Part shown: piece by piece, positions 1-64,000 of the stretch
Layout of the letters: every line of letters starts with the position of its first letter
Position numbering within the stretch: the stretch's first letter is position 1
DNA from: Candidatus Omnitrophota bacterium
GTDB lineage: Bacteria > Omnitrophota > Gorgyraeia > Zapsychrales > JAKLDJ01
Direction of reading: 5' to 3'
Assembly: GCA_022703585.1 (NCBI GenBank)
Contig: JAKLDJ010000005.1
Location: 5,353-69,352 of the forward strand
Length of the DNA: 64,000 bases
Notes under the pieces: model-generated
Told to the model about the DNA's origin: nothing
What the model saw: the letters and a program-made list of their open reading frames with translations, nothing else
The model's database searches: none
Translations under genes and position numbers: made by a program

Positions 1-3000
1 AGTCTTTACGGATTCCAGTTCGCGCCCCAAATCATCATATTGGCTGAAACGTGTCTTGTCGCTTAAGGAATATTCCGCCTGGGTCAAGCGGCCCTTGGAA
101 CCAGGGACAGCATCATCATCGTAGGTATAGTCAACGTTGAAATTGCCGCCGTCGTTTTTATTCGTGAGGCGGTTAAGGGCATCGTAGTGAAATTCCATGA
201 CCTGATTTTTGGCGTCTGTTTGCTGAGTAAGATTTCCGGCCGCATCATAACCGTATTGCCAAAAACCCATGTCCGGGTCATTCATGGACACCTTGCGCCC
301 CAAATAATCATAGGTAATGGTGGTGATATTGCCGTGGGCGTCTTGGGTTTGGGTCAAATTGCCCTCGGAATCATAAGCGTATAGCGTCGTAGCGTATAGC
401 GTATAGGAAGAAGCAGGATAATGCGGGCTGCGGCCATCGGTTCCGAAGTATTCTTCCTTTTTAATCAGACGGCCGTAAGCATCAGCGTAGGATTTTTGTT
501 TGTGTCCGTTTTCATCAATCGTTGTACTTGTCCAATCGTCGTAAATGGCAGTCACATAGGTTCCGTCAGAATTAGTGGTTTGAATCGCGCGGCCCATGGC
601 ATCATAGGTAATTGTTGCATGGGGGTTATTTGGGTTTATTGGGTCTATTGAGTTTATTGGGTTGGTTGAGAAAAACGGAAAATACTTTTTTACCGGCAGG
701 CCACGGGAATTATATTCCGTCTGGCCACCGACCGTAAACTCTCCCGGCGTCGCGGATTCGGACTTGGTTTGAATAAGCCGGCCCAAACCGTCATAAAATT
801 GCACCGAGTCAATGGTGCCGACCTGGCCACTTTTCTCTCGTTGGTGCGTCGTCACCATGGCATGATCGTCGCTAAACTGGTATTCCACAGTCGATGTAGG
901 ATATTCAATAGAATCCAGGGGCGAAACCGTGGCTACGACACGCCCAAACACGTCGTATGATTTTCGCCCCTTTTTGTTATTCGGATCGGTAGTACTCTTC
1001 AACTGGCCCCAAAGCCCATGAAAACCGTCACCGCTATCCAGCGGAACGCCGTTGACACCGTAATATTCGTTAACCGCTTGATGGTTGAGCGCATTGGTTA
1101 CGGCCAAAGGAAACATATGATAATCAGAATCATAATCAGTCGTGGTTACATGCTGGAGGGCATCGCTTGTCGAGATGAGATTTCCGTATTCATCGTATGC
1201 AAAACTCACTGTGGGGTTCACGTTTGAACCTGACCAGTCTGTCTTTTTTGTCAAAAAACCCTTCACAGGTAAATCGTCAATATTCTGGTGACCGTCATAA
1301 TAAAACCGGGACTGGCGAACCATTTCTCCGGAATGATTCTTAACCGTAACCTGCTTAGGCAAACCGTTAATCCAATTCGAATCATTACCGAGATACTCGG
1401 TTTCAACGCTACGGCTGTCGCTGGCAACGTCCTCCCCTGTATCCAGGTCCACTTCACCTAAGGAAACTGCTTTTGTGAGATTGCCGTTTTGCGGGGACTC
1501 CTCGTAGAAATACTGCTCCTGGGTTCTCTTGCCGGTTATATCGCCATCATAAATAAAATTATCTTTTTGCTGCAAGAAAACAAAATTAATACCCGGAGCA
1601 ATCTCCTGATAATCCCAAGAGTTGACGACCTTCCCGTAGAGATTTCCGTTCATATCATAGCTTTCCTGACGCTCGACCCTTCCTTTATAAATGTCGTCCT
1701 GGAGAAAGTAGGTGTTCGAATAATTACCCTCATCATCTTGTACGCGCACAAACCCGAACCCGCGGAATTCCCTCTCTTGTGTGTTCCAAAGGCCGTTGGC
1801 ATACACATAGTGAGTGATGTACGAATGCCCGAAACCGTCACTGAGTGTCGTTGTTTTAACGGTTTGTATCGGAAATGGCAGAAAATCATTTTGATAATGT
1901 GTGGAGGGTTCATATTCGATTGAGGTCATCGCCCCCGCGCCGTTATGTGCCTCAACCAGTAAGTCCGGAGCTTTGCCTTTATTGATATACATTTGGGGCG
2001 TATTTCCGTTCCAATGAATAATAAAATCCGCCATGCCGTCAGCATTGGCATCCAAAAGGCGCGTGCCATAATTCTTGAAATTTGCGCCTCCGGTCAAATC
2101 CCATCCCGAATCCCGTATCCAGCCGTGCCCGGTATTGATGAGCGTCACATGCTGGGTATCAGTGGCAATGATAAGATCGCTTAGGCCATCACCGTTGATA
2201 TCTGCGAATTGAGTAGAACCGTCGACTAAATCGCCGTAGCCAAAGGTATCTTCCCAGGAAGAACCCAGGCCCCCGGCCCAGCCGGCCCCGGTATTGATAT
2301 AGACCGCCGCGGTTCCGTCTTTTCGGTAAAAAATATCCAAGAGGCCGTCTCCATTTAAGTCGACCAAGGTTGAGCCTCTTTCAAAATCTGCGTAAACGCT
2401 AACCGGAGTATCCCAGGTAGAGTTTCTCTGCCAGCCCTTGCTGCCGCCTGGCATGGCATTTAAAAAAGTATAGTGGGATGAATATCCGGCATCTTCCTTG
2501 GAGCGAATGAAATCCTCATAACCATCGGCGTTAACATCAGCCAATACACTGCCCCAAAATTCATGATATCCATAGACGGGTTGGCCTCGCTCCAAAGTAA
2601 TCGGTAAAGGGTCATACCAGGGATCCTGGGGAGGATTTTGGCGATAGGGCATCATCCAGTCAGGATCATAAACCCAGCCGTTACTTTTATTACTGATATA
2701 AACTTCGTTGGAAACCTGTATCCCTCCCCAATAGGGATCCCGCTGAAAATACCGCACCAGGTCCACCCAGCCGTCCCCGTTGATATCCGCGACACGCACA
2801 CCCCATTCGCGGTCTATTTCCCCCGAGGTATTTTGAAACACTGCGAGGTTTCCGGGAAAATTCCAATCGCCTGATTGAACCCAAGCCTTATCTTTATTAT
2901 GTAAAAATGTTTTTCGTGTTTGAGGGCCGCCGTTATATTCATGATATTTCAAGATATCCGGATAGCCGTCCGCGTTAACGTCAGCGATTCTGACGCCCAA

Positions 3001-4197
3001 ATCCGCCCCTCGGCCTCCGCTCTGCTGTTCGGCAAATCGCGCGTCCGCAGGAATATCCCAGGAAGAATCCAATTCAAAACCTTTCGTACCGTCCTGGTAA
3101 GTAAATGTCGTCTCCGGCAATGCCGTAACCCCATCTGCACCGTACTGTCGGACTGATGTCAACAACGTCCGGCCGGTTACGCCGCTATAGCTATATCCTA
3201 AAACATAACGTCCTTGCAAAACCTCTCCGACATACGATGAGATTTGGGAGATTCTTTTGCGCGTTCCAACAAGAAAACGAGTCCGGTAAGACGACACCAA
3301 ATCATTTCTGTCTTCGAGGTCAAACCGGAGGCTGGCAAAAGGCTGCAGCCCCGTGGCGGAATTGCCGGTATAATCAATGCGCTGCGGATAAAGTTGCTGC
3401 TGGTCCTTAAGATACGTAACCGTCATATAATTACCGCTTAGATCCTCCACTCTGTCTAAACACCACTTAAAAATATGACTGCTGTCTGCCGGATCTGCCT
3501 GCCGCGAATCATCGCTCTGCCCAAAATAATATTTAACCCCTTTTTTATCGGTAATAACCCAGCCGCCGGACAATAATTCTATTTTCATAAATGCGCCTTC
3601 GATCTTTGTCCGGTAAAAACCAGACGCCGTGTCGTAAACCAATTCCTGCATTGAGCCGGCCTGCGTGAGCACAAAGGTATCCGAGGCATTATATTGGGGT
3701 GCGCCCTTTTTCGTCGAGCGCTGGATATTGCCAAGTTCCAGAATCCATCCCATGCCGAGCAAGCCGCTGGAACTCGCGGAGCTGTAAAAAAGATTGACGC
3801 TGGGCTGAATACCTGCCCGGCCCGCGGGCACAGCAATCGGGACCGACAAGGCAGCACTTCCGGTTGAAGAATCGACCTCGACACGGCTGGTTGAGGCAAA
3901 GAGAGCGCGAAAATCGATCGCCGCGTTCTGTGCTGAGGCCGGAATTACACCGGATTGCGAGCTCTCCGCAGCCTGACCTTCCTGAGAAACAGCATTATTA
4001 GAAGAAGATAGAACTTCTTCGGATGCCTGTTGCGAATCTCTGTCAGGATTAACAGTTTTTGTATGCGAATCAGGGCTTTCTTTTTGAATTAGTCCCGGGG
4101 GTTCTTCGGCGCACAGTACAGGCAGATGACAAAACGGAAAATTTAATAAGAATAACGAAAGAAATAGTCCGGATACAGAAAATATTCTTCGGCGCAT
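1..4197 (-). CDS. RHS/YD-repeat toxin-like protein (Tc-toxin TcB/TcC-like architecture), N-terminal ~1399 aa; C-terminus lies beyond window start
   Basis: Manual translation of the minus strand gives a continuous ORF from ATG at 4197 to the window edge. It has an N-terminal signal peptide (MRRRIFSVSGLFLSLFLL). A SpvB-like segment follows (PSVNLFYSSASSSGLLGMGWILELGNIQRSTKKGAPQY). Then come several FG-GAP/VCBS-like repeats (DVNADGYPD, DINGDGWVD, DLNGDGLLD, DINGDGLSD, DANADGMADF), then classic YD repeats (YDAMGRAIQTT, YDYLGRKV, YDALNRLT, YDDDAVPGSKGRLTQAEY). It is absent from the ORF track only because it lacks a stop within the window. Confidence 0.85.
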   Translation of the reverse strand, partial: MRRRIFSVSGLFLSLFLLNFPFCHLPVLCAEEPPGLIQKESPDSHTKTVNPDRDSQQASEEVLSSSNNAVSQEGQAAESSQSGVIPASAQNAAIDFRALFASTSRVEVDSSTGSAALSVPIAVPAGRAGIQPSVNLFYSSASSSGLLGMGWILELGNIQRSTKKGAPQYNASDTFVLTQAGSMQELVYDTASGFYRTKIEGAFMKIELLSGGWVITDKKGVKYYFGQSDDSRQADPADSSHIFKWCLDRVEDLSGNYMTVTYLKDQQQLYPQRIDYTGNSATGLQPFASLRFDLEDRNDLVSSYRTRFLVGTRKRISQISSYVGEVLQGRYVLGYSYSGVTGRTLLTSVRQYGADGVTALPETTFTYQDGTKGFELDSSWDIPADARFAEQQSGGRGADLGVRIADVNADGYPDILKYHEYNGGPQTRKTFLHNKDKAWVQSGDWNFPGNLAVFQNTSGEIDREWGVRVADINGDGWVDLVRYFQRDPYWGGIQVSNEVYISNKSNGWVYDPDWMMPYRQNPPQDPWYDPLPITLERGQPVYGYHEFWGSVLADVNADGYEDFIRSKEDAGYSSHYTFLNAMPGGSKGWQRNSTWDTPVSVYADFERGSTLVDLNGDGLLDIFYRKDGTAAVYINTGAGWAGGLGSSWEDTFGYGDLVDGSTQFADINGDGLSDLIIATDTQHVTLINTGHGWIRDSGWDLTGGANFKNYGTRLLDANADGMADFIIHWNGNTPQMYINKGKAPDLLVEAHNGAGAMTSIEYEPSTHYQNDFLPFPIQTVKTTTLSDGFGHSYITHYVYANGLWNTQEREFRGFGFVRVQDDEGNYSNTYFLQDDIYKGRVERQESYDMNGNLYGKVVNSWDYQEIAPGINFVFLQQKDNFIYDGDITGKRTQEQYFYEESPQNGNLTKAVSLGEVDLDTGEDVASDSRSVETEYLGNDSNWINGLPKQVTVKNHSGEMVRQSRFYYDGHQNIDDLPVKGFLTKKTDWSGSNVNPTVSFAYDEYGNLISTSDALQHVTTTDYDSDYHMFPLAVTNALNHQAVNEYYGVNGVPLDSGDGFHGLWGQLKSTTDPNNKKGRKSYDVFGRVVATVSPLDSIEYPTSTVEYQFSDDHAMVTTHQREKSGQVGTIDSVQFYDGLGRLIQTKSESATPGEFTVGGQTEYNSRGLPVKKYFPFFSTNPINSIDPINPNNPHATITYDAMGRAIQTTNSDGTYVTAIYDDWTSTTIDENGHKQKSYADAYGRLIKKEEYFGTDGRSPHYPASSYTLYATTLYAYDSEGNLTQTQDAHGNITTITYDYLGRKVSMNDPDMGFWQYGYDAAGNLTQQTDAKNQVMEFHYDALNRLTNKNDGGNFNVDYTYDDDAVPGSKGRLTQAEYSLSDKTRFSQYDDLGRELESVKT

Positions 4198-4310
4198 GAC
4201 CAAACCCTCTGTTTGAACTTTTGGGTTGAAATGGGCTTTTGTTTGCTTCGCCCAAGCGCTTCATGTGCGCTTTATCTGGGGACAGACCCCGCCATAACCA
4301 ACATAGGCTT

Positions 4311-5000
4311 AGGGACGCTCTTTTGGCGCTATTGAAGTCTGTCCCATCCTTCAGATACTGGGGACAGACTTCCGATCAACCGAAAGAGCGTCCCTGATCC
4401 CAATGAGCCCTGGAACATCCAGCGAATTTAAAAGCTCGTCATAAACACCCGATACTCTCAGTCGATAACTACTCCATTGATAATCTGATGCTGATTGAAC
4501 AATTTCGGCCCGTACGGGATTCTGCTCGATATACTCAATGCAACCCAGAAAATAGTCCTCCGAACTTATTGCCATACTTTTGAAACGTCCCTGCCATAGA
4601 TGGCCGCAGGTATGATGTCGGGCATTAAAATATAATGCGTAAGACTGATCCAATCCTTGCATAAATTTTGGTAGATCCCTGACGACACATGGTTTCACCA
4701 ATAAATGGACATGATTTGGCATCAGACAATAGCCAAATAGAAGAACTTTAAACTTCATCTTATATCTTCTCAGCAATCTCAGGTAAACCTCATAATCTTG
4801 GCTAACCTTAAATACATTTTGTTTCTGGTTACCCCTGGACATAATGTGATAGAAATTATTTTCGGGTAAAAATCGTGCAGTCCTCGGCATAACTTCTCCT
4901 CTGTATTCTTCAGGGACGCTCTTTTGGCGCTATTGAAGCCTGTCCCATCCTTCAGATACTAGGGACAGACTTCTGTTCAGCATAAAGAACGTCCCTGATA
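4311..5000 (-). mobile_element. IS200/IS605-like REP-RAYT unit: tyrosine transposase flanked by two ~88 bp near-identical structured repeats
   Basis: Near-identical direct repeats at 4311-4398 and 4912-5000 (AGGGACGCTCTTTTGGCGCTATTGAAG..CTGTCCCATCCTTCAGATACT.GGGACAGACTTC...AAGA.CGTCCCTGAT). Each contains nested palindromes (GGGACGCTCTTT/AAAGAGCGTCCC and GTCTGTCCC/GGGACAGAC). They bracket a Y1-HUH transposase gene. Confidence 0.7.
4351..4890 (-). CDS. REP-associated tyrosine transposase (RAYT) / IS200-family TnpA-like Y1 HUH transposase
   Basis: 179 aa. It has the HUH motif (NHVHLLV) and a downstream conserved Tyr region (QWSSYR), typical of the IS200/RAYT family. The 3' end of the ORF lies inside the flanking repeat. 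Confidence 0.7.
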   Translation of the reverse strand: MPRTARFLPENNFYHIMSRGNQKQNVFKVSQDYEVYLRLLRRYKMKFKVLLFGYCLMPNHVHLLVKPCVVRDLPKFMQGLDQSYALYFNARHHTCGHLWQGRFKSMAISSEDYFLGCIEYIEQNPVRAEIVQSASDYQWSSYRLRVSGVYDELLNSLDVPGLIGIRDALSVDRKSVPSI

Positions 5001-5014
5001 GAGATTTGGCATTT

Positions 5015-5290
5015 CTACGCACCCGCCCCGCTCTCATAACCTTCCAAAACACATTGCGTAATCTGCGCGCGGACATCATCTGACATACAGCGAATGGTGT
5101 CATACCATTTCTTGTCCTTGCCCTGCTCCTGCGGCATGGAGACAAAAAGTCCGTTGGGCCCCTCAATAATCTTAAGACCCCGGATCACCAACGCGTCGCC
5201 CACATTCATATCCACAAACGCCTTAATCCGGCCGCCGGTTGTTAATTTGTAAATTCTCGCCACCTTAAAACTCAAAGTCTGTTCTAACAT
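5015..5290 (-). CDS. spoVG: SpoVG family septation/regulatory protein
   Basis: 91 aa; the segment IRGLKIIEGPNGLFVSMPQEQGKDKKWYDTI is closely similar to the conserved SpoVG core (VIDGNNGLFVAMPS...). Confidence 0.75.
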   Translation of the reverse strand: MLEQTLSFKVARIYKLTTGGRIKAFVDMNVGDALVIRGLKIIEGPNGLFVSMPQEQGKDKKWYDTIRCMSDDVRAQITQCVLEGYESGAGA

Positions 5291-5348
5291 TGCCTTTTCC
5301 TTTCTTTTTTGTTTTTACTAATAGCTGCAGATTAATACGTTAACTGTT

Positions 5349-5633
5349 TTACTTTGCTGAATTCTTGCTTTTCTTGCTCGAGGCAACCTGTTTTGTGTCT
5401 TTGCTAACCGCCGATGATGTTTCCTGCTTAAAACATCTCCCGCACGGCTCCAGCCCCTCCTTAACCGCCCCTTCTTTATCAATTTTCTGAGTGTTCCGGT
5501 TTTGAATAAGACGGCAGTCTTCCTTGTGATATTTCTTTCCGTTCTCAGTCCGATAAACATCCTCGGCAAAAACAGTCACCGCCACGGATAAAAAAACCAC
5601 GCACAAACCTGCTGCAATTGCTTTCTTTACCAT
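5349..5633 (-). CDS. Small secreted hypothetical protein (signal peptide; CxxC-like CGRC), bracketed by a perfect 17-bp inverted repeat
   Basis: 94 aa with an N-terminal hydrophobic signal (MVKKAIAAGLCVVFLSVAVTVFA). It is flanked by TTTACTAATAGCTGCAG (5306-5322) and CTGCAGCTATTAGTAAA (5661-5677). Confidence 0.45.
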   Translation of the reverse strand: MVKKAIAAGLCVVFLSVAVTVFAEDVYRTENGKKYHKEDCRLIQNRNTQKIDKEGAVKEGLEPCGRCFKQETSSAVSKDTKQVASSKKSKNSAK

Positions 5634-5713
5634 CGCTCCCTACCTCCTTTTTTGGTTGGCCTGCAGCTATTAGTAAATTATTAGTCGCCTGGCACCAGTG
5701 ACCAGTCGCCAGT

Positions 5714-6067
5714 TTATAGCTTTTTAATAAGACTCAAAATCATCCGCATCTCATAAATTACAGAATCCACTAATGGTCTGCTATTAACTTCGGACAAATA
5801 CTGCCGTTTTCCTGAAAGAATAATCTGGGTTTCAAGCTCAGCGCAGGATCCCAAAGAAATATACAGAAACTGTGTATACTCCTTCGTGTGATGACGCACA
5901 AAACCCTCGGCAATATTCGACGGGATTGAAACGGCTGCCCGACGCATTTGAGTCGTTAAGATAAATAGCTCGCTTTTGGGATATTGATCAGTAAAAAAAT
6001 AGATTTTTTCAGCAATCTCTATTCCTTTTTGCCAAATTTTTAAATCTTTGTAATCCTTAACTTTCAT
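5714..6067 (-). CDS. Four-helix-bundle protein, Avd-like / 23S rRNA intervening-sequence protein family (TIGR02436/PF05635-like)
   Basis: 117 aa. It carries the family core LKIWQKGIEIAEKIY...QMRRAAVSIPSNIAEGF...FLYISLGSCAELETQII. It is flanked by inverted repeats at 5681-5713 and 6088-6117. Confidence 0.8.
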   Translation of the reverse strand: MKVKDYKDLKIWQKGIEIAEKIYFFTDQYPKSELFILTTQMRRAAVSIPSNIAEGFVRHHTKEYTQFLYISLGSCAELETQIILSGKRQYLSEVNSRPLVDSVIYEMRMILSLIKKL

Positions 6068-6084
6068 TGTTTTCCTTCCATTTT

Positions 6085-7680
6085 TTACTGGTCACTGGCA
6101 ACCGGCGACTGGCGACACACCTCAATTCTTCTCGAAAACTCCCCACCCGTAAACCCGTCAATCAAAGCCGTTAACTCCTCAACCCGCATTTCTTTATCCT
6201 CGCGCTCCTGGGTCCCAAGAGAGAGATCCCGGACAAGATCGGCCTGCAACCGGCGCCGTTCAAAATAAAGCCTCGTCACTTGGTCTAAAATGTCTTCCCT
6301 TAACTCAACCATCAATTTCGAGCGCGAATCAATAGACGTTTGTTCAGAGCTCCAAACCAATTCCGCTATATCCCATTTAAGGTTAACTCCCCAATCCTGA
6401 GGCCCAATAGCCGTCCGGTCATAAGTCGATCCCAGCGCCGTCGTCACCGTCTTATCAAAATCCAAACTGACCTCGGGCATCAAGGCCCTGGCCTGCGCCA
6501 ATCGCCTCCAATTCCGTATCTTATCGGCACCCACTTCCGCATACGCGATTGCCATTCTGTGAACCTCGCGAATAGACGGTTCATCCGCCCAATACGCATT
6601 CGCCGGACTTGTCATTGCCGCTACGCCGTCGGGCAACGTTTTCTTCGGCTTCATTAGAAAAATCCCTTTATCTGTCGCGGCATATAAATGATTTTCTTCA
6701 TCACACGCCAAAAAATTGACCTTACTTGTTTCCATCCCTCCATAGATATGTTCCCATCCGTCCTCCGTTTCTATGAAGACTCCTTTTTGCGTGCCCAAAA
6801 CAATCTCGCCTTCCCTTAAAACCGTCAAGGATGTCGCGCTTTCAAGCGGCAGGCCGTCGACATCAATCTCTTCCCAGAATTTTCCTTGGTTGGAGCTGTA
6901 AAAAATCCCTTTTGTTGTCGCCACATACAACTCAGATTTCCTTTTATTGGTCGCAACCAGGGAGAGAATTTGCTTTTTATAGATTGAGGCATCTTCTCCT
7001 TCAGTCTCTTGGGTCTCGGCGCCATTGCCGTTAAGCTCGCCTCCCATAACGCTAAAAATCTCCAAAATTTCCTGGCTCTTCGGGTCTATCCGGAAAATTT
7101 TGTTTTCTGTCGCCGCGTAAATATACGTTCCATCTTCAGCTAAAAAGGCGACGGCTTTACTGTTTAAATCACCTTGGGCCCTGCTCCAAACCGGGCCGTC
7201 AATGGTTTTGTAAAAAAGACCCCCGGCTGTTGCCAGATAAACCGTGTTTTCATCCTCAATAACCCACAGACAGCGGCGTTCACGGCTATCATTGGAGAAC
7301 AATATTCTTTTCCATGCCCCGCCGTCATTCGTGCTTAGAAACAGACCGGAATCGGTCGCGGCATAAATGACAGAATCCCTGACCGGGCTCGCATAAAGAT
7401 AATTAACTCTGCGGGAAGCCCCAGATGCCTGCAGAAGCGCTTGCGCCACGCTTCCTTTATATGGAGATAAAACCCGGTACGCCGACTTTGTCGTGCCGAC
7501 AAACATGCCCTGAGGGCGGCCCTTCGGGCCGCCCTCAGGCGCAAACGCCACACACGTCACCTCCGGCTCGGCAATACCCGACCCGATCTTTTCCCATTCA
7601 TAATGACTCCAGGCGAAATTCAGATTCAACACCCCCAGCACCAAAATCATCCCTACTTTAAGACCGCCATACTTATCCAT
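6085..7680 (-). CDS. Secreted BNR/Ycf48-like beta-propeller repeat protein with C-terminal coiled-coil
   Basis: 531 aa with an N-terminal signal-like segment. It has repeated motifs YAATDSGLFLSTNDGGAW, YAATENKIF and YAATDKGIF, typical of BNR/Ycf48-like repeats. Confidence 0.55.
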   Translation of the reverse strand: MDKYGGLKVGMILVLGVLNLNFAWSHYEWEKIGSGIAEPEVTCVAFAPEGGPKGRPQGMFVGTTKSAYRVLSPYKGSVAQALLQASGASRRVNYLYASPVRDSVIYAATDSGLFLSTNDGGAWKRILFSNDSRERRCLWVIEDENTVYLATAGGLFYKTIDGPVWSRAQGDLNSKAVAFLAEDGTYIYAATENKIFRIDPKSQEILEIFSVMGGELNGNGAETQETEGEDASIYKKQILSLVATNKRKSELYVATTKGIFYSSNQGKFWEEIDVDGLPLESATSLTVLREGEIVLGTQKGVFIETEDGWEHIYGGMETSKVNFLACDEENHLYAATDKGIFLMKPKKTLPDGVAAMTSPANAYWADEPSIREVHRMAIAYAEVGADKIRNWRRLAQARALMPEVSLDFDKTVTTALGSTYDRTAIGPQDWGVNLKWDIAELVWSSEQTSIDSRSKLMVELREDILDQVTRLYFERRRLQADLVRDLSLGTQEREDKEMRVEELTALIDGFTGGEFSRRIEVCRQSPVASDQ

Positions 7681-7951
7681 GTTCTTCGATCTCCCGGTAT
7701 ATTTTGTCCACGTTGATATTTTTTAAAGCTGTTGTAACCGCGTTTTTCATCTGCGGATTGTGCGCGCCGATAATCGAAACATACTTCTCAAGATATTCCA
7801 GCATCGCCTCCAACCCCAGGCGCAACCGCATTTCCATTAAAACACATAAGACCGTATACACCGCGACAATACTGTCTCTTGAAAAAATAAGATTTTCCGG
7901 CCTCGGCATATGCTCACTTCCAAAGTTCTTGTCGCAATTATTTTCTTCCAT
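7673..7951 (-). CDS. Hypothetical protein
   Basis: 92 aa ORF co-directional with the downstream gene. I recognise no motif. Confidence 0.3.
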   Translation of the reverse strand: MEENNCDKNFGSEHMPRPENLIFSRDSIVAVYTVLCVLMEMRLRLGLEAMLEYLEKYVSIIGAHNPQMKNAVTTALKNINVDKIYREIEEHG

Positions 7952-8120
7952 CTTTTTCTCCTATCTTCAACCGCTACAAGAATAACATCTGTTTGATTTT
8001 TCGTCAAGTTATATTTGATGTTATATCAATCCTGTAAGTATTGTAAATGCTTGTAGTAGAAAAGCTTACATATCGCATAAATCTTTTTAAAAAATTATTC
8101 AAATAAAAGTGAAATATCGT

Positions 8121-8152
8121 TGACAATTAATCAATTTATGCTACTCTATTCT
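8121..8152 (+). promoter_or_regulatory. Putative sigma70-type promoter for XRE-cupin regulator gene
   Basis: TTGACA at 8121-8126, followed at ~16-17 bp by a TA-rich -10-like hexamer (TATGCT/TACTCT), ~60 bp upstream of the ATG at 8210. Confidence 0.4.
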
Positions 8153-8209
8153 TGATGATTCTGAAAGAAAACAAGTCCATCTTAAAATAGCGAACAAAAG
8201 GAAAACTCC

Positions 8210-8761
8210 ATGCTCATCGGACAAAAACTAAAAGAATTGCGTTTGCAGGCAAAAATGTCTTTAACCGAACTCTCCGAGCAAAGTGGTGTTCAACTCGCCA
8301 CCTTAAGCCGCATGGAAAACTTAAAAATGACCGGCACGCTTGAATCCCACATCGCTATTACAAAAGCCCTGGGGGTGAGCTTAACAGATCTTTACAAAGA
8401 CATCGCAGTTGAGGAAAAAAGAATCGAAGTACGAAAATCGCAGACGCCCAACGATGTATTTGTCCATAGCGATAAATCATCCTACGAAATACTCACCGGA
8501 AAAGTCATGTCGAAGAAGATGATGCCGATCCTCCTTAAGATAGAGCCCGGAGGAAAAACAAACACCGAACAAAATGTTCCGGGAACCGAGAAATTCGTTT
8601 TTGTCCTGGAGGGCACTATCGAGATACATATTAAGGAAGAGACCTACCCCCTTTCAAAGCACAACACCCTTTATTTTGACGCAGCTTTACCGCATTATTT
8701 TGTGAATAAGGCAAAGGCTCCGGCACGAGTCATTTGCGTGATTACGCCGGTGGCGTTGTAG
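8210..8761 (+). CDS. XRE-family HTH transcriptional regulator with C-terminal cupin domain
   Basis: 183 aa. The N-terminal HTH_3-like segment is LKELRLQAKMSLTELSEQSGVQLATLSRMEN. The C-terminus is a cupin-like beta-rich domain. Confidence 0.7.
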   Translation: MLIGQKLKELRLQAKMSLTELSEQSGVQLATLSRMENLKMTGTLESHIAITKALGVSLTDLYKDIAVEEKRIEVRKSQTPNDVFVHSDKSSYEILTGKVMSKKMMPILLKIEPGGKTNTEQNVPGTEKFVFVLEGTIEIHIKEETYPLSKHNTLYFDAALPHYFVNKAKAPARVICVITPVAL

Positions 8762-8811
8762 GCAAATTTAAGGGTAGTACGGGTTGGAGGGGGCATTAAG
8801 GGTTAGTAGGG

Positions 8812-9225
8812 GTGAGACGGAACAACCATTGGCTCGGAGACACAACGGAAAAAATGGAAAAAGAACCGGGATATAAAAATCTCATCGTTTGGAAGAATAC
8901 ACGCACATTAAGAGGTCTCATTTACCAGATGTGCAAAGGGTTTCCTCAGGCAGAGATGAGACGTTCAAGCCAGATGAGAGATTCGGCGAGATCGGTCAAA
9001 CAGAATATTCAAGAAGGTTACGTAAAATCACTGCCTTCCTACATCAATCATCTCAATATTGCCATGGGTTCGCTGTCGGAATTGCGAGGCGACATCGACG
9101 ATTGTCTTGAAGATAGGTTGATTACCAAAGAAAATTTCTTGTCTATTAATGAATTGGCCGGAAAGACAGAATATCTTTTAAAACGGTTGATTCAATCATT
9201 GATTCGAAAGAGGGATAGTCGATGA
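8812..9225 (+). CDS. Four-helix-bundle protein, Avd-like / 23S rRNA IVS protein family; true start probably the internal Met near 8854
   Basis: It carries NLIVWKNTRTLRGLIYQMCKGFPQAEMRRSSQMRDSARSVKQNIQEGY...SLSELRG, matching the family pattern. The first ~14 codons of the annotated ORF lie inside the upstream inverted repeat. Confidence 0.7.
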   Translation: MRRNNHWLGDTTEKMEKEPGYKNLIVWKNTRTLRGLIYQMCKGFPQAEMRRSSQMRDSARSVKQNIQEGYVKSLPSYINHLNIAMGSLSELRGDIDDCLEDRLITKENFLSINELAGKTEYLLKRLIQSLIRKRDSR

Positions 9226-9271
9226 ATTTCAAACCCATACTAACCCCTACTATCCCATTTTACCCCCTTCT

Positions 9272-9311
9272 GCCCCCTTCTGCCCCCTTCTGCCCCCTTC
9301 TAACCCCTAAA
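9272..9311. repeat. Tandem decamer CCCCCTTCTG x4 inside the right inverted-repeat arm of the Avd cassette
   Basis: Direct reading: cccccttctgcccccttctgcccccttctgcccccttct. Confidence 0.9.
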
Positions 9312-9346
9312 CTTTTATCTCTCAAACCCATAGTCAAGGAGCCAGT

Positions 9347-9709
9347 ATGAAAAAACCAAAAGTCCTAATTTGCGATGATGAAGAGGGAATTCGCGAGTCT
9401 TTGAAGTTAATCCTAAGCGACCACTACGATCTCATATTAACCGAAAGCGGTGAGCAGTGCTTAGAGTGTATCGCGAACGCAAAAGATATCGGGCTCGTCC
9501 TTATCGATATCAAGATGCCCAAAGTAAGCGGCCTGGAGATTCTGCAGAAGATCAAGGAGAAACGCCCGGATCTAAAAGTTATCGTCGTCACCGGCTATAA
9601 AAGCGTCGAGACGGCAACCGAGGCGGTGAAGCTTGGTGCGGCGGGATATATTGTTAAGCCCTTCAAATCGAATGAAATACTCGCTGCGGTTCAAAATAAT
9701 ATAAAGTAA
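9347..9709 (+). CDS. Single-domain response regulator (CheY-like receiver)
   Basis: 120 aa. It has VLICDDEEGIRESL, the conserved Asp context LIDIKMPKVSG, and KVIVVTGY...GAAGYIVKPF. Confidence 0.85.
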   Translation: MKKPKVLICDDEEGIRESLKLILSDHYDLILTESGEQCLECIANAKDIGLVLIDIKMPKVSGLEILQKIKEKRPDLKVIVVTGYKSVETATEAVKLGAAGYIVKPFKSNEILAAVQNNIK

Positions 9710-9789
9710 TCGATTGGCTAACACTGAGGCCTGCTTTAAAAGGCCGAACGTGTGAAACCTTTTAAGTCACAAGAAATATTAAAGACGGT

Positions 9790-9990
9790 TAAATCACTTA
9801 TATAGAAACATAAGGTTATTGTGTTTATTGGGTTCCTTGAGTTTATAGGGTTCCCGTCTAAAACATTTTACTGCGCGTAATAACTCAATGAACCCAACCC
9901 AATGAGTTCAAATAACCCAAAGAACTCAATAAACCCAATAGCCCAATAAACTCAATGGACTCAACAAACCCAACAACCATCCAAAGACCA
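9790..9990. repeat. Cluster of short dispersed repeats of the AACCCAATAAAC/TCAAT family, both orientations
   Basis: GTTTATTGGGTT ... GTTTATAGGGTT ... AACCCAACCCAATGAGTTCAAATAACCCAAAGAACTCAATAAACCCAATAGCCCAATAAACTCAATGGACTCAACAAACCCAACAACC. The same family occurs at 600-660 and 42340-42460. Confidence 0.8.
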
Positions 9991-11675
9991 TGATTCACTT
10001 AAATCCGTTTGCGATCGCAAACCTTATTATCGCTATTACATATTTTCCGCTTTTCATACTTATTGCCATCAAAGGGAAAACAAGAATAGCAAGAGTCTAT
10101 TCCCTTCACATTCTCGCGATATGCCTCTGGGGTATCGGCGCTTTCCTGGGTGGCATAAACCAGAACCAAGCAATTTCGATTAATCTATGGAAATTTGCAT
10201 ATTCCGCAGTAATCTTTATACCCATTTTCTTTCTTCACTCTGTATTGATTTTAACAAAAAGAAATTCGAGATTCTTGATTACGCTAATATATATTCAAGC
10301 CATTTACTTTCTTTGGGAAGCCCAGAGCGGTGGCATGTTTTCTTCTGTAAGACTTGTTTTTAATTCATTCTATTACGTTAATGGAAAAATCATCTATCTT
10401 TACTCATTTATCTCTTGGGTAGTTACAGTTTCATTCGCTCACCTGCTACTTATTCAATATTATAAAACTAGCTATCCGGGACAAAAAGAACAAATTGCCT
10501 CTTTAATACTCGCAATCATAGGTTTCTTAGGCGGTGCCATGAACTTCTTGCCAGGCTTCAATATAAATATCTACCCACACGGGAATCTTCTTGTGCCCAT
10601 CCATTCGATTATCGTTACCTACGCAATTCTAAAACACCAATTATTAGATATCATCGTCGTAATCAAGAAAAGTCTAATTTATTCAATTCTAATCACCTCG
10701 ATTACGGTCACTTACTTAATTTTAGTTATTTTATCAGAGAGACTACTCCAGGGAACCATCGGCTATCAATCACTCCTCGTAAGTGTTGGCATCGCTTTCT
10801 TAATCGGACTTGTATTTAGTCCCCTGCGAAATAAAATTCAATATTTCGTTGATAAATACTTCTTTAAAGGCACCCAAGCCCAAATCGCAGAGGAAAATGA
10901 ACGCCTGCGACAAGAAGTTGCCCAGGCTGAGAAGCTTAAAACCGTCGCCACCTTGGCCAGCGGCATGGCTCACGAAATAAAAAATCCGCTGACGGCGATA
11001 AAAACTTTCGTCGAATACCTGCCCGAGCGAAAAGACAACCCCGAATTTCTCGATAAATTCACACGGATCGTCGGAGCAGAAGTTGACAGGATTGACGGCC
11101 TGGTTCACCAATTGCTGGAATTTGCCAAGCCCTCTCCTCTTGCCTTAAAAGAAACTAATATCCATCAATTAATAGACGAAACCTTAAGCCTTCTTAATAA
11201 TCAACTTGTTCAGCATAAAATTGATTTAATCCGAGACTATAATGCCGACCGCGACCAGACATTAAATATTGACCCCAATCAAATACGTCAGGCGCTTTTG
11301 AATATTTTTCTAAATGCGATCGAGGCGATGAAATACGGCGGGACGCTTCGCGTGCAGACTGAAGACTACAGACTAAAGACTAAAGACCAAAGCTCGCAGA
11401 AGTCTTTGGTCTCTGGTCTTCAGTCTGGGGTCCATAAAGGCTTCTTAAAGATAACAATTTCCGACACCGGCTCCGGCATACACCCTAAGGACCTGCCTCA
11501 CGTTTTCGATCCCTTCTTCTCAAAAAAAGATCACGGCACCGGCTTAGGGTTAGCCATTACGCACGGGATTATTCAGGAGCATGGGGGGAAAATTAAAGTT
11601 GAGAGTGAGTTGGGGAAAGGAACAGAAGCTATTCTAGAGTTGCCGATAATTGGCAGTGAAGAAAATAAGGGATAG
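9990..11675 (+). CDS. Sensor histidine kinase with N-terminal 7TM sensor domain (HisKA_7TM-like), HisKA and HATPase_c
   Basis: 561 aa. Multiple TM helices carry the motif YAILKHQLLDI shared with the two other kinases. H-box MAHEIKNPLTAI; N/G boxes NIFLNAIEAM, ISDTGSGI, GTGLGL. Confidence 0.85.
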   Translation: MIHLNPFAIANLIIAITYFPLFILIAIKGKTRIARVYSLHILAICLWGIGAFLGGINQNQAISINLWKFAYSAVIFIPIFFLHSVLILTKRNSRFLITLIYIQAIYFLWEAQSGGMFSSVRLVFNSFYYVNGKIIYLYSFISWVVTVSFAHLLLIQYYKTSYPGQKEQIASLILAIIGFLGGAMNFLPGFNINIYPHGNLLVPIHSIIVTYAILKHQLLDIIVVIKKSLIYSILITSITVTYLILVILSERLLQGTIGYQSLLVSVGIAFLIGLVFSPLRNKIQYFVDKYFFKGTQAQIAEENERLRQEVAQAEKLKTVATLASGMAHEIKNPLTAIKTFVEYLPERKDNPEFLDKFTRIVGAEVDRIDGLVHQLLEFAKPSPLALKETNIHQLIDETLSLLNNQLVQHKIDLIRDYNADRDQTLNIDPNQIRQALLNIFLNAIEAMKYGGTLRVQTEDYRLKTKDQSSQKSLVSGLQSGVHKGFLKITISDTGSGIHPKDLPHVFDPFFSKKDHGTGLGLAITHGIIQEHGGKIKVESELGKGTEAILELPIIGSEENKG

Positions 11676-11760
11676 CAGGGGCTAGTAGGGGGCAGTACGG
11701 GATAGTAGGGGTTTAAGAAATCCCTTCCTAACCCCTCCTATCCCTTTCTACCCCTTCCCA
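11676..11760. repeat. Cargo-less inverted-repeat pair related to the 8762-9260 Avd-cassette ends
   Basis: GCTAGTAGGGGGCAGTACGGGATAGTAGGGGTT ... AACCCCTCCTATCCC. The arms are adjacent with no gene between them. The sequence resembles GGGTAGTACGGG..GGGTTAGTAGGGG at 8772-8816. Confidence 0.6.
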
Positions 11761-11782
11761 CCCCTTTGATAACAATACTCAC

Positions 11783-12961
11783 TTAAATCCTCCCCGCCTC
11801 ACGCAACTCCACAATCGCCCTTACAGCAAGCGGATTAAACTGTAGCCCCGAATTTCTTTTAATCTCTTCCATCGCCACTTCCTTCGGTAACGCCGCCCGG
11901 TAAGGCCGATCGGTGGTCATGGCATCAAAGGTATCCGCGACCGCGATAATGGCGGCGGCAATCGGAATATCCTCAGCTTTTAGCCCATACGGATAACCCT
12001 TACCGTCGTAGCGCTCGTGATGATATCTGACACCGTCTAGGGCATCCTTAAACTCAGCGATATGCTTTAATATCTCAAGGCCCCGTTGGGGGTGTTGCTT
12101 CATAATAGTGTATTCCTCATCGGTTAATTTCCCCGCCTTCCTCAAGATGATCTCGGGGATACCGATTTTTCCGATATCATGCAAAAGGGCGGCATTCTGC
12201 AGGTTCTCAAAAAACTTATGCGGAAAACGGGCGGTCTGATTGGCATTCATCTGATGGGCGATTGCTAAAGAAAATTGTGTCACCCGCTCAGTATGGCCCC
12301 GGGTATATTCGTCTTTGGCTTCAATAGCCGAGGTAAGCGCTAAGGTTGTCGAAATAAACAGCTGACGGTTACGCTCGGCCTCTTTCTTTAAGTCCTCAAT
12401 AAGCTGCGCGTTTTTAATCGCCATTGCCGTATCCGAGGCCAGTGCCGAGAAAAAGTCCAACTCCTCCTGATCAAAACCCGTTCCGTCACTTTTTTCTCCC
12501 AGCAGCAAAAGCGCCAAAAGCGTATCCCTAAAATACGCCGGCACGCAGGCAACAGCATTAAACATATGCATCTGCTCGTTAACCTTGTGCAAAAGATCCC
12601 GAACATCCTCGCCGTTACTAATAATGCTCTCCTGCCAAATCATGGTCTGGATATCCGTCGACATCAGCGCTGAATGGTTGGGCGGTAAATTCTTATATTT
12701 CACATGGGAAAATAACTTGATCAACGGACTGTCTTTGCCAAAACGCGCAAAACCCGCAGGGATCTTAACCCCCATCTCTCCGTGCGAAATCGAGACAACA
12801 TAGCCGTCCTTATGAGGGTCATAGAGAATCATCGCCGCGTGCTTAATCTGGACTTTACGCACAATCATGCGGACGATAAGCTTGATCAGCGTCTTGGGGT
12901 CATGAATAAGGATCATGCCCTTGCTGGCGCCTTCGAGTTCTTTTTTGTAGTTCAGTTGCAT
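11783..12961 (-). CDS. GAF domain-containing HD-GYP phosphodiesterase (cyclic-di-GMP)
   Basis: 392 aa. The C-terminal HD-GYP signatures are LLHDIGKIGIP and HHERYDGKGYPYGL. The N-terminal half is GAF-like. Confidence 0.8.
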   Translation of the reverse strand: MQLNYKKELEGASKGMILIHDPKTLIKLIVRMIVRKVQIKHAAMILYDPHKDGYVVSISHGEMGVKIPAGFARFGKDSPLIKLFSHVKYKNLPPNHSALMSTDIQTMIWQESIISNGEDVRDLLHKVNEQMHMFNAVACVPAYFRDTLLALLLLGEKSDGTGFDQEELDFFSALASDTAMAIKNAQLIEDLKKEAERNRQLFISTTLALTSAIEAKDEYTRGHTERVTQFSLAIAHQMNANQTARFPHKFFENLQNAALLHDIGKIGIPEIILRKAGKLTDEEYTIMKQHPQRGLEILKHIAEFKDALDGVRYHHERYDGKGYPYGLKAEDIPIAAAIIAVADTFDAMTTDRPYRAALPKEVAMEEIKRNSGLQFNPLAVRAIVELREAGRI

Positions 12962-13022
12962 GGAATTTTACCGTTAATCAACACAGATTAACACAAATTG
13001 AAACAGATTTTCACAGATAAAA

Positions 13023-13415
13023 TCACTCGCATCGATCATAGATGCGCCGTCTGATATCTATAGATTCATTGCCGAAGTTAACCAAATAGCCTAGCTTGTA
13101 CTCTGTGCCGCTTAAGTAATAGAAAAGCTGTTTTTCAAATACTTTCGGAAGATTCAGCAAGGATTTAATTTCAACAATAATTTTGTCATCGATGACAAAA
13201 TCCGGCTCATAAACACCTACATGTTTCCCGTGAAATCGGATTTTAATTCTCGGCTTATCAACATATTTTATCCCACGTTCTTCAAAGCATATTTTGAGAG
13301 ATTCGTGATAAATTTGCTCCTTATGTGCCGGACCGAGCTCGTTATAAACATCATAAAAACACCCAACCAGCTTATACGACAATTCCTTATGCGGAAAATG
13401 CTCTACTTTTGCCAT
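13023..13415 (-). CDS. GxxExxY family protein (PD-(D/E)XK-like, TIGR04256-like)
   Basis: 130 aa. It has the GxxExxY signature YNELGPAHKEQIYHESL followed by EPDFVIDDKIIVEIK (a PD-ExK-like DxxxxEIK). It is flanked by long inverted repeats at 12973-13018 and 13420-13464. Confidence 0.65.
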   Translation of the reverse strand: MAKVEHFPHKELSYKLVGCFYDVYNELGPAHKEQIYHESLKICFEERGIKYVDKPRIKIRFHGKHVGVYEPDFVIDDKIIVEIKSLLNLPKVFEKQLFYYLSGTEYKLGYLVNFGNESIDIRRRIYDRCE

Positions 13416-13492
13416 AGTAATTATCTGCGAAAATCTGTTTAGATCTGTGAATATCTGTGTTAGTTAACGCTTCAATTTAAAACTTAACACAC

Positions 13493-13852
13493 TCAGCGTT
13501 TTAGTTCAGCAAGGACAACCTTCTCCAATTCCTCCAAAACCAGCGGCTTGTGGACATATCCAAGAACACCCAAATCATTGGCTTCCTTGATCGATTCTCC
13601 GTTTTCGACGCCCGTGACCATGATTACCTTAACGGAATTACTTTTGGCGCGCAAATCCCTCAAAACCTCGAGGCCGGTCATCTCTTCCATACGCACATCT
13701 AAAAGCACTAGGTCGGGTTTTTCCTTTTCGATGATCCCAATCGCCTCTTTGCCGCCGGAGGCGGTCAGGACATCAATATTGCGCTTCCTAAAGAAATTCT
13801 TGGCAAATTCACGGATATCAACCTCATCATCGACAATAAGCAATTTAGACAT
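13493..13852 (-). CDS. Single-domain response regulator (CheY-like receiver)
   Basis: 119 aa; it has LLIVDDEVDIREF, LLDVRMEEMTG and KVIMVTGV...GYVHKPL. Confidence 0.85.
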   Translation of the reverse strand: MSKLLIVDDEVDIREFAKNFFRKRNIDVLTASGGKEAIGIIEKEKPDLVLLDVRMEEMTGLEVLRDLRAKSNSVKVIMVTGVENGESIKEANDLGVLGYVHKPLVLEELEKVVLAELKR

Positions 13853-13882
13853 GTTTATTCCTTAGGGTATAGGGGTTAGGGT

Positions 13883-14266
13883 TTAGCGTTTAGAGTCCAT
13901 CTTGTTCTGTAATCGCAAAATCATGGCACTCAGCATTTTCAGTATTTCTGTAAGTAAATTATCAATCCGTTGATAATCTGCAGCAACAATAAATTCCAGA
14001 CGCTTTGCTATAATCAATTGCGTCTCAAGCTCAGAGGCAGAACCTTTTGCGATATATAAAAATTGAATATATTCTTTTCGATGATTGCGCTGATAGCCTT
14101 CCGCAATATTTGAAGATATCGCAACAGCTGAACGACGCATTTGCGAAACAAGACCGTATAGTTCATCATGTGGCAATTGCCGCGTTAGCCTATACACATC
14201 TAAGACTAATTCGACCGATTTCTGCCATACAATTAAATCTTTATGCGACTGAATTTTCTCGCTCAT
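13883..14266 (-). CDS. Four-helix-bundle protein, Avd-like / 23S rRNA IVS protein family
   Basis: 127 aa. It carries LIVWQKSVELVLDVYRLTRQLPHDELYGLVSQMRRSAVAISSNIAEGYQRNHRKEYIQFLYIAKGSASELETQLIIA. It is flanked by inverted repeats at 13861-13882 and 14286-14314. Confidence 0.85.
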   Translation of the reverse strand: MSEKIQSHKDLIVWQKSVELVLDVYRLTRQLPHDELYGLVSQMRRSAVAISSNIAEGYQRNHRKEYIQFLYIAKGSASELETQLIIAKRLEFIVAADYQRIDNLLTEILKMLSAMILRLQNKMDSKR

Positions 14267-14317
14267 TACCCTTAATTCCCTGATCTCTTCTGTCCCCTAA
14301 ACCCTATACCCTATCCC

Positions 14318-16492
14318 CTAACTGACTATCGGCAATATAATCGTAATCAACGTCCCGGTCATATACTCCGATGACATCGCTACTTTTCCTTTGTGGTTCT
14401 CTTCGATGAGTTTCTGGATCACGTAAAGCCCTAAACCCGTTCCTTTTTTGCTGGAAAGTTTGGTGGTAAAAAAGGGCGTGAATATTTTGTCCTGATCATT
14501 GTCTTTTACTCCGATGCCATTGTCGAGGACACTAATCTGCAATATCCCCTCTTTCTTCTCGGCCGCAATTCTTAAGGTGGGCTTATAATTGGGTTCATTC
14601 TTTTCATTCTTGCGCTGCATAAGGGCATCATGGGCATTATCAATAAGGTTAAAGAAGACTTCCTGCAGCTGGGTAAAATTGCCATGGATTTTGGGAAGCA
14701 TCTGGGCGGAATAATCTTTGACAATAGTAATCTGTTCCAGCTTAACCTTATATTGGGCCATTTCGATGGAAGCGTTGACAAGTTGATCAAAATCAACCGG
14801 GCCAAAACCGGCCTCACCTTTGCGAGTGTACTTTAAAAGCCCCTGGACAACTTCTCCGCCCTGCTTAACATTATCCTGGATTCTTACCAAAGCGCGCTGC
14901 ACCTCGTCGATAAGCTCTTTGGCTTCAGGAGAAACAACTGTCCCTCCTTTTAGCTTAATAGAGTCCAACGCATCGCCGGCAATAAACCCGAGCGCATGCA
15001 GGCGATTGTTGATCTGATGCGAAAGTCCGTCGGCCATGGTACCAATGGTAGCCATTTTTTCGGCTTGAAAAAGCTGCTCCTGGGTGCGCTTGACGTCCTC
15101 GTAAAACTGGGCATTCTCGATTGCCAACGCCGCCTGATTAGCCAGAATGGAGAAAACGGACAGATCGTCTTCGCTATATAATTTACCCGATAGTTTGCGG
15201 CCGAGCACAACAATAGCCAGAAGTTTTTGCTCGATAAAGCTTGGAACCACAACCGCGGCGTCAAGTTCGCGCAAAGCAGATTCCACCAGAATCAGTTCCT
15301 GGTCCCGATAGTCCTGGGTGCGTTGCTTGATTTCTTCATAGACAATAGGCTCTTTCACCTTAAAGAGATACCTGGTCAAAGGCGAGGTGTACTCAACGGC
15401 GCCTTTACTCTTTGGCTTGCCTCTGTTTCGGGACGCCTCAATAAAATATTTCTTTTCAGAATCATCATAAAGATAAATCGAACTGTGCTCCAGGTGAACG
15501 GTGCGGGTCACGATATAGACAATCAAATTCATCAATTTCTTTAAATCTTTAACCCTGCCCATACCCAAAGAAGCCTGGCGCAAGGTTGCCTGGTAACGCT
15601 TTTGCTCCTGGAGAAGCCGGTTTTCTGCTTTTTTCTGAATGTACAAATAAATAAACGGCCCGGCGGTGGCGAGAACGGTGGAGCTGACGAGGGGAACAAT
15701 CCACCACTTTTCTCCAATTAAAGCTGCTAACCATTGTTGGCAACCGAAAGCTAGAGCAAAGGGAATGCCGAGGACAACACCGTAAACTGCGACAAAAATG
15801 CCCGTACGAGTAATGGCAACTGAAATATCTAGAAGTCGATATTTAATAATCGCATATGTGAAAACAAAAACAACACAAATCATATTAATATATCCAAAGG
15901 GATATATTTCAAAACCATATTTACCAAAATAATCCACACTGGCTCCCGAGCCAATTAAATAAGCGATAAAAACATATTTAAGCTGATTCCGTTTCAGCAA
16001 AGTTAAGGTTTTATTGTTTTTTAAAGTAAAGAAAACAAGAAGGCTGGCATAAGAATATACTCCGAAGAAATAAATTAAGAAGGGATGGTAAAGAATTGCT
16101 GCCTGGGGATAATACCCCCAAAAGTACTTATGTACATGAGAAAAAAACAAGTCAGTCCTGCTTAAAATTAAGAATATTCCTGCCAAAACATAAAAAAAGG
16201 TCAAAGTTTTTGGTTTCTTTAAGTTTAAAAGACTTATTGCAATCTGGAAGTTAGCGATTGGGATAAAAATAATTCCGAAATAACTAGTCCTGGCCCAGAA
16301 AATGGCTTCATCAGGATTACGAGCCGAATAACATGCGGAATATGAGTAATGCCATATAGCAATGCATAGACATAAGCCCGCGAGCGAGAAATTTGAGAAT
16401 GATCTTTTAATTCTAAATGAAACAAAGAAACCTAAGAATAGCGATAGAGTCGCAGCAACAGAAGGCAATAAATAATATATTGAATTAACCAT
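14318..16492 (-). CDS. Sensor histidine kinase: 7TM sensor domain + GAF + HisKA + HATPase_c
   Basis: 724 aa. The 7TM N-terminus has YAIIKYRLLDI. The central part is GAF-like. H-box LSHQINNRL; N/G boxes NLIDNAHDA, DNGIGV, GTGLGL. Confidence 0.85.
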   Translation of the reverse strand: MVNSIYYLLPSVAATLSLFLGFFVSFRIKRSFSNFSLAGLCLCIAIWHYSYSACYSARNPDEAIFWARTSYFGIIFIPIANFQIAISLLNLKKPKTLTFFYVLAGIFLILSRTDLFFSHVHKYFWGYYPQAAILYHPFLIYFFGVYSYASLLVFFTLKNNKTLTLLKRNQLKYVFIAYLIGSGASVDYFGKYGFEIYPFGYINMICVVFVFTYAIIKYRLLDISVAITRTGIFVAVYGVVLGIPFALAFGCQQWLAALIGEKWWIVPLVSSTVLATAGPFIYLYIQKKAENRLLQEQKRYQATLRQASLGMGRVKDLKKLMNLIVYIVTRTVHLEHSSIYLYDDSEKKYFIEASRNRGKPKSKGAVEYTSPLTRYLFKVKEPIVYEEIKQRTQDYRDQELILVESALRELDAAVVVPSFIEQKLLAIVVLGRKLSGKLYSEDDLSVFSILANQAALAIENAQFYEDVKRTQEQLFQAEKMATIGTMADGLSHQINNRLHALGFIAGDALDSIKLKGGTVVSPEAKELIDEVQRALVRIQDNVKQGGEVVQGLLKYTRKGEAGFGPVDFDQLVNASIEMAQYKVKLEQITIVKDYSAQMLPKIHGNFTQLQEVFFNLIDNAHDALMQRKNEKNEPNYKPTLRIAAEKKEGILQISVLDNGIGVKDNDQDKIFTPFFTTKLSSKKGTGLGLYVIQKLIEENHKGKVAMSSEYMTGTLITIILPIVS

Positions 16493-16497
16493 AATAT

Positions 16498-17601
16498 TTA
16501 AATTTTACTATTTTTTAGATAAATAGATTTGATATTTTGCAAATCTTCTTCTGAGTAAGCATAATTACCGAAGTAAAACGGAGATGTTTTGAATCCGTGC
16601 TTCAGAGCAATGCTTTCAATTTCATGAATTTTATCCTCCGTAATACTGCCTCGACCAATCGAGTAATTCTCTATCTTTTCTTCTAAGGCTAATAACATTG
16701 CTTCTGCAAGGCAACCAAAAACGATACCATCAGGAAATAAAGAGTGCCACTTCTCACCAATTATCGATTCGAAATTTGGTAATTTTGCTTTACCTCCATC
16801 AAAAATTAAGACGTCGTTCCTAAAATTATTAATCTTCTTCGGAATTGCAGGAGGAATGGAAACGTCACAAAAGATGCTTCCAGGCTTTAGGATTGCAACA
16901 TCAAACAATGGTATGGCCGAACTTGTAACACTTAAAATTACATCTCCGTCCGAAATCGCTTTGCTTGGATTTCGTTCAATTCTTACATCTTTCTTACTTG
17001 ACAAAGAAACTACGAGTTTGTCAAGTTTGTCACGACTACGGGCCACAAGAACTATTCTCGTAAATATTCTAGAAAGAATTTTTGTACAGATTGAACCTAT
17101 GTCACCAGTTGCACCAAGCACAACAAGTTTTGCGTTATTAGTATTAAAACCAAGTATATTTATCGCTTTTAAAACTGAGTCAACGGCAAGAAAAGCTGTA
17201 TATGTGTTTCCTGAAGTTACTGCAACATCAACATTCTTTGATATAGCTTCCCCTTCATTGCCAATAACCGAAGTAAAAGCAGCTAATCCAATAATATCGG
17301 CCTTAAGCAGTTTCGCTTTCGCGCAACACTTGATAATTTTATTTAATATTGTCGCTTCATTAAAATAATAAAACTGCTCAGGTAATAACGGGCACATGAT
17401 GGCATGTCCTTCAGTTACACTACCAGCATAAGAAGTTACGTTCCTGGCAGATATTACCACATGGGGAGGAAGGCGGGGAATTAACCTCTTTATCCATATT
17501 AATGGAATAAATTTTAAAACTACGGAAAAAAAAGGATAATATATAAAGTTTTCACGCGAATCAAGACCAGTGAAATGAGTTATCATGGCAAAACGTTTCA
17601 T
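16498..17601 (-). CDS. Long-chain acyl-ACP reductase (AAR)-like NAD(P)-dependent reductase
   Basis: 367 aa. It shows collinear similarity to cyanobacterial AAR: AMITHFTGLD vs GLIGHLTSLE; FTSVIGNEGEAI vs FTSIIFENFDL; TSGNTYTAF vs TTGNTHTAY; the Rossmann segment VLGATGDIGSICTKIL vs VVGATGDIGSAVCRWL; CLAEAMLLALEE vs CFAEAMLLEFEG. Confidence 0.65.
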   Translation of the reverse strand: MKRFAMITHFTGLDSRENFIYYPFFSVVLKFIPLIWIKRLIPRLPPHVVISARNVTSYAGSVTEGHAIMCPLLPEQFYYFNEATILNKIIKCCAKAKLLKADIIGLAAFTSVIGNEGEAISKNVDVAVTSGNTYTAFLAVDSVLKAINILGFNTNNAKLVVLGATGDIGSICTKILSRIFTRIVLVARSRDKLDKLVVSLSSKKDVRIERNPSKAISDGDVILSVTSSAIPLFDVAILKPGSIFCDVSIPPAIPKKINNFRNDVLIFDGGKAKLPNFESIIGEKWHSLFPDGIVFGCLAEAMLLALEEKIENYSIGRGSITEDKIHEIESIALKHGFKTSPFYFGNYAYSEEDLQNIKSIYLKNSKI

Positions 17602-17620
17602 GCAAGATTTCCTTATCGTC

Positions 17621-18460
17621 TCAACTAATGCACTTTAGATTATCAAGAAAATATTCATTCGTTATGCCGACCCCCCCATCAACTGTAATAATTTGCCCTG
17701 TAATGTTATTTGATAAATCAGAAGCAAGAAACAACGCTACGTTTGTTATGTCTGAAAGAGGGATAAAACTCCCTAAGGGTATTTTCTTTTCCATTTCAAT
17801 TAAATTGCTTCTCTTGTTATTCCCCTTTATCCTCAAAAGTCTAGTATACGCATGGACAAAATTCTTGGTTAAAACTGGTCCGGGACAAATAGAATTGACT
17901 AAAATTCCATATTCACTCCATTCAATGGCTAAAGTTCGAGTTAGAGCATCAAGCCCCGCCTTACAAGCGTGAAAATGTGAAAATCCAGGGTATGCTTTAC
18001 CACCCGAGTATGCGGTAATGTTGATTATCTTCTTCCGTCCGCGTTGTTTTATCATGTGATTTCCAACCAAAACTGACAAGTATAAATGCCCCTTCAAATT
18101 TGTATCGATTGACAAATCGATCATATTGGGAAGTAGCTTCTCTGCTTGAATCATAAAATTTATCGATGCATTATTGAGTAAAACATCAATTCGCCTAAAT
18201 TTTTTTACAATCTCGCCAATTGTTTGTTTTAATTCTTGATAATCCCTTATATCACTTTTATACAAAAAGAGCGGCTTGCTCATATATGATTTATTATTAA
18301 AAGATTTCCTAAGATTACCCAGGTCCCTGCCAAGCACTATTACGCAGGCGCCTTGCTCTAAAAACTCGTCAGTAATAGCCCGGCCTATTCCGGTGCGACC
18401 ACCTGTCACAACGCAGATTTTCTTAGATAATATTCTTTTGACAAAATTTATTTTCATCAC
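17621..18460 (-). CDS. SDR family oxidoreductase
   Basis: 279 aa. It has the TGGRTGIGRA glycine motif and a YSGGKAYPGFSHFHACK YxxxK-like active-site region. Confidence 0.75.
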   Translation of the reverse strand: MMKINFVKRILSKKICVVTGGRTGIGRAITDEFLEQGACVIVLGRDLGNLRKSFNNKSYMSKPLFLYKSDIRDYQELKQTIGEIVKKFRRIDVLLNNASINFMIQAEKLLPNMIDLSIDTNLKGHLYLSVLVGNHMIKQRGRKKIINITAYSGGKAYPGFSHFHACKAGLDALTRTLAIEWSEYGILVNSICPGPVLTKNFVHAYTRLLRIKGNNKRSNLIEMEKKIPLGSFIPLSDITNVALFLASDLSNNITGQIITVDGGVGITNEYFLDNLKCIS

Positions 18461-18542
18461 ATTCTCCTCGCTCTTCAGATTTAAGAAAATTTGGGCAGAA
18501 TTAAAAATACTTCATTTCCAAATACCTAATATTTTTCTAATC

Positions 18543-20234
18543 TCAGTTCTTTGGCAACTCAATGGTAAACTTCGTCCCTTCACCCAATTTACTTTCCGCC
18601 GCTATTGTTCCACCGTGTAATTTAATAATCTCCTGCGTAATACTAAGTCCTAAGCCGATACCGTCTCGTTTGGTCGTATGGAATGGCTCAAAAAGTTTCT
18701 TGAGGTTTTCGGGAGAAATGCCGCAGCCATTGTCAGCAATTATTATCCTGACATAATCTCTGCGGACTTGAGACTCAAGACCAAAGACTAAAGACTTTTG
18801 GTCTGCGCTCGTTGGTTTTTGGTCTTTAGTCTCTGGTCTCTGGTCTGTGGTCTGAACAAAAAGCTCTCCACCCTCACCCATCGCCTGGATAGCATTAAGG
18901 AACAAATTTAAGAAAACCTGCTTGAGCTGTTCTTCATCTCCCTGAATAAGACCGTCAGGATCCTGATAGTCCTTTTTAATACTGATTTTCTTAAGAGCGA
19001 AGCTGTCCTGCAGCAATGTCAGGGTTGAGTCAATCAAAGCACAGACGTTAACCGGCTTTAAATCAACCTGCCGGGGCTTGGCGAGATTTAATAGTTGATT
19101 AATGACCTTCTCTATCCGTTCCACTTCTTTGGGGATTAACGTGTTAAATTTCTGCCTGAATTCTGCATCATGGTATTTTTGCGGTAGATAATCGAGATGT
19201 GTCTTAATAGCAGTTAAAGGATTCCTGATTTCATGGACAATTGAGCTGGCCAGTTGTCCCACATAGGCGAGTTTCTCTTTGTGAAAGAGCTCCTGCTGAA
19301 GCCGACACCGTTCCTGGTCAAGGCTTTCTAGGGTGCCCTGAAAAAACCGCTTATCTAGTATGTGCTGGATCCAATCTCGCAATGGATAAAGCAATGCTGC
19401 AATAATAAACACGGCAAATAAATTAGAAAAAAACGATTGATAGCCAACCATGCCTTGAAATAATTTTCCTACGCTAACAACAAAGATGAGATAACCTGCT
19501 GTAATAATCGCTAGCAACGCCGAATAAACCAATCCTTTCTTAATAATAATGTTAATATCCATCAGCTGATGCTGCATTATTGCATAAGTTATAATCAAAG
19601 GATATACTGCAAGAAAGAAATACGGGTAGGGATACACCTCAATCCTAAACGCAGAGGGAAAAAAACTATGCGGACCAATCCATCCAATTATCGATGCAAT
19701 AATAAAGTATTTCATTTGCATCCGCCTTATTCCTGAGCTATGTCTGAAATCAACAAGCATGAGAAATAACGTGTACAAAAGTAGAATCCAGTAAAAACCT
19801 ATATAAAAAACTAAAAAGATCGGACTTTTATACTTAGGCCAATCGAAACAGTAGAATTGCCCAAAAACTAATCTTAAGTCTCCGAAAAATAGCTCCCTTT
19901 TCGTAAGAATAATCGCAAAGAAAAAGAATGCCAGAGCATAAACTAAAGCAATTAAATTCTTTTTCTTAAGATTGATGAATTTGCAAATAAAATGAAAAAA
20001 TATAGCCGGACAAAAAACTCCACCGATATATGCAAATTGCCACCAGAAGAAAGCTATTTCCTTAGATTGCGTTGTAGAAAATTTGTATGCTCCAAATCCC
20101 CAAATTGCACTGCCTATGCTCATTAAAATCCATGTTTTTGTTAGTTTTCGATCGCCACTCTTAAAAAGCATTAACACTGCCATCATTAAATTAGCAATAA
20201 AAATCAATATAGACGAAATCGCAAAGGCGTTCAT
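18543..20234 (-). CDS. Sensor histidine kinase with 7TM sensor domain; likely starts at Met 20234, overlapping the fabF stop as ATGA
   Basis: 7TM region with YAIMQHQLMDI; H-box VHEIRNPLTAI; NLFLNAIQAM, DNGCGI, GIGLGL. The ORF track start at 20258 would overlap fabF by 28 nt. The internal ATG at 20232-20234 overlaps the fabF TGA at 20231-20233. Confidence 0.8.
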   Translation of the reverse strand: MNAFAISSILIFIANLMMAVLMLFKSGDRKLTKTWILMSIGSAIWGFGAYKFSTTQSKEIAFFWWQFAYIGGVFCPAIFFHFICKFINLKKKNLIALVYALAFFFFAIILTKRELFFGDLRLVFGQFYCFDWPKYKSPIFLVFYIGFYWILLLYTLFLMLVDFRHSSGIRRMQMKYFIIASIIGWIGPHSFFPSAFRIEVYPYPYFFLAVYPLIITYAIMQHQLMDINIIIKKGLVYSALLAIITAGYLIFVVSVGKLFQGMVGYQSFFSNLFAVFIIAALLYPLRDWIQHILDKRFFQGTLESLDQERCRLQQELFHKEKLAYVGQLASSIVHEIRNPLTAIKTHLDYLPQKYHDAEFRQKFNTLIPKEVERIEKVINQLLNLAKPRQVDLKPVNVCALIDSTLTLLQDSFALKKISIKKDYQDPDGLIQGDEEQLKQVFLNLFLNAIQAMGEGGELFVQTTDQRPETKDQKPTSADQKSLVFGLESQVRRDYVRIIIADNGCGISPENLKKLFEPFHTTKRDGIGLGLSITQEIIKLHGGTIAAESKLGEGTKFTIELPKN

Positions 20235-21457
20235 TTGTAGTCCTTCAATACCAAACACGCATTATTCCCCCCAAACGCCTGGGAATTATTCAGCACCACG
20301 CTAGCTTTATGCTTGCGCCCTTTATTCGCCACGCAATCAATCTCGCACTCCGGGTCCTGCTCTTCTAAATTAATCGTCGGTGGAATCTCTTGTTTCTGAA
20401 TCGCCAAACAACAGGCAATGGCTTCCAATGCCGCTGCCGCACCCATAGTATGACCGAGCATAGATTTTATCGAGCTTGTAGGGATTTTTTGCGCACGGCT
20501 ACCAAAAACTTTCGCAATTGCCTTACATTCTACCCCATCATTTTCGGGCGTACCCGTACCATGAGCACTAATATAATCTACCGCACCAATATCCGCTCCG
20601 AGATTCTTAATCGACCGCATAATAGCACAAGCGACACCTTCAATTGAGGGAGTAGTCATATTCTGGGCGTCACAAGATAATCCATACCCTAAAACCTCGG
20701 CGTAAATATGAGCCTTGCGCTTTTGTGCACTTTCCAAAGCCTCCAACAAAAGAATACCCGCGCCTTCACCCAAGATCATGCCTTTGCGGTTTTTATCGAA
20801 AGGCTGACATTTTTCGGGAGCCATAGCAAATAAACGGCCGAATCCGGTAAAGGCAATCCTTGATAATGCGTCAACTCCACCAGCCAGCATAAAATCAGCC
20901 TTATTAGAACGAATCAAATCAAACGCCCTCCCAATCGCATAATTTCCTGCCGCGCAAGCGTTGGCAAAAATAATATTTTCTCCTTTAATATTTAACTCAT
21001 GCGATACATTTGTCGAAATAGAGTTTGCCGGATACGCTAACGCTAATATGCCCTGCACACTTATACGTTCCAACTTGGTATTATTCTCAATAATATTTTC
21101 AATTACGCGAGATTCACCCATTGTAGTACCCATGCAAATCCCTACCCTATAATCACGCAAGGTCTCAAATAGAATTTTAGAATCCTTAATCGCCAACCTA
21201 CTAGCCGCCACCGCCATCTGGGACGCACGGCCCATGCGAGCGACACGGCGCTTATTCATAAACTGGGTCGGGTCAAAATTCTTAATCTCGCCACCGTAAT
21301 GGCGGTCATACGCCGAGGTGTCAAAGGCTTCAATACGGCTGATGCCGGATTTGCCGGCCATCAAGTTTTTCCAGAAGAGCTCCCAACCGATGCCAAGTGA
21401 GGAAATTACGCCTAAGCCGGTAACTACAACACGTCTGTTGTTTAATAAATTTTTCAT
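20231..21457 (-). CDS. fabF: 3-oxoacyl-ACP synthase II (KAS II)
   Basis: 408 aa with an intact catalytic triad context: NACAAGNYAIG (Cys), SAHGTGTPENDGVE (His), GHTMGAAAALE (His). Confidence 0.85.
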   Translation of the reverse strand: MKNLLNNRRVVVTGLGVISSLGIGWELFWKNLMAGKSGISRIEAFDTSAYDRHYGGEIKNFDPTQFMNKRRVARMGRASQMAVAASRLAIKDSKILFETLRDYRVGICMGTTMGESRVIENIIENNTKLERISVQGILALAYPANSISTNVSHELNIKGENIIFANACAAGNYAIGRAFDLIRSNKADFMLAGGVDALSRIAFTGFGRLFAMAPEKCQPFDKNRKGMILGEGAGILLLEALESAQKRKAHIYAEVLGYGLSCDAQNMTTPSIEGVACAIMRSIKNLGADIGAVDYISAHGTGTPENDGVECKAIAKVFGSRAQKIPTSSIKSMLGHTMGAAAALEAIACCLAIQKQEIPPTINLEEQDPECEIDCVANKGRKHKASVVLNNSQAFGGNNACLVLKDYK

Positions 21458-21505
21458 AATATTGGGTTACGGTTAAGGTTACGATGCCGGTATCGTATAA
21501 AAAGG

Positions 21506-21925
21506 TTACGTTATTCGTCGCCCTTTCAATTTAAAATTATTCCATGCCTCAGATAGATTATATAATTGTCGTCCTGTTTTATCGTAAACATCAATAAGTT
21601 TCACACAAAGCTCTTTATTAATATACTGAGAATATATGTCCCGACAATGACTCAAGGAAACCACCAATTCATTGCACTCACCCATGGCATCATCGAGATA
21701 TTTCTGGAATCCTTGCCGTTGATGCTTTTTCGCATAACCTTCGGCAATCAATCTCGGGACAGATTTGCAACTGCGGCTCAGCTGGTCTTTTAAGTCATAT
21801 TTCTCTGATTCCGGTAATTTAGGAACTATCTGTGTCATGACGGTAATCGACAATTCATAGGCATTCCGATAAACCTCTAAATCATTAAAGCTTGCAATTG
21901 GCTTCTTTTTAAGAATCTCTTCCAT
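21506..21925 (-). CDS. Four-helix-bundle protein, Avd-like / 23S rRNA IVS protein family, inserted between fabZ and fabF
   Basis: 139 aa. It carries LEVYRNAYELSITVMTQIVPKLPESEKYDLKDQLSRSCKSVPRLIAEGYAKKHQRQGFQKYLDDAMGECNEL. It is flanked by GGGTTACGGTTAAGGTTACG (21463-21484) and CGTAACCTTAACC... (21931 onward). Confidence 0.75.
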   Translation of the reverse strand: MEEILKKKPIASFNDLEVYRNAYELSITVMTQIVPKLPESEKYDLKDQLSRSCKSVPRLIAEGYAKKHQRQGFQKYLDDAMGECNELVVSLSHCRDIYSQYINKELCVKLIDVYDKTGRQLYNLSEAWNNFKLKGRRIT

Positions 21926-21930
21926 GAAAC

Positions 21931-22109
21931 CGTAACCTTAACCTTTTTTAACGATACTTTGCAAACTTAACCCTAACCTTAACCTCGATTGGCTATTGCC
22001 TGCCGATAGGCAGGGTTATTGTCTCTTGGTGCTTGGCGATTATTCCCTGCGAAATTTTAATCGTAACCCTAACCTTTTTTAACGATACTTTGCAAACTTA
22101 ACCCTAACC
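21931..22109. repeat. Duplicated cassette end: ~50 bp direct repeat (21931-21987 and 22062-22109) with a hairpin (CCTGCC-GATA-GGCAGG) between
   Basis: CGTAACC(T/C)TAACCTTTTTTAACGATACTTTGCAAACTTAACCCTAACCTT occurs twice with a ~131 bp period. It has a telomere-like CCCTAA/TTAGGG content. Confidence 0.85.
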
Positions 22110-22121
22110 TTCTAAAACAAC

Positions 22122-22562
22122 TTATTCCCATCTCTTCACACTATAGATTATCTCGACTTCAGCAAGCTTTTGAGAGGCCGCTAAAACCGTAACATCCAAA
22201 TACCCACCCACATCCATCATTTTATTTGCCATCACCGTTATCGTTAGCTCGTCGCCTACCCCTCCCGATTTTATGAAATTCGCGGTTATCTTACTAGGAA
22301 AGACGCGCTCCGATTCACTCTTTTTGAGATCCGTTTTACTTAAATAATACAGCACCAACGCCGCCTGGGCAGCGGCTTCGATAATCAACACTTCGGGAAA
22401 ATGCCCTGGATCTCCAGCGTCCCCTAAAACACTCCACTCATTCGCCGTGATATTTTTTATTGCCGTTAATCGTTTTCCCTCTTCAAAATCGATAACCTTG
22501 TCGATCAAAAGAAACGGATATGCCTGAGGCAAGATTTTACGCAACTGGTTAGCATCAATCAT
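22122..22562 (-). CDS. fabZ: 3-hydroxyacyl-ACP dehydratase
   Basis: 146 aa hotdog fold. It has LPQAYPFLLIDKVIDFEEGKRLTAIKNIT and the GHFP catalytic His context. Confidence 0.75.
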   Translation of the reverse strand: MIDANQLRKILPQAYPFLLIDKVIDFEEGKRLTAIKNITANEWSVLGDAGDPGHFPEVLIIEAAAQAALVLYYLSKTDLKKSESERVFPSKITANFIKSGGVGDELTITVMANKMMDVGGYLDVTVLAASQKLAEVEIIYSVKRWE

Positions 22563-22712
22563 CTTATTCTGCCCTGGTTACGCAAAAAGATTAAAGCTGG
22601 AGTTTACCGCAACATCCAACCTAATAATATATATATCTACAAATACTATTATTTAGTATATCGAAAACTCCGGCGGGAATCAAAAGGTATTTGGCTTAAT
22701 TCAGAAAAGAGA

Positions 22713-23666
22713 CTAAAAAGAGAGGTTTTCTATATCGTCGGGATTTTGAATATTGTGGACTTTTAATGCCGGATCAATCTTGCGCATCAAACCTTTCAAA
22801 ACCGTCCCCGGTCCTATTTCGATAAATTCGGTAATCCCTTCACGCGCCATAGTGCGTACCGAGTCTTCCCAGAGAACGGATGAGGTAATTTGCAGGCTCA
22901 AATTTTGGCGGATGTCTTCGGGGTTCGTTTGAGGAAGGGCATGGACGTTGGCGATGACGGGAATGCGGGAAACATGGATTGAAACATCTTTTAAAACGGC
23001 CTTAAATTTTTCCGCCGCCGGCTGCATAAGCGAGGAATGAAAAGCCCCGGCGACATCGAGAGGAATAACGCTTTTGGCTCCCTCCCCCTTAATCAGCGCA
23101 CAAGCAGCATCAACCTTTTCGGCATGGCCGGTAATGACGATTTGTTCGGGGGAGTTGAAATTGGCGATCTCGGCTCCGGTTTCAGAGCAAATTTCTCTGA
23201 GTCGAGATTTATCTAAGCCGGAGACGGATCGCCCTTTTGGAGAAAACCCGATAATAGCGGCCATTTTACCGCTTGTAATCTTTGTGGCCTCCTCCATTAG
23301 CGCTGAACGCCGGCGCACCAAATTTATGCCGTCTTCAAACGAAAGCGCCCCAGCCGCCACCAGCGCCGAATACTCGCCTAAACTTAATCCGGCCGTAAAA
23401 CGCACATTAATATTTTTAAATTTAGGATGCGCCTCAAGCGCGCGCAAGGCAGCAATGCTGGCAGTAACAATCGCGGGCTGGCAAAAAGCGGTAGAGGTTA
23501 ATTTCTCGGCGGGCCCGTTAAAAATCACGTCCAAAAGGCCCGGCCCAAAAATTTTTTCGGCCGCGTCAAACACCTCTTTGGCCTGGGAACTGGCATCATA
23601 AAATTCCTTGCCCATGCCGACTCGCTGGGTGCCTTGGCCGGGAAAGATAAGAGCGATATTTGTCAT
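22713..23666 (-). CDS. fabD: Malonyl CoA-ACP transacylase
   Basis: 317 aa; it has FPGQGTQRVGMG and the GLSLGEYSAL active-site Ser motif. Confidence 0.85.
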   Translation of the reverse strand: MTNIALIFPGQGTQRVGMGKEFYDASSQAKEVFDAAEKIFGPGLLDVIFNGPAEKLTSTAFCQPAIVTASIAALRALEAHPKFKNINVRFTAGLSLGEYSALVAAGALSFEDGINLVRRRSALMEEATKITSGKMAAIIGFSPKGRSVSGLDKSRLREICSETGAEIANFNSPEQIVITGHAEKVDAACALIKGEGAKSVIPLDVAGAFHSSLMQPAAEKFKAVLKDVSIHVSRIPVIANVHALPQTNPEDIRQNLSLQITSSVLWEDSVRTMAREGITEFIEIGPGTVLKGLMRKIDPALKVHNIQNPDDIENLSF

Positions 23667-23745
23667 ATTTGAGCTTTCAGTCGTCAGCCATCAGCCTTCA
23701 GCATCTGTCAGCTGATAGCTGACAGCGGATAGCTGACAGCTCTTC
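23667..23745. repeat. Palindromic intergenic repeat of the GCTTTCAGC/GCTGAAAGC/CAGCTGATAGCTG family
   Basis: GAGCTTTCAGTCGTCAGCCATCAGCCTTCAGCATCTGTCAGCTGATAGCTGACAGCGGATAGCTGACAGC. Confidence 0.8.
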
Positions 23746-24740
23746 TATAATAAATGCCTCGAAACTTCTTCGATGATACTGGCGTTGATTTTATGCTCAA
23801 CTTCTCTTTTGGTCGCCCGGATGGCGTTTTTGATCGCCTTGGGGGAAGAGCGGCCGTGGCTGATCATGACAATGCCGTTAACACCCAACAGAGGCGCGCC
23901 GCCGTATTCGGAGTAATCGGCATATTTTTTGACATGATTGAGGCGGGATTTCATCAACATCGCCCCCAAAAGGGCGATGGGGCTTTTTTTAATTTCTCGG
24001 CGCAGCAGCGTTGAAGCAGACTCCATAAGGCCTTCGGAAACCTTGATCATGACGTTGCCGACAAAACCGTCGCAGACAATACAATCGCATTTGCCGGAAA
24101 ATATCTCGTTGGCTTCGACGTTTCCAATAAAATTTGATACCTGTTCGGAGAGAAGTTTATGCGCTTCTTTGACAAAATCGCTCCCCTTGCTCTCTTCCTC
24201 TCCGATATTAAGAATCCCGACAGAAGGCTCCGTAAGGCCCAAGACCTTTTGCGCGTAAGTTTTTCCCATAATGGCATACTGCAGAAGATGCGCGGGTTTG
24301 GGCTCCGTATTGGCCCCAACATCGATAAGAAAACCGAATCGTTTTAAATTTGGTAAAACAAGGCCGATGCCCGGGCGCTCAACACCCGGCAATAGCCCCA
24401 AACCTATCGTCGCGGCACACACCACCGCGCCCGTATTGCCGGCGCTAACAAAAGCGTCATACGAACTATCTTTTAAAAGATTAACGCCCAGCGTAATAGA
24501 AGAATTCTTTTTCTTGCGGATACTGACAGTGGCGTGCTCATCCATCCCGATCACTTCGGGGGCATGGATGATTTCGATCGAATCGGAAGGATACTTATAC
24601 TGGCTTAATTCTTTCTTTATCTGGTCTTCAAGTCCAATCAAGACTATTTTGACACCCAGTTCTTCAATGGCCTGAATGACACCGGCAATAACTGCCTTGG
24701 GGGCGTAATCACCGCCCATGGCATCGACGACGATTCTCAC
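23745..24740 (-). CDS. plsX: Phosphate acyltransferase
   Basis: 331 aa; MRIVVDAMGGDYAPKAVIAG ... ISHGRSSPKAIKNAI are typical PlsX ends. Confidence 0.85.
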   Translation of the reverse strand: MRIVVDAMGGDYAPKAVIAGVIQAIEELGVKIVLIGLEDQIKKELSQYKYPSDSIEIIHAPEVIGMDEHATVSIRKKKNSSITLGVNLLKDSSYDAFVSAGNTGAVVCAATIGLGLLPGVERPGIGLVLPNLKRFGFLIDVGANTEPKPAHLLQYAIMGKTYAQKVLGLTEPSVGILNIGEEESKGSDFVKEAHKLLSEQVSNFIGNVEANEIFSGKCDCIVCDGFVGNVMIKVSEGLMESASTLLRREIKKSPIALLGAMLMKSRLNHVKKYADYSEYGGAPLLGVNGIVMISHGRSSPKAIKNAIRATKREVEHKINASIIEEVSRHLL

Positions 24741-24751
24741 TTTTAACTCCT

Positions 24752-24822
24752 TTTAGCTCTCAGCTTTCAGCTATCGGCTTTCAGCAGCTTTCAGCTGATA
24801 GCTGACGACTGAAAGCTGACGA
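24752..24822. repeat. Palindromic intergenic repeat of the GCTTTCAGC/GCTGAAAGC family
   Basis: AGCTCTCAGCTTTCAGCTATCGGCTTTCAGCAGCTTTCAGCTGATAGCTGACGACTGAAAGCTGACGAC. Confidence 0.8.
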
Positions 24823-25029
24823 CTACCCAGGTCTCTTCTTCTTTTCCTTCGGGGCCGCAATTTCTACAACGAGTTTACCCTTATAATGCCCGCAATAGGC
24901 GCAGACACGATGAGGAAGAATCGCTTTCTTGCACTGAGGGCAAATCGACATGGCCGGCACCGCGATCTTCCAGTGCGTGCGGCGCTTGCGCCCTCTGCTT
25001 CTTGAATGTTGCCGTTTTGGTAAAGGCAT
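24823..25029 (-). CDS. rpmF: 50S ribosomal protein L32
   Basis: 68 aa. The N-terminus is PKRQHSRSRGRKRRTHWK and the CxxC...CxxC zinc ribbon is CPQCKK...CAYCGHYKGK. Confidence 0.85.
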   Translation of the reverse strand: MPLPKRQHSRSRGRKRRTHWKIAVPAMSICPQCKKAILPHRVCAYCGHYKGKLVVEIAAPKEKKKRPG

Positions 25030-25057
25030 AATAATTGCTCCGGTTGATGTTATTAGA

Positions 25058-25471
25058 CTACTTCTTGCTGCAGTGACATTGCTCTTTGTTTAAATTCATT
25101 CCGCACTTGGGGCAAATCCCTTTACAGTCATCCTTGCACAAAACTCTTATCGGCAGGCCAACGATCAGCTCCTGGCGAATATCCTCTCCTAAGTCAATGA
25201 ATTCCGTCGTGGGCTCAAGCAAATAATCAAACTGAAAATCCTGCACGCTGTCGTGCTCAAGAGTTTCCAGGCAGCGCGCGCAAACAAACGATAGCCTCGT
25301 TTTTATTTGCGTGCGGGCGAGCACTGTATTGCCGACCCGCTCAATATCGGCCGTCACATTAAGAGGCGAAAGACTTTTAAAATCATCCTCGGTTAATCCG
25401 ATCTCGGATGGATTAATCGTCTTTTCTAATCTTAACCCCTGAGGAAGAATTTCTTTGATGAAAACCTTCAC
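25058..25471 (-). CDS. yceD: YceD/DUF177 family protein
   Basis: 137 aa with C-terminal CxxC...CxxC; it sits in the conserved yceD-rpmF-plsX-fab context. Confidence 0.7.
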   Translation of the reverse strand: MKVFIKEILPQGLRLEKTINPSEIGLTEDDFKSLSPLNVTADIERVGNTVLARTQIKTRLSFVCARCLETLEHDSVQDFQFDYLLEPTTEFIDLGEDIRQELIVGLPIRVLCKDDCKGICPKCGMNLNKEQCHCSKK

Positions 25472-25517
25472 GACTGCTCCTCTGCGCGATGAGAAATGCT
25501 GAAACGTTTTCCCGGGG

Positions 25518-26003
25518 CTATTTTAACTTTAATTGCTCTTTAAGCTTCTTTTCGACAAAACTGGGAACAAAAGAAGAAACGTCCGCGCCCAGCGTGGCCG
25601 CTTCCTTGATAAGCTTTGAAGAAAGATAGGAATACCTCTCCGACGGCATGAGGAACACCGTTTCAATATCTTCCGCCAGCCGGCGGTTGGTCAGGGCCAT
25701 TTGAAACTCATATTCAAAATCAGAAATCATCCTTAGGCCCCGGATAATCGTACGCACCTTATTCTCGCGAGCATACTCCACCACCAAACCGTCAAAGGCT
25801 TCCACCCGCACACCCTTCATGCCGCGGGTGGCGTTTTTAACCATGGCCAGACGATCCGCAAGGCTAAACAGCGGCTGTTTGTGGGCGCTACGTGCCACCG
25901 CCACGATAACTTCACCGAAAATAAATGTAGCCCTCTTAATTAAATCAATATGCCCGTTTGTAACAGGATCAAAGCTACCCGGGTATATGGCGATTTGTTT
26001 CAT
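25518..26003 (-). CDS. coaD: Phosphopantetheine adenylyltransferase
   Basis: 161 aa; MKQIAIYPGSFDPVTNGHIDLIKRA is the hallmark N-terminus. Confidence 0.85.
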   Translation of the reverse strand: MKQIAIYPGSFDPVTNGHIDLIKRATFIFGEVIVAVARSAHKQPLFSLADRLAMVKNATRGMKGVRVEAFDGLVVEYARENKVRTIIRGLRMISDFEYEFQMALTNRRLAEDIETVFLMPSERYSYLSSKLIKEAATLGADVSSFVPSFVEKKLKEQLKLK

Positions 26004-26081
26004 CTCTATTTATGTCTACCTTTTAGGATTACAAACGCGTGATGATTGATAATGAAACTTTCGCGGGATTCTTTTGCCTTT

Positions 26082-26648
26082 TTATTCTTTTCCCTCATAG
26101 ATCGACAAGAACGAATTCCCGTATCTTCGCTGCGTAATAAGTGAAAACCTGCCTTCTTCTGCCGGCAGAGACTCCTTCTTGTCATGCTGCAGGACAATGA
26201 AACAATTGCGGTGTAATATATCACATGGGATTAGGGTTTTCAAGGTTTTTTTTGCCAGTTCCAGGCCATAGGGCGGGTCAATAAAAACAATATTGAATTT
26301 CTCCCCTCTTTTATGCATCTGCCGGATAACTGAAAAAGTATCAGAGTTGATCACAAAGAAAGGAGATTGATAAGTATCGTAACCCGTTATCTTTAATAGA
26401 GTTAGATTCTCCTGAATAACTTTTGCGCATAAGCCCTCTTTCTCAACAAAAACGACGCGCTTCGCGTTCCGTGAAATTGCCTCCAGTCCGACCGAACCGC
26501 TCCCGGCAAAAAGATCCAGAAAATCAAGCCCTTCCAGATCATGCCCCAGAATATCAAAAACAGCCCGCCGGATCAGATCCGATGTGGGCCGAATGCCTTC
26601 CGGCATATAAAAATTACGCCCATGAAGCTTGCCGCCTAAGATTTTCAT
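26082..26648 (-). CDS. rsmD: 16S rRNA (guanine966-N2)-methyltransferase RsmD-like
   Basis: 188 aa. It has the SAM-binding motif DLFAGSGSVGLEAISRNA and a DPPY motif (FIDPPYG). Confidence 0.8.
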   Translation of the reverse strand: MKILGGKLHGRNFYMPEGIRPTSDLIRRAVFDILGHDLEGLDFLDLFAGSGSVGLEAISRNAKRVVFVEKEGLCAKVIQENLTLLKITGYDTYQSPFFVINSDTFSVIRQMHKRGEKFNIVFIDPPYGLELAKKTLKTLIPCDILHRNCFIVLQHDKKESLPAEEGRFSLITQRRYGNSFLSIYEGKE

Positions 26649-26742
26649 TTATGATCCTTTTTTGTCGCTAGTCGCTCGTCTCTTGTCGCTCGAACATACT
26701 ATCTTAAAGCGAGTCACGAGTGACGAGAACCAGGTGACCGCT

Positions 26743-28827
26743 TTAGCCCGCCATCACCAGAGAAAGATAGGCAGGGTATCGTTTTTCGATCGTTGCTTTT
26801 ATTAAATGATTCGCCTTATTTTCCAATCGCGGATCCGCCTCAACTAAACCCATCGCTTCTTTGCGAGTAAGCTCCAAGATGTCAAGCTGGGTAGCCGGGT
26901 TGGCGATTTTTAATTCGTTGATTCCGTGTTGGTGGCGCCCAAAAAATTCCCCGGGCCCGCGGATCAACAAATCCTGTTCGGCAATTTTAAAACCATCCGT
27001 CGATGACAGGATAGCATCCAGCCGCGCCTTGGCTTCGGGGGTAGACGGGTCTCCGATTAAAATACAAAGAGAATCAACCGCCCCCCGCCCAATCCTGCCT
27101 CTAAGCTGATGCAACTGCGATAAGCCAAACCTGTCCGCGTGCTCAATAACCATGACCGTCGCGTTGGGGACATCGACACCAACTTCCAAAACAGTGGTCG
27201 CGATTAAGATATCGATTTCTTTATTTTTAAAACCATCCATGGCAGCCTGAGCCTCTTTACGTTTCATCTGCCCGTGGACCAATCCTATTTTAAAATCCTT
27301 AAATTCTTCCTTTTTGAAATACTCAAACATTGCCTTAGCCGCTTTCAAATCAAGTTTAGCAGATTCTTCGACAATCGGATAAACAATATACGCCTGCTGA
27401 CCTTGTTTTATTATCTCGCGTACCCGACCATAGGCCTCAGCCGCGTCATCTTCACGGAATAAAATCGTCCGGATCGATCCCCGCCCTTGCGGCAATTCAT
27501 CTAAAACAGAAATATCCAAATCTCCATACAGCGTCAGGCAAAGCGTCCGAGGAATCGGGGTCGCCGTCATGATAAGCACATCCGGATTAATACCCTTTGA
27601 AGGAAGTAACGACCGCTGGCGCACGCCGAATTTATGCTGTTCATCAATCACCACAAAGCTTAAATTCTTAAACTCCAGCCCCTCCTGTATAATCGCATGG
27701 GTGCCGATCAAAACGTCAATCTCGCCGGTCTTAACCTTTTGATACACGGCCTCCCTTTCTTTTTTTGTCATGTCACTGACCAAAAGCGCCAGGCGAACGT
27801 CTTTAAACGGGCCCTGGCGCACAATTTCGCTTAAGACATCAAAATGCTGCTTGGCCAAGATCTCCGTCGGCGCCATAAAGGCGGATTGGTTACCGTTTCT
27901 TTTAGCGGCCACGCACCCAAAGAATGCCACCAGGGTTTTTCCCGAGCCCACATCGCCCTGAAGCAAGCGGTGCATCGGACAATCCGCGCGCATATCGTCG
28001 GCAATTTCGCTGATGGCCTTCTTTTGCGCCTGCGTAAGTTCAAAAGCAAAAGAACTGAGAAATTCTTCGTAAAAACCGGGATCAATTTCATGCGCCATGC
28101 CTTTTTTCTGGACAATACTGGTCTTGCGCAAAAAGACCGATACCTGAAATAAAAAGAATTCCTCAAAAGAAATTCTTTTATAGGCTTCGGCCTGCAATTC
28201 AAAACTTTCAGGGAAATGGAGATTGAGAATGCTTTGGGTAAGATTAAGGAGTTTGTGTTTCTCGCGAAGAGTATACGGAATCGCCTCCGGGACAGTCCCG
28301 ACATGCCGGTCAAGGCAAAATTTTATGATCTTTCTTAATGACCGCTGGGTAAGCCCCCGTGTCAGCGGATACACCGGTACGATGCGGCCGATACTTAAAT
28401 TCCCCTCTTCTTCCTCTTCGATAATCTCATACTCGGGAGCGATCATTTGAATGCGGTCTTTGTAGATTTCGGCCTTGCCGTAAAAAACCGCGCGCGAATC
28501 CGGTTTAAAATAATTAGCGATATACGGCTGGTTAAACCAAACCCCCACCAATGACGTTTGACCATCAGTAATCACTACTTCCGAGACATGTTTTTTATGA
28601 TACCAGGCCTGGCGGCTGTTTTGGCTGACCACCTTGCCGGCAACCGTTTGCCACTCACCGAGCTTGATATTTGATATCGTCGTCATCTGCCGACGGTCTT
28701 CGTAGCGGCGAGGAAAGAAATACAAAAGATCCTCGACGTTTTCTATTCCCAGCTGGTTAAAAAGCTTTTTCCGGGAAGGGCCGACGCCTTTAATAAATTG
28801 AACAGAAATATCCTGCAAGTTTCTCAT
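26743..28827 (-). CDS. recG: ATP-dependent DNA helicase RecG
   Basis: 694 aa. It has an N-terminal wedge/OB region and helicase motifs GDVGSGKT, DEQHKFG, TATPIPRTL, HQLRGRIGRG. Confidence 0.85.
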   Translation of the reverse strand: MRNLQDISVQFIKGVGPSRKKLFNQLGIENVEDLLYFFPRRYEDRRQMTTISNIKLGEWQTVAGKVVSQNSRQAWYHKKHVSEVVITDGQTSLVGVWFNQPYIANYFKPDSRAVFYGKAEIYKDRIQMIAPEYEIIEEEEEGNLSIGRIVPVYPLTRGLTQRSLRKIIKFCLDRHVGTVPEAIPYTLREKHKLLNLTQSILNLHFPESFELQAEAYKRISFEEFFLFQVSVFLRKTSIVQKKGMAHEIDPGFYEEFLSSFAFELTQAQKKAISEIADDMRADCPMHRLLQGDVGSGKTLVAFFGCVAAKRNGNQSAFMAPTEILAKQHFDVLSEIVRQGPFKDVRLALLVSDMTKKEREAVYQKVKTGEIDVLIGTHAIIQEGLEFKNLSFVVIDEQHKFGVRQRSLLPSKGINPDVLIMTATPIPRTLCLTLYGDLDISVLDELPQGRGSIRTILFREDDAAEAYGRVREIIKQGQQAYIVYPIVEESAKLDLKAAKAMFEYFKKEEFKDFKIGLVHGQMKRKEAQAAMDGFKNKEIDILIATTVLEVGVDVPNATVMVIEHADRFGLSQLHQLRGRIGRGAVDSLCILIGDPSTPEAKARLDAILSSTDGFKIAEQDLLIRGPGEFFGRHQHGINELKIANPATQLDILELTRKEAMGLVEADPRLENKANHLIKATIEKRYPAYLSLVMAG

Positions 28828-29243
28828 TTTAACAAAACGACTCCCAGGACAACAAACAAGACTCCTCCGGCCTTGGCAAGGGTCAAAGGTTCTCCCAAAA
28901 ATAAAGTCCCGATCAAGAAACTAACAATAGGATACGAAGCCGCCACCGGGACAATGGTCGAGGCCTCACCTGTCTTAAGTCCCTGATAAAAAAATACCTG
29001 ACCTAAAATACTCGCCAAGAATCCGCCAGCCATCAAATAGAGCAGGCCGCTTTTACCGGTGAAAAAAGATTCCTTGATGCTGCCGAATTGAAAAAACAAA
29101 AGTAGGACAATGCCGATCAGAACCCCCAGGCAGCGGTAAAAAAGTCCTGCCATCGCCGGGACTTTTGCTAACCCTAACTTTTCCAGCGCCGGGACACAGC
29201 CCCATATCAACGATGCCAAAAGTGCCCAATAAAACGGTTTCAT
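28824..29243 (-). CDS. EamA-like (DMT superfamily) small membrane transporter
   Basis: 139 aa with four predicted TM helices and an EamA-like sequence. It overlaps the recG start by 4 nt. Confidence 0.55.
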   Translation of the reverse strand: MKPFYWALLASLIWGCVPALEKLGLAKVPAMAGLFYRCLGVLIGIVLLLFFQFGSIKESFFTGKSGLLYLMAGGFLASILGQVFFYQGLKTGEASTIVPVAASYPIVSFLIGTLFLGEPLTLAKAGGVLFVVLGVVLLK

Positions 29244-29246
29244 AAA

Positions 29247-30995
29247 TTATATCTCCTTCTTTGTGTTTTTTTCGACGAGGTACTGCAGTATTTCCAGCTC
29301 GTCTTTATCAAACCAGATAAATCCGCAAAAGATGCATTTATCGATCTCGACGTCGTAGACTAAGCTATAAAACATGCGCACCATCTTTGCCTCCAGATGC
29401 TGGCATTTCGGGCAAGACAGCAAATTCACCGTCTTTAAGTCAATTTTTCCGATAGCCCATTTCGCCTGTTCTTTTTTAATTACCCCAGCCATCTTCGCGA
29501 TCCGGTCGGAAAAAGAAAAATCCTCCCGGATCAAAATTCTATAAATATCGGTTTCGCCGACCAGGATCCCGCTACATCGGGGGCATTTTAAAACAGGCAC
29601 ACCTTCATACGAAATCTCACTTAAGGGAATGCGACACTTCGGACAATCCACCCCTGCGGCTTTAGAGCCCCGGGCTCCGTAGAGGGCCTGAAATACCCGA
29701 TTAACATCTTCGTCCTCACTGGCCATCATGATACGCCCGGTGCCAAAACATTTAATCCAGCTGTCGGGCCTAAGCCAATCAAGAGTCCCCATCTGTTCCG
29801 CGGTAAACGGCCCAAGCCAGTGTCCGTCTTTGTGCGCAATCCATTCCCGGGATACGGTTGCGTTGGTCGCACCATCAGGAAGGCCTCCCGCCATAACTCC
29901 CTGTTTCATTGGCGTCTGCGGCGAAGAAATTTGTTCCCTGCCAATCTGCTCCTCTCCGGGGTCATAAATCCTTTGTTTCGGCTTATGTTGAACCAGCCCC
30001 TTCTCGAGAGTAGCCACATCACTGTGGGCCATACCCAAAAGCACATCCAATCGCTGATTGACCGGCGGATGCGTCGAAAAGAGATCCGAAAACCATCCCC
30101 TCCCTTCGTCTAATCTGCTGTACGACGGGTTAACGATAAATATGGCCTTGATTTCTTCTCCCGGAATGCCACCGCCGCGCCAACGGTTTGAAATGGCGTA
30201 AAGCGCCTCGGCCAAACTCAAGGGATCTCGTGTCAAGCGAACAGCTACGGCATCCGCCCGCAGTTCCCTCTGCCTGGAAATAAACATATTCAAAAGATAG
30301 CTAACGTTAGTCACCAACCAAATAATTCCATATAGAATCGCGACATAGCCACCCCCGCGTCCGCTCGAACGGCCGTCCACGCCCTTTGCCAGTTGTTTCA
30401 TCCGAGACAACATAGTCGCATAGACTTCGAACAGCGAAACCGCTACGGTTGTATTTAAACAATCCCCGGAAACAACATGGGCCGCTTCATGCCCGACAAC
30501 CGCTTCAATCTGCGCCCGGGAAAGCCGTGTCAGCAGCCCCTCGGTTACCCCGATGACAGCCTGCCCTTCGAAATCAGCTATGGCAAAGGCATTCATCGCC
30601 CCCGTAGGGATAACTACCCCGCGGATCTTCCTGCCTCCGGTCGCGATCGAAACCTCGTCAATAATATTCTGAAACATCTGGTGGTACGTGTCTTTTGGAT
30701 TAAGCGCTTCTGCCTGGAGGGCGCCACAAAGCCTGGGGATCAAATTAGCGGTTGCCAGAAACCAGTGTGTTAGTCCGATAAAAAAGGCAATGCCTAAAAC
30801 TGCGAGAGTTTCCGAGGCGCTTACGGAAAAGGCCGCGGCATAATGCGCATAATGTTCGCCTTCGGATAGAAAATAAACTTTCGAAACAAAGTATATAATC
30901 CATGCCGCCAGAAAATAGAGAATGATCAAAAAAACAAAGACAAAACCGATTGTCCTGGTTTTGTCTTGTTCGATTTTTGTAAATGAATAAGGCAT
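29247..30995 (-). CDS. M48 family zinc metalloprotease (HtpX-like) with C-terminal zinc-ribbon domains
   Basis: 582 aa with N-terminal TM helices. It has the HExxH motif VGHEAAHVVSGD. The C-terminus has several CxxC pairs (CPKCRIP...CPRCSG; CPKCQH...CIFCGF). Confidence 0.7.
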   Translation of the reverse strand: MPYSFTKIEQDKTRTIGFVFVFLIILYFLAAWIIYFVSKVYFLSEGEHYAHYAAAFSVSASETLAVLGIAFFIGLTHWFLATANLIPRLCGALQAEALNPKDTYHQMFQNIIDEVSIATGGRKIRGVVIPTGAMNAFAIADFEGQAVIGVTEGLLTRLSRAQIEAVVGHEAAHVVSGDCLNTTVAVSLFEVYATMLSRMKQLAKGVDGRSSGRGGGYVAILYGIIWLVTNVSYLLNMFISRQRELRADAVAVRLTRDPLSLAEALYAISNRWRGGGIPGEEIKAIFIVNPSYSRLDEGRGWFSDLFSTHPPVNQRLDVLLGMAHSDVATLEKGLVQHKPKQRIYDPGEEQIGREQISSPQTPMKQGVMAGGLPDGATNATVSREWIAHKDGHWLGPFTAEQMGTLDWLRPDSWIKCFGTGRIMMASEDEDVNRVFQALYGARGSKAAGVDCPKCRIPLSEISYEGVPVLKCPRCSGILVGETDIYRILIREDFSFSDRIAKMAGVIKKEQAKWAIGKIDLKTVNLLSCPKCQHLEAKMVRMFYSLVYDVEIDKCIFCGFIWFDKDELEILQYLVEKNTKKEI

Positions 30996-31034
30996 GGCCC
31001 TTGCTACTGATGGATCGCCTTAAGAAACGGCGAC

Positions 31035-31592
31035 TTAGAATTTTACGGCCGGGGGTTCTTTTTGCGCCTTATCTTCAATCTCGAAGAATTCGTAGGATTT
31101 AAATCCCGCCATGCCGGCAACAATATTATTAGGGATAGTCTGCACTGTTGTGTTGAACCGTGCGGCTTCGTCATTGTAGTATTGCCGGGCAAAGGCAATC
31201 TTGTTTTCGGTCGAGGTCAACTCCTCTTGAAGCTTTAGCATATGCTGGTCGGCTTTTAGATTCGGATAATTCTCCACAACCGCAAAAAGGCTGCGCAGGG
31301 TTTGGCTCAAGAAATTCTCCGCTTGCTGTTTGTCTTTAAGCCCACTGGCGTCAACCGCCTGCTGCCTGGCCTTAACCACCGCTTCCAGCGTCCCTCGTTC
31401 ATGGGCAATATAACCCTTGGCAACCTCAATCAGGTTCGGGATCAGATCATGCCGCCTTTTAAGCTGGACGTCGATTTGAGACCAGCCGTTTTCAACATTT
31501 TGTTTTAAGCCGATAATCCGGTTGTAGACACCGACAAACCATAGCGCCAGAAACACAATTACGCCGAGAATAATCACCAAGGTCATTGTCAT
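31035..31592 (-). CDS. lemA: LemA family protein
   Basis: 185 aa with an N-terminal TM and the LemA core GLKQNVENGWSQIDVQLKRRHDLIPNLIEVAKGY...LFAVVENYPNLKA. Confidence 0.8.
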   Translation of the reverse strand: MTMTLVIILGVIVFLALWFVGVYNRIIGLKQNVENGWSQIDVQLKRRHDLIPNLIEVAKGYIAHERGTLEAVVKARQQAVDASGLKDKQQAENFLSQTLRSLFAVVENYPNLKADQHMLKLQEELTSTENKIAFARQYYNDEAARFNTTVQTIPNNIVAGMAGFKSYEFFEIEDKAQKEPPAVKF

Positions 31593-31646
31593 CTCAACTG
31601 TCTCCTTTCAGTTCTTAATAATACAGTGCTCCTGCGCTCATTCTAG

Positions 31647-32045
31647 CTAGATAGAACGCATGCGGCTTAATCGCTTTTCCAGGCGGCGTTTATAGCCTTC
31701 CTGGAAGGTATCATGGAGATCGAAACCGTTCCGAAAGCTTTCAATGGTGTCTTCTTCGGTCTTGCTTAAAACCTTATTTTCGACAAGATTAAAAACGATA
31801 TTTCCGAAATCCTCGGTGCTTTTTATCCCCCAATGCTTAAGCACGGACAATGTCATGGGGCCGAATTTTTCCATCAAGAGCTCTCTAATGCCGGCCAAAA
31901 GCTCTTCCCCGGTTACATGTTTTACGCGCCGAAATTTCTTCTGGGTAAAGCTTAAGGCCTCCATAACCAACTCATAGGCATCGGCTTTGTACCGGGAGTC
32001 TTTTTCGATAATACCGTCGATGATCACATCAAACTGGCGATTCAT
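31647..32045 (-). CDS. Hypothetical protein
   Basis: 132 aa ORF with good coding character; I recognise no family. Confidence 0.35.
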   Translation of the reverse strand: MNRQFDVIIDGIIEKDSRYKADAYELVMEALSFTQKKFRRVKHVTGEELLAGIRELLMEKFGPMTLSVLKHWGIKSTEDFGNIVFNLVENKVLSKTEEDTIESFRNGFDLHDTFQEGYKRRLEKRLSRMRSI

Positions 32046-32113
32046 TCTTTAACTTTCCTCATTTCTTGTCGATAACAACTCTGCGCCCCAGGCGGACTCG
32101 CCCGACAGAGAAA

Positions 32114-32401
32114 TTACATATTTGCCTTCAGTTTATTTTCCCTGGCCTGAAACCATGCCAAGACAAACGCCGTCAGCGAAGAAAGCCCGAGAATAAAAGC
32201 AATATCAAATCTCCCGGAAATCTGGATTGACCAATAACTGAAAAGGAGAAAATAAATACCCCAGACAATCTTTCTTAAGGGATGCAACCCAAACCCGTCG
32301 CAAAAAGAAAAATAGACATACCAGACATAGACCGACAGCGGGAGCAACTCCTTTAAGAAGATATCCTGAATAAAAACTTTATCGAGGGCCGAGACACACA
32401 T
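32114..32401 (-). CDS. Hypothetical small membrane protein
   Basis: 95 aa, strongly hydrophobic (2-3 TM). Confidence 0.3.
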   Translation of the reverse strand: MCVSALDKVFIQDIFLKELLPLSVYVWYVYFSFCDGFGLHPLRKIVWGIYFLLFSYWSIQISGRFDIAFILGLSSLTAFVLAWFQARENKLKANM

Positions 32402-32634
32402 AATAGGCTCCTTTTCTTAATCAAATATGTTTAAATGCCCGGAAGCATAATTGCAAAAACAACATTTTTATGATAACGCAAAATGGCCCCGAAATCAAAA
32501 AAATTATGGAAATTCGTCGGGATTGGCCTTGAACACAAATTTTTCATGCAGAAATAATTACCGCCGATACCGTTTGGCAAGAACAACAAAGAAATCCGGA
32601 TTGCACATTAAAAAAGCTATGCGATAATAATAAT

Positions 32635-33075
32635 ATGAATTTACGGGGAATTTTCTGGAAAATCTATTTGATCCTTTATGCGCCTTTTGCAGTCGATGCA
32701 TTCTTCAACATCGCATCCAAAGAATCGGCACCCTACATCTACTATCATACGCTGGGCGCATTCAGCAAAAATCTCGTTTTTAACTATTACCTAAGCGCTG
32801 CCTGTGGTTTTGTCAATCTTGTTTGCCTGCTGCCCATCTTCATGCTTGCTTTTAACATCCGAAGCACGCGGCCCGATATCTGGAAATGGCTTTTTACCTT
32901 GCGCATTGCACTTGACGTCACCGGCCACGCGTACGAGATAAGCGTTATACGGGCCATGCTGAATACAGATTTTTGGTACGGTTTTCAAGCGATTATCGCC
33001 TCAACGGTTTTTCTGGCGCCTTCCTACGCCGCTTGTTTTCAGTACGCGTTCCCAAATAAGAAAATAATCAAATAA
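32635..33075 (+). CDS. Hypothetical membrane protein
   Basis: 146 aa with about four predicted TM helices. It is the only clear plus-strand gene in this region. Confidence 0.4.
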   Translation: MNLRGIFWKIYLILYAPFAVDAFFNIASKESAPYIYYHTLGAFSKNLVFNYYLSAACGFVNLVCLLPIFMLAFNIRSTRPDIWKWLFTLRIALDVTGHAYEISVIRAMLNTDFWYGFQAIIASTVFLAPSYAACFQYAFPNKKIIK

Positions 33076-33089
33076 AGAATTTCCTAAAA

Positions 33090-33122
33090 ACAAAAGGGGC
33101 TCGCATTATTCATGCGAGCCCC
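33090..33122. terminator. Bidirectional rho-independent terminator (rrn operon end, and 3' of the plus-strand gene)
   Basis: AAAAGGGGCTCGCATTATTCATGCGAGCCCCT forms a GC-rich stem. It is flanked by A-run/T-run on both strands: minus strand GGGGCTCGCAT..ATGCGAGCCCCTTTTGTTTTT. Confidence 0.7.
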
Positions 33123-33132
33123 TAGAAATTAA

Positions 33133-33246
33133 CCGGTAACTTTCTACTCTCCCATAGCCTCGCGGCCATAGTACCATCGACCTCGAAGGGCTTAACTTCC
33201 GTATTCGGAATGGGAACGGGTGTTGCCCCTTCGGCAATGTTACCGG
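33133..33246 (-). rRNA. rrf: 5S ribosomal RNA
   Basis: The reverse complement reads ...GGCCGCGAGGCTATGGGAGAGTAGAAAGTTACCGG, with conserved 5S motifs (CCGAATACGGAAGTTAAGCCC, GAGAGTAG). Confidence 0.8.
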
Positions 33247-33364
33247 AATAGCTTTGAATATTGGCTATTGCGCGCCCAGCTTTCGCTGGGCGCGCACTAG
33301 CACGACAATTACGTCATTGAAAGATAAACTTCAACCAAAAAAATCATAATAATGTATAAGATGA

Positions 33365-36337
<2,973 letters not shown>

Positions 36338-36489
36338 ACATTATATTGCCGTTATTAACCAATTTCTTGGCGCTTAACCGGACTGATTCTCGATTTGATT
36401 GTAGTTTGTCTACCTATGACGTAATTGTCAAAGAACATACTTGCGCGCCAGAGGCGCGCAAAGAAATGTTAAAAATTTTATTGCCTTTT

Positions 36490-36565
36490 TGGTGGAGCTG
36501 AGGAGGATCGAACTCCTGACCCCCTGCTTGCAAAGCAGGTGCTCTCCCAGCTGAGCTACAGCCCC
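36490..36565 (-). tRNA. tRNA-Ala (anticodon TGC), CCA encoded
   Basis: Reverse complement: GGGGCTGTAGCTCAGCTGGGAGAGCACCTGCTTTGCAAGCAGGGGGTCAGGAGTTCGATCCTCCTCAGCTCCACCA. Confidence 0.9.
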
Positions 36566-36568
36566 TTC

Positions 36569-36648
36569 TAGCTTTCAGTCGTCAGTCATCAGCTTTCAGC
36601 ATTACTGCTCATCTATGCTGATAGCTGAAGGCTGATGGCTGATAGCAT
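36569..36648. repeat. Palindromic GCTTTCAGC/GCTGAAAGC-family repeat inserted in the tRNA-Ala/tRNA-Ile spacer of the rRNA operon
   Basis: TAGCTTTCAGTCGTCAGTCATCAGCTTTCAGCATTACTGCTCATCTATGCTGATAGCTGAAGGCTGATGGCTGATAGC. Confidence 0.8.
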
Positions 36649-36652
36649 AAAA

Positions 36653-36728
36653 TGGTGGGCCCAAGTGGACTTGAACCACTCACCCCCGCGTTATCAGCAC
36701 GGTGCTCTGCCAGATGAGCTATGGGCCC
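36653..36728 (-). tRNA. tRNA-Ile (anticodon GAT), CCA encoded
   Basis: Reverse complement: GGGCCCATAGCTCATCTGGCAGAGCACCGTGCTGATAACGCGGGGGTGAGTGGTTCAAGTCCACTTGGGCCCACCA. Confidence 0.9.
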
Positions 36729-37037
36729 AAAGCATCTTCGGTAATACCGAAAATCGGGGCCCGTAGCAAAGCCTTTAGAAGACAGGGGTGCTTGTCAGAC
36801 CCCCAAAAAAATAAATGCCAAGTCATCATGAAAAGCTGAACTGCTCATGATCATTTCATTTGTTACGTTTGTTGCTGTTGCTGGTTTTTCTTTTCCTTTG
36901 TGAAAAGAATCCTGGTTGCGTGCGTTAGAAAAAGCAATATTGCTATCACTTATCCCTACGCTTCGCTCCGGGATTATTTTTCTTAACGCTTACGTTCGCC
37001 CTTACGGGCTCCGTAAGCGTAACGAAAAATAAAAAGA

Positions 37038-38620
<1,583 letters not shown>

Positions 38621-38797
38621 TAATGACTTGGCTTTAAAACATTTAAACAGGCAATAAAATTTTCAAAGAGCAAAAAAAATTCAGGCGGCATGCCTTGCGG
38701 CATGCCGCAGAATTTGGAGAATACGTTTTAAATGATTAAGATCGAAGTGGTTCTTGAATTACTTCTCGCTGAAGTGTTCCTTCGTTGAGGTGGCACA

Positions 38798-38826
38798 AGA
38801 ATAACAGACCGCAAATACTTTGTCAA
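38798..38826 (-). promoter_or_regulatory. Putative sigma70 promoter of the rRNA operon
   Basis: The minus strand reads TTGACA-aagtatttgcggtctgt-TATTCT with 17 bp spacing and an upstream A/T-rich tract. It lies ~180 bp upstream of the 16S 5' end. Confidence 0.5.
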
Positions 38827-38924
38827 GTATTTTTTTTATGTTTCTAAGTGCTTGGAAAGGCGCGAGTTTAAGGCGGGTAAAGAGTGCTTGGGGCGGGCGG
38901 GCTGGGCGCGCCCGCCCTTGCTTT

Positions 38925-39836
38925 TCACGCAAAAATCCTCTGGAAATTCTCGCAGAAAATAAGATTTTTTTGCTCAGCCGTCAGCGGCGAAACGACAAGC
39001 ACGCCTATGGATTCTCCGATATTCTGGTTAGCCGGATAATCACTGCCCCAAAGCACATGCCCAGCATCCGCCAACTCTAGCGCGCAGGCCAAGGCAGCCG
39101 GCGATTTAGAACCGCTCACATCAAAATATAAGTTTTTAAAATATTCGCTGGGAAGCTTCGAAAGATCTTTTACAAAATTACGTTTTAAAAGCATCTGATA
39201 CGTATTATCGAATCGTTCTTTGACAAACGGCAGCACCCCGCCGTAATGGGCAAATATAAATTTAACTTTTGGAAATTTCAGGAACGTCCCTTCCATCATC
39301 ATTTTACCGATGCACATGGAAACATCAAAGACGTATTCAAGGACGGGCGACAAAAGCGGGTCGCGAACGCGGTCTTCGCCAATCGGATTGATAATCTGCG
39401 GATGGACGTGGATGGGGAAATTTTTTTCCCCCGCGAATTCCCAGGCAGGGAAAAAAATTTCCCCATCCAGATATTTCCCCTCATAACTCGACGCTATCGA
39501 AATGGCTTTGAGCCCCAAGCCTTCGATGCGTTTCAGTTCTTCTTTAAGCGCCTGCGCATTATCCACCGGCACAATCCCGGCGCCGACAAATCGGTCTTTG
39601 TGCTTTTTGACAACTGCGGCAACGCCTTCGTTATAGATCCGGCAAACATTTCCCCATCCGCCCATGTTAAGGTGCGCATCGGTGCTTGGATAAAGCAAAA
39701 GAGCCTTCTCGATACCATGCGCATCCATGCTTTTAAGCTGCGCCTCGGCATCAGACCAGAAGACCTTAAAGAACGCCGTATTCTTGGCGACTTCGGGTGG
39801 GATGTAGTGGGAATGGGAATCGAAGATTTTGGGCAT
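38925..39836 (-). CDS. Amidohydrolase-2 family (TIM-barrel metal-dependent hydrolase, ACMSD-like)
   Basis: 303 aa. It has the N-terminal metal-binding motif IFDSHSHY, then AHYGG and GSDYP near the C-terminus. Confidence 0.65.
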   Translation of the reverse strand: MPKIFDSHSHYIPPEVAKNTAFFKVFWSDAEAQLKSMDAHGIEKALLLYPSTDAHLNMGGWGNVCRIYNEGVAAVVKKHKDRFVGAGIVPVDNAQALKEELKRIEGLGLKAISIASSYEGKYLDGEIFFPAWEFAGEKNFPIHVHPQIINPIGEDRVRDPLLSPVLEYVFDVSMCIGKMMMEGTFLKFPKVKFIFAHYGGVLPFVKERFDNTYQMLLKRNFVKDLSKLPSEYFKNLYFDVSGSKSPAALACALELADAGHVLWGSDYPANQNIGESIGVLVVSPLTAEQKNLIFCENFQRIFA

Positions 39837-39880
39837 AATTTAGTGTCTCGTCTCTCGTCGCTCGTGGTTCGTTTATGAAT

Positions 39881-40651
39881 TTAGGTGCGTGCCTCCGAAG
39901 ATTTATCCTTGACTTCGGGAGCGATTTTATCTTTCAATAATTTAGTTAATTCTTCTTTTTCAGACTTAAATTCTTCAGAATCAATTTCATCTATTAGGTC
40001 AACTAACTCTTTTATGTCATCAGGGTCAGTGATTGCTTCAGTTGCGTTTAGTGATTTCTTAAAAAACCATAAATTTGTTTTAATCCATTTTTTATCAGAA
40101 CCACAGCGTATGAATTCTTTTAACCCACGTCCAAACCAAAGAACCGCAGTGTTGGACTGACCCGCAGTCTCGTGAATCCTCCCTAATGCATTATAAATAT
40201 AGCCGAAAGAGTTTCTTCTGCCGTATAAATATTTTTCCTCCATCGTCTTAAATTTAGTGTCTGTATCAGTTTTGATACCCGCTACCAATTTTTTTGTGTG
40301 CTCAGAAAATTCTTGCCTAATTTCATCCCTAACTTTATTCACATCTCTTTTTAAATCATTTTTTATTACCACAATCTGAAGCAGGCCGCTAACTGCAATA
40401 AAAAAGAAAGTTAAAGCAATGAATACGCTGACGTTAACAGAATAGCTATGTTCCAACGCTACTAGAATATCGCTATTGTTTCTCTCGCGAAGCTCAAATT
40501 TTTCTTCTATCCCAGATATTTTATCTTGAAGCAATGTGATCTTAGCCATAGATAATTCGCTAGCGTTTAATTCTTTCTTGGGCTCAGCATAAGAGAGAGT
40601 CGAAAATAGCATAGATAACAAAATAGCTAACGCAATCTTTTTCATATTCAT
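39881..40651 (-). CDS. Hypothetical secreted/membrane-anchored coiled-coil protein
   Basis: 256 aa with a signal peptide (MNMKKIALAILLSMLFSTLSYA), one internal TM helix and K/E-rich helical segments. Confidence 0.4.
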   Translation of the reverse strand: MNMKKIALAILLSMLFSTLSYAEPKKELNASELSMAKITLLQDKISGIEEKFELRERNNSDILVALEHSYSVNVSVFIALTFFFIAVSGLLQIVVIKNDLKRDVNKVRDEIRQEFSEHTKKLVAGIKTDTDTKFKTMEEKYLYGRRNSFGYIYNALGRIHETAGQSNTAVLWFGRGLKEFIRCGSDKKWIKTNLWFFKKSLNATEAITDPDDIKELVDLIDEIDSEEFKSEKEELTKLLKDKIAPEVKDKSSEART

Positions 40652-40952
40652 TCCTTTCCAAAAAATTATTCAGACCGTTTCTCACTATCACCTACGCTCA
40701 AAAAAAACGTGCCAGGCACTTTTTGGGGACAGGTACCTTTTCTCTAGGGACCCGGTCCCCACAACCCTTTACGCTAAATCACTTTACAACTGACCTGTCC
40801 CCATTAGGCTGCTTTTGGGGCGCTGGTATCGCAGAATGCGATACCAGCGCCCTGTATAAATCAACCTTCGGAACCCGTCTTCGTCCCGCACTTTCGGGCG
40901 GGACTTCGCCGAGGCAATCCGTCCGCAAAGCTAACACTTGAGCGAAAACCAA

Positions 40953-41480
40953 TCAAGACGGATTGAACCCGATCTTTCCTTTCGGCCTATCAGGTTCTTT
41001 AAATTTCTCGAGAAGTTCTTTTATCGCAGCAAACACAATCTGAAACTTCCCGTCGTATTTCTTTTCCATGTCCTCAATTTTCTGCCTTAAATCTTTATGC
41101 GTCGCCATAATCTCACGCAACTTAGTAAAAGTCCTCATAATGGCAATGTTCACCTGAATCGCCCGTTCGCTGTTTAAGACGCTTGAAAGCATAGCCACAC
41201 CTTGCTCGGTAAATGCATACGGCAGATATCTTCTTCCGCCCCATCTTGAGGTCGCATTTTGCGACCTCAAACTCAAAAGCATCGAAAACTCATCCTCAGT
41301 CAATTGAAACATAAAATCATCAGGAAATCTTTTAACATTTCGTCTTACCTGTTCATTTAATCTTTTGGTTGAAACACCATAAAGGCCGGCCAAATCCTTA
41401 TCTAGCATAACTTTCATTCCTCGCACCATAAAAATCTTTTGTTCAATCACCTCAACCGCAATAACTTTACTCATTTCCAC
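40953..41480 (-). CDS. ORF6N domain protein (KilA-N-related, phage antirepressor-like)
   Basis: 175 aa. It matches the ORF6N family consensus closely: IFMVRGMKVMLDKDLAGLYGVSTKRLNEQVRRNVKRFPDDFMFQLT...SRWGGRRYLPYAFTEQGVAMLSSVLNSERAIQVNIAIMRTF. Confidence 0.85.
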   Translation of the reverse strand: MEMSKVIAVEVIEQKIFMVRGMKVMLDKDLAGLYGVSTKRLNEQVRRNVKRFPDDFMFQLTEDEFSMLLSLRSQNATSRWGGRRYLPYAFTEQGVAMLSSVLNSERAIQVNIAIMRTFTKLREIMATHKDLRQKIEDMEKKYDGKFQIVFAAIKELLEKFKEPDRPKGKIGFNPS

Positions 41481-41580
41481 TTCCTTTCCGATATATCTGT
41501 ACAGTTGGAAAGGGTCAGAATTGACCAGTGGAGAAATTTAACGGCCCGCTTGCGCAAAAACGCTTTAGCGTTTTTGCACC

Positions 41581-41814
41581 TTACAACATCCTGTTCTCTT
41601 TTAAAACCTTTTCAACTTCCAGGATCGCCTCTTTCAATTCTGCCAAGTGAGTAATGTTCATGGAAACACCCTTGGCAGTAGGAACCATTTCAGTGGCCCC
41701 TTGGGTCATCGTCCAGGTGCGGATATCGACGAGGTCATTGCCCTTAAACTCGCGAATCCCGACCCGGATCTCCTGGAATTTGTTTTTTTGAAACGTTTTA
41801 ATGGTTTTGTCCAT
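41581..41814 (-). CDS. PC4/YdbC-like ssDNA-binding protein
   Basis: 77 aa; KFQEIRVGIREFKGNDLVDIRTWTM resembles the bacterial PC4-like (YdbC) core. Confidence 0.55.
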   Translation of the reverse strand: MDKTIKTFQKNKFQEIRVGIREFKGNDLVDIRTWTMTQGATEMVPTAKGVSMNITHLAELKEAILEVEKVLKENRML

Positions 41815-41936
41815 ACCTCTCCTCCTATTGACCTATCCTGACGATACAAAACTTTCAAATACGCTGCGCATCTATTTTTTCGACTGCCTGAAGCAATCGG
41901 ATAAAATCAATAAGAAGATTAAACAATTCTCGTTTA

Positions 41937-42329
41937 TTACAATTTCCGGATAATACTTGCCAAAATCGATTCAGCCAATTGAGTATTGGGCAGCATATTT
42001 TTCCGCGCCGAGACTTTAATATCAACAGTGCGATCAGTCAGCCGGGAAATCTTTATCTGAACCGTGGAGCCTTCCACCGTCGCCCTTATCTCGCCTATCT
42101 TTTGAAACGATTTATCGATTGTGCCGAATTTTTTAAGCTGATCATTCGCCACGGCCCAGGCGCGCTGAAAACTCGTGTCAATAGACGTGGTAGCAAAATC
42201 CTGTGATACCACAATCGCGCCACCCACGGCCGCGCCGCCGATCAATGCCGCAACACAGCCGCCCATCGAGAAAATCAACACAACAAAAGAGAGATAGACA
42301 AAAAAATATTTTTTGACGGCTCGTATCAT
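41937..42329 (-). CDS. Hypothetical lipoprotein (DUF3568-like)
   Basis: 130 aa; signal peptide with a lipobox-like FSMGGC. Confidence 0.45.
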   Translation of the reverse strand: MIRAVKKYFFVYLSFVVLIFSMGGCVAALIGGAAVGGAIVVSQDFATTSIDTSFQRAWAVANDQLKKFGTIDKSFQKIGEIRATVEGSTVQIKISRLTDRTVDIKVSARKNMLPNTQLAESILASIIRKL

Positions 42330-42339
42330 AAATTCCCAT

Positions 42340-42460
42340 TAAGTATCGGGTTTTTTGGGTTATTGAGTTCATTGAGTTCATTGAGTTGGGCCGTTCAACC
42401 CTAAACCCAAAAACCCTAGAAACCCAATAAACCCAAAGAACCCAACAAGCTCAATAAACC
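42340..42460. repeat. Short dispersed repeats of the AACCCAATAAAC/TCAAT family, both orientations
   Basis: GGGTTATTGAGTTCATTGAGTTCATTGAGTTGGG ... AACCCTAAACCCAAAAACCCTAGAAACCCAATAAACCCAAAGAACCCAACAAGCTCAATAAACCC. Confidence 0.8.
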
Positions 42461-43234
42461 CTATTTCGCCATTTTCTGATCATAATCAATAACCGGCTTT
42501 GTCCAAGGCGTTTGCTGATTAATCACCGCCAATTCCAGCGGACAAGAATTAGCCGGCACGGAAAGCGCGAACATCACCATATCGGCAACCGTCTCGGGAG
42601 ACATCAAACGTTCTTTTTGTTCCTGGGTAATATTCGCCAAGTGGTCAGTTAAGTCGCTGTCGACCACGCCGGGAAGGATCGAGGTAATCTTGATCCCCCG
42701 GTCGCGCATTTCCCAGAAAAGCCCTTTTAAAAATGCCCTCAATCCCACCTTAAGCGAACTATAGGTTAAAAATGTTTTCGGCAGCGGATCACATAACGTC
42801 GAACCAGAAACCATATTAATAATCGCCCCTTCTTTTCGCTCGATCATGTGGTTGATAACCAAACGAATCAGGCGCACATAGCCCAAATAATTGGTGTGGG
42901 CGAGTTTTTCGATATCCTCCAGCGGCTGTTTTTCAAACGGGTATTGACTGGAAACACCGGCATTATTAATAAGGATATCAATATTCTTAAATTCCTTGAT
43001 CGCCGTATCAACCAGATTCTTTAAATCATCTAACTTGCTGACATCGGTCGGAACGCCGATGACTTTAACTTTATACTTTGAAGAAAGTTCTTTTGCGGTT
43101 TCATCCAAAGTTTCTTTGGTGCGCGCCGCCAAAACCAGATTAACCCCGGCCTGTGCCAAGCGTACCGCCACCGCCTTGCCTATCCCGCGACTGGCGCCGG
43201 TAATAATTGCGCATTTTCCTTTGAGATTTGACAT
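42461..43234 (-). CDS. SDR family oxidoreductase (FabG-like ketoreductase)
   Basis: 257 aa; it has TGASRGIGKAVAV, NNAG and YSSLKVGLRAF (YxxxK). Confidence 0.8.
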   Translation of the reverse strand: MSNLKGKCAIITGASRGIGKAVAVRLAQAGVNLVLAARTKETLDETAKELSSKYKVKVIGVPTDVSKLDDLKNLVDTAIKEFKNIDILINNAGVSSQYPFEKQPLEDIEKLAHTNYLGYVRLIRLVINHMIERKEGAIINMVSGSTLCDPLPKTFLTYSSLKVGLRAFLKGLFWEMRDRGIKITSILPGVVDSDLTDHLANITQEQKERLMSPETVADMVMFALSVPANSCPLELAVINQQTPWTKPVIDYDQKMAK

Positions 43235-43256
43235 GCATAACTCCTTTGATTTAAAT

Positions 43257-44396
43257 TTACGTTTCTTCCGGAATAATTTTCTTTAAGAACAACGCTAAAA
43301 CCAGCATTAAAATTCCGATCACCAAAAACGTGATCCCAAAACTCTTTTCAACAAATACCCCGCTAATAAAAACGCCGATCCCTCCAGCGACAAACCGCAA
43401 ACTTGAATTTAAACTCGCCAGCTCGGAGCGGTATTGTTCGGGAAAATCGGTCAGCACGGTTGAAATCCCGTTATGCCCAATACTCCAACCGGCCGCGAAT
43501 ACGACAAAAATAACGGCGACCGCCTTGGCCGGAAGCATTGCCGATAACGCAATCGTGGCCGCCGCTAGCATCACGATTCCGGCCTGGCAAGACTTAATAC
43601 GTCCCTTTTTGTCTGTCAAATAACCGCCCACATTCTGCCCCACGGCACCGCTAACAGCAATTAAAGCAAATAATAAGCTAATAGTCAACTGATTAAAATG
43701 ATACATCCTGGACAGAAAAACCCCCAGCCAGCGGTCCACGCTATGATATAGTAGACTTATTATTAATATAAAGATAAATATATGTAGAATCTTCCTTTCC
43801 TTAAAAAGAATTGAATAATCTACATTTCCTTGCACCCTTCCTAAATAATCACCCCTGTCAATAAAAAGACATCCCGCGGCTACCAGCCCAATCAAGGATG
43901 GAACCAAAAAGAGCCACCGCCAAGAGGCAAAACCGCTTAGAATGATCCCGCTTAAGGCCGCGACAAAGCTAAAGCTAAAGAATAGCCCTACCACCCGGCC
44001 CCGGACGTGGTTTTCATATAATTTTCCGATTAAAATAAGTCCCAAAGGAACCACCCCTGCCCCGGCGATACCCGTAATAATGCGTAGTATCAAGATCGGC
44101 TCAATGGCATTTGCTTTGGCGCACAGAAAATTTGCCAACGAGAATACGACCATACTCGTCACCATGATCGTTTTAATGGAAAATCGTTTTGCCAGAGGCG
44201 CATAAAGGAGGGCACCCAGGCCGTAAGGAATCATGTAAAAGGGGATGATTTTTGAGGCGACGAGATCGAGAATGCCCAAGTCGTTGCTGATGGATGGAAT
44301 GGTGGCGGTTAACGCCGAGACATTAAAGGAAATAGCCGCGTTTTGCAGGCAGAGAAGAAAAAGGATAAATTTTTTGTGGTTGATTTTGAACCTCAC
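43257..44396 (-). CDS. MFS transporter
   Basis: 379 aa with ~12 predicted TM helices and an MFS-like loop motif. Confidence 0.7.
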   Translation of the reverse strand: MRFKINHKKFILFLLCLQNAAISFNVSALTATIPSISNDLGILDLVASKIIPFYMIPYGLGALLYAPLAKRFSIKTIMVTSMVVFSLANFLCAKANAIEPILILRIITGIAGAGVVPLGLILIGKLYENHVRGRVVGLFFSFSFVAALSGIILSGFASWRWLFLVPSLIGLVAAGCLFIDRGDYLGRVQGNVDYSILFKERKILHIFIFILIISLLYHSVDRWLGVFLSRMYHFNQLTISLLFALIAVSGAVGQNVGGYLTDKKGRIKSCQAGIVMLAAATIALSAMLPAKAVAVIFVVFAAGWSIGHNGISTVLTDFPEQYRSELASLNSSLRFVAGGIGVFISGVFVEKSFGITFLVIGILMLVLALFLKKIIPEET

Positions 44397-44483
44397 TGAA
44401 AGCTATCAGTCGTCAGTCTTCAGCTTTCAGCAACTATCAGCTGAAGGCTGCTGAAAGCTGACGGCTGATAGCTGAGAGCCAAG
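44393..44483. repeat. Palindromic intergenic repeat of the GCTTTCAGC/GCTGAAAGC family
   Basis: TGAAAGCTATCAGTCGTCAGTCTTCAGCTTTCAGCAACTATCAGCTGAAGGCTGCTGAAAGCTGACGGCTGATAGCTGAGAGC. Confidence 0.8.
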
Positions 44484-44487
44484 GAAG

Positions 44488-44940
44488 TTATTTCTTTGCG
44501 GCCAAACCCGCTTCTTTTTCAATCACTTCCTTAAAGATCTGCATATTCTTTGTGGAATGTTGATTAACAAACCCCTCCACTTTCTCGTCGTTAAATTTGG
44601 CCTTGGGGTCCATGGCAAAATCCTGAATCCAGACCATCTCAACACCGTCGGGAGTTTCATTATAAAGCCAGATGATTTTCATATACTTAAACGGAAACAT
44701 CGGCTCCCAGCGTGAAGCGTAAGCAAATTTCAAATCCTTGTACAGCCAGCGCTTGGAAACCCATGATTTATTCTCGTCGTCGGTTAAGCGAAATGTGATT
44801 TCGTTCCCCTTCTTTTCCAAAACTTCGGCTTTGACATATTCCTTGCCGAAGAGCGAACTCCATCTCGGAATGTCATTCGAAATATCAAAAACTAAGCTGT
44901 ACGGAGCGTTGATAGTAATAACGTTTCTGGTGTGGCCCAT
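44488..44940 (-). CDS. SRPBCC superfamily protein (polyketide cyclase/dehydrase-like)
   Basis: 150 aa with a Bet v1-like profile (N-terminal beta strands, long C-terminal helix). The family assignment rests on overall pattern only. Confidence 0.5.
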   Translation of the reverse strand: MGHTRNVITINAPYSLVFDISNDIPRWSSLFGKEYVKAEVLEKKGNEITFRLTDDENKSWVSKRWLYKDLKFAYASRWEPMFPFKYMKIIWLYNETPDGVEMVWIQDFAMDPKAKFNDEKVEGFVNQHSTKNMQIFKEVIEKEAGLAAKK

Positions 44941-44961
44941 TTTTTATCCTTTCTTTGTAAA

Positions 44962-45882
44962 TTATAGTTTCTTATGCCGCCAAATCAAAAAGACTCCAAT
45001 CGCAGAAAAAGCCGCGAGCCCGACGATAAGCCAAAAAGAGGCACCCGACAGCTCCTGCTCCAAGGGCAATTTTACATTCATGGAAAAAACGCTGATAATC
45101 AAGGTGGGAAGCATGATGCAAATCATGACCAGGGTCAATTTCTTGATCAAGATATTCAGATTATTACTGACGACAGATACCCAGGCATCCATCATGCTGG
45201 AAAGAACCTGTGAATGCGTATTGGCCTGCTCGTAACACTGGCTGTTCTCGATAGCGACATCATCCAAGTATTCTATGTCTTCGGGATTAAAATTGAATTT
45301 GGCCACATTGGCTTTGATTTTTTCAATCACTTTTGAGTTGGAGCTGATCGATTTCAAGTAATAAACCAGGCTCTTCTCGAGATTAAACATGTTATGCAAA
45401 TGTTTATTTTCCATGGAGGTATTGATCTTTTCTTCCAACTCATCCGAAATCGCCTGGATAACCCTCAAATGTTCCTCAAAATGCGAAATGCAGCGGTGAA
45501 TAACTTTTAACAGGATATTTTGAATCGACCGGACTTTGATAAATTGCCGTCCGTCAAAGATAGGGGCATCCTCGGCTAAAAGAATAATCAATTTATCCGG
45601 GAAAATAAACAGGCCCATCGAAGATATCTTGAGTAAAAAATTGTCGTCGGAGCAATAACGTTTGGGCTGTTTGATAATGAGCATGGTATGCCCTTCGTCA
45701 AATTCCATCCGTCCGATCTCGTTCGGGTCCAAAGCCGAGGTGATATTGTACTGGTCGATTTTTAGCTCTTCGATCAGATATTTTTTTTCTCCTTCATCAG
45801 GAGCGATATACACCAGCACAGGGCATTCGCTTGAATCATTTTCTACAAGTTTACCGTCGATCAATTTAAACTTTTTTAACAT
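44962..45882 (-). CDS. CorA-like divalent cation transporter
   Basis: 306 aa. It has a cytoplasmic N-domain and two C-terminal TM helices with a GMN-like motif (FSMNVKLP). Confidence 0.65.
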   Translation of the reverse strand: MLKKFKLIDGKLVENDSSECPVLVYIAPDEGEKKYLIEELKIDQYNITSALDPNEIGRMEFDEGHTMLIIKQPKRYCSDDNFLLKISSMGLFIFPDKLIILLAEDAPIFDGRQFIKVRSIQNILLKVIHRCISHFEEHLRVIQAISDELEEKINTSMENKHLHNMFNLEKSLVYYLKSISSNSKVIEKIKANVAKFNFNPEDIEYLDDVAIENSQCYEQANTHSQVLSSMMDAWVSVVSNNLNILIKKLTLVMICIMLPTLIISVFSMNVKLPLEQELSGASFWLIVGLAAFSAIGVFLIWRHKKL

Positions 45883-45962
45883 GGCGCCCTCTTTTTTCGG
45901 ATTACCTTAAAAAAATTCTCAATTCTTTAAATTCTAGAAACAAATTCTGCAAACACCTTTCC

Positions 45963-46766
45963 TTATTCTACCATGGCAACGACTCTGGTCCAGCCCGCCC
46001 CAGCGTTTCTTACCTTCACGGGAAAGCAACTTACGGTAAATCCGTAATCCTTGGGGATCGCGCCTAAATTTCCCATGCGCTCCATATGGCAATATTCCCG
46101 TCGCCGGCCCAAGAAATGCGAAGGCCATATCTTCGACTTATCTTTCGTGCTTAAAAATTCTTTAAACATATTAAAGCATGGGCGGTCAAGGCCGATGGTA
46201 TCGATCCCCATCATCTTCACGCCCTGGTCTAAAATATATTCTACCGCATCCGGCATCATCCCGACATACTTATTGACATAATCATCCGTTCCTAGCAATT
46301 TGTCCCCATTGGTCCAGATGAGCACGATGTCCATCGGTTTTATTTTGTAATTAATTTTCTTAAGGGCCTCCTCGACCTGCTTTTTGTCGATAACATCCGG
46401 ATATTTTAGGTGGGTAAAATCAAGCCGCACGCCGTTACCGTAGCACCACTCCAGCGGTACATCCATAATCTGTTTGGCGGGCTTGCCCTCGCATTTACTT
46501 CCGTAATGAAACGGGGCATCCACGTGAGTGCCCATGTGCACCGAGGCATTAACAATTTCGAGAGAGAGCATTTCTCCGTCGGGAATCTCGCTGGATTTGG
46601 CCACACGTTCGCCCTTGTCAAATTTTTCCTGGCCCTGGGGCTGTTTACTCATCACCACCCAGTTAAAGTGCTCTACCCCTTCCTGGTGGCTGATGCGGTC
46701 GATCTTTGCGGCATGGGTTTCCAGAAGCGTGTCGTCAATGGGAAGACTGAGGTCGATGATTTTCAT
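45963..46766 (-). CDS. Putative cyclase family protein (kynurenine formamidase-like, PF04199-like)
   Basis: 267 aa; HMGTHVDAPFHY matches the HxGTHxDxPxH metal-binding signature of the family. Confidence 0.65.
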   Translation of the reverse strand: MKIIDLSLPIDDTLLETHAAKIDRISHQEGVEHFNWVVMSKQPQGQEKFDKGERVAKSSEIPDGEMLSLEIVNASVHMGTHVDAPFHYGSKCEGKPAKQIMDVPLEWCYGNGVRLDFTHLKYPDVIDKKQVEEALKKINYKIKPMDIVLIWTNGDKLLGTDDYVNKYVGMMPDAVEYILDQGVKMMGIDTIGLDRPCFNMFKEFLSTKDKSKIWPSHFLGRRREYCHMERMGNLGAIPKDYGFTVSCFPVKVRNAGAGWTRVVAMVE

Positions 46767-46851
46767 TTTGAGCTTTCAGCTTTCAGCTCTCAGCTTTCAG
46801 CAGCTGTCAGCTAATGCTTTTGCTGGCTGCTGAAGGCTGCTGACTGACAGC
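46767..46851. repeat. Palindromic intergenic repeat of the GCTTTCAGC/GCTGAAAGC family
   Basis: GAGCTTTCAGCTTTCAGCTCTCAGCTTTCAGCAGCTGTCAGCTAATGCTTTTGCTGGCTGCTGAAGGCTGCTGACTGACAGC. Confidence 0.8.
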
Positions 46852-47088
46852 TTAATTTACCCCTTTCGCTTTTAAAATGCTAATAATCTCATTAAACGTA
46901 TGCGTCTTTTTAACCTCGTTGTCGGCCAGCGGGATACCAAACTCTTTCTTGAGCCCGACGGAAATCTCCACCATTTCAGTCGAGTCAATCCCCAGCGCCT
47001 GGTCGAGCTTGACGTCCGGCTTTATCTCATTGGGGTTAACATCCAGGACTTTCTTAAAAATGCCTTTTGCTCTATCTTCAACACTCAT
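46852..47088 (-). CDS. Acyl carrier protein
   Basis: 78 aa; LGIDSTEMVE is the phosphopantetheine-attachment motif (DS(L/T)). Confidence 0.8.
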   Translation of the reverse strand: MSVEDRAKGIFKKVLDVNPNEIKPDVKLDQALGIDSTEMVEISVGLKKEFGIPLADNEVKKTHTFNEIISILKAKGVN

Positions 47089-47112
47089 CTATAAACCTCC
47101 TTTTAAAATATT

Positions 47113-48345
47113 TTATGGCTTCTCAACAATTAATGCGCAGTTAATCCCTCCGCGGCCTCGGGAGATAATCAGCGCTTTTTTAATTTCCTTAGCCTGCGCC
47201 TTATTCGGACAGTAATCGAGATCACATTCCGGGTCAGACGTCGAATAGTTGATCGTCGGCGGAACCAGGCTGTTTTCCATCGCCAGAATCGTGGTAATAA
47301 GATCCAGCGCGCCGGAAGCCCCCAGAAGATTTCCAAACATCGATTTAGGCGCCGAGACGGGAATTTTTTTGGCATGACTGTTAAACGCCAGCTTGATCCC
47401 CTTAGTCTCGGTCGTGTCCCCAATCTTTGTTCCTGCCCCGTCCGCACAAATGTAATCAATTTCAGAAGGGCTTACTCCCGCATCATCAAGGGCTATCTTA
47501 ATGGCACGGCCCAGCTCTTTGCCGTCGGAAGCCGGTTCAATGTGGTCCACGCCGTCGGTGGTCGTGCCGTAGCCGATAATATTAGCGTACACACGGGCAT
47601 TTTTTTGTTTAACCCGTTCGCGCGACTCTAAGATCAAAATACCCGCCCCTTCACCGATCGCAAATCCGTCGCGGGTTTTATCAAAAGGCCGATAGGCGCT
47701 TTGGGGTAAATGATTGCGCTTGGTCAGCATCCCTGAGGTATTGCAGCACAAAAGCGCATACGGCGACACCGGAGCCTCCATGCCTCCGGCTAAAATAAAA
47801 TCATTCTTGCCGTGATTAAGATTTTTTGCGGCATAGGCAATCGCCATTAAAGAACTTGCCCGGTCGGAAACAACGGTCTTGCTGTAACCCTTGATACCGT
47901 ACTGAATCGAAATTTGCCCCTGCGGCGCCGCCGGAAACCAGGCTGAAGCCATAAATGGACTCACCCCTTCACGGCCCTCCAAATACATATCACGCAGTTC
48001 GGTTTCGGCATACAGCCAGCCGCCGATCGCGTTACCCGCAAAGATCCCGACGCGCTTTAAATCTTCCTTGGTCATATCAAGCTTGGCATCTTGAATCGCC
48101 ATTTCGGAAGCCACCAGCGCCATATGCGAAAAAAGGTCGATCTTCTTTAAAAGTCTCGATGAGACCTGGCTGTAAACTTCCAGCTCCTTGACCTGACCGG
48201 CAATATGCGACGGATAAAGCGATGACTCAAACCGATCGATATTGCTCACCATTGAGTGCCCGGATTTGATATTGGCCCAAAAGACCCTTTTGTCAATACC
48301 GCTCGGGGACACAACCCCCAAACCTGTAATCGCTATTTTTTCCAT
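47113..48345 (-). CDS. Chain-length-factor-like beta-ketoacyl synthase paralogue (KS-beta) with all three catalytic residues substituted
   Basis: It has the KAS fold throughout. The Cys position reads SDRASSL (no Cys). The His positions read CADGAGTKIGD (His to Asp) and FGNLLGASGA (His to Asn). The likely start is Met 48345 (MEKIAITGLGVV), preceded by RBS AAGGAAGG. The ORF-track start at 48429 would overlap the upstream KS by 73 nt. Confidence 0.7.
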   Translation of the reverse strand: MEKIAITGLGVVSPSGIDKRVFWANIKSGHSMVSNIDRFESSLYPSHIAGQVKELEVYSQVSSRLLKKIDLFSHMALVASEMAIQDAKLDMTKEDLKRVGIFAGNAIGGWLYAETELRDMYLEGREGVSPFMASAWFPAAPQGQISIQYGIKGYSKTVVSDRASSLMAIAYAAKNLNHGKNDFILAGGMEAPVSPYALLCCNTSGMLTKRNHLPQSAYRPFDKTRDGFAIGEGAGILILESRERVKQKNARVYANIIGYGTTTDGVDHIEPASDGKELGRAIKIALDDAGVSPSEIDYICADGAGTKIGDTTETKGIKLAFNSHAKKIPVSAPKSMFGNLLGASGALDLITTILAMENSLVPPTINYSTSDPECDLDYCPNKAQAKEIKKALIISRGRGGINCALIVEKP

Positions 48346-48356
48346 TTGCCTTCCTT

Positions 48357-49616
48357 TTATTTTTCGAACCTTCTTAGAACCATCGACGAATGCACGCCGG
48401 AAAAACCGCTTGAGGTCTTCAGCATGCAATTGATTTTCTTGTTTCTCGCCTTATTGGGAATATAATCCAAGTCGCACTCGGGATCGGGAAATTCCTGATT
48501 GATTGTCGGAGGCAATATATTGCGCTCGAAAATAAGAGCGCAAACCGCCAGCTCCACCCCATTAGCCGCCGCCAAGGGGTGGCCAATCATTGATTTTAGA
48601 GAACTAATCGGAATCTTGTAGGCGTATTCCCCGAGCGCTTGTTTATAGGCATTGGTTTCAAAGACATCGTTTTGCCGCGTCGAAGAACCGTGGGCATTAA
48701 TATAATCAAGGTCTTCGGGTTTAACATTCGCGTCTTTAAGAGCGAGCAAAATCGAGTCACGCATGGCATCGCCTTCGGATGGCAAATCCGTCATATGAAA
48801 GGCATTGCAGGTCGTACCGAATCCTAAAACCTCACAATAGATCCGTGCCCCGCGGTTTAACGCATGCTGGAGTTCTTCCAAGATTAGAATCCCGCAGCCC
48901 TCGGACGCCACAAAACCGTTTCTCTTGGCATCAAACGGCCTCGAGGCCTTTTCCGGCATATCATTGTGCACCGATAAAACGTTGACCACATCAAAAGCCC
49001 CCAGCGTAATCGGAGTAATCGGCGCTTCACTGGCCCCCGCGATCATAACATCGGCGTCCCCGTCCTGGATTGCTTCTAATGAAAACCCAACCGCATCCGT
49101 TCCGGCGGTGCAACCGGTTGAAATCGTATTACAAACACCCTTTAAGCCATACTTAGCGGAAATTTCGCTTGACGGCGTATTAAACATCGCGGCATCGTAG
49201 AGATCCGGCCTTACGCCCTTAGGGTCAATGGGTAATTTGCCGCTGTCCGTCACCAAAGCAAATTCTTCTTCCATGTATTTCGTTCCGCAAATTGCGTTGG
49301 CTAATGAAATACCCATTCGCTCTTTGTTCACTTTTGATAAATCCAATTTTGCATCCTCCAGTGCCTCGCGTGCCGCCACCATGGCAAACTGGACATAGCG
49401 ATCCATACGGACGACCTCGTCGGAATTAAGCCCCGATTTAAACGGGTCGAAATCCCTGACCTGGGCGGCAATTTTTGTATTAAACATCGAGACATCAAAT
49501 TCGGTCACCCGTTTAACGCCCGAGACACCGTTGATCATCCCCTTCCAGCAGGCCTCGTTTCCGACGCCATTAGGGGAAATAAGCCCTACCCCTGTTACCA
49601 CCACTCTTCTTTTCAT
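48357..49616 (-). CDS. Beta-ketoacyl-ACP synthase (active KS-alpha-like)
   Basis: 419 aa with catalytic Cys (ISTGCTAGTDA) and both His (NAHGSSTRQND; IGHPLAAANG). Confidence 0.85.
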   Translation of the reverse strand: MKRRVVVTGVGLISPNGVGNEACWKGMINGVSGVKRVTEFDVSMFNTKIAAQVRDFDPFKSGLNSDEVVRMDRYVQFAMVAAREALEDAKLDLSKVNKERMGISLANAICGTKYMEEEFALVTDSGKLPIDPKGVRPDLYDAAMFNTPSSEISAKYGLKGVCNTISTGCTAGTDAVGFSLEAIQDGDADVMIAGASEAPITPITLGAFDVVNVLSVHNDMPEKASRPFDAKRNGFVASEGCGILILEELQHALNRGARIYCEVLGFGTTCNAFHMTDLPSEGDAMRDSILLALKDANVKPEDLDYINAHGSSTRQNDVFETNAYKQALGEYAYKIPISSLKSMIGHPLAAANGVELAVCALIFERNILPPTINQEFPDPECDLDYIPNKARNKKINCMLKTSSGFSGVHSSMVLRRFEK

Positions 49617-50279
49617 TTATTTTCTCCGTTTCAGTTTCTTTGCTTTAGAAATCTTTGATTTTGCACCGACCGCTTTTTTATTTTTTTGCGCCCCCAAAAC
49701 TCCTTCGAGGCGTTCGAGCTTAAACCGGTTTCCCCCCATGGGACAGGTAAGCGTATTGATCTGATTTTGCGGATTCATATGTTTATAATTGGCGCCATGA
49801 TACAAGGCATACACCGCCGGAAACATCATGGCATAGGCCGTGGCACAAAAGTTCGCAGGTGTTTTTAATCCGTCGATCTCGAAGGTTTGCCCCAGTTTGT
49901 AACCGCAGGTGCAACCCTTTCCCATAACCTCATAGATGCTGGCCCGCAATTTTGGCTTCTTGTTTTTATCCGCCTGATTCTTTTTCGTTACTACCACATT
50001 GCCGTCTGCATTCAAAAGCTCGACCAAGAACTTCATCTTGGCGTGATCCGGACAGGTCACGATCGCGGACGAGGCATTCTCTAAATCGTTAAATTGCGCC
50101 CCAAAGGTTAGCGCGTACAAGGTGGGAAAGACATTCTGCGCGATTCCTAAACAAAAATGTTTGGGGGCATGGGTAAAATCATCCAGAATAAATTGCTGCC
50201 CGACAAAATAGTCGTGGTAGCAATAACCGCTATTCTCGACGATTGTTAGCCTTAATTTTGGAAATATACCTGGGGCCAT
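49617..50279 (-). CDS. Tandem-duplicated TIGR04076-like domain protein
   Basis: 220 aa with two homologous halves. The first is KLRLTIVENSGYCYHDYFVGQQFILDD...CLGIAQNVFPTLYALTFGAQF. The second is KLRASIYEVMGKGCTCGYKLGQTFEIDGL...FCATAYAMMFPAVYALYHGANY. The family call is from memory of the TIGR04076 pattern and is tentative. Confidence 0.45.
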   Translation of the reverse strand: MAPGIFPKLRLTIVENSGYCYHDYFVGQQFILDDFTHAPKHFCLGIAQNVFPTLYALTFGAQFNDLENASSAIVTCPDHAKMKFLVELLNADGNVVVTKKNQADKNKKPKLRASIYEVMGKGCTCGYKLGQTFEIDGLKTPANFCATAYAMMFPAVYALYHGANYKHMNPQNQINTLTCPMGGNRFKLERLEGVLGAQKNKKAVGAKSKISKAKKLKRRK

Positions 50280-50290
50280 TTTTCTTCCTC

Positions 50291-51289
50291 TTAAATAAGA
50301 TTAAATTCTTTCTTTATTTCTTCGACTGAAAAAAACTTTCCGGAATTTTCAACCTCATGGACCATCTCAACGACCTTGCGGTTTAGCGGGACTTTAAGCC
50401 CGCTATGCTTCGCCAAAAGAACTATTTCGCCGTTAATATAATCGATCTCACTCACCTTTTTACGCAGAATGCTTTGTAAAATCGAGCCGTAGAGCGGCTC
50501 TTTGCTTAAAGTCGTCATTGTCTTGTTGATAATCCCCGCCGCTTGGTCAACCGGCATAGTTACCAGCCCCAGTATTCGCTCGACGGGGAAGTGCGGCAAA
50601 GAAACAAGCCCGACACCGACATTGTGCACAGCCTCAACGCCTTCTTTGAGCAATAAAACGCTCAAACGGCACAAATGCATATCCGCATAAGTTTCCTGCA
50701 TCGGCTTACCGGTTAACGCCGGCAGGCAGTTGTTGAAATTAACAAAAAGTTTCAGCCATTTCATGCCCATGATATCGGGCGCGATAACAACCGCGAATGC
50801 CTTGCGCACAATTTCATAAATGTCCGAAACGACATGATCATTCATTGAAAACGGTTTTCCGATAACCCAGTCACCCTCAAAGTTAAACGTCACTTCGCCG
50901 GGATTGGTGTAGGTTGCCCCAAACATAACAATGCTGGATACAATCTTTTCCTTTTCTAAATGCCCGCTTAAAATATTGTCCGCCTGAACACCGTTTTGGG
51001 TAGTCAGAATAATTGCATTATCCAGAAACTCGCAATTGTCCGTGTAAGCAGTCTCAAGGTCCTGGGTCTTAACCGTAAAAATAACCAAATCGTACTCGCG
51101 GTCAAGCCGCACCAAGCTGTTTAAATGAAAAACCTCCTCGCCTCGGACACCTTTAATACGCAAACCGCTGCTGCGGATCGCCTGCACCTGTTGCGGCTTA
51201 CCGATCAAGGCAACGTCTTCTCCTGCCTTGGATAAATACGCCGCCACCACCGACCCGATGGCCCCCGCTCCGATAACAGCAATTTTCAT
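50291..51289 (-). CDS. 2-dehydropantoate 2-reductase (ketopantoate reductase/ApbA) family oxidoreductase
   Basis: 332 aa; it has the N-terminal Rossmann motif MKIAVIGAGAIGS and an overall KPR-like length. Confidence 0.6.
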   Translation of the reverse strand: MKIAVIGAGAIGSVVAAYLSKAGEDVALIGKPQQVQAIRSSGLRIKGVRGEEVFHLNSLVRLDREYDLVIFTVKTQDLETAYTDNCEFLDNAIILTTQNGVQADNILSGHLEKEKIVSSIVMFGATYTNPGEVTFNFEGDWVIGKPFSMNDHVVSDIYEIVRKAFAVVIAPDIMGMKWLKLFVNFNNCLPALTGKPMQETYADMHLCRLSVLLLKEGVEAVHNVGVGLVSLPHFPVERILGLVTMPVDQAAGIINKTMTTLSKEPLYGSILQSILRKKVSEIDYINGEIVLLAKHSGLKVPLNRKVVEMVHEVENSGKFFSVEEIKKEFNLI

Positions 51290-51834
51290 TGCTCTTTTAA
51301 TTCCTTTTCTTTCTTGACCGCATAGTCTCTTAGCGCTGCCAAGATCATCTTAATATTGCTATCATGAAGCTTTTTAAATAAAACCGGCCACAAAATCTTG
51401 TTAACAATTCCCTGGATCTGACAGTCCATGTAATAATCAACCCGGGTGCCGTTCAACCGCTCATCAATCACCACCCACTCTTTGCCCTTAAACATGCCGT
51501 CCAAGAAGGTGCGCTCGATTTCGCGGTTCGGCACTAATTTTGTTACCTCGACTTTCCAATGAGGGCCTAGCGGCAGCAGCACTTTTTGCTCAAACTGCGT
51601 TCCCACACGCAATTCCCCCTCGGTCAGCCGGGTAAATTTCATCGCGCATTTTTTTGGCCACCAGGACGATTCACCCCAAAGGATAACCTCTGGCGCCACA
51701 ATGCTCTCCGGCACCTCGATAAAAACAAAATGATGATTGATGTTGTCGTGTTTTGTTTTTTTAAACATAAAAAATCTTTCCGGCTGCTCAATCTTACCTG
51801 GTCTCGTATTTCTTGTAATCAAATCCCGCATCAC
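51286..51834 (-). CDS. SRPBCC-like protein (possible polyketide cyclase/aromatase-type)
   Basis: 182 aa. It overlaps the downstream gene by 4 nt. The Bet v1-like assignment is by pattern only. Confidence 0.35.
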   Translation of the reverse strand: MMRDLITRNTRPGKIEQPERFFMFKKTKHDNINHHFVFIEVPESIVAPEVILWGESSWWPKKCAMKFTRLTEGELRVGTQFEQKVLLPLGPHWKVEVTKLVPNREIERTFLDGMFKGKEWVVIDERLNGTRVDYYMDCQIQGIVNKILWPVLFKKLHDSNIKMILAALRDYAVKKEKELKEQ

Positions 51835-52081
51835 CTAACAGCTTAACCATAAGGCTGTAAAACGCGATAGGCACTTCGGTAAAAAAAGCCCGCACGATAT
51901 CCTGCTCCTCGACGAGCTTGGCACTGCGTTCGCGGGCGTTGATCTCGGCTTTTTTGTAGACAACATTACGGGCAATATCCCGGTGAAAAAGCGGCAGCCG
52001 CGCAATAACATTTTCAAATTTCTTACGCGCCTCGCTATCCCAGGGAGATTGTTGGGAAGCATTTGCTTGCGTATTCGGCAT
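51794..52081 (-). CDS. PCP_red (protochlorophyllide reductase subunit-B C-terminal-like) domain protein
   Basis: 95 aa; WDSEARKKFENVIARLPLFHRDIARNVVYKKAEINARERSAKLVEEQDIVRAFF matches the W..EA...L..IP.F.R..AR...E..ARE consensus of the PCP_red domain. Confidence 0.55.
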   Translation of the reverse strand: MPNTQANASQQSPWDSEARKKFENVIARLPLFHRDIARNVVYKKAEINARERSAKLVEEQDIVRAFFTEVPIAFYSLMVKLLGDAGFDYKKYETR

Positions 52082-52122
52082 AAAAGAATTCCTTTCCTAT
52101 GGCTCAATAAAACTAATTCAAA

Positions 52123-53592
52123 TTATACGTACAGGTCTTTCTTGGTCGAGGTGGCCTCAAACTTTGATATATTACTCATAAAATCCTGCACGCAAAGTTT
52201 GGCTAAATTGTCATAATCGCTTTCCATAATCCGGTGAATGCGTTCAGGCTTTGAGTAAAATTCACGCATGCACCAGCTGCCCAAACGCCCCACGTCTTCT
52301 ATAGATAAATGTTTTGTGGGGATTACAGGATGAAGAAAATCCCATTCCTTAAGATTGATCTTGCGCGGATTGACCCAGCCGTTATCAATGGCCCTCTTCC
52401 AGAGAACCGAACCCGGGACCGGAGTCACGTAATCCAGCGCCAGGATATCCGGATCGATTTGGTCGGCGACATGCGCGCGCTCTTTAATAGATGCTTCGGT
52501 GTCGTTTTCCATGCCGATCAAAACCGTGCCCACCGTCGCGATATTGTTTTCGCGTAATTTATCGATTGTGGTTTTAATCTGCTGGAGCGTAACCTTCTTA
52601 CCGATTTTCTGTAATTCCGCGTCCGAGGACACCTCCACCCCCACCAAACCCATGAAAAGACCGGCCTTGGCCATTAAGGGATACAGGTCCAGTTGGTTCG
52701 TCCAGTCGTCGGCCCTCCCTAAACAAACCCATTTGATCTTGATGCCTCTTTTAATTTTTTCTTCGCAAAATTCTTTCATGACCTCACGGCTGACGTTAAA
52801 GGCATCATCTTGGATAACGACAACCTTAACACCGTATTTCTTTTCGAGCAATTCCAGCTCATCAACGATTCTTTGGGCCGAATGCCCGCGCCAGGAAGTA
52901 AAATCCTTTTTACTCGAACGCGGATCATACAGGCTCCATTCATAACAGAAATTGCATCCCCCCGGACATCCGCGTGACGTCATAAGTTCCGCAAACGGTT
53001 TCCAGTAAGTATGCCCGACGTAGCGGTCCATGGGAAATAAATCGTACGCCGGCATCGGCAGGACATCAATATTAGGAATAAGCGAACGATGCGGCCCGAC
53101 GACGACCTTTCCGCCTTCTCGCGAGGCCAAACCCGGAATATCCTTAAATTCCCGGGTTTTGTTTTTGTGATTTGAAATCAGATCCGCGAGAGTTAATTCT
53201 CCTTCGCCGATCAAAATATGGTCGATTTGAGGATAATCCTCCATGCATTCAACGTAAAATGCCGAATACCACAAGCCGCCCATAACCGTGATCGTCTTGG
53301 GTAAAACCTCTTTGATGCGCTTCGCGGTTTCATTAAAATGCCACAGGACCGCGAGACCGCCGGTCGAATGCAGCAGATCGCCAAAAACAGCAAAATCCGG
53401 CTTTATCTTTTTAACCTCGTCGATCATTTGATCGTAGGTCAAGTCAAGCGCCTTGGCATCCAGGACCGCAACTTCGGCCAGGCCTTTTTCTCTGATATAG
53501 GCCGCGAGCTGGGCATAGAATTGGTTAGCTGCTTTATGATTGCCGTGCGTTACCCATGAACCCATCGGTGGGGTAATAAATAAAACTTTCAT
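52123..53592 (-). CDS. B12-binding domain radical SAM enzyme
   Basis: 489 aa. The N-terminus is a cobalamin-binding Rossmann-like region. The radical SAM cluster motif is SRGCPGGCNFC (CxxxCxxC). Confidence 0.8.
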   Translation of the reverse strand: MKVLFITPPMGSWVTHGNHKAANQFYAQLAAYIREKGLAEVAVLDAKALDLTYDQMIDEVKKIKPDFAVFGDLLHSTGGLAVLWHFNETAKRIKEVLPKTITVMGGLWYSAFYVECMEDYPQIDHILIGEGELTLADLISNHKNKTREFKDIPGLASREGGKVVVGPHRSLIPNIDVLPMPAYDLFPMDRYVGHTYWKPFAELMTSRGCPGGCNFCYEWSLYDPRSSKKDFTSWRGHSAQRIVDELELLEKKYGVKVVVIQDDAFNVSREVMKEFCEEKIKRGIKIKWVCLGRADDWTNQLDLYPLMAKAGLFMGLVGVEVSSDAELQKIGKKVTLQQIKTTIDKLRENNIATVGTVLIGMENDTEASIKERAHVADQIDPDILALDYVTPVPGSVLWKRAIDNGWVNPRKINLKEWDFLHPVIPTKHLSIEDVGRLGSWCMREFYSKPERIHRIMESDYDNLAKLCVQDFMSNISKFEATSTKKDLYV

Positions 53593-53675
53593 CTTCGAGA
53601 ACTCCTTATCTGATTTTTAAAGATCGAAATAACCTTAGTCATGATAAAAATAATCGCTGCACGCGGGCTTTTTAG

Positions 53676-55154
53676 TCAAAACCAGCTGGCGGCCAACGGC
53701 ATGCCACCCGGGGTTTTATCGACGCAAACATGTTTCACTTGCGTGTATTCAAAGAGCCCTTCCAGGCCCAATTCCCGCCCCATGCCGCTTTGTTTATAAC
53801 CGCCAAACGGCGCCTCATTATAAAAACCGCCGTAGGTGTTTACCCAAACCGTCCCGGCCTTGATTTTCTTTGCCACACGGTTTGCTTTGTCTAAATCCCT
53901 GGACCAAACACATGCCGCGAGGCCAAATTTTGTATCGTTGGCGATTTTGACCGCCTCGTCTTCGCCGGAGAATTTGATAACAGCCAAGACCGGCCCAAAT
54001 ATTTCCTCCTGGGCAATCGCCATAGAATTATCAACGTCAGCAAAGATGGTCGGCTCGATGTAAAAACCTTTTTCTCTTCCCTGAACAACCGCGCGTTTCC
54101 CTCCGCACATCAATTTAGCCCCTTGCGCGGATCCTTTTTGTACAAAATTTAATACGTTTTGCAACTGTTGCTCATTGGCCAAGGGCCCAAAATCCGTCGA
54201 GTAATCGCGCGCATCGCCTACTTTTAACTTCTTGGTTCGCTCAACCAGGGCGAGCAAAAACTTATCATAAATTTTATCTTCCAGCAAAAGTCTGGAGCCG
54301 GCCGTGCACATTTGTCCCTGATTCATAAAAATAGCGGACATGGTACCGCCTAAGGCAGCGTCAAAATCACAATCGGCAAAAACGATGTTGGGCGATTTGC
54401 CGCCTAGTTCCAGAGTTAACTTTTTTGTATTCAGGGCGGCAAATCGCATGACCTCTTTGCCGGTTTCGGTGCCGCCGGTAAAACTGATCTTATCTACCAA
54501 GGTGCTGCTGATTAATTCAGCGGTTACATTGTGGTCACGGCTGGTAATAAAATTAAAAACGCCTTTAGGCAATCCGGTTTCGTTTATAATTTCCGCCAGC
54601 CGTGCCGTCGACACACTCGCCTGCGACGAAGGCTTAAAAATAACCGTGTTTCCGGCTATTAACGCCGGGGCTACCTTCCAGCCAAACATAATTAAAGGAT
54701 AATTCCAGGGGATAATACAACCGACCACCCCCACCGGCTCGCGCAGCAAAGTACTTTTAACCGGAGCGGCCACGTTAATTTCTTTTTCTAAATCTAAAGC
54801 AATATTGCCGAAATATTCAAATGTATCGGCGCAGGTGGGGACATCGATAAAGGTCGCGTGCTTTGTCGTCTTGCCGACGTCTAAAGTTTCCAATTCGGCT
54901 AATTCTTTTGAATATTCGCGGATTTTTTGCGCTATCGAAATTAAATATTTTCCCCGCTCTTTGACCGATAGCCGGGACCAGGCGCCGTGATCAAATGATG
55001 CACGCGCAACCTCAATCGCTGTCTTCATATCGGCAACCGTCGCATCGGCCACTTGTGCAAAGACTTCCCCGTCCGAAGGATTAACAGCATCAAAATATTT
55101 ATTGCTGCCGGATGCCTTTATTTCACCGTTAATAAACAGTTGATATTTTTTCAT
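53676..55154 (-). CDS. NAD(P)-dependent aldehyde dehydrogenase
   Basis: 492 aa; it has an ALDH glutamate region (LELGGKSP) and the catalytic Cys region (NQGQMCTAGSR). Confidence 0.85.
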   Translation of the reverse strand: MKKYQLFINGEIKASGSNKYFDAVNPSDGEVFAQVADATVADMKTAIEVARASFDHGAWSRLSVKERGKYLISIAQKIREYSKELAELETLDVGKTTKHATFIDVPTCADTFEYFGNIALDLEKEINVAAPVKSTLLREPVGVVGCIIPWNYPLIMFGWKVAPALIAGNTVIFKPSSQASVSTARLAEIINETGLPKGVFNFITSRDHNVTAELISSTLVDKISFTGGTETGKEVMRFAALNTKKLTLELGGKSPNIVFADCDFDAALGGTMSAIFMNQGQMCTAGSRLLLEDKIYDKFLLALVERTKKLKVGDARDYSTDFGPLANEQQLQNVLNFVQKGSAQGAKLMCGGKRAVVQGREKGFYIEPTIFADVDNSMAIAQEEIFGPVLAVIKFSGEDEAVKIANDTKFGLAACVWSRDLDKANRVAKKIKAGTVWVNTYGGFYNEAPFGGYKQSGMGRELGLEGLFEYTQVKHVCVDKTPGGMPLAASWF

Positions 55155-55157
55155 TAA

Positions 55158-56177
55158 TTATTCAATTCCTGCGTTGGTCCAAACTTCAAAAATCCGGCTG
55201 CAGGGCGCGTACCATTTTGAGATCCTGGCAAAATCGCCGCGCAGATTCATTTTCTTCTGCGTCGTCGCTACAAAGGGATCGATTTCGCGGTTAAATACAG
55301 CCCGCCACACACCCTCGGAAGCCGAAATCAGAAATTCGGCATTTTCGTCGCTGCCGGTTTTTATGATCCGTCCGTCTTTAAAACTAAAGCTGTATACCTG
55401 GCCGGTTTCGTTGAGCTTAACCGCCAAATCCATGGTCATTTGCGTCTTTTGGCCGAGTTCTTTAAGCGGTGCGTCATTATTGACAAGTTTTACAATTTCA
55501 TCCATCTGCTCTTTTGAAAAGAGTTTGTACTTCTTGGTTTGCGACCCCTGGCCCGTCGCCTGGTGACTGACGGCTGGTGACTGTTGACTGACGGCTGTTG
55601 ACTCCGCCTTATACAATCGGCTTATCACGTCAATCTTCACCGCCTCTTCAAGTCCCTGGATAAGCAGAAAACAGTCAAAAAGAGTGTTCCCCATCGCCAC
55701 AGCTCCGTGATTGCGTAAAACCATAATGCTATTTTTCTTAAGCGCCGCGATAACCGGAGCAACATCCGTGACTGACGGCGTATGCTGCTCGACCGATTCA
55801 ATCTTTCCCAAATAAAGCCTCGCCTCAAAGGTCGACGGTGTTAATTCGACATTGACACTATAAAATGCATTTGTATACGTTGTGTGAGTATGGATAATGG
55901 CTTTTGCATCGGGAAAATTATTATAGATTTCTGTATGTAGCGGTTTCTCGCTTGAAGGCTTACCCTCACCGATAACATTGCCTTTAAGGTCAAGCAGGAC
56001 AATCTCGTCCGCGCTTAATCTCCCCAGGCAGGTATTGCGCCCGGTTAAAAGAATTTTATCCCCATCAACGCGGCAGCTGATGTTGCCGTTTAAACCTGTT
56101 GCCAGATTCTTATCCCAGAGAAGTTTCCCGGCTTCGATCATGTCATTCTTTAATTGCAGAATTGATTTTTCGCTCAT
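55158..56177 (-). CDS. Class II aldolase/adducin-family protein (MtnB/fuculose-phosphate-aldolase-like) fused to a C-terminal SCP2-like domain
   Basis: The N-terminal half has the class II aldolase metal-binding HTH (AIIHTHTTY). The C-terminal ~110 aa is SCP2-like (DENAEFLISASEGVWRAVFNREIDPF...LRGDFARISKW). The likely start is Met 56177 (MSEKSILQ), overlapping the upstream stop as ATGA. Confidence 0.65.
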   Translation of the reverse strand: MSEKSILQLKNDMIEAGKLLWDKNLATGLNGNISCRVDGDKILLTGRNTCLGRLSADEIVLLDLKGNVIGEGKPSSEKPLHTEIYNNFPDAKAIIHTHTTYTNAFYSVNVELTPSTFEARLYLGKIESVEQHTPSVTDVAPVIAALKKNSIMVLRNHGAVAMGNTLFDCFLLIQGLEEAVKIDVISRLYKAESTAVSQQSPAVSHQATGQGSQTKKYKLFSKEQMDEIVKLVNNDAPLKELGQKTQMTMDLAVKLNETGQVYSFSFKDGRIIKTGSDENAEFLISASEGVWRAVFNREIDPFVATTQKKMNLRGDFARISKWYAPCSRIFEVWTNAGIE

Positions 56178-56656
56178 TGATAAATCCTCGTTATGTAAAC
56201 CTGCGGAACCCATTCGACCAAAGGAACGTATCCCTTAATTCCTTTGGGGGCTACCCGTGTACCGTTAAAGTACAATATCTCCTCACTTTTCCCCACCGAA
56301 ACAGTTTTACGGCGAGAAGTAACGAGATTAACCGCTACTTTGTGCCGCTTGGCCAAGACCGCCAAAATAAGAGATCCGATATCGCAGGTGGCGCCATTTT
56401 TATAACAAGCCTGACAACCGATCCAGACTTCTTTAACCAGACCTTTAAAAAACAGAAATCCCGCCATGTTATCCGCGATAACAACCGGTTTGATCTTTCG
56501 TTTGAGCAACTCTTGAGATAAAATCTTTGCCCCTTCCAGGCGCGGCCTCGACTCCAGGATAAAAACCGATTTAGCCCCCTTTTTCTTAAATTGATCCAAG
56601 AGAGAACCTTCCACAAGGCCGTGAACAAGAATAATCGATTTTTTCTTAATTAACAT
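56174..56656 (-). CDS. Truncated eIF-2B/MtnA (e2b2) family paralogue (C-terminal domain only)
   Basis: 160 aa. It matches the e2b2 C-domain pattern: VHGLVEGS...ILESRPRLEGAKILSQEL...VVIADNMAGFL...VWIGCQACYKNGATCDIGSLILAVLAKRH. Confidence 0.55.
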   Translation of the reverse strand: MLIKKKSIILVHGLVEGSLLDQFKKKGAKSVFILESRPRLEGAKILSQELLKRKIKPVVIADNMAGFLFFKGLVKEVWIGCQACYKNGATCDIGSLILAVLAKRHKVAVNLVTSRRKTVSVGKSEEILYFNGTRVAPKGIKGYVPLVEWVPQVYITRIYQ

Positions 56657-57626
56657 TGATCGCTATGGGTTGTGTGATCAGCTCATGGGGTACAACATCA
56701 AATCCGGGATAGAAACCTTCCACCCCTGGAGACACAACTTTCTTCCCGGAAAAACTCAGCAATTCTTCCGGGTCTCTTATTTCAATAGGGATATCCTCCC
56801 CACGCGCAATCTTTTTTGACGGCTGCGTCAGGGCATGAAAGGGAATACCAAACTCCTTAGCTAAAACCGCGATTTGGTAGGTCCCGATTTTATTGGCAAT
56901 ATCCCCATTGGCGCAGGAACGGTCAGAACCGACGATAACCCGGTTAATCTTGTTGCCGCGTAACAAAAGCCCGACCGCATTATCGGCGACCAAGGTCACA
57001 TCCGCCCCCGCCAACTTTAATTCCCAGCAGGTCAGCTTGGCCCCCTGAAAATAGGGACGGGTTTCGGTGGCAAAAAATCGCACCGTCTTTCTTTGCGCCT
57101 TGCATATCCGCGCCGCCATAGCCAGCTCACCGCTGACGTTGCAATGAGTCAGAATCGTCTCTTTATCCTGAATGACCGAGGCGATTTGTTCGACACGCTG
57201 TAATCGGCGAATCCTAATCCCCATTAAAAAACCGTTAATATTCTGGCAAAGGAATCCTACTAAATCTTTTTTCTGCGCTACCGCCTGATGCGCCCAGCCT
57301 ACAACCATAGCCGTCACTTCAGAAAAAGGAAATGTAGGCCGGCTGGCGTTTAAGGCTGTGGCGGTTTTTTGTAAAACTTTTAGCAATACTTTTGGGGAAC
57401 TCTTTTTATTTTTATCCAGTACCAGCAAAAACGTATTTAAAACCACCAAAAATTGCCCGAAGGCACGCGTCTTCATCTGGCGGATACATGCAACAGCCTG
57501 CTTGGTATTTCTTACCTTGACGTAGACTAGCCGCCCGGGCAAAAGGGTTTCATCAATGACCCAAAGGGTATTGCCCTTTAACTGCGCCGGCCAAAAGAGA
57601 GGAGATTCCCAAACCTTTTTTTGCAT
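56646..57626 (-). CDS. e2b2 family sugar-phosphate isomerase (methylthioribose-1-P / 5-deoxyribose-1-P isomerase-like, MtnA-like)
   Basis: 326 aa. It has ILTHCNVSGELAMAARI...ATETRPYFQGAKLTCWEL and the signature GSDRSCANGDIANKIGTYQIAVLAKEFGIPFH. Confidence 0.7.
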   Translation of the reverse strand: MQKKVWESPLFWPAQLKGNTLWVIDETLLPGRLVYVKVRNTKQAVACIRQMKTRAFGQFLVVLNTFLLVLDKNKKSSPKVLLKVLQKTATALNASRPTFPFSEVTAMVVGWAHQAVAQKKDLVGFLCQNINGFLMGIRIRRLQRVEQIASVIQDKETILTHCNVSGELAMAARICKAQRKTVRFFATETRPYFQGAKLTCWELKLAGADVTLVADNAVGLLLRGNKINRVIVGSDRSCANGDIANKIGTYQIAVLAKEFGIPFHALTQPSKKIARGEDIPIEIRDPEELLSFSGKKVVSPGVEGFYPGFDVVPHELITQPIAINVN

Positions 57627-57630
57627 CCGA

Positions 57631-58395
57631 TTACTTCCCTTCCAATTTCTTGATTAAATTAAGTGCAATGGAAATCATCGAGCCCTCAGCCATATAATAC
57701 ATCGGATTCATAAAGCCCATTTCTCCGGTCATAACATTGTCACTGACCGCTAAGATAACCGCCGCCCGCACCTTATACAGCTGGGCAATGGTTAGAAAAG
57801 TCGAGGTCACCATATCGACTGCGATCGCGCCTTTTTGTGCTGCCTTACCCACATGCTCGCGGGTCTCGCGCAAGATCGCATCCGTCGACCAGGCCTTGCC
57901 TTGATGAATAGTCTGTCCAGTTGCCTTGGCAACTTCTAAAAGAGATTCGGTTAAACCCTTGTCAGCCACCGTCTCAAATTTTTCATCCACATAGTACGGC
58001 GTAACCCCGTCGCCGCGTAACGCACTATCGGCAACAATCAAATCACCGACTTTAATATCTTCAGATAACGCGCCGCAACTGCCGATACGGATCATGCAAT
58101 TGGCCTGCGCATTACAAAGAATCTCAGTGGTAATAGCCGTATCCGCGGAAAAACGCCCGCCGTTAATCGCCGTCACCTTCGTGCCTTCGAAAGTTCCGGT
58201 GAACATCGAATATTCCATAAAGCTAAAATTCTTTATCGGATTCTCGATTTTCTTTAAAAGACTGTCCAACCGCTCTTTTGGGCCCGGAACAATAGCGTAT
58301 TTTCCGATATCGCTGGGCCGAAGCTGAACCATGCCCATCAGATCACGGCCGGTTAAATGAACATCTTTTTTCATAACATGAGGCGCGCTGGACAT
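57631..58395 (-). CDS. PNP_UDP_1 family nucleoside phosphorylase (purine/MTA/5'-deoxyadenosine phosphorylase-like)
   Basis: 254 aa; IRIGSCGAL resembles the GTCGA motif of DeoD/MtnN-type enzymes. The fold-family assignment is by pattern. Confidence 0.65.
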   Translation of the reverse strand: MSSAPHVMKKDVHLTGRDLMGMVQLRPSDIGKYAIVPGPKERLDSLLKKIENPIKNFSFMEYSMFTGTFEGTKVTAINGGRFSADTAITTEILCNAQANCMIRIGSCGALSEDIKVGDLIVADSALRGDGVTPYYVDEKFETVADKGLTESLLEVAKATGQTIHQGKAWSTDAILRETREHVGKAAQKGAIAVDMVTSTFLTIAQLYKVRAAVILAVSDNVMTGEMGFMNPMYYMAEGSMISIALNLIKKLEGK

Positions 58396-58419
58396 AGACT
58401 ATTTCCTTTCGCTTTGGTT

Positions 58420-59946
58420 TTAATTTTCTTTAACAGAATCTTTTTCGCTGATTTGCTTTAATAATTCTTTATCGATCTTTCCCACCCGGTTCTTAGCCAA
58501 GTCCTCGACGATCACGATCGAATGCGGTACCTTAAAATGCGCCAAATGCTCCCGCGCAAAATATCTTAGATCCTCCGCCGTCATGCTATCTTTTTGCTTC
58601 AAAACAACGAAGGCCTTAACCGCCTCCCCTCTTACCTTGTCCGGAACTCCGATCACCGCTACTTCGGCAACCGCCTCATGCTTGTGCAGTGCCGCCTCGA
58701 CTTCCGGCGCGTAAACAATTTGCCCGCCGACTTTAATCATCTCTTTCTTGCGCCCAACGATAAACAAAAACCCTTCCCCATCAAAACGACCCAAATCACC
58801 AGTATGAAACCAGCCATTACGTTTTAATTCATTGGTAGCTTCCGGGTCTTTATAATACCCTTCCATCACGGTCCAGCCACGGATGACAATTTCACCGATC
58901 TCGCCTGCGGCGACTTCGCGGTCATCTTCGTCAAAAATCTTAATCTCGCAGTGGGGTGATGGTTTGCCGACACTAGCGATTTTATCACTGCCCAGCGGTG
59001 TAACCGTGTTCGGCGGGCAGGTCTCAGTCATACCCCATCCGTTTAGGAAATGCGCGTTGGGGCAATACTGATGAAACCGTTTTAATATATCCGGCGAGCT
59101 CGGAGCGCCAAATACAACAATCCACCGCAAGGAAGATAGATTGAATTTCTCTATTTCTTTTAGCGATAAGAATGCCATGTACATCGCCGGGACAACATGA
59201 AAACAGGTAACTTTATACCGCTCGACATTACGCATAAATTCAATCGGATTAAAGCGGTCCATTAAAACTAAGGTGATGCCGAAGATAATACAGTTTTGAA
59301 CATAGATAAGCCCGGCAATATGGCTCAAAGGAAGAGCGCAAAGCTTTACATCTTTTTCTGTCAAATCCACAAAATATTCCATCGCCTTCGGCGAACCTTC
59401 GAGATGTTTGTAATTAAGCAAAATCCCCTTGGGCTTCCCGGTTGTGCCGGAGGTGTACATAATTAAGGAGAGATCACTATCGTTAACTTGCGCCTTCGGC
59501 GGTTGGGCGCTTGCCTTTGAGATAATTTCTTGATACGAAACCATCCCTGGCTCCTGCCCCTGAAGGAGAATCACCGTCTTAAGAGAAGAAACCGATTGCT
59601 TGATTAAAGAAAGCGCCAGGCCTTCTCGGGGCATGGCAATAAGATACTTCGTCTCCGAATGACTAAGGCAGGAAATAAGTTCATCTTCTTTGAGCATAAA
59701 ATCAAGAGGAACGCCCACCGCGCCCAGACAGAAAATCGCGAGATAGCTATAAATATATTCAGGGCAGTTCGGCAGATAAATCGCGACCTTATCGGATTTC
59801 TTAACACCGCAGTCAGCCAATGCATTGGCAAGCCGAAACACGTTCTCCTTAAGCCGGGAGAACGAAATTTCCGTTTCCTTGAAGACAATTGCCGTTTTTG
59901 ACGAGAAACGGTTTGACGTATCTTCTAGTAAATGCTTGATTTCCAT
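58420..59946 (-). CDS. AMP-dependent synthetase/ligase (acyl-CoA or acyl-ACP ligase)
   Basis: 508 aa. It has the AMP-binding motif MYTSGTTGKPKG, the GWGMTE motif, and the C-terminal GWFHTGDLGRFDGEGFLFIVGRKKEMIKVGG. Confidence 0.85.
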   Translation of the reverse strand: MEIKHLLEDTSNRFSSKTAIVFKETEISFSRLKENVFRLANALADCGVKKSDKVAIYLPNCPEYIYSYLAIFCLGAVGVPLDFMLKEDELISCLSHSETKYLIAMPREGLALSLIKQSVSSLKTVILLQGQEPGMVSYQEIISKASAQPPKAQVNDSDLSLIMYTSGTTGKPKGILLNYKHLEGSPKAMEYFVDLTEKDVKLCALPLSHIAGLIYVQNCIIFGITLVLMDRFNPIEFMRNVERYKVTCFHVVPAMYMAFLSLKEIEKFNLSSLRWIVVFGAPSSPDILKRFHQYCPNAHFLNGWGMTETCPPNTVTPLGSDKIASVGKPSPHCEIKIFDEDDREVAAGEIGEIVIRGWTVMEGYYKDPEATNELKRNGWFHTGDLGRFDGEGFLFIVGRKKEMIKVGGQIVYAPEVEAALHKHEAVAEVAVIGVPDKVRGEAVKAFVVLKQKDSMTAEDLRYFAREHLAHFKVPHSIVIVEDLAKNRVGKIDKELLKQISEKDSVKEN

Positions 59947-60078
59947 CGTTCCTCCAAATATAGTTAAATTTTACTAGTTAGATTTTATTACAGAAACGAG
60001 GTTTGTCAAGAAATTATTGAAAATTTTATTTAAAATAAAAACTGAAGGATTGACTTTCGAAGATGTGGATTACAGCAG

Positions 60079-64000: not shown

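Follow-up and report, generated by a model that had tools for sequence, protein, structure and literature searches.

A probable Sec-exported Rhs polymorphic toxin of Omnitrophota, built like a fused TcB-TcC cocoon

Results and discussion

The gene that runs off the first base of the window (the whole stretch of DNA analysed here, 64 kb in length, from a Candidatus Omnitrophota bacterium) probably codes for a single-chain Rhs polymorphic toxin that is exported by Sec and has the build of a fused TcB-TcC cocoon. This kind of system is well known; the C-terminal tip of the toxin and the lipoprotein paired with it are two widespread families without a match in Pfam or among solved structures.

Recovery of the full-length gene

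All features described below lie on the minus strand, and nucleotide coordinates refer to the window unless stated otherwise. In the window translation a reading frame extends from 4260 to base 1 without a stop codon, with an ATG at 4197 and the sequence GAGGG 8 nt upstream of it. The window therefore holds the 5' part of the gene (1..4197), that is codons 1-1399 of 2,359, and the rest lies past base 1. Public contigs that match the window exactly supplied the full gene: the encoded part is 100% identical to a 2,359-aa protein (P0001), and window 1-14197 is identical to positions 14197-1 of locus L001, on which 14198-17431 hold the last 2,883 nt of the toxin gene with its stop codon, together with a candidate immunity gene. 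The original prediction was that the gene continues past coordinate 1, and inspection of the sequence beyond the window edge showed it to be intact: the Rhs core, the C-terminal tip and an adjacent small downstream gene are all present. There is no early stop or frameshift; because the identical full-length product is called on 17 contigs, a pseudogene reading was rejected.

Domain architecture of the cocoon

The full domain order is signal peptide, SpvB-like domain, FG-GAP propeller, TcdB mid-N, YD shell, Laminin_G_3, further YD repeats and Rhs core. The signal peptide, SpvB-like region, DxNxDGxxD loops and YD repeats had been predicted in this order from the window sequence, and Pfam, a motif scan and N-terminal hydrophobicity all agree with it.

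Residues 1-30 (4108..4197; MRRRIFSVSGLFLSLFLLNFPFCHLPVLCA) form a predicted Sec-type signal peptide, as judged from a hydrophobicity heuristic. An RRR n-region is combined with a hydrophobic core (KD 1.9), and this is the sole strongly hydrophobic segment within the N-terminal 2,050 residues; a hydrophobic segment is likewise found at the N-terminus of 76 of 93 long homologues. The Ser/Gln/Glu-rich linker read from the translation at residues 31-110 (3868..4107) is probably disordered and gave no match in the Pfam search.

The SpvB/TcB N-terminal domain (residues 111-270; 3388..3867) was identified by Pfam PF03534 (E 6.4e-29) and has PDB matches to YenB 38-118 and SpvB 6p0x. The propeller region (1918..2991) matches FG-GAP_3 (PF13517, E 6.9e-16) and FG-GAP (PF01839, E 4.8e-11), and the profile searches thus bear out the earlier SpvB/FG-GAP assignment. 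Six calcium-loop motifs of the form D-x-[ND]-x-[DN]-G-x-x-D are found in this region, at residues 406-414 (2956-2982), 471-479 (2761-2787), 554-562 (2512-2538), 613-621 (2335-2361), 666-674 (2176-2202) and 716-724 (2026-2052). The TcdB_toxin_midN domain (residues 712-838; 1684..2064; PF12256, E 1.2e-23) has a PDB match to TcdB1 617-795.

The first part of the YD/RHS-repeat shell spans residues ~880-1399 (1..1560) and is recognised by four Pfam RHS_repeat matches, by DUF6443 (646-846) and by TIGR01643 (YD_repeat_2x); the RHS_repeat matches reach E 3.5e-25 in the N-terminal part of the protein and E 3.4e-16 in the C-terminal part. Past the window edge, a Laminin_G_3 domain is set within the shell at residues ~1499-1648 and is followed by the further YD repeats. 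This domain had not been part of the original prediction.

The Rhs-associated core (TIGR03696) lies at residues 1974-2054 (E 5e-25) and can be aligned residue by residue to TccC3, with D2023 and D2050 at the positions of the TccC3 aspartates D651 and D674, which are critical for auto-cleavage (PMC7861908). Asp is preferred at P-3 if P-1 is His, Arg or Lys (PMC7861908), and in the present protein the expected cut is preceded by D-V-D-G-H (P-5 to P-1), with Asp at P-3 and His at P-1. This fit to the published preference was counted in favour of core self-cleavage, and from the sequence we infer that the core would cut after H2054.

In a PDB sequence search, the best solved relatives of the toxin were TcdB2-TccC3 fusions (E ~1e-41), ranked above YenB, TcdB1, TccC2, Rhs proteins, SGS1 and teneurin-like proteins, and also YenC, Tse5 and Tse15. 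Together with the Pfam domains, the TcdB2-TccC3 and teneurin-like matches agree with the Tc-toxin B/C or teneurin-like shell proposed at the outset. The Tc-toxin analogy holds for the BC part of such a toxin; it does not extend to the rest, given the signal peptide and the absence of a tcA gene nearby.

The C-terminal tip defines a widespread family

The tip that follows the core comprises residues 2055-2359 and, at 305 aa, is within the 201-400 aa of a typical TcC variable region (PMC7861908). Within the set of 86 core-containing shell homologues (85 others) the full tip is common to just one, P0035, which is 51% identical to the toxin in the tip and 40% in the shell, while nearer shell homologues bear other tips. 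The tip thus varies among related carriers, as is characteristic of polymorphic toxins, and a variable C-terminal toxin tip had indeed been anticipated. The tip family contains 580 clusters at E <= 0.001 and occupies the extreme C-terminus in all of them. In species-representative genomes it is found at 56 loci, mostly on Rhs carriers of ~2,000-2,800 aa; it also ends TPS/Fil_haemagg carriers in Variovorax and Guyparkeria, where small exported ORFs follow, and is present in free-living Proteobacteria and Desulfobacterota.

The first ~155 residues of the tip (2055-2210) are 43% Gly+Ala, with 28 overlapping [GAS]xxx[GAS] zipper motifs and six charged residues, and Gly-zipper Pfam families match five of 73 tip family members. 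As far as can be judged from the sequence, the tip would therefore possess the hydrophobic helical zipper domain that is the trait of glycine-zipper toxins (Tse5-CT, EsxX-CT and the CDI ionophore toxins). The C-terminal half is conserved and carries the motifs SGxSxGxxGDGFKLGGGR, SPLGGxQGGxG and VExxAGPHDxLN. An AF2 model of the tip, built with 73 sequences, has pLDDT >84 for tip residues 100-290. No Pfam family matched the tip, its sole match by sequence to PDB chains was a marginal one to SGS4 (E 0.098), and a Foldseek search with the model gave no match at E <3 in the PDB and none at E <0.05 in BFVD. Pfam, the PDB and BFVD offered no characterised enzyme or pore former to which the tip could be related by sequence or fold.

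A lipoprotein gene is paired with the tip

A gene for a 101-aa lipoprotein starts ~45 nt past the stop codon of the toxin gene. A homologue lies downstream of the tip in 21 of 57 loci, across phyla, in 17 of them no more than ~45 nt from the stop codon; the two genes at times overlap by 4 nt. Because the homologue adjoins the tip at these loci across phyla, the two genes present the pattern of a toxin-immunity pair, with the lipoprotein as the candidate immunity protein; the immunity gene expected after the toxin thus has a counterpart in this small adjacent gene that co-occurs with the tip type. Three Cys, one of them that of the lipobox, never vary among 23 lipoprotein sequences. At many of the remaining tip loci other ORFs with signal peptides or lipoboxes are downstream, and P0035, whose tip is the most similar one among full carriers, has no intact lipoprotein gene after it.

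At a syntenic locus (L004) the main Rhs gene has a different tip, and two orphan tips of the present family are each followed by a lipoprotein homologue. Downstream of the toxin gene in this genome's own locus, no other ORF of the tip type was called or evident; a 344-aa ORF there begins with a hydrophobic, signal-like stretch and not with the remnant of a core.

Proposed mechanism and comparison with known systems

In the proposed mechanism, the Sec signal peptide would export the cocoon with no need for TcA. The core protease would cut after H2054, with the cargo kept inside the shell, and the lectin domain, perhaps with the propeller, would bind a glycan on the target-cell surface. The Gly/Ala-rich helices of the cargo would then enter the cytoplasmic membrane of the target from the periplasmic side, and the conserved C-terminal half would harm the target, either by membrane depolarisation or by enzymatic attack on a membrane-proximal substrate. 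The periplasmic lipoprotein would protect the producer and its kin. If the cell is diderm, as presumed, the Sec signal peptide alone would bring the ~250-kDa cocoon no further than the periplasm, and no secretion genes were seen nearby. This counts against the proposal, as do the presence of the immunity family at only 21 of the 57 tip loci, the missing intact lipoprotein gene after P0035 and the lack of a characterised relative of the tip.

Export that depends on a signal peptide, YD repeats and a downstream immunity gene are also features of the Gram-positive Rhs/WapA-type toxins. WapA is not known to have SpvB, FG-GAP propeller and TcdB mid-N modules, and the producer here, in contrast to those of WapA-type toxins, belongs to a presumably diderm phylum.

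The protein has its modules in the same order as the Tc BC cocoons (TcdB2-TccC3 of Photorhabdus and YenB-YenC2 of Yersinia entomophaga): the SpvB domain and propeller come first, TcdB mid-N and the YD shell follow, and a core with two aspartates precedes a variable cargo of 200-400 aa. It differs from them in that it is a single natural polypeptide with a predicted Sec signal peptide and a Laminin_G_3 domain within the shell, and in that its cargo is paired with an immunity-type lipoprotein with no tcA nearby. Mosquito SGS1/SGS4 likewise have a Tc-like shell closed by a propeller, with carbohydrate-binding insertions in the YD repeats. Beyond its aspartyl-protease site, SGS1 has ~230-300 aa of predicted membrane helices that are kept within the shell (PMC9935623), and the phmmer match to SGS1/SGS4 runs past the core into this helical region. 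SGS1, however, is a eukaryotic protein of 3,364 aa with a Tox-SGS domain at its end and without a classical signal peptide, whereas the conserved C-terminal half of the present tip is without any Pfam match.

Shell and core are also similar to those of Tse5 (RhsP1) of Pseudomonas aeruginosa (E 2e-16), an Rhs cocoon whose core aspartyl protease frees an enclosed membrane-active, pore-forming C-terminal fragment (PMC10684867). Tse5 relies on a T6SS for delivery; here, in contrast, there is a signal peptide, no PAAR, prePAAR or VgrG-type Pfam match was found in residues 1-1399, and no T6SS or secretion genes were seen in the window or 10 kb beyond, where the neighbouring genes are housekeeping, regulatory or transposase-like. 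The occurrence of the tip on TPS/Fil_haemagg carriers recalls CdiA-CT/CdiI, and in CDI ionophore toxins the helical domains are hydrophobic and contain a putative glycine zipper (PMC11630599); unlike CdiA-CT, the tip here is on an Rhs carrier, and its candidate immunity protein is a soluble-looking lipoprotein.

A more tentative suggestion, which we regard as possible and somewhat doubtful, is that the tip is a toxin type not described before. Such a toxin would consist of zipper helices and a conserved domain, the confidently predicted fold of which has no match in the PDB or BFVD, and would be neutralised in the periplasm by its own disulfide-containing lipoprotein family. In Omnitrophota it would be delivered by a Sec-exported BC-type cocoon without TcA and with its own lectin receptor-binding domain.

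Alternative readings

The same machine might be used mainly against other species, namely the prey or host bacteria or archaea of predatory or parasitic Omnitrophota, in which case the lipoprotein would merely stop self-intoxication during export. We consider this unlikely. It is in keeping with a reported link between giant Omnitrophota proteins and predation (bioRxiv 10.1101/2023.11.21.568195), with the abundance of the carrier family in Omnitrophota, with the presence of two homologues on one contig in two other genomes (P0020 and P0023; P0012 and P0037), and with Sec export and a lectin domain, which suit surface display. However, the sequence holds nothing that separates inter-species from intra-species use, and kin competition is classically marked by orphan cassettes and the swapping of tips.

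Less probable still is a surface adhesin or attachment device of the teneurin/SGS1 kind, in which lectin and propeller would bind a host and the hydrophobic C-terminus would either anchor the protein or enter a partner membrane, holding the small Omnitrophota cell on its host. The lectin domain inserted in the shell, the hydrophobic helical cargo, which is like the predicted TM helices of SGS1 and has its weak sequence match into that SGS4/SGS1 region, and the failure of Foldseek to recognise a catalytic fold in the tip are all compatible with such a role, as are related carriers in small-celled lineages (Patescibacteria and one Woesearchaeota MAG). Against it stand the swapping of tips among carriers, TPS/FHA carriers included, and the presence of the tip family in free-living Proteobacteria and Desulfobacterota. 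Moreover, orphan cassettes and a tip-lipoprotein coupling so tight that the genes can overlap would be unexpected for a simple anchor.

A true Tc BC subunit, docking by its propeller on a TcA encoded elsewhere and sending its cargo into eukaryotic cells, is very improbable: the SpvB-propeller-mid-N-Rhs order and top solved matches are those of TcB-TcC, natural B-C fusion genes are on record (PMC7861908) and the part of TcB that binds TcA is its propeller (PMC9935623), but the protein has a predicted Sec signal peptide and most homologues a hydrophobic N-terminus, whereas a well-studied Tc toxin is reported to leave the cell by lysis (PMC10847048); neither the 64-kb window nor the 10 kb beyond it showed a tcA-like gene; the same tip is used by TPS/FHA carriers; and its link to a periplasmic lipoprotein, with orphan tip-lipoprotein cassettes, is an antibacterial polymorphic-toxin signature.

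Two supposed low-complexity insertions belong to the conserved shell

Two peptides within the shell, YTLYATTLYAY and TNPINSIDPINPNNP, had been taken for low-complexity insertions. Both exist, but the insertion reading was rejected, since each aligns gaplessly to 17 homologues (40-50% identity) with largely conserved residues, in the patterns TLYATTxYxYD and TN-PxxSxDxIxxxxPH. The first (residues 1265-1275; 373..405) is part of a conserved, canonical YD repeat, TLYATTxYxYDxxGNL, and the second (residues 1178-1192) is a shell loop of conserved length, the codons of which lie at 622..666, ~16 nt away from the 606-650 first given. The tandem DNA repeat that had been noted under YTLYATTLYAY corresponds to a weak period-7 TRF signal at 376-406 (score 46) and not to an insertion. 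A similarly weak periodicity (period 9/18, score 54) is found at 630-670, where the 9-mer RACYCAATR occurs three times in tandem at bases 637-663. Tandem repeats of like score are common in the window, with 35 TRF entries at a score of at least 40.

The Rhs gene and its intact product

The minus-strand reading frame of the Rhs gene is open from window base 4260 to base 1, with the first ATG at 4197, GAGGG 8 nt upstream and an in-frame TTG two codons earlier. The 1,399 codons within the window encode a protein with the N-terminus MRRRIFSVSGLFLSLFLLNFPFCHLPVLCA, the sole strongly hydrophobic stretch among residues 1-2,050, and a Ser/Gln/Glu-rich linker comes immediately after it. Pfam searches of this part identified SpvB (aa 111-270, E 6e-29), FG-GAP_3/FG-GAP (E 7e-16 and 5e-11), TcdB_toxin_midN (aa 712-838, E 1e-23), DUF6443 and four RHS repeats (E 4e-25); NCBIfam contributed YD_repeat_2x, and six D-x-[ND]-x-[DN]-G-x-x-D loops were counted in the protein. 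The domain order given in the original prediction, in which an SpvB/FG-GAP N-terminus precedes YD repeats, is therefore correct.

At 100% identity, the window-encoded part matches a 2,359-residue protein that is called on 17 contigs in public databases, among them L001 and L002, which are identical to window positions 1-14197. The gene is therefore intact, and no early stop or frameshift that would mark a pseudogene was found. The contigs identical to the window also carry what had been expected outside it, namely the Rhs core, the toxin tip and a candidate immunity gene. Past the window, the protein continues with YD repeats, a concanavalin-A-like lectin domain (Laminin_G_3, aa ~1499-1648, E 1e-20), further YD repeats, the Rhs-associated core (TIGR03696, aa 1974-2054, E 5e-25) and a 305-residue C-terminal region, the tip. 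The Rhs locus is a complete polymorphic-toxin locus, neither a fragment nor a pseudogene.

The interpretation originally placed on this gene is supported, with three corrections. The first concerns the lectin segment, which had been overlooked and is an insertion found in only some carrier homologues: P0019, P0020, P0023, P0040 and the main Rhs gene of the syntenic locus L004 have ~17-20 residues at this position, and other homologues have unrelated or larger inserts.

The second concerns two supposed low-complexity insertions. Both peptides are present and the DNA beneath them is periodic, with weak TRF repeats under the codons of YTLYATTLYAY (window 376-406, period 7, score 46) and of the second peptide (window 630-670, period 9/18, score 54); tandem repeats of comparable score are common in the window (35 TRF rows at a score of at least 40). 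Neither is an insertion, since both segments align without any gap to 17 full-length homologues (MAFFT, ~40-50% identity), across which they are mostly conserved. The first segment, TLYATTxYxYDxxGNL in consensus, is a YD repeat of the usual type, and the second, TN-PxxSxDxIxxxxPH, forms a loop whose length does not vary. The 9-mer RACYCAATR has 16 matches in the window against 4.1 expected, a count reached by none of 100 shuffles, and its copies are grouped at three sites. At window 637-663, on the minus strand within the Rhs coding sequence, three tandem copies encode PINSIDPIN; the arrays at 9826-9957 and 42361-42429 are intergenic, each with its left part inverted and its right part forward.

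Relatives and the core cleavage site

When all PDB sequences were searched, the best matches were TcdB2-TccC3 fusion proteins (E about 1e-41), followed by TcdB1, YenB, TccC2, YenC2, the T6SS Rhs proteins Tse5 and Tse15, mosquito SGS1/SGS4 and teneurin-like proteins. Rhs polymorphic toxins of BC-type architecture are an already known kind, to which the system belongs; the carrier family in Omnitrophota is not described in the literature searched. The nearest architectural precedent is SGS1 (PMC9935623), and the nearest functional precedent is Tse5 (PMC10684867), in which an Rhs shell passes a membrane-active fragment to the target membrane.

[quoted passage not shown] At the putative cleavage site, H2054/K2055, residues P-5 to P-1 read D-V-D-G-H, in agreement with the report that Asp is favoured at P-3 if His, Arg or Lys occupies P-1 (PMC7861908).

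Two observations were made on other carriers. In the cultured Desulfospira joergensenii DSM 10085 (locus L025), the propeller region of the Rhs carrier (ORF 2154-8450) consists of seven near-identical ~55-residue tandem copies (SSFDNINLDMWGAVYQNPKI.AGDYNGDGKTDILYIIERTDGYYDWRLRLSNG), which look like recently amplified blades. Some Omnitrophota carriers (P0008 and P0013) have precomputed matches to Pfam PF07591, PF14890 and PF05203, which we take to be Hint/intein-type domains, so these carriers may have an additional self-cleaving module of another type.

Delivery

The third correction concerns the Tc-toxin context, as no TcA, T6SS, PAAR/VgrG or TpsB-partner gene is present in the 64-kb window and 10 kb beyond it. 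The N-terminus of the protein is signal-peptide-like, and a hydrophobic N-terminal segment occurs in 76 of 93 long homologues. Because of this N-terminus, and because TcA, T6SS, PAAR and VgrG genes are missing from the neighbourhood, the protein is neither a conventional Tc subunit nor a T6SS effector. Omnitrophota and other small-celled lineages commonly encode BC-type cocoons with a signal peptide and a lectin domain of their own; this bears on how such organisms attack or hold other cells, and on how Tc-like shells operate without TcA.

The tip is polymorphic

Three lines of sequence evidence, namely carriers, family size and spread, indicate that the tip is polymorphic. Of the 120 homologues listed, 86 have an identifiable core with 170-350 residues after it, and among these core-bearing proteins only P0035 has the whole tip in common with the studied protein, with 51% identity over the tip as against 40% over the shell; the proteins nearest in the shell, such as P0002 and P0005, have different tips. 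Searched with a profile built from the conserved C-terminal half of the tip, 1.84 billion representatives yielded 580 clusters at 50% identity, in which the match always lies at the extreme C-terminus. The same profile identified 56 loci in species-representative genomes, including Omnitrophota, Nitrospirota, Gamma- and Betaproteobacteria, Desulfospira and Acidobacteriota, most of them on carriers of 2,000-2,800 residues with YD repeats and a core.

A two-partner secretion protein (TPS/Fil_haemagg) takes the place of the Rhs carrier in Variovorax fucosicus and Guyparkeria sp. TX1, and the occurrence of one tip on different delivery scaffolds is a hallmark of a polymorphic toxin module. These true TPS/FHA carriers were confirmed separately from short tip fragments named "filamentous hemagglutinin" by JGI, which were rejected as a lead to CdiA carriers, several of them starting with Rhs-core remnants.

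On many Omnitrophota carriers, otherwise unrelated tips begin alike, with a similar amphipathic [KS]W[FWS]xKFWK motif within the first ~40 residues after the core and then hydrophobic segments rich in Gly/Ala, which suggests that they share a module for membrane insertion, placed before C-terminal domains that vary.

Structure and possible activity of the tip

The first half of the tip (residues 2055-2210) is 43% Gly+Ala, is rich in [GAS]xxx[GAS] and has only six charged residues; a few members of the family match Pfam glycine-zipper families. The second half (residues ~2211-2359) holds the near-invariant motifs SGxSxGxxGDGFKLGGGR, SPLGGxQGGxG, Y-PGS, VExxAGPHDxLN (with E2288, H2294 and D2295), YDxxGN and NVxxATP. 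An AlphaFold2 model built with a 73-sequence alignment superseded an unusable single-sequence model (pLDDT 42.6) and is confident over tip residues 100-290 (ten-residue block means 84-97, pTM 0.69), where mainly long helices and a small hairpin are predicted. Foldseek comparison of this model with PDB and BFVD gave nothing significant (best E 3 and 0.055, respectively).

By analogy with other glycine-zipper toxins, the tip could act as a pore or ionophore; a membrane-held enzyme is the other possibility. Because the lipoprotein partner looks soluble and E/H/D residues are invariant, we lean slightly towards an active domain exposed to the periplasm. A lipid-II-cleaving toxin of the lipocone/TelC type was considered because toxins of the lipocone class are paired with lipoprotein or TM immunity proteins (PMC12419801), and is unsupported though still conceivable: there is no Pfam match, no TelC structure appears in the Foldseek PDB output, and the conserved polar residues run D, E, then H-D in the tip as against H, E, D in lipocone.

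A candidate immunity lipoprotein

The product of a 101-residue ORF that lies approximately 45 nt past the Rhs stop codon has a signal peptide and a lipobox-like cysteine; it has no match in Pfam, NCBIfam or PDB. In L004, from a groundwater Omnitrophota genome, the main Rhs gene is ~45% identical in the shell and has a different tip; the locus also holds two orphan tips of the studied family, and behind each orphan lies a lipoprotein homologue (47% and 41% identity, E 1e-33 and 7e-26). When ORFs downstream of the tip were searched with an iterated HMM, members of the lipoprotein family turned up at 21 of 57 tip loci, in 17 cases within ~45 nt of the tip stop codon or overlapping it by 4 nt. The lipobox cysteine and two further cysteines are invariant in 23 sequences of the family, a pattern that fits a disulfide-bonded periplasmic lipoprotein.

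At many tip loci without this family, the next ORF is of another kind (~190-250 residues) and encodes a signal peptide or a lipobox. Covariation of immunity with the P0035 tip failed, as only a 20-residue remnant-like match and no intact lipoprotein homologue lies downstream of it. At another locus (L005, 8001-9640), the orphan tip P0124, of the same family, adjoins tyrosine integrase and resolvase genes and is followed by an unrelated 186-residue lipoprotein; this may be a cassette with a different immunity type, carried on a mobile element.

Tip family and lipoprotein partner are parts not yet described in Pfam, NCBIfam or PDB. The tip spans many phyla and two carrier kinds, has a partner lipoprotein family that is likewise unannotated, and together with it might add a new membrane-targeting activity to interbacterial toxins.

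Genomic neighbourhood

The Rhs gene lies among regulators, housekeeping genes, an rRNA operon and two transposase-like genes, and its GC content gives no clear foreign signature. The two Y1 (IS200-like) transposase genes, whose best score is to a REP-associated tyrosine transposase model, flank the Rhs-immunity unit. In a REPtron-like layout, copies of a palindromic repeat specific to each gene bracket it: the first gene (window 4351-4890, minus strand) has repeats at 4912-4999 and 4311-4398, the second (L001 17509-18114) has repeats at 17447-17474, 18118-18145, 19282-19312 and 19424-19454. A composite transposon is unlikely, because the two genes share only 35% identity with each other and L004, a distant locus, has the downstream gene in synteny (43% identity).

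Four 23S_rRNA_IVP/bAvd-like four-helix-bundle genes lie within ~16 kb (window 5714-6067, 8812-9225, 13883-14266 and 21506-21925), with no reverse transcriptase near them. The complete rRNA operon (16S, two tRNAs, 23S, 5S) occupies window 33131-38624 on the minus strand. In GCA_035390605.1, parts of the window are split over contigs DAOOUB010000005.1 and DAOOUB010000002.1, and the rRNA operon is probably where the two join.

Follow-up and report, generated by a model that had tools for sequence, protein, structure and literature searches.

Four-helix-bundle genes of the 23S rRNA intervening-sequence family bracketed by inverted heptamer arrays outside rRNA

We have found that genes of the four-helix-bundle (FHB) family of 23S rRNA intervening sequences (IVSs) occur between protein-coding genes as single-gene cassettes, each clamped by a pair of inverted arrays of short tandem repeats. 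Four such cassettes lie in the window, the 64,000-nt stretch of Candidatus Omnitrophota DNA that was analyzed. The arrangement is statistically specific for the FHB family and occurs in several phyla. We consider it moderately probable that these are IVS-type, mobile cassettes of operon spacers, whose stem is probably of the RNase III type and of which the rRNA IVS would be a special case. No description of this cassette type was found in the searchable literature.

Cassettes and arm pairing in the window

The four Avd/IVS-type paralogues proposed in the original prediction all matched PF05635 and TIGR02436 above curated cut-offs in a profile search, and a six-frame HMM scan of the whole window found exactly these four (Table 1). 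They are diverged (24-44% pairwise identity), encode basic proteins (pI 8.8-9.6) and are under strong purifying selection. Three of the predicted gene coordinates stood. The mechanical call of the other (8812-9225) starts at a GTG inside the 5' arm, and the true start is most likely the ATG at 8854, because the public gene call from the same population (L081) is 123 aa long. The predicted span of 5681-14317 covers only three of the FHB cassettes, the fourth lying at 21464-22111, and a fifth cassette of the same architecture around a non-FHB gene, PDDEXK_3 (12964-13477), had been missed. All five are co-oriented with both neighboring genes, and the identical neighborhood is present on 18 independent contigs. 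The 23S rRNA of this organism is without an IVS.

The copy-specific inverted repeats and "telomere-like" TTAGGG/CCCTAA runs reported around the genes are real, but they proved to be short tandem arrays with units mostly of 7 nt (TTAGGGT, CCCTATA etc.; TRF) and not unique sequence, with four different heptamer families for the four paralogues. Joined-arm folds were computed with the arms connected via a short linker and compared with 200 dinucleotide shuffles each, and the duplex energy of 5' and 3' flanks was ranked among the 60 window ORFs of at least 90 aa. The FHB arms paired better than shuffled controls (z -2.32 to -5.07), and among the other genes tested all but one had weaker flank pairing, the four FHB genes and the PDDEXK_3 gene taking ranks 1, 2, 4, 5 and 6. 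Arm complementarity is often concentrated at conserved heptamer positions; in the majority of cassettes the arms are truly complementary, variable positions included (18/19 in cassette C).

Gene-less hairpins and arrays of the cassette kind are common in this genome. Many lie in the window, two of them within histidine-kinase coding regions, and at least one ordinary gene, plsX, is bracketed by arrays as strong as those of the cassettes in the flank duplex test. The hairpin at 9810..9978 is the "empty" form of a cassette-type structure, and that at 11660..11775 has a G-rich arm with a second match 2.4 kb distant, the C-rich 3' arm of cassette B.

Table 1. Cassettes, gene-less hairpins and a transposase gene in the window (IR, inverted repeat with length and complementarity; fold, joined-arm or hairpin fold; energies in kcal/mol)
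Feature	Coordinates	Strand	Content	Repeats and pairing
Cassette A	5683..6116	-	FHB ORF 5714-6067, 117 aa; PF05635 E 6e-34	IR 5683-5706 / 6087-6110, 24 nt, 83%; fold -39, z -5.07; flank duplex -49.3, rank 4/60
Cassette A 3' arm	5683-5714	-	CCAGTGA/CCAGTCG heptamers	
Cassette A 5' arm	6087-6116	-	overlaps stop and final codons of upstream 531-aa gene	
Cassette A ribosome-binding site			GGAAGGA, between ATG and 5' arm	
Cassette B	8771..9310	+	FHB ORF 8854-9225 (most likely start), 123 aa; PF05635 E 8e-18	IR 8781-8816 / 9240-9275, 36 nt, 75% (range 36-40 nt, 70-75%); fold -56.6, z -5.05
Cassette B 5' arm	8771-8820	+	G-rich, TAGGG-type	
Cassette B 3' arm	9233-9310	+	CTAACCCCTA + CCCCCTTCTG x3	TRF period 10 at 9240-9308
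Cassette C	13862..14322	-	FHB ORF 13883-14266, 127 aa; PF05635 E 1e-41	IR 13862-13886 / 14297-14321, 25 nt, 88%; core 19 nt at 95%; fold z -3.85; TRF period 7 in both arms
Cassette C 3' arm	13862-13893	-	TTAGGGT heptamers; array contains ORF stop and last codons	
Cassette C 5' arm	14295-14322	-	CCCTATA heptamers on + strand; adjoins stop of upstream histidine-kinase gene	
Cassette D	21464..22111	-	FHB ORF 21506-21925, 139 aa; PF05635 E 1e-20	IRs 21490-21508 / 21939-21957, 19 nt, 89%, and 21464-21483 / 21926-21945; fold z -2.32, 4/200 shuffles equally stable; flank duplex -45.3, rank 5/60
Cassette D 3' arm	21464-21508	-	GGTTACG/GGTTAAG units	
Cassette D 5' arm	21926-21980	-		
Cassette D arm duplication	22059-22111		53-nt segment of 5' arm, direct repeat	96% identical; copies 78 nt apart, small GC hairpin (21996-22014) in the gap
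Cassette E	12964..13477	-	PDDEXK_3 (PD-(D/E)XK nuclease-fold 'GxxExxY') ORF 13023-13415, 130 aa; PF13366 E 4e-31	IR 57 nt, 79%; fold -57.8, z -11.4; flank duplex strongest in window
Cassette E arms	12964-13020 and 13421-13477	-	ACAGAT/ATCTGT units	period about 10
Gene-less hairpin	9810..9978	.	inverted tandem arrays TTGAGTTTATAGGGTTCC / AACCCAATGAACTCAAAA (TRF); spacer of response-regulator and histidine-kinase genes	IR 37 nt, 81%; fold -39.8, z -5.15
Gene-less hairpin	11660..11775	.	GGGGCAGTAG array / CCCTTCCTAC array (TRF and IRs); between convergent genes	fold -44.3, z -1.9
Y1/RAYT-type transposase gene (Y1_Tnp)	4351-4890		0.8 kb from cassette A	structured REP-like repeats on both sides (4311-4397, 4910-4998), unrelated to cassette arms

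Cassettes in relatives and in a wider survey

Four relatives with conserved synteny were compared (neighboring HD-GYP protein 71-75% identical). Of the four FHB spacers, three are empty wherever a relative covers them. Spacer A holds an FHB gene in two relatives (L086, L088), of a lineage other than the window's; the window gene is closest to one at another site (L027, 62% identity) and is not an orthologue of theirs. Of the relatives' PDDEXK_3 spacers (E), one contains an FHB gene and three are empty. At spacer C, three FHB lineages are found across genomes, and the nearest relative of the window gene at that spacer (L017 19927-20295, 60% identity) likewise has TAGGG-type arms. The cassettes are polymorphic between relatives and are replaced at one site. 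The arms of spacer C are TAGGG-like under any FHB lineage, and so are those of its empty sites, as would be expected if the arms were part of the site. In many empty orthologous spacers, heptamers of the same type form a solo array or a hairpin without a gene (hairpin folds of -50.5 kcal/mol, z -4.7 in L082; -31.1 kcal/mol, z -4.2 in L088).

Heptamer type is co-inherited with protein lineage. Non-syntenic FHB pairs of 60-80% protein identity, whose contexts are unrelated at the protein level, share 3.6 arm 7-mers versus 1.0-1.4 in more distant pairs, and the type tracks lineage even though synonymous sites are saturated (dS >2, with dN/dS 0.04-0.07).

In an unbiased locus set, picked via FabF or HD-GYP and not via FHB, strict inverted-repeat brackets enclosed 6/21 FHB genes versus 14/1354 other ORFs (odds ratio 38, p 2e-7). 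The median flank duplex of 76 metagenomic FHB loci was -31.9 kcal/mol, compared with -22.4 kcal/mol for 272 neighboring ORFs (p 3e-8); inverted arrays were present in 34 of these control ORFs. About three quarters of the 71 unrelated genes left after dereplication were flanked by cassette-type architecture. Their arrays, in which period 7 is dominant, were inverted at 42 loci, in both orientations at 12 and direct only at 5, with none clear at 12 (L105, L125 and the Gemmatirosa copy L171 exemplify direct-only or unclear arrays), so the stem is not obligatory. The association spans GC contents of 31-65% and several phyla. The bracket was replicated in finished plasmids, a cyanobacterial plasmid FHB copy having the same architecture, and the same type also surrounds a GIY-YIG gene without FHB.

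Neighboring genes lie on the FHB strand upstream at 39/44 loci and downstream at 30/36, with median gaps of 60 and 38 nt, respectively. Promoter and terminator scans of the cassettes gave chance-level results, and the cassettes encode no recombinase. TAG is enriched in the arms (2.25 vs 0.93 per 70 nt, p 1e-8), where a TAG/CTA core is conserved and other positions vary. The sense-strand RNA duplex was stabler than the antisense in 18/22 Omnitrophota cassettes but in only 40/76 metagenomic ones, and this unreplicated asymmetry is no robust sign of pairing selected in mRNA rather than DNA.

Proposed unit and rival explanations

In the unit that we propose, the ORF codes for a basic FHB protein of ~120 aa and has a ribosome-binding site to itself. 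It is preceded by an array of about 3-6 degenerate heptamers, usually rich in purines and often of the form xTAGxxx, and followed by an array that is reverse-complementary to the first and often contains the ORF stop codon. Because the cassettes sit co-directionally in short host-operon spacers, without a recognizable promoter or terminator of their own, they are most likely transcribed within the host transcript. We infer that the two arrays would there pair into a 20-50 bp stem with the entire ORF looped, as in ORF-bearing 23S rRNA IVSs. By analogy with these, the stem is probably an insulating element and a substrate of double-strand-specific (RNase III-type) processing, which would make the insert tolerable within an essential transcript. 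Gene and arms would be inherited and moved jointly, and gain, loss and replacement of cassettes at hot-spot spacers would leave gene-less hairpins or solo arrays behind. A 23S rRNA IVS would be a cassette that landed in a tolerant rRNA hairpin loop. The original prediction, a mobile module of gene plus stem that is of the IVS type but lies outside rRNA, is supported. None of the three tests suggested for refuting it did so: the arms pair better than shuffles and control genes, orthologous loci of four syntenic relatives show presence/absence polymorphism, and profile searches place the proteins in the family.

The heptamer arrays may instead serve primarily for binding of the FHB protein itself to RNA or DNA, each paralogue with its own heptamer, in a self-regulating unit of regulator and operator to which the stem would be secondary. 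We regard this as a tentative possibility, drawn from sequence features: heptamer type follows protein lineage despite saturated synonymous sites, four paralogues of one genome have four families, direct-orientation arrays occur, the TAG/CTA core is conserved while the rest varies, and the proteins are basic and under strong purifying selection. Five chains are present in each of the deposited homologue structures 2GSC and 2RLD, and a Xanthomonas FHB protein is described as a homopentamer, both comparable to the 3-6 heptamers of an array, and published work postulates a binding partner for the heptamers of Beggiatoaceae, Cyanobacteria and Bacteroidetes and for Nostoc recF/recO. Such recognition sits less easily with the paralogues at 13883 and 8854, which share TAGGG-type arms at 33% protein identity, whereas those at 5714 and 13883 have different arms at 44%. 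It would also have to accommodate the true complementarity of most cassettes at variable positions and the PDDEXK_3 and GIY-YIG genes in the same bracket. Rather unlikely, in our judgment, is a general intergenic role of the hairpins as REP-like elements (e.g. mRNA stabilizers or processing sites), whose loops would be safe havens in which small selfish genes survive best, as elements to which the arms do not belong. The hairpins and solo arrays in orthologous spacers of relatives, the many in the window (including those inside histidine-kinase genes), the plsX bracket, the inverted arrays of control ORFs and the lineage-independent arms of spacer C would all fit, but the breadth of the association in GC content and phyla, the 38-fold enrichment over other ORFs and the retention of a heptamer family by related FHB genes in unrelated contexts would not, nor would the Coxiella and Azospirillum IVSs, which introduce heptamer arms that are foreign to rRNA.

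The cassette ends resemble terminal inverted repeats, and together with polymorphism, replacement at the same spacer and the nearby Y1_Tnp gene with its structured flanks they could point to non-autonomous DNA transposons, mobilized in trans by, for example, that transposase. This we hold to be very improbable: the ends differ in every copy of one genome, so that a single transposase could not recognize them, and consist of degenerate tandem repeats whose arrays vary in length; inspection of the arm boundaries showed no target-site duplications, and the repeats of the RAYT gene itself are unrelated to the arms. An artefact of chance or low complexity, with spacers complementary by accident, would draw on the low complexity of the arms and on the modest z-score of cassette D. 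It is scarcely credible given the rank test within the window, the odds ratio in the unbiased set, the replication in 76 independent metagenomic loci and finished plasmids, and the 18 contigs, and we consider it effectively refuted by the rank, odds-ratio and replication controls.

Comparison with known systems

The Avd proteins of diversity-generating retroelements are basic and have a homologous fold, but the hits of the window FHB proteins to the bAvd and DivGenRetAVD profiles are weak, far below the family cut-offs (29.5 vs 40 bits; 27.7 vs 80 bits), and no reverse transcriptase was called in the 12-kb neighborhood of L081 or the 21-kb neighborhoods of four relatives. REP/BIME/REPIN-RAYT systems also have plentiful hairpins within operons, thought to act on mRNA stability, and the window has a RAYT-like gene; for REPs, however, a genome has a single conserved sequence family linked to a single RAYT, and the loops lack genes, whereas each window hairpin has its own heptamer. 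Homing-endonuclease ORFs (LAGLIDADG, GIY-YIG; CPR rRNA insertions) are likewise small free-standing ORFs in the loops of structured-RNA genes. They have insertion sites in common with 23S_rRNA_IVP ORFs, and PD-(D/E)XK and GIY-YIG genes occur in the window-type bracket, but FHB proteins lack a nuclease fold and nuclease motifs, and they are not surrounded by a self-splicing intron.

The cyanobacterial STRR sequences, said to have been described by Mazel et al. in 1990, are reportedly intergenic tandem heptamer repeats. TAACTGA-type intergenic heptamer repeats occur in Beggiatoaceae, Cyanobacteria and Bacteroidetes (PMC4679880). Both resemble the window arrays in being intergenic arrays of 2-6 heptamers that often end a few bases from a start codon, with many heptamers per genome and a patchy distribution over the same FHB-rich phyla. 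The published repeats are direct and precede many kinds of genes, whereas those of the window are inverted pairs around one gene family, and the terms "intervening sequence", "S23" and "four helix" are all absent from the full text of PMC4679880.

ORF-bearing 23S rRNA IVSs (Leptospira, Coxiella burnetii S23p, Brucella, Azospirillum) carry the same protein family in the loop, and the parallel originally drawn with them holds in detail. Terminal inverted repeats giving a long stem around the ORF, heptamers directly before the start, sense orientation inside a host transcript and patchiness between lineages are points of likeness. In Coxiella, RNase III cuts a 28-bp stem at the ends of the IVS, and GACAGAT heptamers in tandem immediately precede the S23p start; the ORF itself is apparently untranslated and decaying (PMC4990558). 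A bona fide 23S gene on the Azospirillum lipoferum plasmid AZO_p2 (locus L172) has an FHB ORF in its IVS, with heptamer-like arms (CCGTCCTCTG / TCTTCTG-type), and in CPR bacteria 23S_rRNA_IVP ORFs lie within 16S and 23S insertions. The window cassettes differ in their location, which is between protein-coding genes instead of in helix 25 or 45 of rRNA. Their ORFs come with ribosome-binding sites and evolve under strong purifying selection, whereas the Coxiella ORF seems to decay. RNase III excision, putative for the window cassettes, has been demonstrated for rRNA IVSs. Since FHB cassettes exist outside rRNA, clamped by arrays, and come and go between related genomes, our results suggest that a mobile cassette is widespread and that the rRNA IVS is a single special case of it.

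Four-helix-bundle genes and their repeat arms

The four ORFs singled out by the original prediction are genuine members of the four-helix-bundle (FHB) family of 23S rRNA intervening sequence (IVS) proteins. All score above the curated cut-offs across the full domain of ~105 residues, with 116.8, 65.1, 141.5 and 74.1 bits against PF05635 (cut-off 33.8; E-values from 8e-18 to 1e-41) and 110.6, 61.6, 137.7 and 60.6 bits against TIGR02436 (cut-off 24), and their nearest solved structures are 2GSC (E 2e-23) and 2RLD. The start of the gene placed at 8812-9225 is probably the ATG at 8854. A six-frame HMM scan of the 64-kb window detected no fifth FHB copy. The four proteins share 24-44% pairwise identity and are old paralogues. 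Their pI is 8.8-9.6, and the low dN/dS (0.04-0.07) together with intact ORFs indicates that FHB proteins are functional. Identification as the DGR accessory protein Avd was not supported, given sub-cut-off scores (at most 27.7 bits versus 80 for NF033474, and at most 29.5 versus 40 for PF22296) and the absence of an RVT domain among the called genes of fetched loci L081-L088.

As predicted, each FHB ORF is bracketed by inverted repeats (IRs), here of 19-40 nt, whose arms, joined by a short linker, fold more stably than dinucleotide shuffles (see table). For each of the 60 window ORFs of at least 90 aa, the 66 nt surrounding the start were paired with the 66 nt surrounding the stop; by the best duplex so obtained, the FHB genes ranked 2, 4, 5 and 6. 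Rank 1 was a PD-(D/E)XK "GxxExxY" gene that had been overlooked, with arms of 57 nt that extend the IR range over the five cassettes to 19-57 nt, and rank 3 was plsX. The arms are copy-specific, as proposed, with five different sequences in five cassettes. Tandem Repeats Finder (TRF) resolved them into short arrays of 7-nt, sometimes 10-nt, units, and they fit the definition of STRR/TAACTGA-type repeats, which is at least two head-to-tail 7-nt units in an intergenic spacer near a start codon. STRRs are the intergenic heptamer repeats described earlier in cyanobacteria. Reading the TTAGGG runs as telomere or G-quadruplex sequence was rejected, as G-runs are absent from most heptamer families, and "G-rich arm first" was dropped as an indicator of the direction of transcription, since the two strands of a hairpin give the same reading.

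Two cassettes have additional arm structure. The 5' arm of cassette D is doubled (53 nt, 96% identity), with 78 nt that include a small GC hairpin between the copies; this could be what remains of a second cassette, or else a small insertion. In cassette B, the C-rich 3' arm is complementary (51 nt at 75%) to the G-rich arm of a gene-less hairpin 2.4 kb downstream, and these two arms thus bracket a response-regulator gene together with a histidine-kinase gene; within a heptamer family, arrays can have more than one pairing partner.

The window belongs to an Omnitrophota bacterium, and the best match of its FabF (64%) is to a 'Ca. Aceula meridiana' MAG. The window holds a complete rRNA operon whose 23S gene fits the whole LSU model, with no large insert and hence no IVS. 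The five cassettes lie in short spacers with flanking genes on the same strand as the cassette, and consensus scans for promoters (49 found versus 41.6±6.5 expected) and terminators (21 versus 20.4±5.0) of their own gave chance numbers. Gene-less hairpins built from inverted tandem arrays are numerous in this genome, and the cassette arms are therefore one form of a wider repeat system.

Several other repeats occur in the window. The housekeeping gene plsX is flanked by CAGCTGA-type heptamer arrays whose pairing equals that of cassette arms in strength (68 nt at 78%; flank duplex -53.5). Two histidine-kinase paralogues contain in-frame hairpins of inverted AGACTAA/TGGTCTC heptamer arrays, which add inserts such as KDQKPTSADQKSLVFGLESQ to the C-terminal ATPase part; here the repeat hairpin is tolerated, or used, within a protein. 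A Y1_Tnp gene (IS200-like, RAYT-type) lies between direct copies of an ~87-nt repeat, each a nested hairpin (GGGACGCTCTTT...AAAGAGCGTCCC around GTCTGTCCC...GGGACAGAC) unrelated in sequence to the cassette arms; this gene with its repeats looks like a REP/RAYT unit. A further ORF contains a perfect 22-bp hairpin (TGGATGGGGAAATTTTTTTCCC / GGGAAAAAAATTTCCCCATCCA) with a 17-nt loop.

Cassettes, arrays and hairpins. Positions are those of the window unless another locus is named; z, fold relative to dinucleotide shuffles for the cassettes and fold z for the hairpins; L082, L084, L086 and L088, relatives with the same gene order.
Feature	Position (strand)	z	Flanking genes; state of the spacer in relatives
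Cassette A, FHB gene	5683-6116 (-)	-5.07	~530-aa gene / 94-aa gene; FHB in L086, L088, none in L082, L084
Cassette B, FHB gene	8771-9310 (+)	-5.05	HTH-cupin / RR2; empty in 4/4
Cassette C, FHB gene	13862-14322 (-)	-3.85	HK-GAF / RR1; empty in 4/4
Cassette D, FHB gene	21464-22111 (-)	-2.32	FabA-like / FabF; empty in L088, the only relative keeping the junction; HTH_17 gene replaces FabA-like in L082, L086; L084 does not cover it
Cassette E, PDDEXK_3 (PF13366) gene 13023-13415	12964-13477 (-)	-11.4	RR1 / HD-GYP; FHB in L086, empty in L082, L084, L088
Period-7 arrays (TRF)	6094-6116, 13862-13893, 14295-14320		
Period-10 arrays (TRF)	9240-9308, 12980-13018, 13422-13459		
Cassette D, 5'-arm copies	21928-21980, 22059-22111		
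Cassette D, GC hairpin	21996-22014		
Cassette B, C-rich 3' arm	9233-9310		
Complementary G-rich arm	11666-11716		
Gene-less hairpin	9810-9978	-5.2	
Gene-less hairpin	11660-11775	-1.9	
Further gene-less hairpins	42362-42461, 44402-44479, 46775-46855		
plsX	23745-24740		
CAGCTGA-type arrays beside plsX	23672-23741, 24750-24824		
Other CAGCTGA-type arrays	44402-44479, 46767-46855, 36617-36643 (rRNA spacer)		
Histidine-kinase paralogues	9990-11675, 18543-20258		
In-frame hairpins of these	11355-11432, 18765-18853		
Y1_Tnp gene	4351-4890 (-)		
~87-nt repeats	4311-4397, 4910-4998		
Y1_Tnp gene with repeats	4311-4998		
23S rRNA gene	33370-36337		
ORF with 22-bp hairpin	38925-39836		
22-bp hairpin	39409-39469		
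HTH_17 loci, L082/L086	around 1185-1388 and 3097-3315		
121-aa ORF, L049	6817-7182		
GIY-YIG-type gene, L035	9662-9949		

Gain, loss and exchange of cassettes

The identical neighborhood was found on 18 contigs of the same population. Four relatives, picked at 71-75% identity of the neighboring HD-GYP protein, retain the fabD-to-SpoVG gene order, and among them spacers A-E (named after the cassettes) display the presence/absence polymorphism expected of the mobile module originally proposed. When empty, spacer C contains gene-less hairpins of the window's TAGGG/TAGCG heptamer type in L082 (-50.5 kcal/mol, z -4.7) and L088 (-31.1 kcal/mol, z -4.2), a solo array in L084, and only an 18-nt spacer in L086; empty spacers E and B hold solo arrays or remnants. 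Spacer A shows cassette replacement: its FHB in the window is 62% identical to one at a different site in locus L027, whereas the FHBs that L086 and L088 have in this spacer share 56% identity and are not its orthologues. In the wider Omnitrophota locus set, spacer C carries three different FHB lineages. Presence, absence and exchange among relatives therefore mark these spacers as hot spots of cassette gain, loss and exchange.

Other inserts were observed at the same positions. At spacer C of locus L002, outer AGTGAAx/CTAGATA arms surround an inner TAAAGGGG stem, an arrangement suggestive of a nested insertion. Directly upstream of fabF, several Omnitrophota have a small HTH_17 (excisionase-type) gene, either in place of the FabA-like gene or in addition to it. 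'Ca. Velamenicoccus archaeovorus' (L049) has a 121-aa ORF, helix-turn-helix-like by sequence, with strongly pairing flanks (-39 kcal/mol). A Nitrospirae MAG (L035) has at the cassette D position, directly upstream of fabF, a 95-aa GIY-YIG-type gene within a strong IR (flank duplex -42 to -47 kcal/mol). Small genes seem to accumulate in the spacer upstream of fabF.

Whether the arms are tied to the gene or to its location was weighed from both sides. The site leaves a signal, in that spacer C arms are TAGGG-like with any FHB lineage and also when the spacer is empty. The gene does so as well: FHB pairs at 60-80% protein identity share a mean of 3.6 arm 7-mers versus 1.0-1.4 for more distant pairs, and in nine groups of checked pairs (identity 48-82%) the flanking genes show, with two exceptions, no relationship as proteins. 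Wherever dS could be computed it exceeded 2, a saturation of synonymous sites at which neutral flanks should retain no similarity; nonetheless the heptamer type persists. IVSs moreover carry heptamers into rRNA, where these are not native, which counts for arms belonging to the gene. We conclude that FHB gene and arrays are inherited together. Existing arrays and hairpins appear to be favored as landing sites and are possibly relics of earlier cassettes.

FHB cassettes in other bacteria

In an unbiased set of loci, fetched via FabF or HD-GYP and not via FHB, strict IR brackets (10-nt seed, at least 20 nt, at least 80% complementarity) were found around 6/21 FHB genes versus 14/1354 other ORFs (odds ratio 38, p 2e-7). 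An alignment of seven FHB sequences, used to scan metagenomes, retrieved 80 loci with GC contents from 31% to 65%, and the 76 with both flanks had a median flank duplex of -31.9 kcal/mol, versus -22.4 for 272 neighboring ORFs (p 3e-8). Among 71 dereplicated loci, arrays were inverted in 42, both inverted and direct in 12, direct only in five and not clearly present in 12. A k-mer census, used in place of a lag-7 autocorrelation that was too strict for degenerate arrays, found period 7 to dominate in 91 cassettes, and nearly every metagenomic locus has its own heptamer (GGGTCTC, GCGTGACAA, GGCAKTAG, GGATTCAAG and AGCGTTT among others). Neighboring genes lie on the strand of the FHB gene in 39/44 cases upstream and 30/36 downstream, at median gaps of 60 and 38 nt. 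TAG is enriched in 5' and CTA in 3' flanks, and the 5' flank is the more purine-rich at 63/71 loci, a preference that is real.

Finished sequences gave mixed results. FHB matches on plasmids are mostly cyanobacterial (Nostoc, Calothrix, Anabaena and others). The flanks of two were read: inverted GGGAAAA / TTTTCCC arrays in Geminocystis, and in Nostoc PCC 7120 pyrimidine-rich arrays that differ between sides and form a weak duplex (-19.4 kcal/mol). A Gemmatirosa replicon (L171) has direct CTCCTGC arrays on both sides of its FHB gene. Same-orientation arrays also flank FHB genes in L105, L107, L108, L114, L117 (recorded as human gut metagenome) and L133 (GAGATTT/GAGAATT), and in L125 and L165 (CTAAACG). 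The flanks of all these same-oriented loci can form no stem. The bracket is not established as general for PDDEXK_3 genes, of which the fetched loci contain few homologues: none of three plasmid copies has inverted arms, and direct repeats or one-sided arrays were found instead. The GxxExxY/PDDEXK_3 genes of L173 (Fusobacteria plasmid) and L174 (Gemmatirosa) have direct repeats of ~20-27 nt, CAGATTTAATCCGTGTACCTAT and AAACACGTACGTGGAGCC, which look like duplicated target or RBS regions, and L174 has an additional one-sided CTTCAGTCC array.

Certain units are common to distant cassettes. A CYTCTGC-like unit occurs in the 3' arrays of cassette B, the Nostoc PCC 7120 plasmid (L169), Gemmatirosa (L171) and an Azospirillum IVS (L172), thus in four phyla (CCCCCTTCTGCC, CTTCTGCCCTCTGCC, CTCCTGCCCTCCTGCC and CCTCTGTCTTCTG), and ACAGAT/ATCTGT units are shared by Coxiella, the PDDEXK_3 cassette of the window and L061. 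Heptamer families recur across phyla.

Proposed processing and movement, and relation to rRNA intervening sequences

Building on the demonstrated anatomy of the cassettes, their embedding in operons, their polymorphism and the constraint on the protein, we propose that a cassette would be transcribed as part of its host operon, that its arms would pair into a stem of 20-50 bp with the ORF looped out, and that this stem would serve for RNase III-type processing or for insulation and so allow the insert to be tolerated, as in rRNA IVSs. Pairing at the RNA level was assessed by a strand-asymmetry proxy that compares G·U pairs and duplex energy between sense and antisense. The sense duplex was the more stable in 18/22 cassettes of the window, Omnitrophota and Nitrospirota (112 versus 68 G·U pairs), but this was not replicated in metagenomic cassettes (40/76, and 27/51 among strong stems), and the arms may therefore act as DNA-level hairpins or protein-binding arrays instead. 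The main rival is that the arrays would be cognate binding sites of the FHB protein, a view favored by the conservation of heptamers within each FHB lineage, the conserved TAG core, the existence of direct-orientation cassettes, and published speculation on a binding partner for the intergenic heptamer repeats of Nostoc and Beggiatoaceae. Stem processing and FHB binding are compatible.

The cassettes encode no recombinase, and on reading the sequence no target-site duplications were seen at the arm boundaries of the window cassettes. Together with differing ends in one genome, this makes classical transposition unlikely; a non-autonomous, MITE-like DNA transposon was rejected for the five different arm sequences and the lack of visible duplications. 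An integron gene cassette would have a single 3' attC in an array beside intI, whereas these cassettes have repeats on both sides of the ORF and are dispersed among housekeeping genes, with no integrase among their called neighbors. Movement may instead occur via recombination between similar arrays, with cleavage of hairpin tips by the host as a possible trigger. We regard as rather unlikely a broader scheme in which FHB (IVS/S23p) proteins would be the trans-acting partners of intergenic heptamer repeats in Cyanobacteria, Bacteroidetes, Beggiatoaceae, Omnitrophota and others. Every paralogue would then recognize a heptamer family of its own, perhaps one unit per pentamer subunit, and the gene with its cognate flanking arrays would spread by array recombination, seeding arrays and hairpins genome-wide and occasionally landing in rRNA as an IVS.

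Most members of TIGR02436 are known to lie outside rRNA, in multiple copies per genome. The protein family, its occurrence in rRNA IVSs and the RNase III stem are already known (PMC4990558), as are intergenic heptamer repeats (PMC4679880). In the searchable open-access literature we found no paper linking non-rRNA FHB/IVS genes to flanking heptamer arrays, and without description there are the inverted-heptamer IVS architecture of non-rRNA copies, the polymorphic operon-spacer cassettes and the co-inheritance of heptamer type with the protein. Our data join two puzzles more than thirty years old, namely the origin of ORF-bearing 23S rRNA IVSs with the role of their conserved ORF, and the nature of the intergenic heptamer repeats that abound in cyanobacteria and other bacteria. 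Annotators gain a recognition rule for these inserts and can use it to account for unexpected hairpins and for small ORFs that interrupt operons conserved in other respects.

In Coxiella the IVS is 428 nt long and lies in helix 45, with the S23p ORF in its loop, a 28-bp terminal stem that RNase III cuts and, directly upstream of the codon at which the S23p ORF starts, two or three tandem GACAGAT heptamers whose number varies between strains (PMC4990558). An Azospirillum lipoferum plasmid carries an FHB ORF, flanked by CAGAGGACGG and CCGTCCTCTG-TCTTCTG, inside a bona fide 23S rRNA gene (the Rfam LSU model spans the locus), and CPR bacteria have 23S_rRNA_IVP ORFs within 16S and 23S gene insertions. 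The rRNA unit and the operon-spacer unit are therefore of the same kind. Like IVSs, the window cassettes have terminal IRs able to enclose the element in a stem (19-57 nt; z -2.3 to -11.4), and the length of these stems (at least 20 bp) is sufficient for the putative excision by RNase III; unlike IVSs, they are located between protein-coding genes and not in helix 25 or 45 of 23S rRNA. The IVS unit, a heptamer-array stem with an FHB ORF, is a general cassette, found mostly between ordinary operon genes in several phyla, polymorphic between relatives and with a heptamer type co-inherited with its protein.

Follow-up and report, generated by a model that had tools for sequence, protein, structure and literature searches.

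MITEs, Correia/NEMIS elements, REP/BIME sequences with their RAYT and Rickettsia palindromic elements (RPEs) are short, non-coding sequences with terminal inverted repeats that are related to a longer gene-bearing element and lie at gene ends. Intervening sequences (IVSs) are selfish elements whose terminal inverted repeats form a stem around an S23p/IVP open reading frame (ORF). They are excised by RNase III, ORF-less forms exist, and the true mobility of IVS-type elements has been an open question since 1993 (PMC4990558). The IVP has been described as an uncharacterised protein spread over insertions in rRNA (10.1101/2024.02.27.582315), and it has also been located between cas genes in cas loci (PMC3936711). 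In heterocystous cyanobacteria, the 7-bp repeats known as STRR (short tandemly repeated repetitive) can form hairpins between operon genes, with a function that is not known (PMC2670836). Going by its title, as cited in PMC2858038, a further study places STRR inside the gene for RNase P RNA too (Vioque 1997, PMC146911). Within the literature searched, we found no description of cognate tandem-repeat arms on IVP or GxxExxY genes, or of gene-less derivatives outside rRNA.

We analysed a 64-kb stretch of an Omnitrophota genome (64,000 nt, hereafter the window; identical to the ENA metagenome contig ERZ795054 NODE_619). In this window, a hairpin of about 104 nt, the solo hairpin, lies between a histidine kinase gene and a convergent HD-GYP gene, and a full, gene-bearing cassette lies 2.4 kb upstream of it. 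An earlier note on this DNA had read the two as a mobile element and its MITE-like remnant, or as an excision footprint. In our analysis, the solo hairpin is likely, with a probability of roughly 0.7, to be the gene-less, non-autonomous variant of a family of palindromic cassettes and to have been inserted between the kinase and HD-GYP genes. It would spread or be maintained as selfish DNA by whatever machinery moves the full cassettes, and it would either have been copied in already gene-less or have lost its gene afterwards.

The window cassette shares its cargo family (PF05635/TIGR02436) with 23S rRNA IVSs that carry an S23p/IVP ORF (Leptospira, Coxiella burnetii). Cassette and IVS have a common architecture of 400–550 nt, in which terminal inverted repeats form a long stem around an ORF of ~120 aa; ORF-less IVSs (Salmonella) can be likened to the short gene-less hairpins. 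IVSs and the window cassettes are both considered selfish and subject to horizontal transfer, and no function is known for the ORF (PMC4990558; 10.1101/2024.02.27.582315). However, the copies in the window are found between, and twice inside, protein-coding genes and not in rRNA helices. The cassette arms consist of tandem decamers with conserved tips. RNase III processing is a feature of the IVSs. The 23S rRNA gene of the window (33370–36337) contained no ORF-bearing IVS and was no more than slightly expanded (about +15 nt close to model position 580). Given its location between protein-coding genes, we rejected the solo hairpin as a 23S rRNA intervening sequence.

STRR hairpins resemble the solo hairpin in being intergenic, in lying between operon genes and in having arms of tandem short units. 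But STRR units are heptamers from cyanobacteria, while the solo unit is a decamer (10 nt) in an Omnitrophota host, and we did not assign the solo hairpin to STRR on these two grounds. Units of 7 and 9 nt do occur in other hairpins of the window. Unlike the cassettes, STRR has no gene or cognate cargo described in the literature searched.

The solo hairpin and the cassette arms

The solo hairpin spans positions 11666–11769 and is imperfect, with arms of 4–5 G-rich decamers (GGGGnTAGTA) and their complements (Table 1). The arm strings quoted in the earlier note were all found where it had placed them: GCTAGTAGGGGGCAGTACGG at 11681–11700, GGGATAGTAGGGGTT at 11699–11713 and AACCCCTCCTATCCC at 11730–11744 in the solo hairpin, and GGGTAGTACGGG at 8772–8783, GGGTTAGTAGGGG at 8800–8812 and CTAACCCCTACTATCCC at 9240–9256 in the cassette. 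As complements, GGGATAGTAGGGGTT and AACCCCTCCTATCCC agree at 14 of 15 positions. The hairpin is indeed present within 11676–11760, the extent first given for it, but it is larger, reaching from ~11666 to ~11769 and starting before the kinase stop. An inverted-repeat search paired 11679–11713 with 11730–11764 at 77% complementarity and also detected shifted registers (77–84% overall). Both Tandem Repeats Finder and our own inverted-repeat-plus-periodicity detector returned a unit period of 10 nt. As had been claimed, no gene lies between the arms: the loop measures ~16 nt, and the ORF list holds no ORF of at least 50 aa there. The left tip of the hairpin, TAAGGGATAG, is retained, and the right tip is degenerate (CCCACCCCTTTGA).

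Table 1. Coordinates of hairpins, cassettes and selected genes in the window
Feature	Position	Strand	Remarks
RAYT-like Y1 transposase gene	4351-4890		PF01797 53.7 bits; NF047646 73 bits, just under cut-off 80
Cassette, IVP cargo	5683-6116		
Full cassette, left arm	8767..8813	+	TTTAAGGGTAGTACGGGTTGGAGGGGGCATTAAGGGTTAGTAGGGGT; same family as solo hairpin
Full cassette, cargo	8854..9225	+	123-aa four-helix-bundle protein, PF05635 23S_rRNA_IVP / TIGR02436
Full cassette, right arm	9231..9312	+	ends in conserved tip CTAACCCCTAAAC
Cargo-less hairpin	9814-9978		in response regulator-kinase spacer
7TM histidine kinase gene	9990..11675	+	Pfam; ~8 extra C-terminal residues IGSEENKG after conserved ...ELPx; stop inside solo hairpin
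Solo hairpin, left arm	11666..11713	+	~4.5 G-rich decamers TAAGGGATAG CAGGGGCTAG TAGGGGGCAG TACGGGATAG TAGGGGTT; collinear with cassette left arms
Solo hairpin, apex/loop	11714..11721, to ~11729 in alternative register	.	TAAGAAAT; folds; ORF-free
Solo hairpin, right arm	11722..11769	+	C-rich decamers CCCTTCCTAA CCCCTCCTAT CCCTTTCTAC CCCTTCCCAC CCCTTTGA, complementary to left arm
GAF/HD-GYP gene, convergent	11783..12961	-	Pfam; stop in most relatives overlaps kinase stop by 4 nt, often in CTTTAAAG
Cassette, GxxExxY / PDDEXK_3 (TIGR04256) cargo	12964-13477		
Cassette, IVP cargo	13862-14321		
Cassette, IVP cargo	21458-21960		arms GGTTAAGGTTAC / GTAACCTTAACC
Cargo-less hairpins	23667-23744; 24741-24830; 26649-26742		
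Cargo-less heptamer-armed hairpin	36566-36652		CAGCTTT/CAGTCGT units; between tRNA-Ala and tRNA-Ile, rRNA operon
Cargo-less hairpins	42357-42461; 44397-44487; 46767-46855		

The resemblance of these arms to those of the cassette, placed at 8762–9260 in the earlier note, was borne out by a blastn-short search of 11664–11770 against the rest of the window. The ten best matches all fell within 8781–8813 or 9231–9309. The best of them, at 9231–9279, covered 49 nt with 78% identity (44.1 bits, E 2.7e-7), versus 20.6–26.9 bits for the best match in each of 30 shuffled windows, and the left arm matched 8781–8813 with 82% identity over 33 nt. In a multiple alignment, the solo arms were collinear over 4–5 decamers with those of four cassettes and one other solo hairpin, the outer tip TAAGGG(A/T)TAG included. 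Identity to these five elements amounted to 56–74% for the left arm and 65–71% for the right arm. Since the alignment is collinear and the scores lie far above those of the shuffled windows, the likeness reflects homology and not shared G/T-richness, the alternative that had been named for it. Thus, the comparison supports placing the solo hairpin, as a gene-less copy, in one repeat family with the arms of the 8767–9312 cassette. At only 74–78% arm identity to this local cassette, the event would be old and the solo hairpin not a recent derivative.

We defined the G-rich family by inverted arms of 4–5 decamers GGGGnTAGnA and by the tips (T)TTAAGGGTTAG ... CTAACCC(C/T)TAAA(C), i.e. TTTAAGGGTTAG...CTAACCCTTAAAC. 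The solo hairpin has such arms and the left tip but no PF05635 gene in its loop, which makes it the gene-less form. Within the 64 kb of the window, the family comprises one solo and one full copy; more copies are found in other genomes. The arms of the full cassette differ in unit number, with 4 on the left and ~8 on the right. The right arm has three perfect tandem decamers of CTGCCCCCTT at 9270–9299 that nothing in the left arm matches, pointing to recent replication slippage on one side.

The earlier note had taken the cargo of this cassette for an Avd protein, and here our result differs. The cargo is of the IVS type (TIGR02436/PF05635) and did not match the Avd model NF033474, while the other IVPs of the window scored far below the cut-off of that model. 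No reverse transcriptase (RT) domain was found among the Pfam matches for the 21 genes called near the locus (window −10..21.7 kb). On this evidence we rejected an identity as a DGR Avd cassette.

The kinase/HD-GYP junction in relatives

A syntenic gene cluster was found in ~30 metagenome contigs, in which cupin/HTH, response regulator (RR) and kinase genes are followed by convergent HD-GYP, response regulator and kinase genes. The kinase/HD-GYP spacer measured at most 33 nt in 22 of the 28 syntenic metagenome loci, versus 107 nt in the window. In nine of these 22 loci the two stops share 4 nt, frequently inside the palindrome CTTTAAAG; the kinase, compared at the C-terminus across 28 homologues, ends in ...ELPx there. 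The closest available relative by HD-GYP identity (L060, 73%) has a spacer of 3 nt. A contig scan with the HD-GYP protein returned mostly unrelated HD-GYP domains; only Ca. Aceula lacicola (L049), the nearest named relative found, was informative. Since kinase and HD-GYP genes abut or overlap their stops in 22 of the 28 relatives, the comparison shows the solo hairpin to be an insertion between convergent genes with ancestrally abutting or overlapping stops.

In the window, the solo hairpin occupies almost the entire gap of 107 nt. The TAG stop of the kinase (11673–11675) and its last two codons lie within the first decamer of the hairpin. Compared with the homologues, this shows that the insertion has remodelled the 3' end of the kinase gene, with the first decamer supplying the present stop codon. 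An identical kinase is present in 18 assemblies. That the first arm unit gives the kinase its stop, and that the solo hairpin is only one of many tandem-repeat-armed hairpins in the window, goes beyond the earlier note. As most relatives have no spacer at all, the presence of the hairpin is best explained by selfish spread and not by a need of the host.

Six relatives have the same site filled in other ways. L085 has a hairpin built of 7-nt units (AGACTAA family), L084 one with GGGACTG units and L082 one without periodicity; L086 has a remnant akin to the hairpins that accompany GIY-YIG, L062 a small hairpin rich in G, and L061 a 663-nt cassette in which heptamer arms enclose an IVP gene. With occupants this varied, the junction has been hit repeatedly. 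The small hairpin of L062 looks by eye like a member of the G-rich family, but it aligns poorly (33–45%) and was rejected as a family homologue. At 7767–8431 of L061, the kinase stop context and the left arm (ATCCGGTAA...GATCAGGGACTGGGTGA) are duplicated after the cargo, and a complete solo hairpin follows. It looks as if a solo hairpin had already been present and a cargo segment had either entered it by recombination or been inserted directly upstream.

The L061 cassette also bears on a different origin of the window hairpin, in which a full cassette once stood at this exact site and lost its gene by deletion between the arms, leaving an excision or deletion footprint. Full cassettes can evidently land at this intergenic site, the solo hairpin keeps 4–5 units per arm as full cassettes do, and its left arm is nearest to the resident cassette. 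However, the arms in L061 belong to a different family (GGGATCA/GGGACTG heptamers), and neither a cargo gene nor its ribosome-binding region has left a recognisable trace in the 16-nt loop. No feature separates a footprint from the insertion of an already gene-less copy. We consider a footprint unlikely.

Arms and cargo in other genomes and other cassettes

Homologues of the cassette cargo with 77%, 72% and 69% amino acid identity were detected in three other Omnitrophota genomes, each in an unrelated neighbourhood. In L146 the gene lies between two T2SSF genes, in L141 between genes for a pseudouridine synthase (PF00849) and a quinolinate phosphoribosyltransferase (PF02749/PF01729), and in L154 it has TauE and PEPCK genes as neighbours. 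Each time it is enclosed by the same G-rich decamer arms with the conserved tips (G/A)TTTA(A)GGGTTAG ... CTAACCC(C/T)TAAAC. More distant homologues (59–66%; Margulisiibacteriota, WOR-3) have related purine-rich decamer arms. In a regular-expression scan of the 1.54 Mb of fetched loci, paired G-array/C-array structures were seen only at G-rich cassettes and solos. Because the same arms accompany orthologous cargo in unrelated neighbourhoods of three genomes, arms and gene travel together, and these comparisons support the full cassette behaving as a mobile unit.

In L146, a gene-less hairpin of the family lies ~60 nt downstream of the cassette, where it was miscalled as an 81-aa gene. Left arms of solo hairpins were nearest to the cassette of their own genome (74% in the window, 80% in L146, versus 56–70% to foreign cassettes). 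Judged from these alignments, the pattern of a full element with an empty copy is seen twice independently, in the window and in L146.

No transposase or recombinase was found within the cassette, which encodes only the TIGR02436 protein. A comparison of seven element ends revealed no common direct repeat outside the tips and hence no target-site duplication. TTAA/TTTAA is present at the element tips, and empty kinase/HD-GYP sites often read CTTTAAAG. We rejected a TTAA target-site duplication, as the empty site between HD-GYP and response regulator genes (HD<RR) reads TGAcATG and has no TTAA; the TTAA therefore belongs to the element. A 34-nt repeat, GGGACGCTCTTTTGGCGCTATTGAAGnCTGTCCC, flanks the RAYT-like gene of the window (Table 1) with two copies in direct and one in inverted orientation (4311–4998). 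In the window this repeat occurs only at that gene (4312, 4913), and it is unrelated to the decamer arms. With a flanking repeat private to its own gene, the RAYT-like Y1 transposase was rejected as direct evidence for a mover of the G-rich elements, and REP/RAYT membership of the solo hairpin was set aside because the repeat and the arms are unrelated.

The reading as a mobile element with a MITE-like remnant therefore stands in part. Arms and cargo behave as a mobile unit (three genomes), the solo hairpin is an insertion, and the pattern recurs in L146; there is no transposase and no target-site duplication, and at 74–78% the relationship is not recent. Like a MITE, the solo hairpin is short (<~600 bp; here ~104 nt), non-coding and bounded by terminal inverted repeats (arms 77–84% complementary), but classical membership fails on two defining points, the target-site duplication and the transposase-encoding parent. 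In the strict sense, the solo hairpin is thus neither an IVS (it lies outside rRNA), nor STRR (it has decamers and belongs to another phylum), nor a MITE.

The solo hairpin is not alone in the window. An inverted-repeat and periodicity detector identified at least 10 hairpins with degenerate tandem-repeat arms (units of 7, 9 or 10 nt), most of them cargo-less, versus none in 10 shuffles; the 1.48 Mb of other loci contained only 12, five of them in L084. The hairpin at 36566–36652 lies in an rRNA operon spacer and is therefore part of the rRNA primary transcript. All four tabulated junctions of the gene cluster are expanded in the window (585, 107, 531 and 465 nt), and a fifth spacer, from response regulator to kinase, measures 280 nt. 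In most relatives the junctions span 10–70 nt or overlap. The intergenic cassettes of the RR/HK/HD-GYP genes are absent from relatives, Ca. Aceula lacicola included, and at the GxxExxY site the RR and HD-GYP genes are only 1–12 nt apart in relatives such as L049 and L064.

The GxxExxY cassette has decamer arms of the ACAGAT/CGCAGAT family. Homologues of its cargo with 74–78% identity are found in three unrelated Omnitrophota contexts (L155, L156, L157), again with CGCAGAT-type arms and with the tips TTGAACGCAGAT...ATCTGCGTTAAA. Going by these homologues, the rule of arms plus cargo holds for the GxxExxY cassette too. GIY-YIG is a third cargo type, found in relatives, and full and solo forms stand in the same relation here, with hairpins specific to this cargo (compare L063 with L086/L093). 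Inverted repeats of a separate kind, GTCATTGCGAGG...CGCAATGAC or GTCATTCCCGAA...TTCGGGGGTGAC, enclose the small GIY-YIG genes (L063 2690–3200, 9290–9720), and gene-less hairpins of the latter type stand at the same junctions in other relatives (L086 1901–1976; the HD<RR spacer of L093). One GIY-YIG element of L063 is nested inside G-rich arms (TAGGGATTAGGGG / CTAACCCCTAAAAC) at the site between cupin and RR genes (cupin>RR). There, the G-rich arms are associated with an IVP in the window, with the nested GIY-YIG and its inner inverted repeats in L063, and with another IVP with arms of its own in L061, where a remnant of the right G-rich arm is left. Such differing cargo suggests turnover or nesting in hairpin loops.

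We tentatively raise the possibility, which we rate as less than even, of an undescribed class of mobile palindromic cassettes, in which very small genes come with cognate tandem-repeat arms and encode one of three folds (the four-helix bundle of the IVS type, the GxxExxY PD-(D/E)XK nuclease or GIY-YIG). Each protein would recognise the repeat units of its own arms and bring about copying into junctions between genes, into hairpin loops and even into coding loops, and the gene-less hairpins would be non-autonomous satellites. If true, such a class would explain the origin of rRNA intervening sequences, the function of TIGR02436 and TIGR04256 and possibly STRR-type hairpins. IVS proteins (PF05635/TIGR02436), which have been described without a known function, and GxxExxY proteins (TIGR04256) are very abundant. 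A single hairpin is modest in itself. Yet the locus and its syntenic relatives provide clean filled and empty sites outside rRNA, derivatives with no gene, and insertions by which stop codons are rewritten or which lie in frame in the ATP-lid loop of a kinase, and they make the mobility and function of IVS/IVP testable. They also carry a warning for the annotation of Omnitrophota and other uncultured genomes, where such hairpins are miscalled as ORFs, as with the 81-aa 'gene' of L146.

The order of events could also be reversed. In that case the hairpin would be primary, an STRR-like structure grown by slippage and fold-back copying, the genes would be later guests in its loop, and the solo hairpin would be an unoccupied landing pad. 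The changing contents of the G-rich arms at the cupin>RR site fit this account, as do the slippage in one arm at 9270–9299, the excess of mostly cargo-less hairpins over shuffles and the existence of STRR hairpins of 7-bp repeats in cyanobacteria (PMC2670836). However, arms and cargo co-travel with conserved tips across unrelated loci of three genomes, and likewise in the GxxExxY family, which is hard to square with locally made arms. The recurrence of the same unit families in different genomes argues for copying and against de novo growth. We therefore judge a primary hairpin improbable and retain the reading as a gene-less form of a mobile cassette.

Several further structures were observed in the window. 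Two paralogous 7TM histidine kinases contain in-frame AGACTAA/TGGTCTC heptamer hairpins (11355–11432, 18765–18853). Both inserts share one position in the HATPase_c ATP-lid loop, where they lengthen the protein by ~26–30 residues. The shortest kinase homologues (L097, L066, L073) have no insert there, and others have different ones, including the peptide GVIASEAKQS in L093. RPEs likewise lie in frame inside genes, as these sibling hairpins do. After the IVP cassette at 21458–21960, a 37-nt segment, TTTTTTAACGATACTTTGCAAACTTAACCCTAACCTT, is duplicated (~21953, ~22070) around a GC-rich hairpin, which suggests the remains of a nested or tandem element at 21458–22121. Half-elements, i.e. tandem arrays of 9-nt or 7-nt units without a recognisable complementary arm, were found at 623–670, 39843–39867 and 55560–55603. 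The first of these lies within the stretch of a 2359-aa minus-strand gene (SpvB, TcdB_toxin_midN and RHS_repeat Pfam matches) called on the identical contig L001.

Folding and transcription of the solo hairpin

The solo hairpin folds on both strands, with −44.3 kcal/mol on the + strand (z −1.9 versus shuffles, which is marginal) and −53.3 kcal/mol on the − strand (z −3.0). A scan for Rho-independent terminators did not call it. There is no T-run after the + strand stem, where the sequence continues with TTTGATAAC; on the − strand, a U-rich stretch, UUAUUUUCU, follows ~11 nt past the stem. The hairpin is not a canonical Rho-independent terminator, and the ordinary T-run terminator that had been named as a competing explanation does not account for it. 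A locally evolved bidirectional terminator or insulator with a merely compositional likeness to the cassette is highly improbable and already largely refuted: it would fit the position exactly between two convergent stops, the stability of the fold in either strand (−44 and −53 kcal/mol) and the U-rich stretch, but neither the silent scan and missing T-run, nor the collinear cassette similarity far above shuffles, nor the overlapping stops without a hairpin in most relatives. A co-opted terminator role would be compatible with the gene-less cassette reading.

Under selection at the RNA level, G·U pairs should favour the transcribed strand, and we compared the better-folding strand with the direction of transcription. 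They agreed in 7 and disagreed in 8 of the 15 window hairpins, that is, there was no RNA-strand signal. In the family alignment, only 3 of 32 conserved pairs showed a compensatory change, and the covariation term was unfavourable. No Rfam family scored above threshold for the solo hairpin; weak sub-threshold matches resembling miRNA precursors correspond to a generic long hairpin.

Transcribed from either side, the solo hairpin would give each of the two convergent mRNAs a 3' end with a long, imperfect stem (~35–40 bp). In shape, such a stem resembles a substrate of RNase III or a hairpin that protects 3' ends, as in rRNA intervening sequences, and does not resemble a Rho-independent terminator. 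By analogy, the transcribed hairpin would most plausibly serve as an RNase III-type substrate or as a 3'-end protecting stem for both mRNAs, because IVSs have the same cargo family, the same design of a stem around an ORF, proven RNase III excision and ORF-less versions (PMC4990558).

The G-rich strand of the family arms also contains a canonical G-quadruplex motif, with five G3–5 tracts spaced 5–7 nt apart. Matches are located at 11669–11711 (+) and 11722–11764 (−) in the solo hairpin and at 8772–8812 and 9234–9307 in the full cassette. Quadruplex formation in these arms would compete with the hairpin.

Follow-up and report, generated by a model that had tools for sequence, protein, structure and literature searches.

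A GxxExxY nuclease gene between inverted motif arrays forms one inserted unit at an operon junction and points to an undescribed selfish element

Between the genes for a CheY-like response regulator and a GAF/HD-GYP protein, the window (the entire 64,000-nucleotide stretch analyzed here) contains a small gene of the GxxExxY family enclosed by two inverted arms (Table 1). The region 12964-13477 is one inserted unit, or cassette, between genes that are directly adjacent in most relatives. It is co-directional with both host genes and occupies the entire spacer; the downstream arm begins 2 nt past the GxxExxY stop and ends 2 nt short of the next host gene's start codon. A repeat search returned the arms as a 57-nt inverted repeat, 79% complementary, with its halves 400 nt apart. 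When we aligned one flank with the reverse complement of the other, the Smith-Waterman score was 27, compared with 7.5 ± 1.3 for 2000 dinucleotide shuffles (z = 15.6; 0/2000 reached 27). A first-pass annotation had described a 130-aa GxxExxY gene between inverted arms at 12973-13018 and 13420-13464, to be given up if the similarity of the arms proved not significant. The gene and its arms are real, the noted arms fall within the 57-nt ones, and their similarity is significant against the shuffles; the description of their complementarity as near-perfect was overstated, because about one arm position in five is mismatched.

Table 1 Features of the cassette, its host genes, and the sister cassette.
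Feature	Position	Strand	Remarks
GAF/HD-GYP protein	11783..12961	-	host gene downstream of the cassette
Downstream arm (gene orientation)	12964..13020	-	four inverted motif copies and outer extension
Downstream-arm motif copies		plus-strand reading	CACAGAT 12982, CACAAAT 12992, AACAGAT 13002, CACAGAT 13012
GxxExxY cargo gene	13023-13415	-	130 aa; TIGR04256, PF13366 PDDEXK_3
Upstream arm (gene orientation)	13421..13477	-	four forward motif copies and outer extension; ends 5 nt 5' of the start codon
Upstream-arm motif copies (plus-strand positions)		minus-strand reading	CACAGAT 13453, CACAGAT 13443, AACAGAT 13433, CGCAGAT 13423
Upstream-arm motif copies		plus-strand reading	ATCTGCG 13423, ATCTGTT 13433, ATCTGTG 13443, ATCTGTG 13453
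CheY-like response regulator	13493..13852	-	host gene upstream of the cassette
TIGR02436 sister cassette	13862..14321	-	one gene upstream, same operon; four-helix-bundle gene 13883-14266

Each arm contains four copies, 10 nt apart, of a single 8-mer, A-C-R-C-N-R-A-T, which in the window takes the form ACACAGAT. The outer extension of the upstream arm (CGTTAAC..AATT) also pairs with the downstream arm. Matches of the ACACAGAT type number six in the 64-kb window, compared with 0.21 expected, and all of them lie inside the two GxxExxY arms, each of which is half a hairpin and not a complete one. The window contains many hairpins of short tandem units, which belong to several unit families. The gene for PlsX (23745-24740), which scores as bracketed by a 68-nt inverted repeat, was considered as a third cargo and rejected because this repeat breaks down into two separate hairpins, each complete and both of one family. 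Elsewhere in the window are a RAYT gene (NF047646; 4351-4890) with REPs (4311-4998) and a 23S gene (33370-36337) that aligns end to end with the model, with no large insert.

The GxxExxY gene is the only open reading frame of the cassette. Profile searches assigned its product to TIGR04256 (E = 3e-30; 104.8 bits against a cut-off of 35) and to PF13366, PDDEXK_3 (E = 4e-31; 108.3 bits against a cut-off of 22); no other family matched, and no known transposase class was found. Residues D72, E82, and K84 of the PD-(D/E)XK core are invariant in 30 relatives, and the AlphaFold model (pLDDT 82.6) has a predicted PD-(D/E)XK fold, the best structural matches being lambda exonuclease, Cas4 SSO0001, and RecB-type nucleases, with a TM of only about 0.5. 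The invariant residues and the predicted fold suggest that the cargo is an active enzyme. Tandem two-domain forms of the protein occur, which would fit with a dimer. A sequence search of solved structures with the cargo protein gave no matches, its sole match among the PADLOC anti-phage defense profiles (E = 0.0098) was noise, and a PHROGs search gave nothing meaningful. Carriage by phages was also considered and is unsupported, because the viral contigs searched gave no relative and the phage collection yielded only a haloarchaeal virus nuclease at 31% identity. Public data contain about 12,000 PF13366/TIGR04256 clusters at 50% identity, and the function of the family is given as unknown in one survey (PMC3424549); full-text literature searches returned nothing on repeats of PF13366/TIGR04256 genes and no earlier description of the cassette.

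A survey of GxxExxY and TIGR02436 genes for flanking inverted repeats, which the first-pass annotation had proposed, was run on the fetched loci, using response-regulator genes of similar size as controls and counting a gene as bracketed when the flanking inverted repeat had z ≥ 4. By this measure 22 of the 31 GxxExxY genes and 16 of the 21 TIGR02436 genes were bracketed, compared with 3 of the 82 controls. A mismatched-flank control, in which the upstream arm of one locus is matched with the downstream arm of another, gave no usable null, since the motif is common to all loci, and the conserved motif was thereby revealed. This short arm motif goes with GxxExxY genes across ten or more bacterial phyla or candidate phyla, and inverted arrays of it abut the start and stop codons of relatives in at least six phyla. 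It is forward upstream and reverse downstream in nearly all of the 31 loci, and the copies are spaced by 10 nt (89 times), 11 nt (21 times), or 12 nt (9 times). Spacings of 10 and 11 nt add up to a period of 21 nt, or seven codons, which may reflect an open reading frame through the arms rather than DNA helical phasing. Inverted motifs are also present in distant relatives from Sphingomonas, Bernardetia, and Treponema (26-37% protein identity), as CGCGAAG, CACAGAG, or CACGGAT. The flanking repeats of distant members in Fusobacteria and Persicobacter are direct, not inverted.

The arms match each other at the motif and not between its copies. Motif columns are 91% matched between arms, whereas spacer columns are 32% matched, compared with 27% expected (z = 1.2). 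The inter-motif spacers of 2-4 nt are without information and not complementary, and a formal pair count found spacer pairs unpaired in 4-8 of nine sequences (6-8 of nine at seven of the nine spacer pairs). Variants of the motif switch in concert on both arms, the change being confined to the repeated 7-8-nt motif, and the majority 7-mer is identical on both arms in 21/29 cassettes, compared with 4.7 expected (0/10000 permutations). The motif is under sequence-specific constraint and the spacers are free. Co-variation of the arms, which had been suggested as a check for selection on an RNA stem, therefore does not favor a continuous stem, since the arms change together only within the motif. 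Paralogues on one contig differ in motif (CGCAGAT and ACGCTAAA in L007; CACGAAT and ACGGATT in L013; CGCAGAT and ACGCGGAA in L002); together with the inverted motifs of the distant relatives, these differences suggest that the motif has a reader specific to each cassette.

Evidence for insertion comes from the host junction, for which 80 orthologous loci were gathered via the HD-GYP protein. The response-regulator/HD-GYP junction is bare in 42/72 orthologous loci, where the regulator stop lies about 10-30 nt from the HD-GYP start; in other genomes the same junction contains an ORF-less hairpin or a TIGR02436, GIY-YIG, or GxxExxY cassette. Because one orthologous junction is empty or differently filled across genomes, the cassettes are insertions that share sites. 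In L036 (HD-GYP 78% identical), the closest relative whose contig includes the junction, the site is taken by a different hairpin and not by a cassette. Identities between the window and L007 or L013 are 66% and 60% for GxxExxY, 70% and 65% for the response regulator, and 65% and 54% for HD-GYP, respectively. At this junction the divergence of the cassette is similar to that of its neighbors; movement is therefore rare and the gene has long been kept by selection, a retention that would also fit a domesticated function. No target-site duplication is visible at the ends of the window, L007, L013, and RecG copies, the filled and empty alleles being too diverged to fix the borders. A 16-nt direct repeat flanks the Gemmatirosa copy.

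The 21 copies of the window's GxxExxY clade occupy 15 different gene contexts, with identities of up to 83% across contexts, compared with 61-69% among the copies at the response-regulator/HD-GYP junction (61-84% for all same-context pairs). The gene and its arms pass to descendants and to new sites as a pair. A single heptamer family is retained at two different junctions by one lineage of TIGR02436 genes. Derivatives of the cassette include a solo, or ORF-less arm pair (L006, 1826-1903), with the arms of a filled cassette on the same contig and identical up-arm spacers, and a half-deleted copy (L011, 1731-2010) in which about 60 N-terminal codons are followed by the downstream arm. GxxExxY genes turn up between unrelated operon genes, such as fabD and fabG in Sphingomonas.

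Inside RecG, GatB, LepA, and LeuRS, the cassette lies in frame and its arms are translated; the RecG cassettes have the same arms at the DNA level. One RecG insertion site is shared by three hosts that are 42-43% identical and whose inserts are 53-68% identical, a higher identity that could partly reflect slower evolution of a small domain, and the nearest RecG relatives (64-68% identical to P0128) lack the insert. The in-frame insertions occupy protein loops and the frame stays open, which suggests that they are translated rather than removed. A domain search and Rfam identified no Hint/intein or intron domain and no RNA family at the cassettes.

Among the GxxExxY genes, 25 of 26 are co-directional with the upstream neighbor and 26 of 27 with the downstream neighbor. 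A Shine-Dalgarno-like sequence precedes 5/31 GxxExxY starts, compared with 51/82 control starts, and none was found upstream of the window cargo gene. A promoter and terminator scan gave counts at chance level.

The TIGR02436 sister cassette has arms made of inverted arrays of the heptamer TTAGGGT (13862-13893 and 14295-14321). The HK/RR junction that it occupies is a 40-nt spacer in L013 and contains a different TIGR02436 gene with AATGWCA arrays in L007. Arrays repeat every 10-11 nt in GxxExxY cassettes and every 7 nt in most TIGR02436 cassettes, and each cargo lineage has its own cognate motif. GxxExxY is thus a second cargo of the design in which a small gene lies between inverted repeats, as the first-pass annotation had claimed, and one junction hosts several types; the common mechanism it proposed for them is not shown, given the separate motifs and periods.

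The cassette points to an undescribed selfish element. The reading toward which we lean, with some reserve, is that of a promoterless, operon-riding mobile unit with arms that serve as recognition sites, probably those of the nuclease it encodes. A protein would recognize the repeated motif, most probably the cassette's PD-(D/E)XK nuclease as a dimer or a larger oligomer, and it could read the motif either as inverted arrays on double-stranded DNA or as eight-base-pair helices of the paired arms. The nuclease and arms would promote spread at the DNA level. A cut at or between the arms could be followed by repair that copies the cassette in, as in homing, or the cassette could be excised and inserted like a transposon. 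Read-through transcription would provide expression, probably together with coupling of translation to that of the upstream host gene; the arms could also pair within the transcript and loop the gene out, which may limit harm to the operon. Against this reading, the TIGR02436 cassettes share the design although their cargo is not an enzyme, so a host factor could be what mobilizes every cargo type. A bolder proposal, which we put forward tentatively and regard as possible but doubtful, is that the GxxExxY cassettes are a previously unrecognized class of autonomous bacterial mobile element. The 130-aa nuclease, as the sole encoded protein, would recognize the 4+4 phased cognate 8-mers in the element's arms and drive insertion into operon junctions and in frame into conserved genes such as RecG, GatB, LepA, and LeuRS across ten or more phyla or candidate phyla, with the TIGR02436 and small GIY-YIG cassettes as parallel classes in the same niche. 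In a rarer and stranger variant, the nuclease would cut the paired RNA arms like the archaeal splicing endonuclease, and the cassette would be a protein-dependent intron.

The best-surviving alternative, which we consider unlikely, is an RNA-level element resembling an rRNA intervening sequence. The arms would pair in the operon transcript, either RNase III or the GxxExxY nuclease would cut the stem, or the gene would merely be looped out, and the repeat would be selected as RNA structure. The minimum-free-energy fold does pair the window arms across the open reading frame (-155 kcal/mol; z = -5.8), the solos fold into long hairpins (z = -7 to -9), the cassettes are nearly always co-oriented with the operon, and motif positions co-vary between arms. 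There is also precedent: the Coxiella 23S intervening sequence has a TIGR02436-family ORF within a 28-bp terminal stem cut by RNase III, with tandem heptamers (GACAGAT) and a poor Shine-Dalgarno sequence ahead of the ORF (PMC4990558), and TIGR02436-family and GIY-YIG ORFs are found in rRNA insertions of CPR bacteria (PMC11270868). However, the mostly unpaired spacers, whose complementarity is no better than chance, argue against a continuous duplex, and the arm mismatches have no G-U bias to the sense strand (15 vs 9, p = 0.31; 15 transversions). All four helix segments have the same sequence and this is conserved across phyla, neither of which is needed by structure alone. Translation of the in-frame copies, suggested by their open frames, also speaks against removal, and cleavage between cistrons would expose both host mRNA ends.

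A long-resident host gene with operator arrays, whose protein binds the flanking repeats and controls its own or its neighbors' expression in a cassette that is now immobile, strikes us as improbable. It would account for the conserved catalytic residues, for the sequence-specific constraint on the motif, and for a junction cassette that is conserved, at similar divergence, where the flanking proteins are only 54-70% identical. It fits poorly with a junction that is bare in most orthologous loci and filled by another hairpin in L036, with the 15 contexts of the clade, with the gene-less solos, and with in-frame copies within unrelated housekeeping genes. That the inverted repeat is unrelated to the gene, which would lie by chance between two of the genome's many tandem-unit hairpins as PlsX does, was tested and is highly improbable, because this gene is the one place in the window with a ACACAGAT-type array, there as two half hairpins, the same motif family lies beside relatives in other phyla, and controls are rarely bracketed.

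The reading of the cassette as a mobile unit with recognition arms would provide PF13366/TIGR04256 with a testable functional hypothesis, that of a nuclease with a defined 8-nt recognition motif in its own flanks, and would explain why GxxExxY genes lie between unrelated operon genes. The same logic may explain TIGR02436 genes inside cas operons and rRNA genes. As for genome annotation, the arms encode N-terminal extensions (MVAD, for example) and C-terminal tails that end in -SA, and oversized RecG, GatB, LepA, and LeuRS proteins contain an inserted cassette. A small sequence-specific nuclease with a lineage-specific code, if this is what the protein is, would be of practical interest as an enzyme.

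Among known systems, the cassette resembles the 23S rRNA intervening sequences of Coxiella burnetii and Leptospira. In these, the loop closed by a terminal inverted repeat contains an ORF of about 120-130 codons, the arm beside the start codon carries short tandem repeats of variable copy number, the Shine-Dalgarno sequence is poor, ORF-less versions occur, and insertion is in sense orientation in a highly transcribed unit (PMC4990558). The window's TIGR02436 cassettes belong to the same protein family as the ORFs of these sequences. In contrast, the GxxExxY cassette lies between two protein genes of an mRNA operon and not in rRNA, its cargo is a predicted PD-(D/E)XK nuclease and not a four-helix-bundle protein, and in its arms the copies of a conserved 8-mer are interrupted by spacers that do not pair, whereas the intervening sequence has a nearly perfect 28-bp stem cut by RNase III.

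Homing endonuclease genes are free-standing or lie in introns or inteins, and I-Ssp6803I is a PD-(D/E)XK example. Like them, the cassette has a small nuclease gene central in a symmetric site, and its RecG site recurs in distant hosts while the nearest relatives lack the insert, which is more conserved than the host gene; the locations of the in-frame insertions resemble those of inteins. The cassette differs in that it has no intron or intein, brings its own long repeat arms, and occurs mostly in many different intergenic junctions and not at one target, and in that its cleavage of an empty site is putative. REP/RAYT systems and MITEs with their parent transposons share with it a single gene between inverted repeat copies and gene-less hairpins in intergenic spacers of the same genome; in these and in DNA transposons with terminal inverted repeats, presence or absence at a site likewise varies between genomes, and deletion derivatives occur. 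Unlike in REP/RAYT systems and transposons, the cargo is not an HUH/Y1, DDE, serine, or tyrosine enzyme, and the arms, with no target-site duplication seen, are phased 8-mer arrays, which sets them apart from those of REP/RAYT systems and MITEs. Integron cassettes have a single 3' attC and form an array by the integrase gene, whereas the GxxExxY cassettes are scattered one at a time among operons, each with a pair of symmetric arms. Rickettsia palindromic elements also enter protein-coding genes in frame and yield additional peptide segments on translation; they have no gene, whereas the in-frame copies here bring in an entire folded nuclease domain along with the arms.

The protein encoded between the response-regulator (RR) and GAF/HD-GYP (HD-GYP) genes of the window belongs to TIGR04256/PF13366 by profile search (E = 3e-30 and E = 4e-31, respectively), and the NCBI annotation of this protein in an Omnitrophota MAG is GxxExxY. 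The window itself derives from a metagenome-assembled Candidatus Omnitrophota genome and matches ENA ERZ795054 NODE_619 at 100% identity. Residues D72, E82, and K84 are invariant among its relatives. The inverted repeat that the first-pass annotation had placed around this gene was borne out by an arm-versus-arm local alignment score of 27 (7.5 ± 1.3 in 2000 dinucleotide shuffles), but the arms proved to be 79% complementary over 57 nt in a repeat search rather than near-perfect as had been stated. Each arm is a 10-nt unit with the core ACACAGAT, repeated four times in tandem, and a two-copy pattern of this unit matched six times in the 64-kb window, always within the two arms, against 0.21 expected. 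The arms are paired in the minimum-free-energy fold of the cassette (z = -5.8).

Features of the window and in-frame GxxExxY cassettes of other proteins (P, protein representative; L, locus from another genome or metagenome)
Feature	Location	Strand	Description
Response-regulator gene	13493-13852	minus	borders cassette
GAF/HD-GYP gene	11783-12961	minus	borders cassette
GxxExxY ORF	13023-13415	minus	130 codons
Inverted-repeat arms	12964-13020 and 13421-13477		
TIGR02436 (Avd-like, 23S_rRNA_IVP) gene	13862-14321		bracketed by inverted arrays of TTAGGGT
TIGR02436 (Avd-like, 23S_rRNA_IVP) gene	8781-9308		bracketed by inverted arrays of 10-mer CTACCCCCTT/GGGGCAGTAG
TIGR02436 (Avd-like, 23S_rRNA_IVP) gene	5683-6116		bracketed by inverted arrays of CCAGTSR
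Gene-less hairpins	11667-11766, 23672-23741, 24750-24824, 44402-44479, 46775-46855, 9814-9978, 42362-42461, 630-670		
Histidine-kinase in-frame hairpins	11355-11432 and 18765-18846		translated as QTEDYRLKTKDQSSQKSLVSGLQSGV and TDQRPETKDQKPTSADQKSLVFGLESQV
REP-associated tyrosine transposase (RAYT, NF047646; 4351-4890)	4311-4998		between inverted 35-nt REP-like repeats GGGACAGACTTC...
In-frame GxxExxY cassettes in LepA, LeuRS, GatB, RecG	P0124, P0126, P0127, P0128, P0133, P0152, P0166; L121 1501-4221		arms translated

When we scanned species-representative genomes once with an alignment of 30 relatives, 33 loci were recovered from Omnitrophota, Auribacterota, Brocadiaceae and other Planctomycetota, Spirochaetota, Elusimicrobiota, and Endomicrobiales. 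Almost all of these have forward copies of the heptamer C[GA]C[AG][GA]AT ahead of the gene and reverse copies behind it, usually at -26, -16, -5, and +5 relative to the called start and at -9, +1, +12, and +22 relative to the stop. Consecutive copies are spaced by 10 nt (89 times), 11 nt (21 times), or 12 nt (9 times); among 222 units, an A precedes the heptamer in 71%, and the three positions 3' of it carry ~0-0.1 bit of information. Within the CGCAGAT sub-clade, motif copies 3 and 4 form the start codon and first residues (ATG GTC GCA GAT = MVAD), and the first downstream copy supplies the C-terminal residues with the stop codon (..TCT GCG TAA).

With the arms in register, 249 of 273 motif columns agree (91%), whereas agreement of the spacer columns (44 of 139, 32%) is near the 27% expected from composition (z = 1.2). 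A formal count over nine canonical arm pairs found that motif pairs form almost without exception and that spacer pairs fail to form in 4-8 of the nine sequences (6-8 at seven of nine spacer pairs), with both-sided changes restricted to variable motif positions; mismatches within motifs had no sense-strand G-U preference (15 vs 9, with 15 transversions; p = 0.31). Identical motif variants occupy both arms in 21 of 29 cassettes, compared with 4.7 expected (0 of 10000 permutations). The arms thus do co-vary, as the first-pass annotation had proposed to check, but not as a continuous helix: the co-variation is that of eight copies of one word. Slippage would have copied the spacers as well, yet these are not homogenized, which points to selection acting on the motif word itself. 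That the arms are sequence-specific motif arrays we consider very likely.

The words are specific to each lineage. Divergent GxxExxY paralogues on one contig have separate words in L007 (CGCAGAT and ACGCTAAA), L013 (CACGAAT and ACGGATT), and L002 (CGCAGAT and ACGCGGAA), and ACGCTAAA recurs in L086 at a relative 68% identical to the second copy of L007. The design is retained in distant members from cultured bacteria, namely in Sphingomonas parapaucimobilis (26% identity; CGCGAAG twice upstream and CTTCGCG twice downstream, between fabD and fabG), Bernardetia (CACAGAG arrays), and Treponema saccharophilum (a single ACACGGATTCG per side). Among the cultured bacteria (L115-L120), the gene is co-oriented and wedged among unrelated operon genes, as at fabD/fabG in Sphingomonas or, in Bernardetia, between the adenine deaminase and mannose-1-phosphate guanylyltransferase genes. 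On a Gemmatirosa kalamazoonensis plasmid (L117, ~1100-1760), a complete hairpin built from AGGACTGAAG 10-mers comes after the gene, and the whole unit is enclosed by a 16-nt direct repeat, ACACGTACGTGGAGCC, that may be a target duplication. Cassettes of TIGR02436, a four-helix-bundle family, likewise have lineage-specific words, but with mostly contiguous heptamers. One TIGR02436 lineage keeps (C/T)AT(A/C)GAC units at two different junctions (L070 twice, L100, L088, L096), and others have GATACCA, GAGACNN, AATGWCA, TTAGGGT, or AGTCGCY; in other genomes, too, the unit family tracks the protein lineage.

Scanning metagenomes with the N-terminal region of HD-GYP as query yielded 80 orthologous loci (56-78% identity), and the state of the RR / HD-GYP junction was scored in the 72 with both gene ends visible. 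The junction is bare in 42 (spacer of 10-30 nt). In 22 it is occupied by 45-200 nt of inserted sequence lacking an ORF, for the most part hairpins made of unrelated tandem units. It holds a TIGR02436 cassette in five, a small GIY-YIG gene between REP-like hairpins in two, and a GxxExxY cassette in one. Further GxxExxY cassettes are located at this junction in L095 (3' half only on the contig), L007, L013, and the window; the closest relative with the junction on its contig (L036, 78%) has another hairpin and no cassette. The GIY-YIG insert (L079 and L091, 2110-2497) is 388 nt long and encodes a nuclease of ~95 aa with GTCATTCCCGAA...TTCGGGGGTGAC hairpins on both sides, and this hairpin stands at the junction without an ORF in L043, L044, L046, L058, L060, and L064. 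At the next upstream (kinase / regulator) junction, the window has a TIGR02436 cassette, L007 another TIGR02436 gene whose arms also differ, and L013 a 40-nt spacer, while the cupin / regulator junction contains a TIGR02436 gene in the window versus a GxxExxY gene in L013. Shared insertion sites are thus used by several cargo types.

The gene of the cassette and its upstream neighbor point the same way in 25 of 26 loci, as do the gene and its downstream neighbor in 26 of 27, across gaps little larger than the arms, and a promoter and terminator scan found no excess. An SD-like tetramer precedes the start of 5 of 31 GxxExxY genes, 51 of 82 regulators, and 15 of 21 TIGR02436 genes, and in four of five cassettes at the RR / HD-GYP junction the downstream host gene starts 3-6 nt past the outermost motif copy. 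The picture is of a cassette that has no promoter of its own, relies on transcription of the operon, and whose gene is probably translationally coupled. The window clade comprises 21 copies over 15 gene contexts, with identities of up to 83% between contexts, 61-69% at the RR / HD-GYP junction, and 61-84% for all same-context pairs. Divergence of the cassette at that junction is similar to that of the neighboring genes; the cassette therefore moves rarely, and selection maintains its gene. The comparisons show the window region to be an inserted, co-oriented, promoterless unit, and we are highly confident that the cassette is an inserted mobile unit.

Arm pairs without an ORF (solos) fold into long hairpins (z = -7 to -9). 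At L006 1826-1903, the upstream arm, including ATGGT of the start, is followed by TT and the downstream arm, and its spacers are identical to those of a filled cassette 1 kb away; L009 has three solos and one filled cassette within 6 kb. At L011 1731-2010, ~60 N-terminal codons remain and lead directly into the downstream arm. A solo GxxExxY-type hairpin at L033 1141-1238 has a second perfect palindrome, TGCCTGCCTGCCGGCAGGCAGGCA, nested within its downstream arm, and L026 5420-5848 contains, between CGCGGAT/ATCCGTG arrays of 9-nt period, ~290 nt without an obvious ORF that may be non-coding cargo. The gene-less intergenic hairpins of the window are made of tandem units 7, 9, or 10 nt long, which fall into several unrelated families; PlsX (23745-24740) is a bracketed gene in appearance only, with a complete hairpin of one family on either side.

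A profile search identified 12,087 family members among 1.84 billion representatives, many of them long proteins with the domain embedded in RecG, GatB, LepA, or LeuRS, and others tandem two-domain proteins. The translated arms form flanking peptides (TQxDADx repeats upstream, xSA downstream), and the DNA of one RecG gene, that of an Andersenbacteria-related CPR bacterium, has the same CGCAGAT arrays. The 10 + 11 = 21-nt period equals seven codons and the cassette frame stays open through the arms, which weakens the argument for DNA helical phasing. Exactly the same RecG site (DEQHRFGV..R / PHLLSMTATPIPRT) is filled in three RecGs that are 42-43% identical, with inserts 53-68% identical, and the insert is absent from RecGs 64-68% identical to one carrier; this pattern could owe something to a small domain that evolves more slowly and to filtering for loops in which an insert is tolerated. 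In L121, the host flank appears as a short inverted duplication at both ends of the RecG insert (~2870-2895 and 3385-3420; AAGCAAAG-ACAAG-CTTTGCTT and GCAAGTGAGG-CAATCTGTG-CCTCACTTGC, one per end); the insertion process may have left this footprint, or it may be coincidental. The tandem two-domain proteins (P0129 and ~30 other representatives, 250-280 aa) suggest a dimer as the working unit. Two paralogous histidine kinases of the window each have, at one and the same HATPase_c position, a hairpin of AGACTAA-type heptamers that is in frame.

The motif word would serve as a putative protein recognition site. Since an inverted arrangement is sensible only for a double-stranded target, the target would be duplex DNA or the helices of paired arms, and since paralogues keep distinct words in one genome, the motif is more likely to be read by the nuclease of the cassette itself than by a shared host factor. 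Spread would take place at the DNA level, probably promoted by the nuclease and arms, through homing or through excision and insertion; that the cassette's own nuclease drives such mobility we propose tentatively. The main rival is an RNA-level role, as in rRNA intervening sequences (IVS), in which a TIGR02436-family ORF lies in a terminal stem that RNase III cleaves and is preceded by tandem heptamers (PMC4990558); such a role is compatible with spread at the DNA level.

Full-text literature searches found no account of flanking repeats or mobility for GxxExxY genes, and the only survey listing PF13366 gives its function as unknown (PMC3424549). TIGR02436-family genes have been reported between cas genes (PMC3936711) and, together with GIY-YIG genes, in CPR rRNA insertions (PMC11270868), both of which fit promiscuous cassettes. 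The cassette resembles IVS elements but is not located in rRNA, and it resembles homing endonuclease genes but has neither intron nor intein; the RecG inserts are distributed as homing elements are, at the same site in divergent hosts with closer relatives empty. It is also like REP/RAYT pairs and MITEs, from which it differs in having no HUH or DDE enzyme and no visible target duplication. There is a real chance that the cassette, akin to selfish nuclease or IVS-type cassettes, represents a new class of mobile element.
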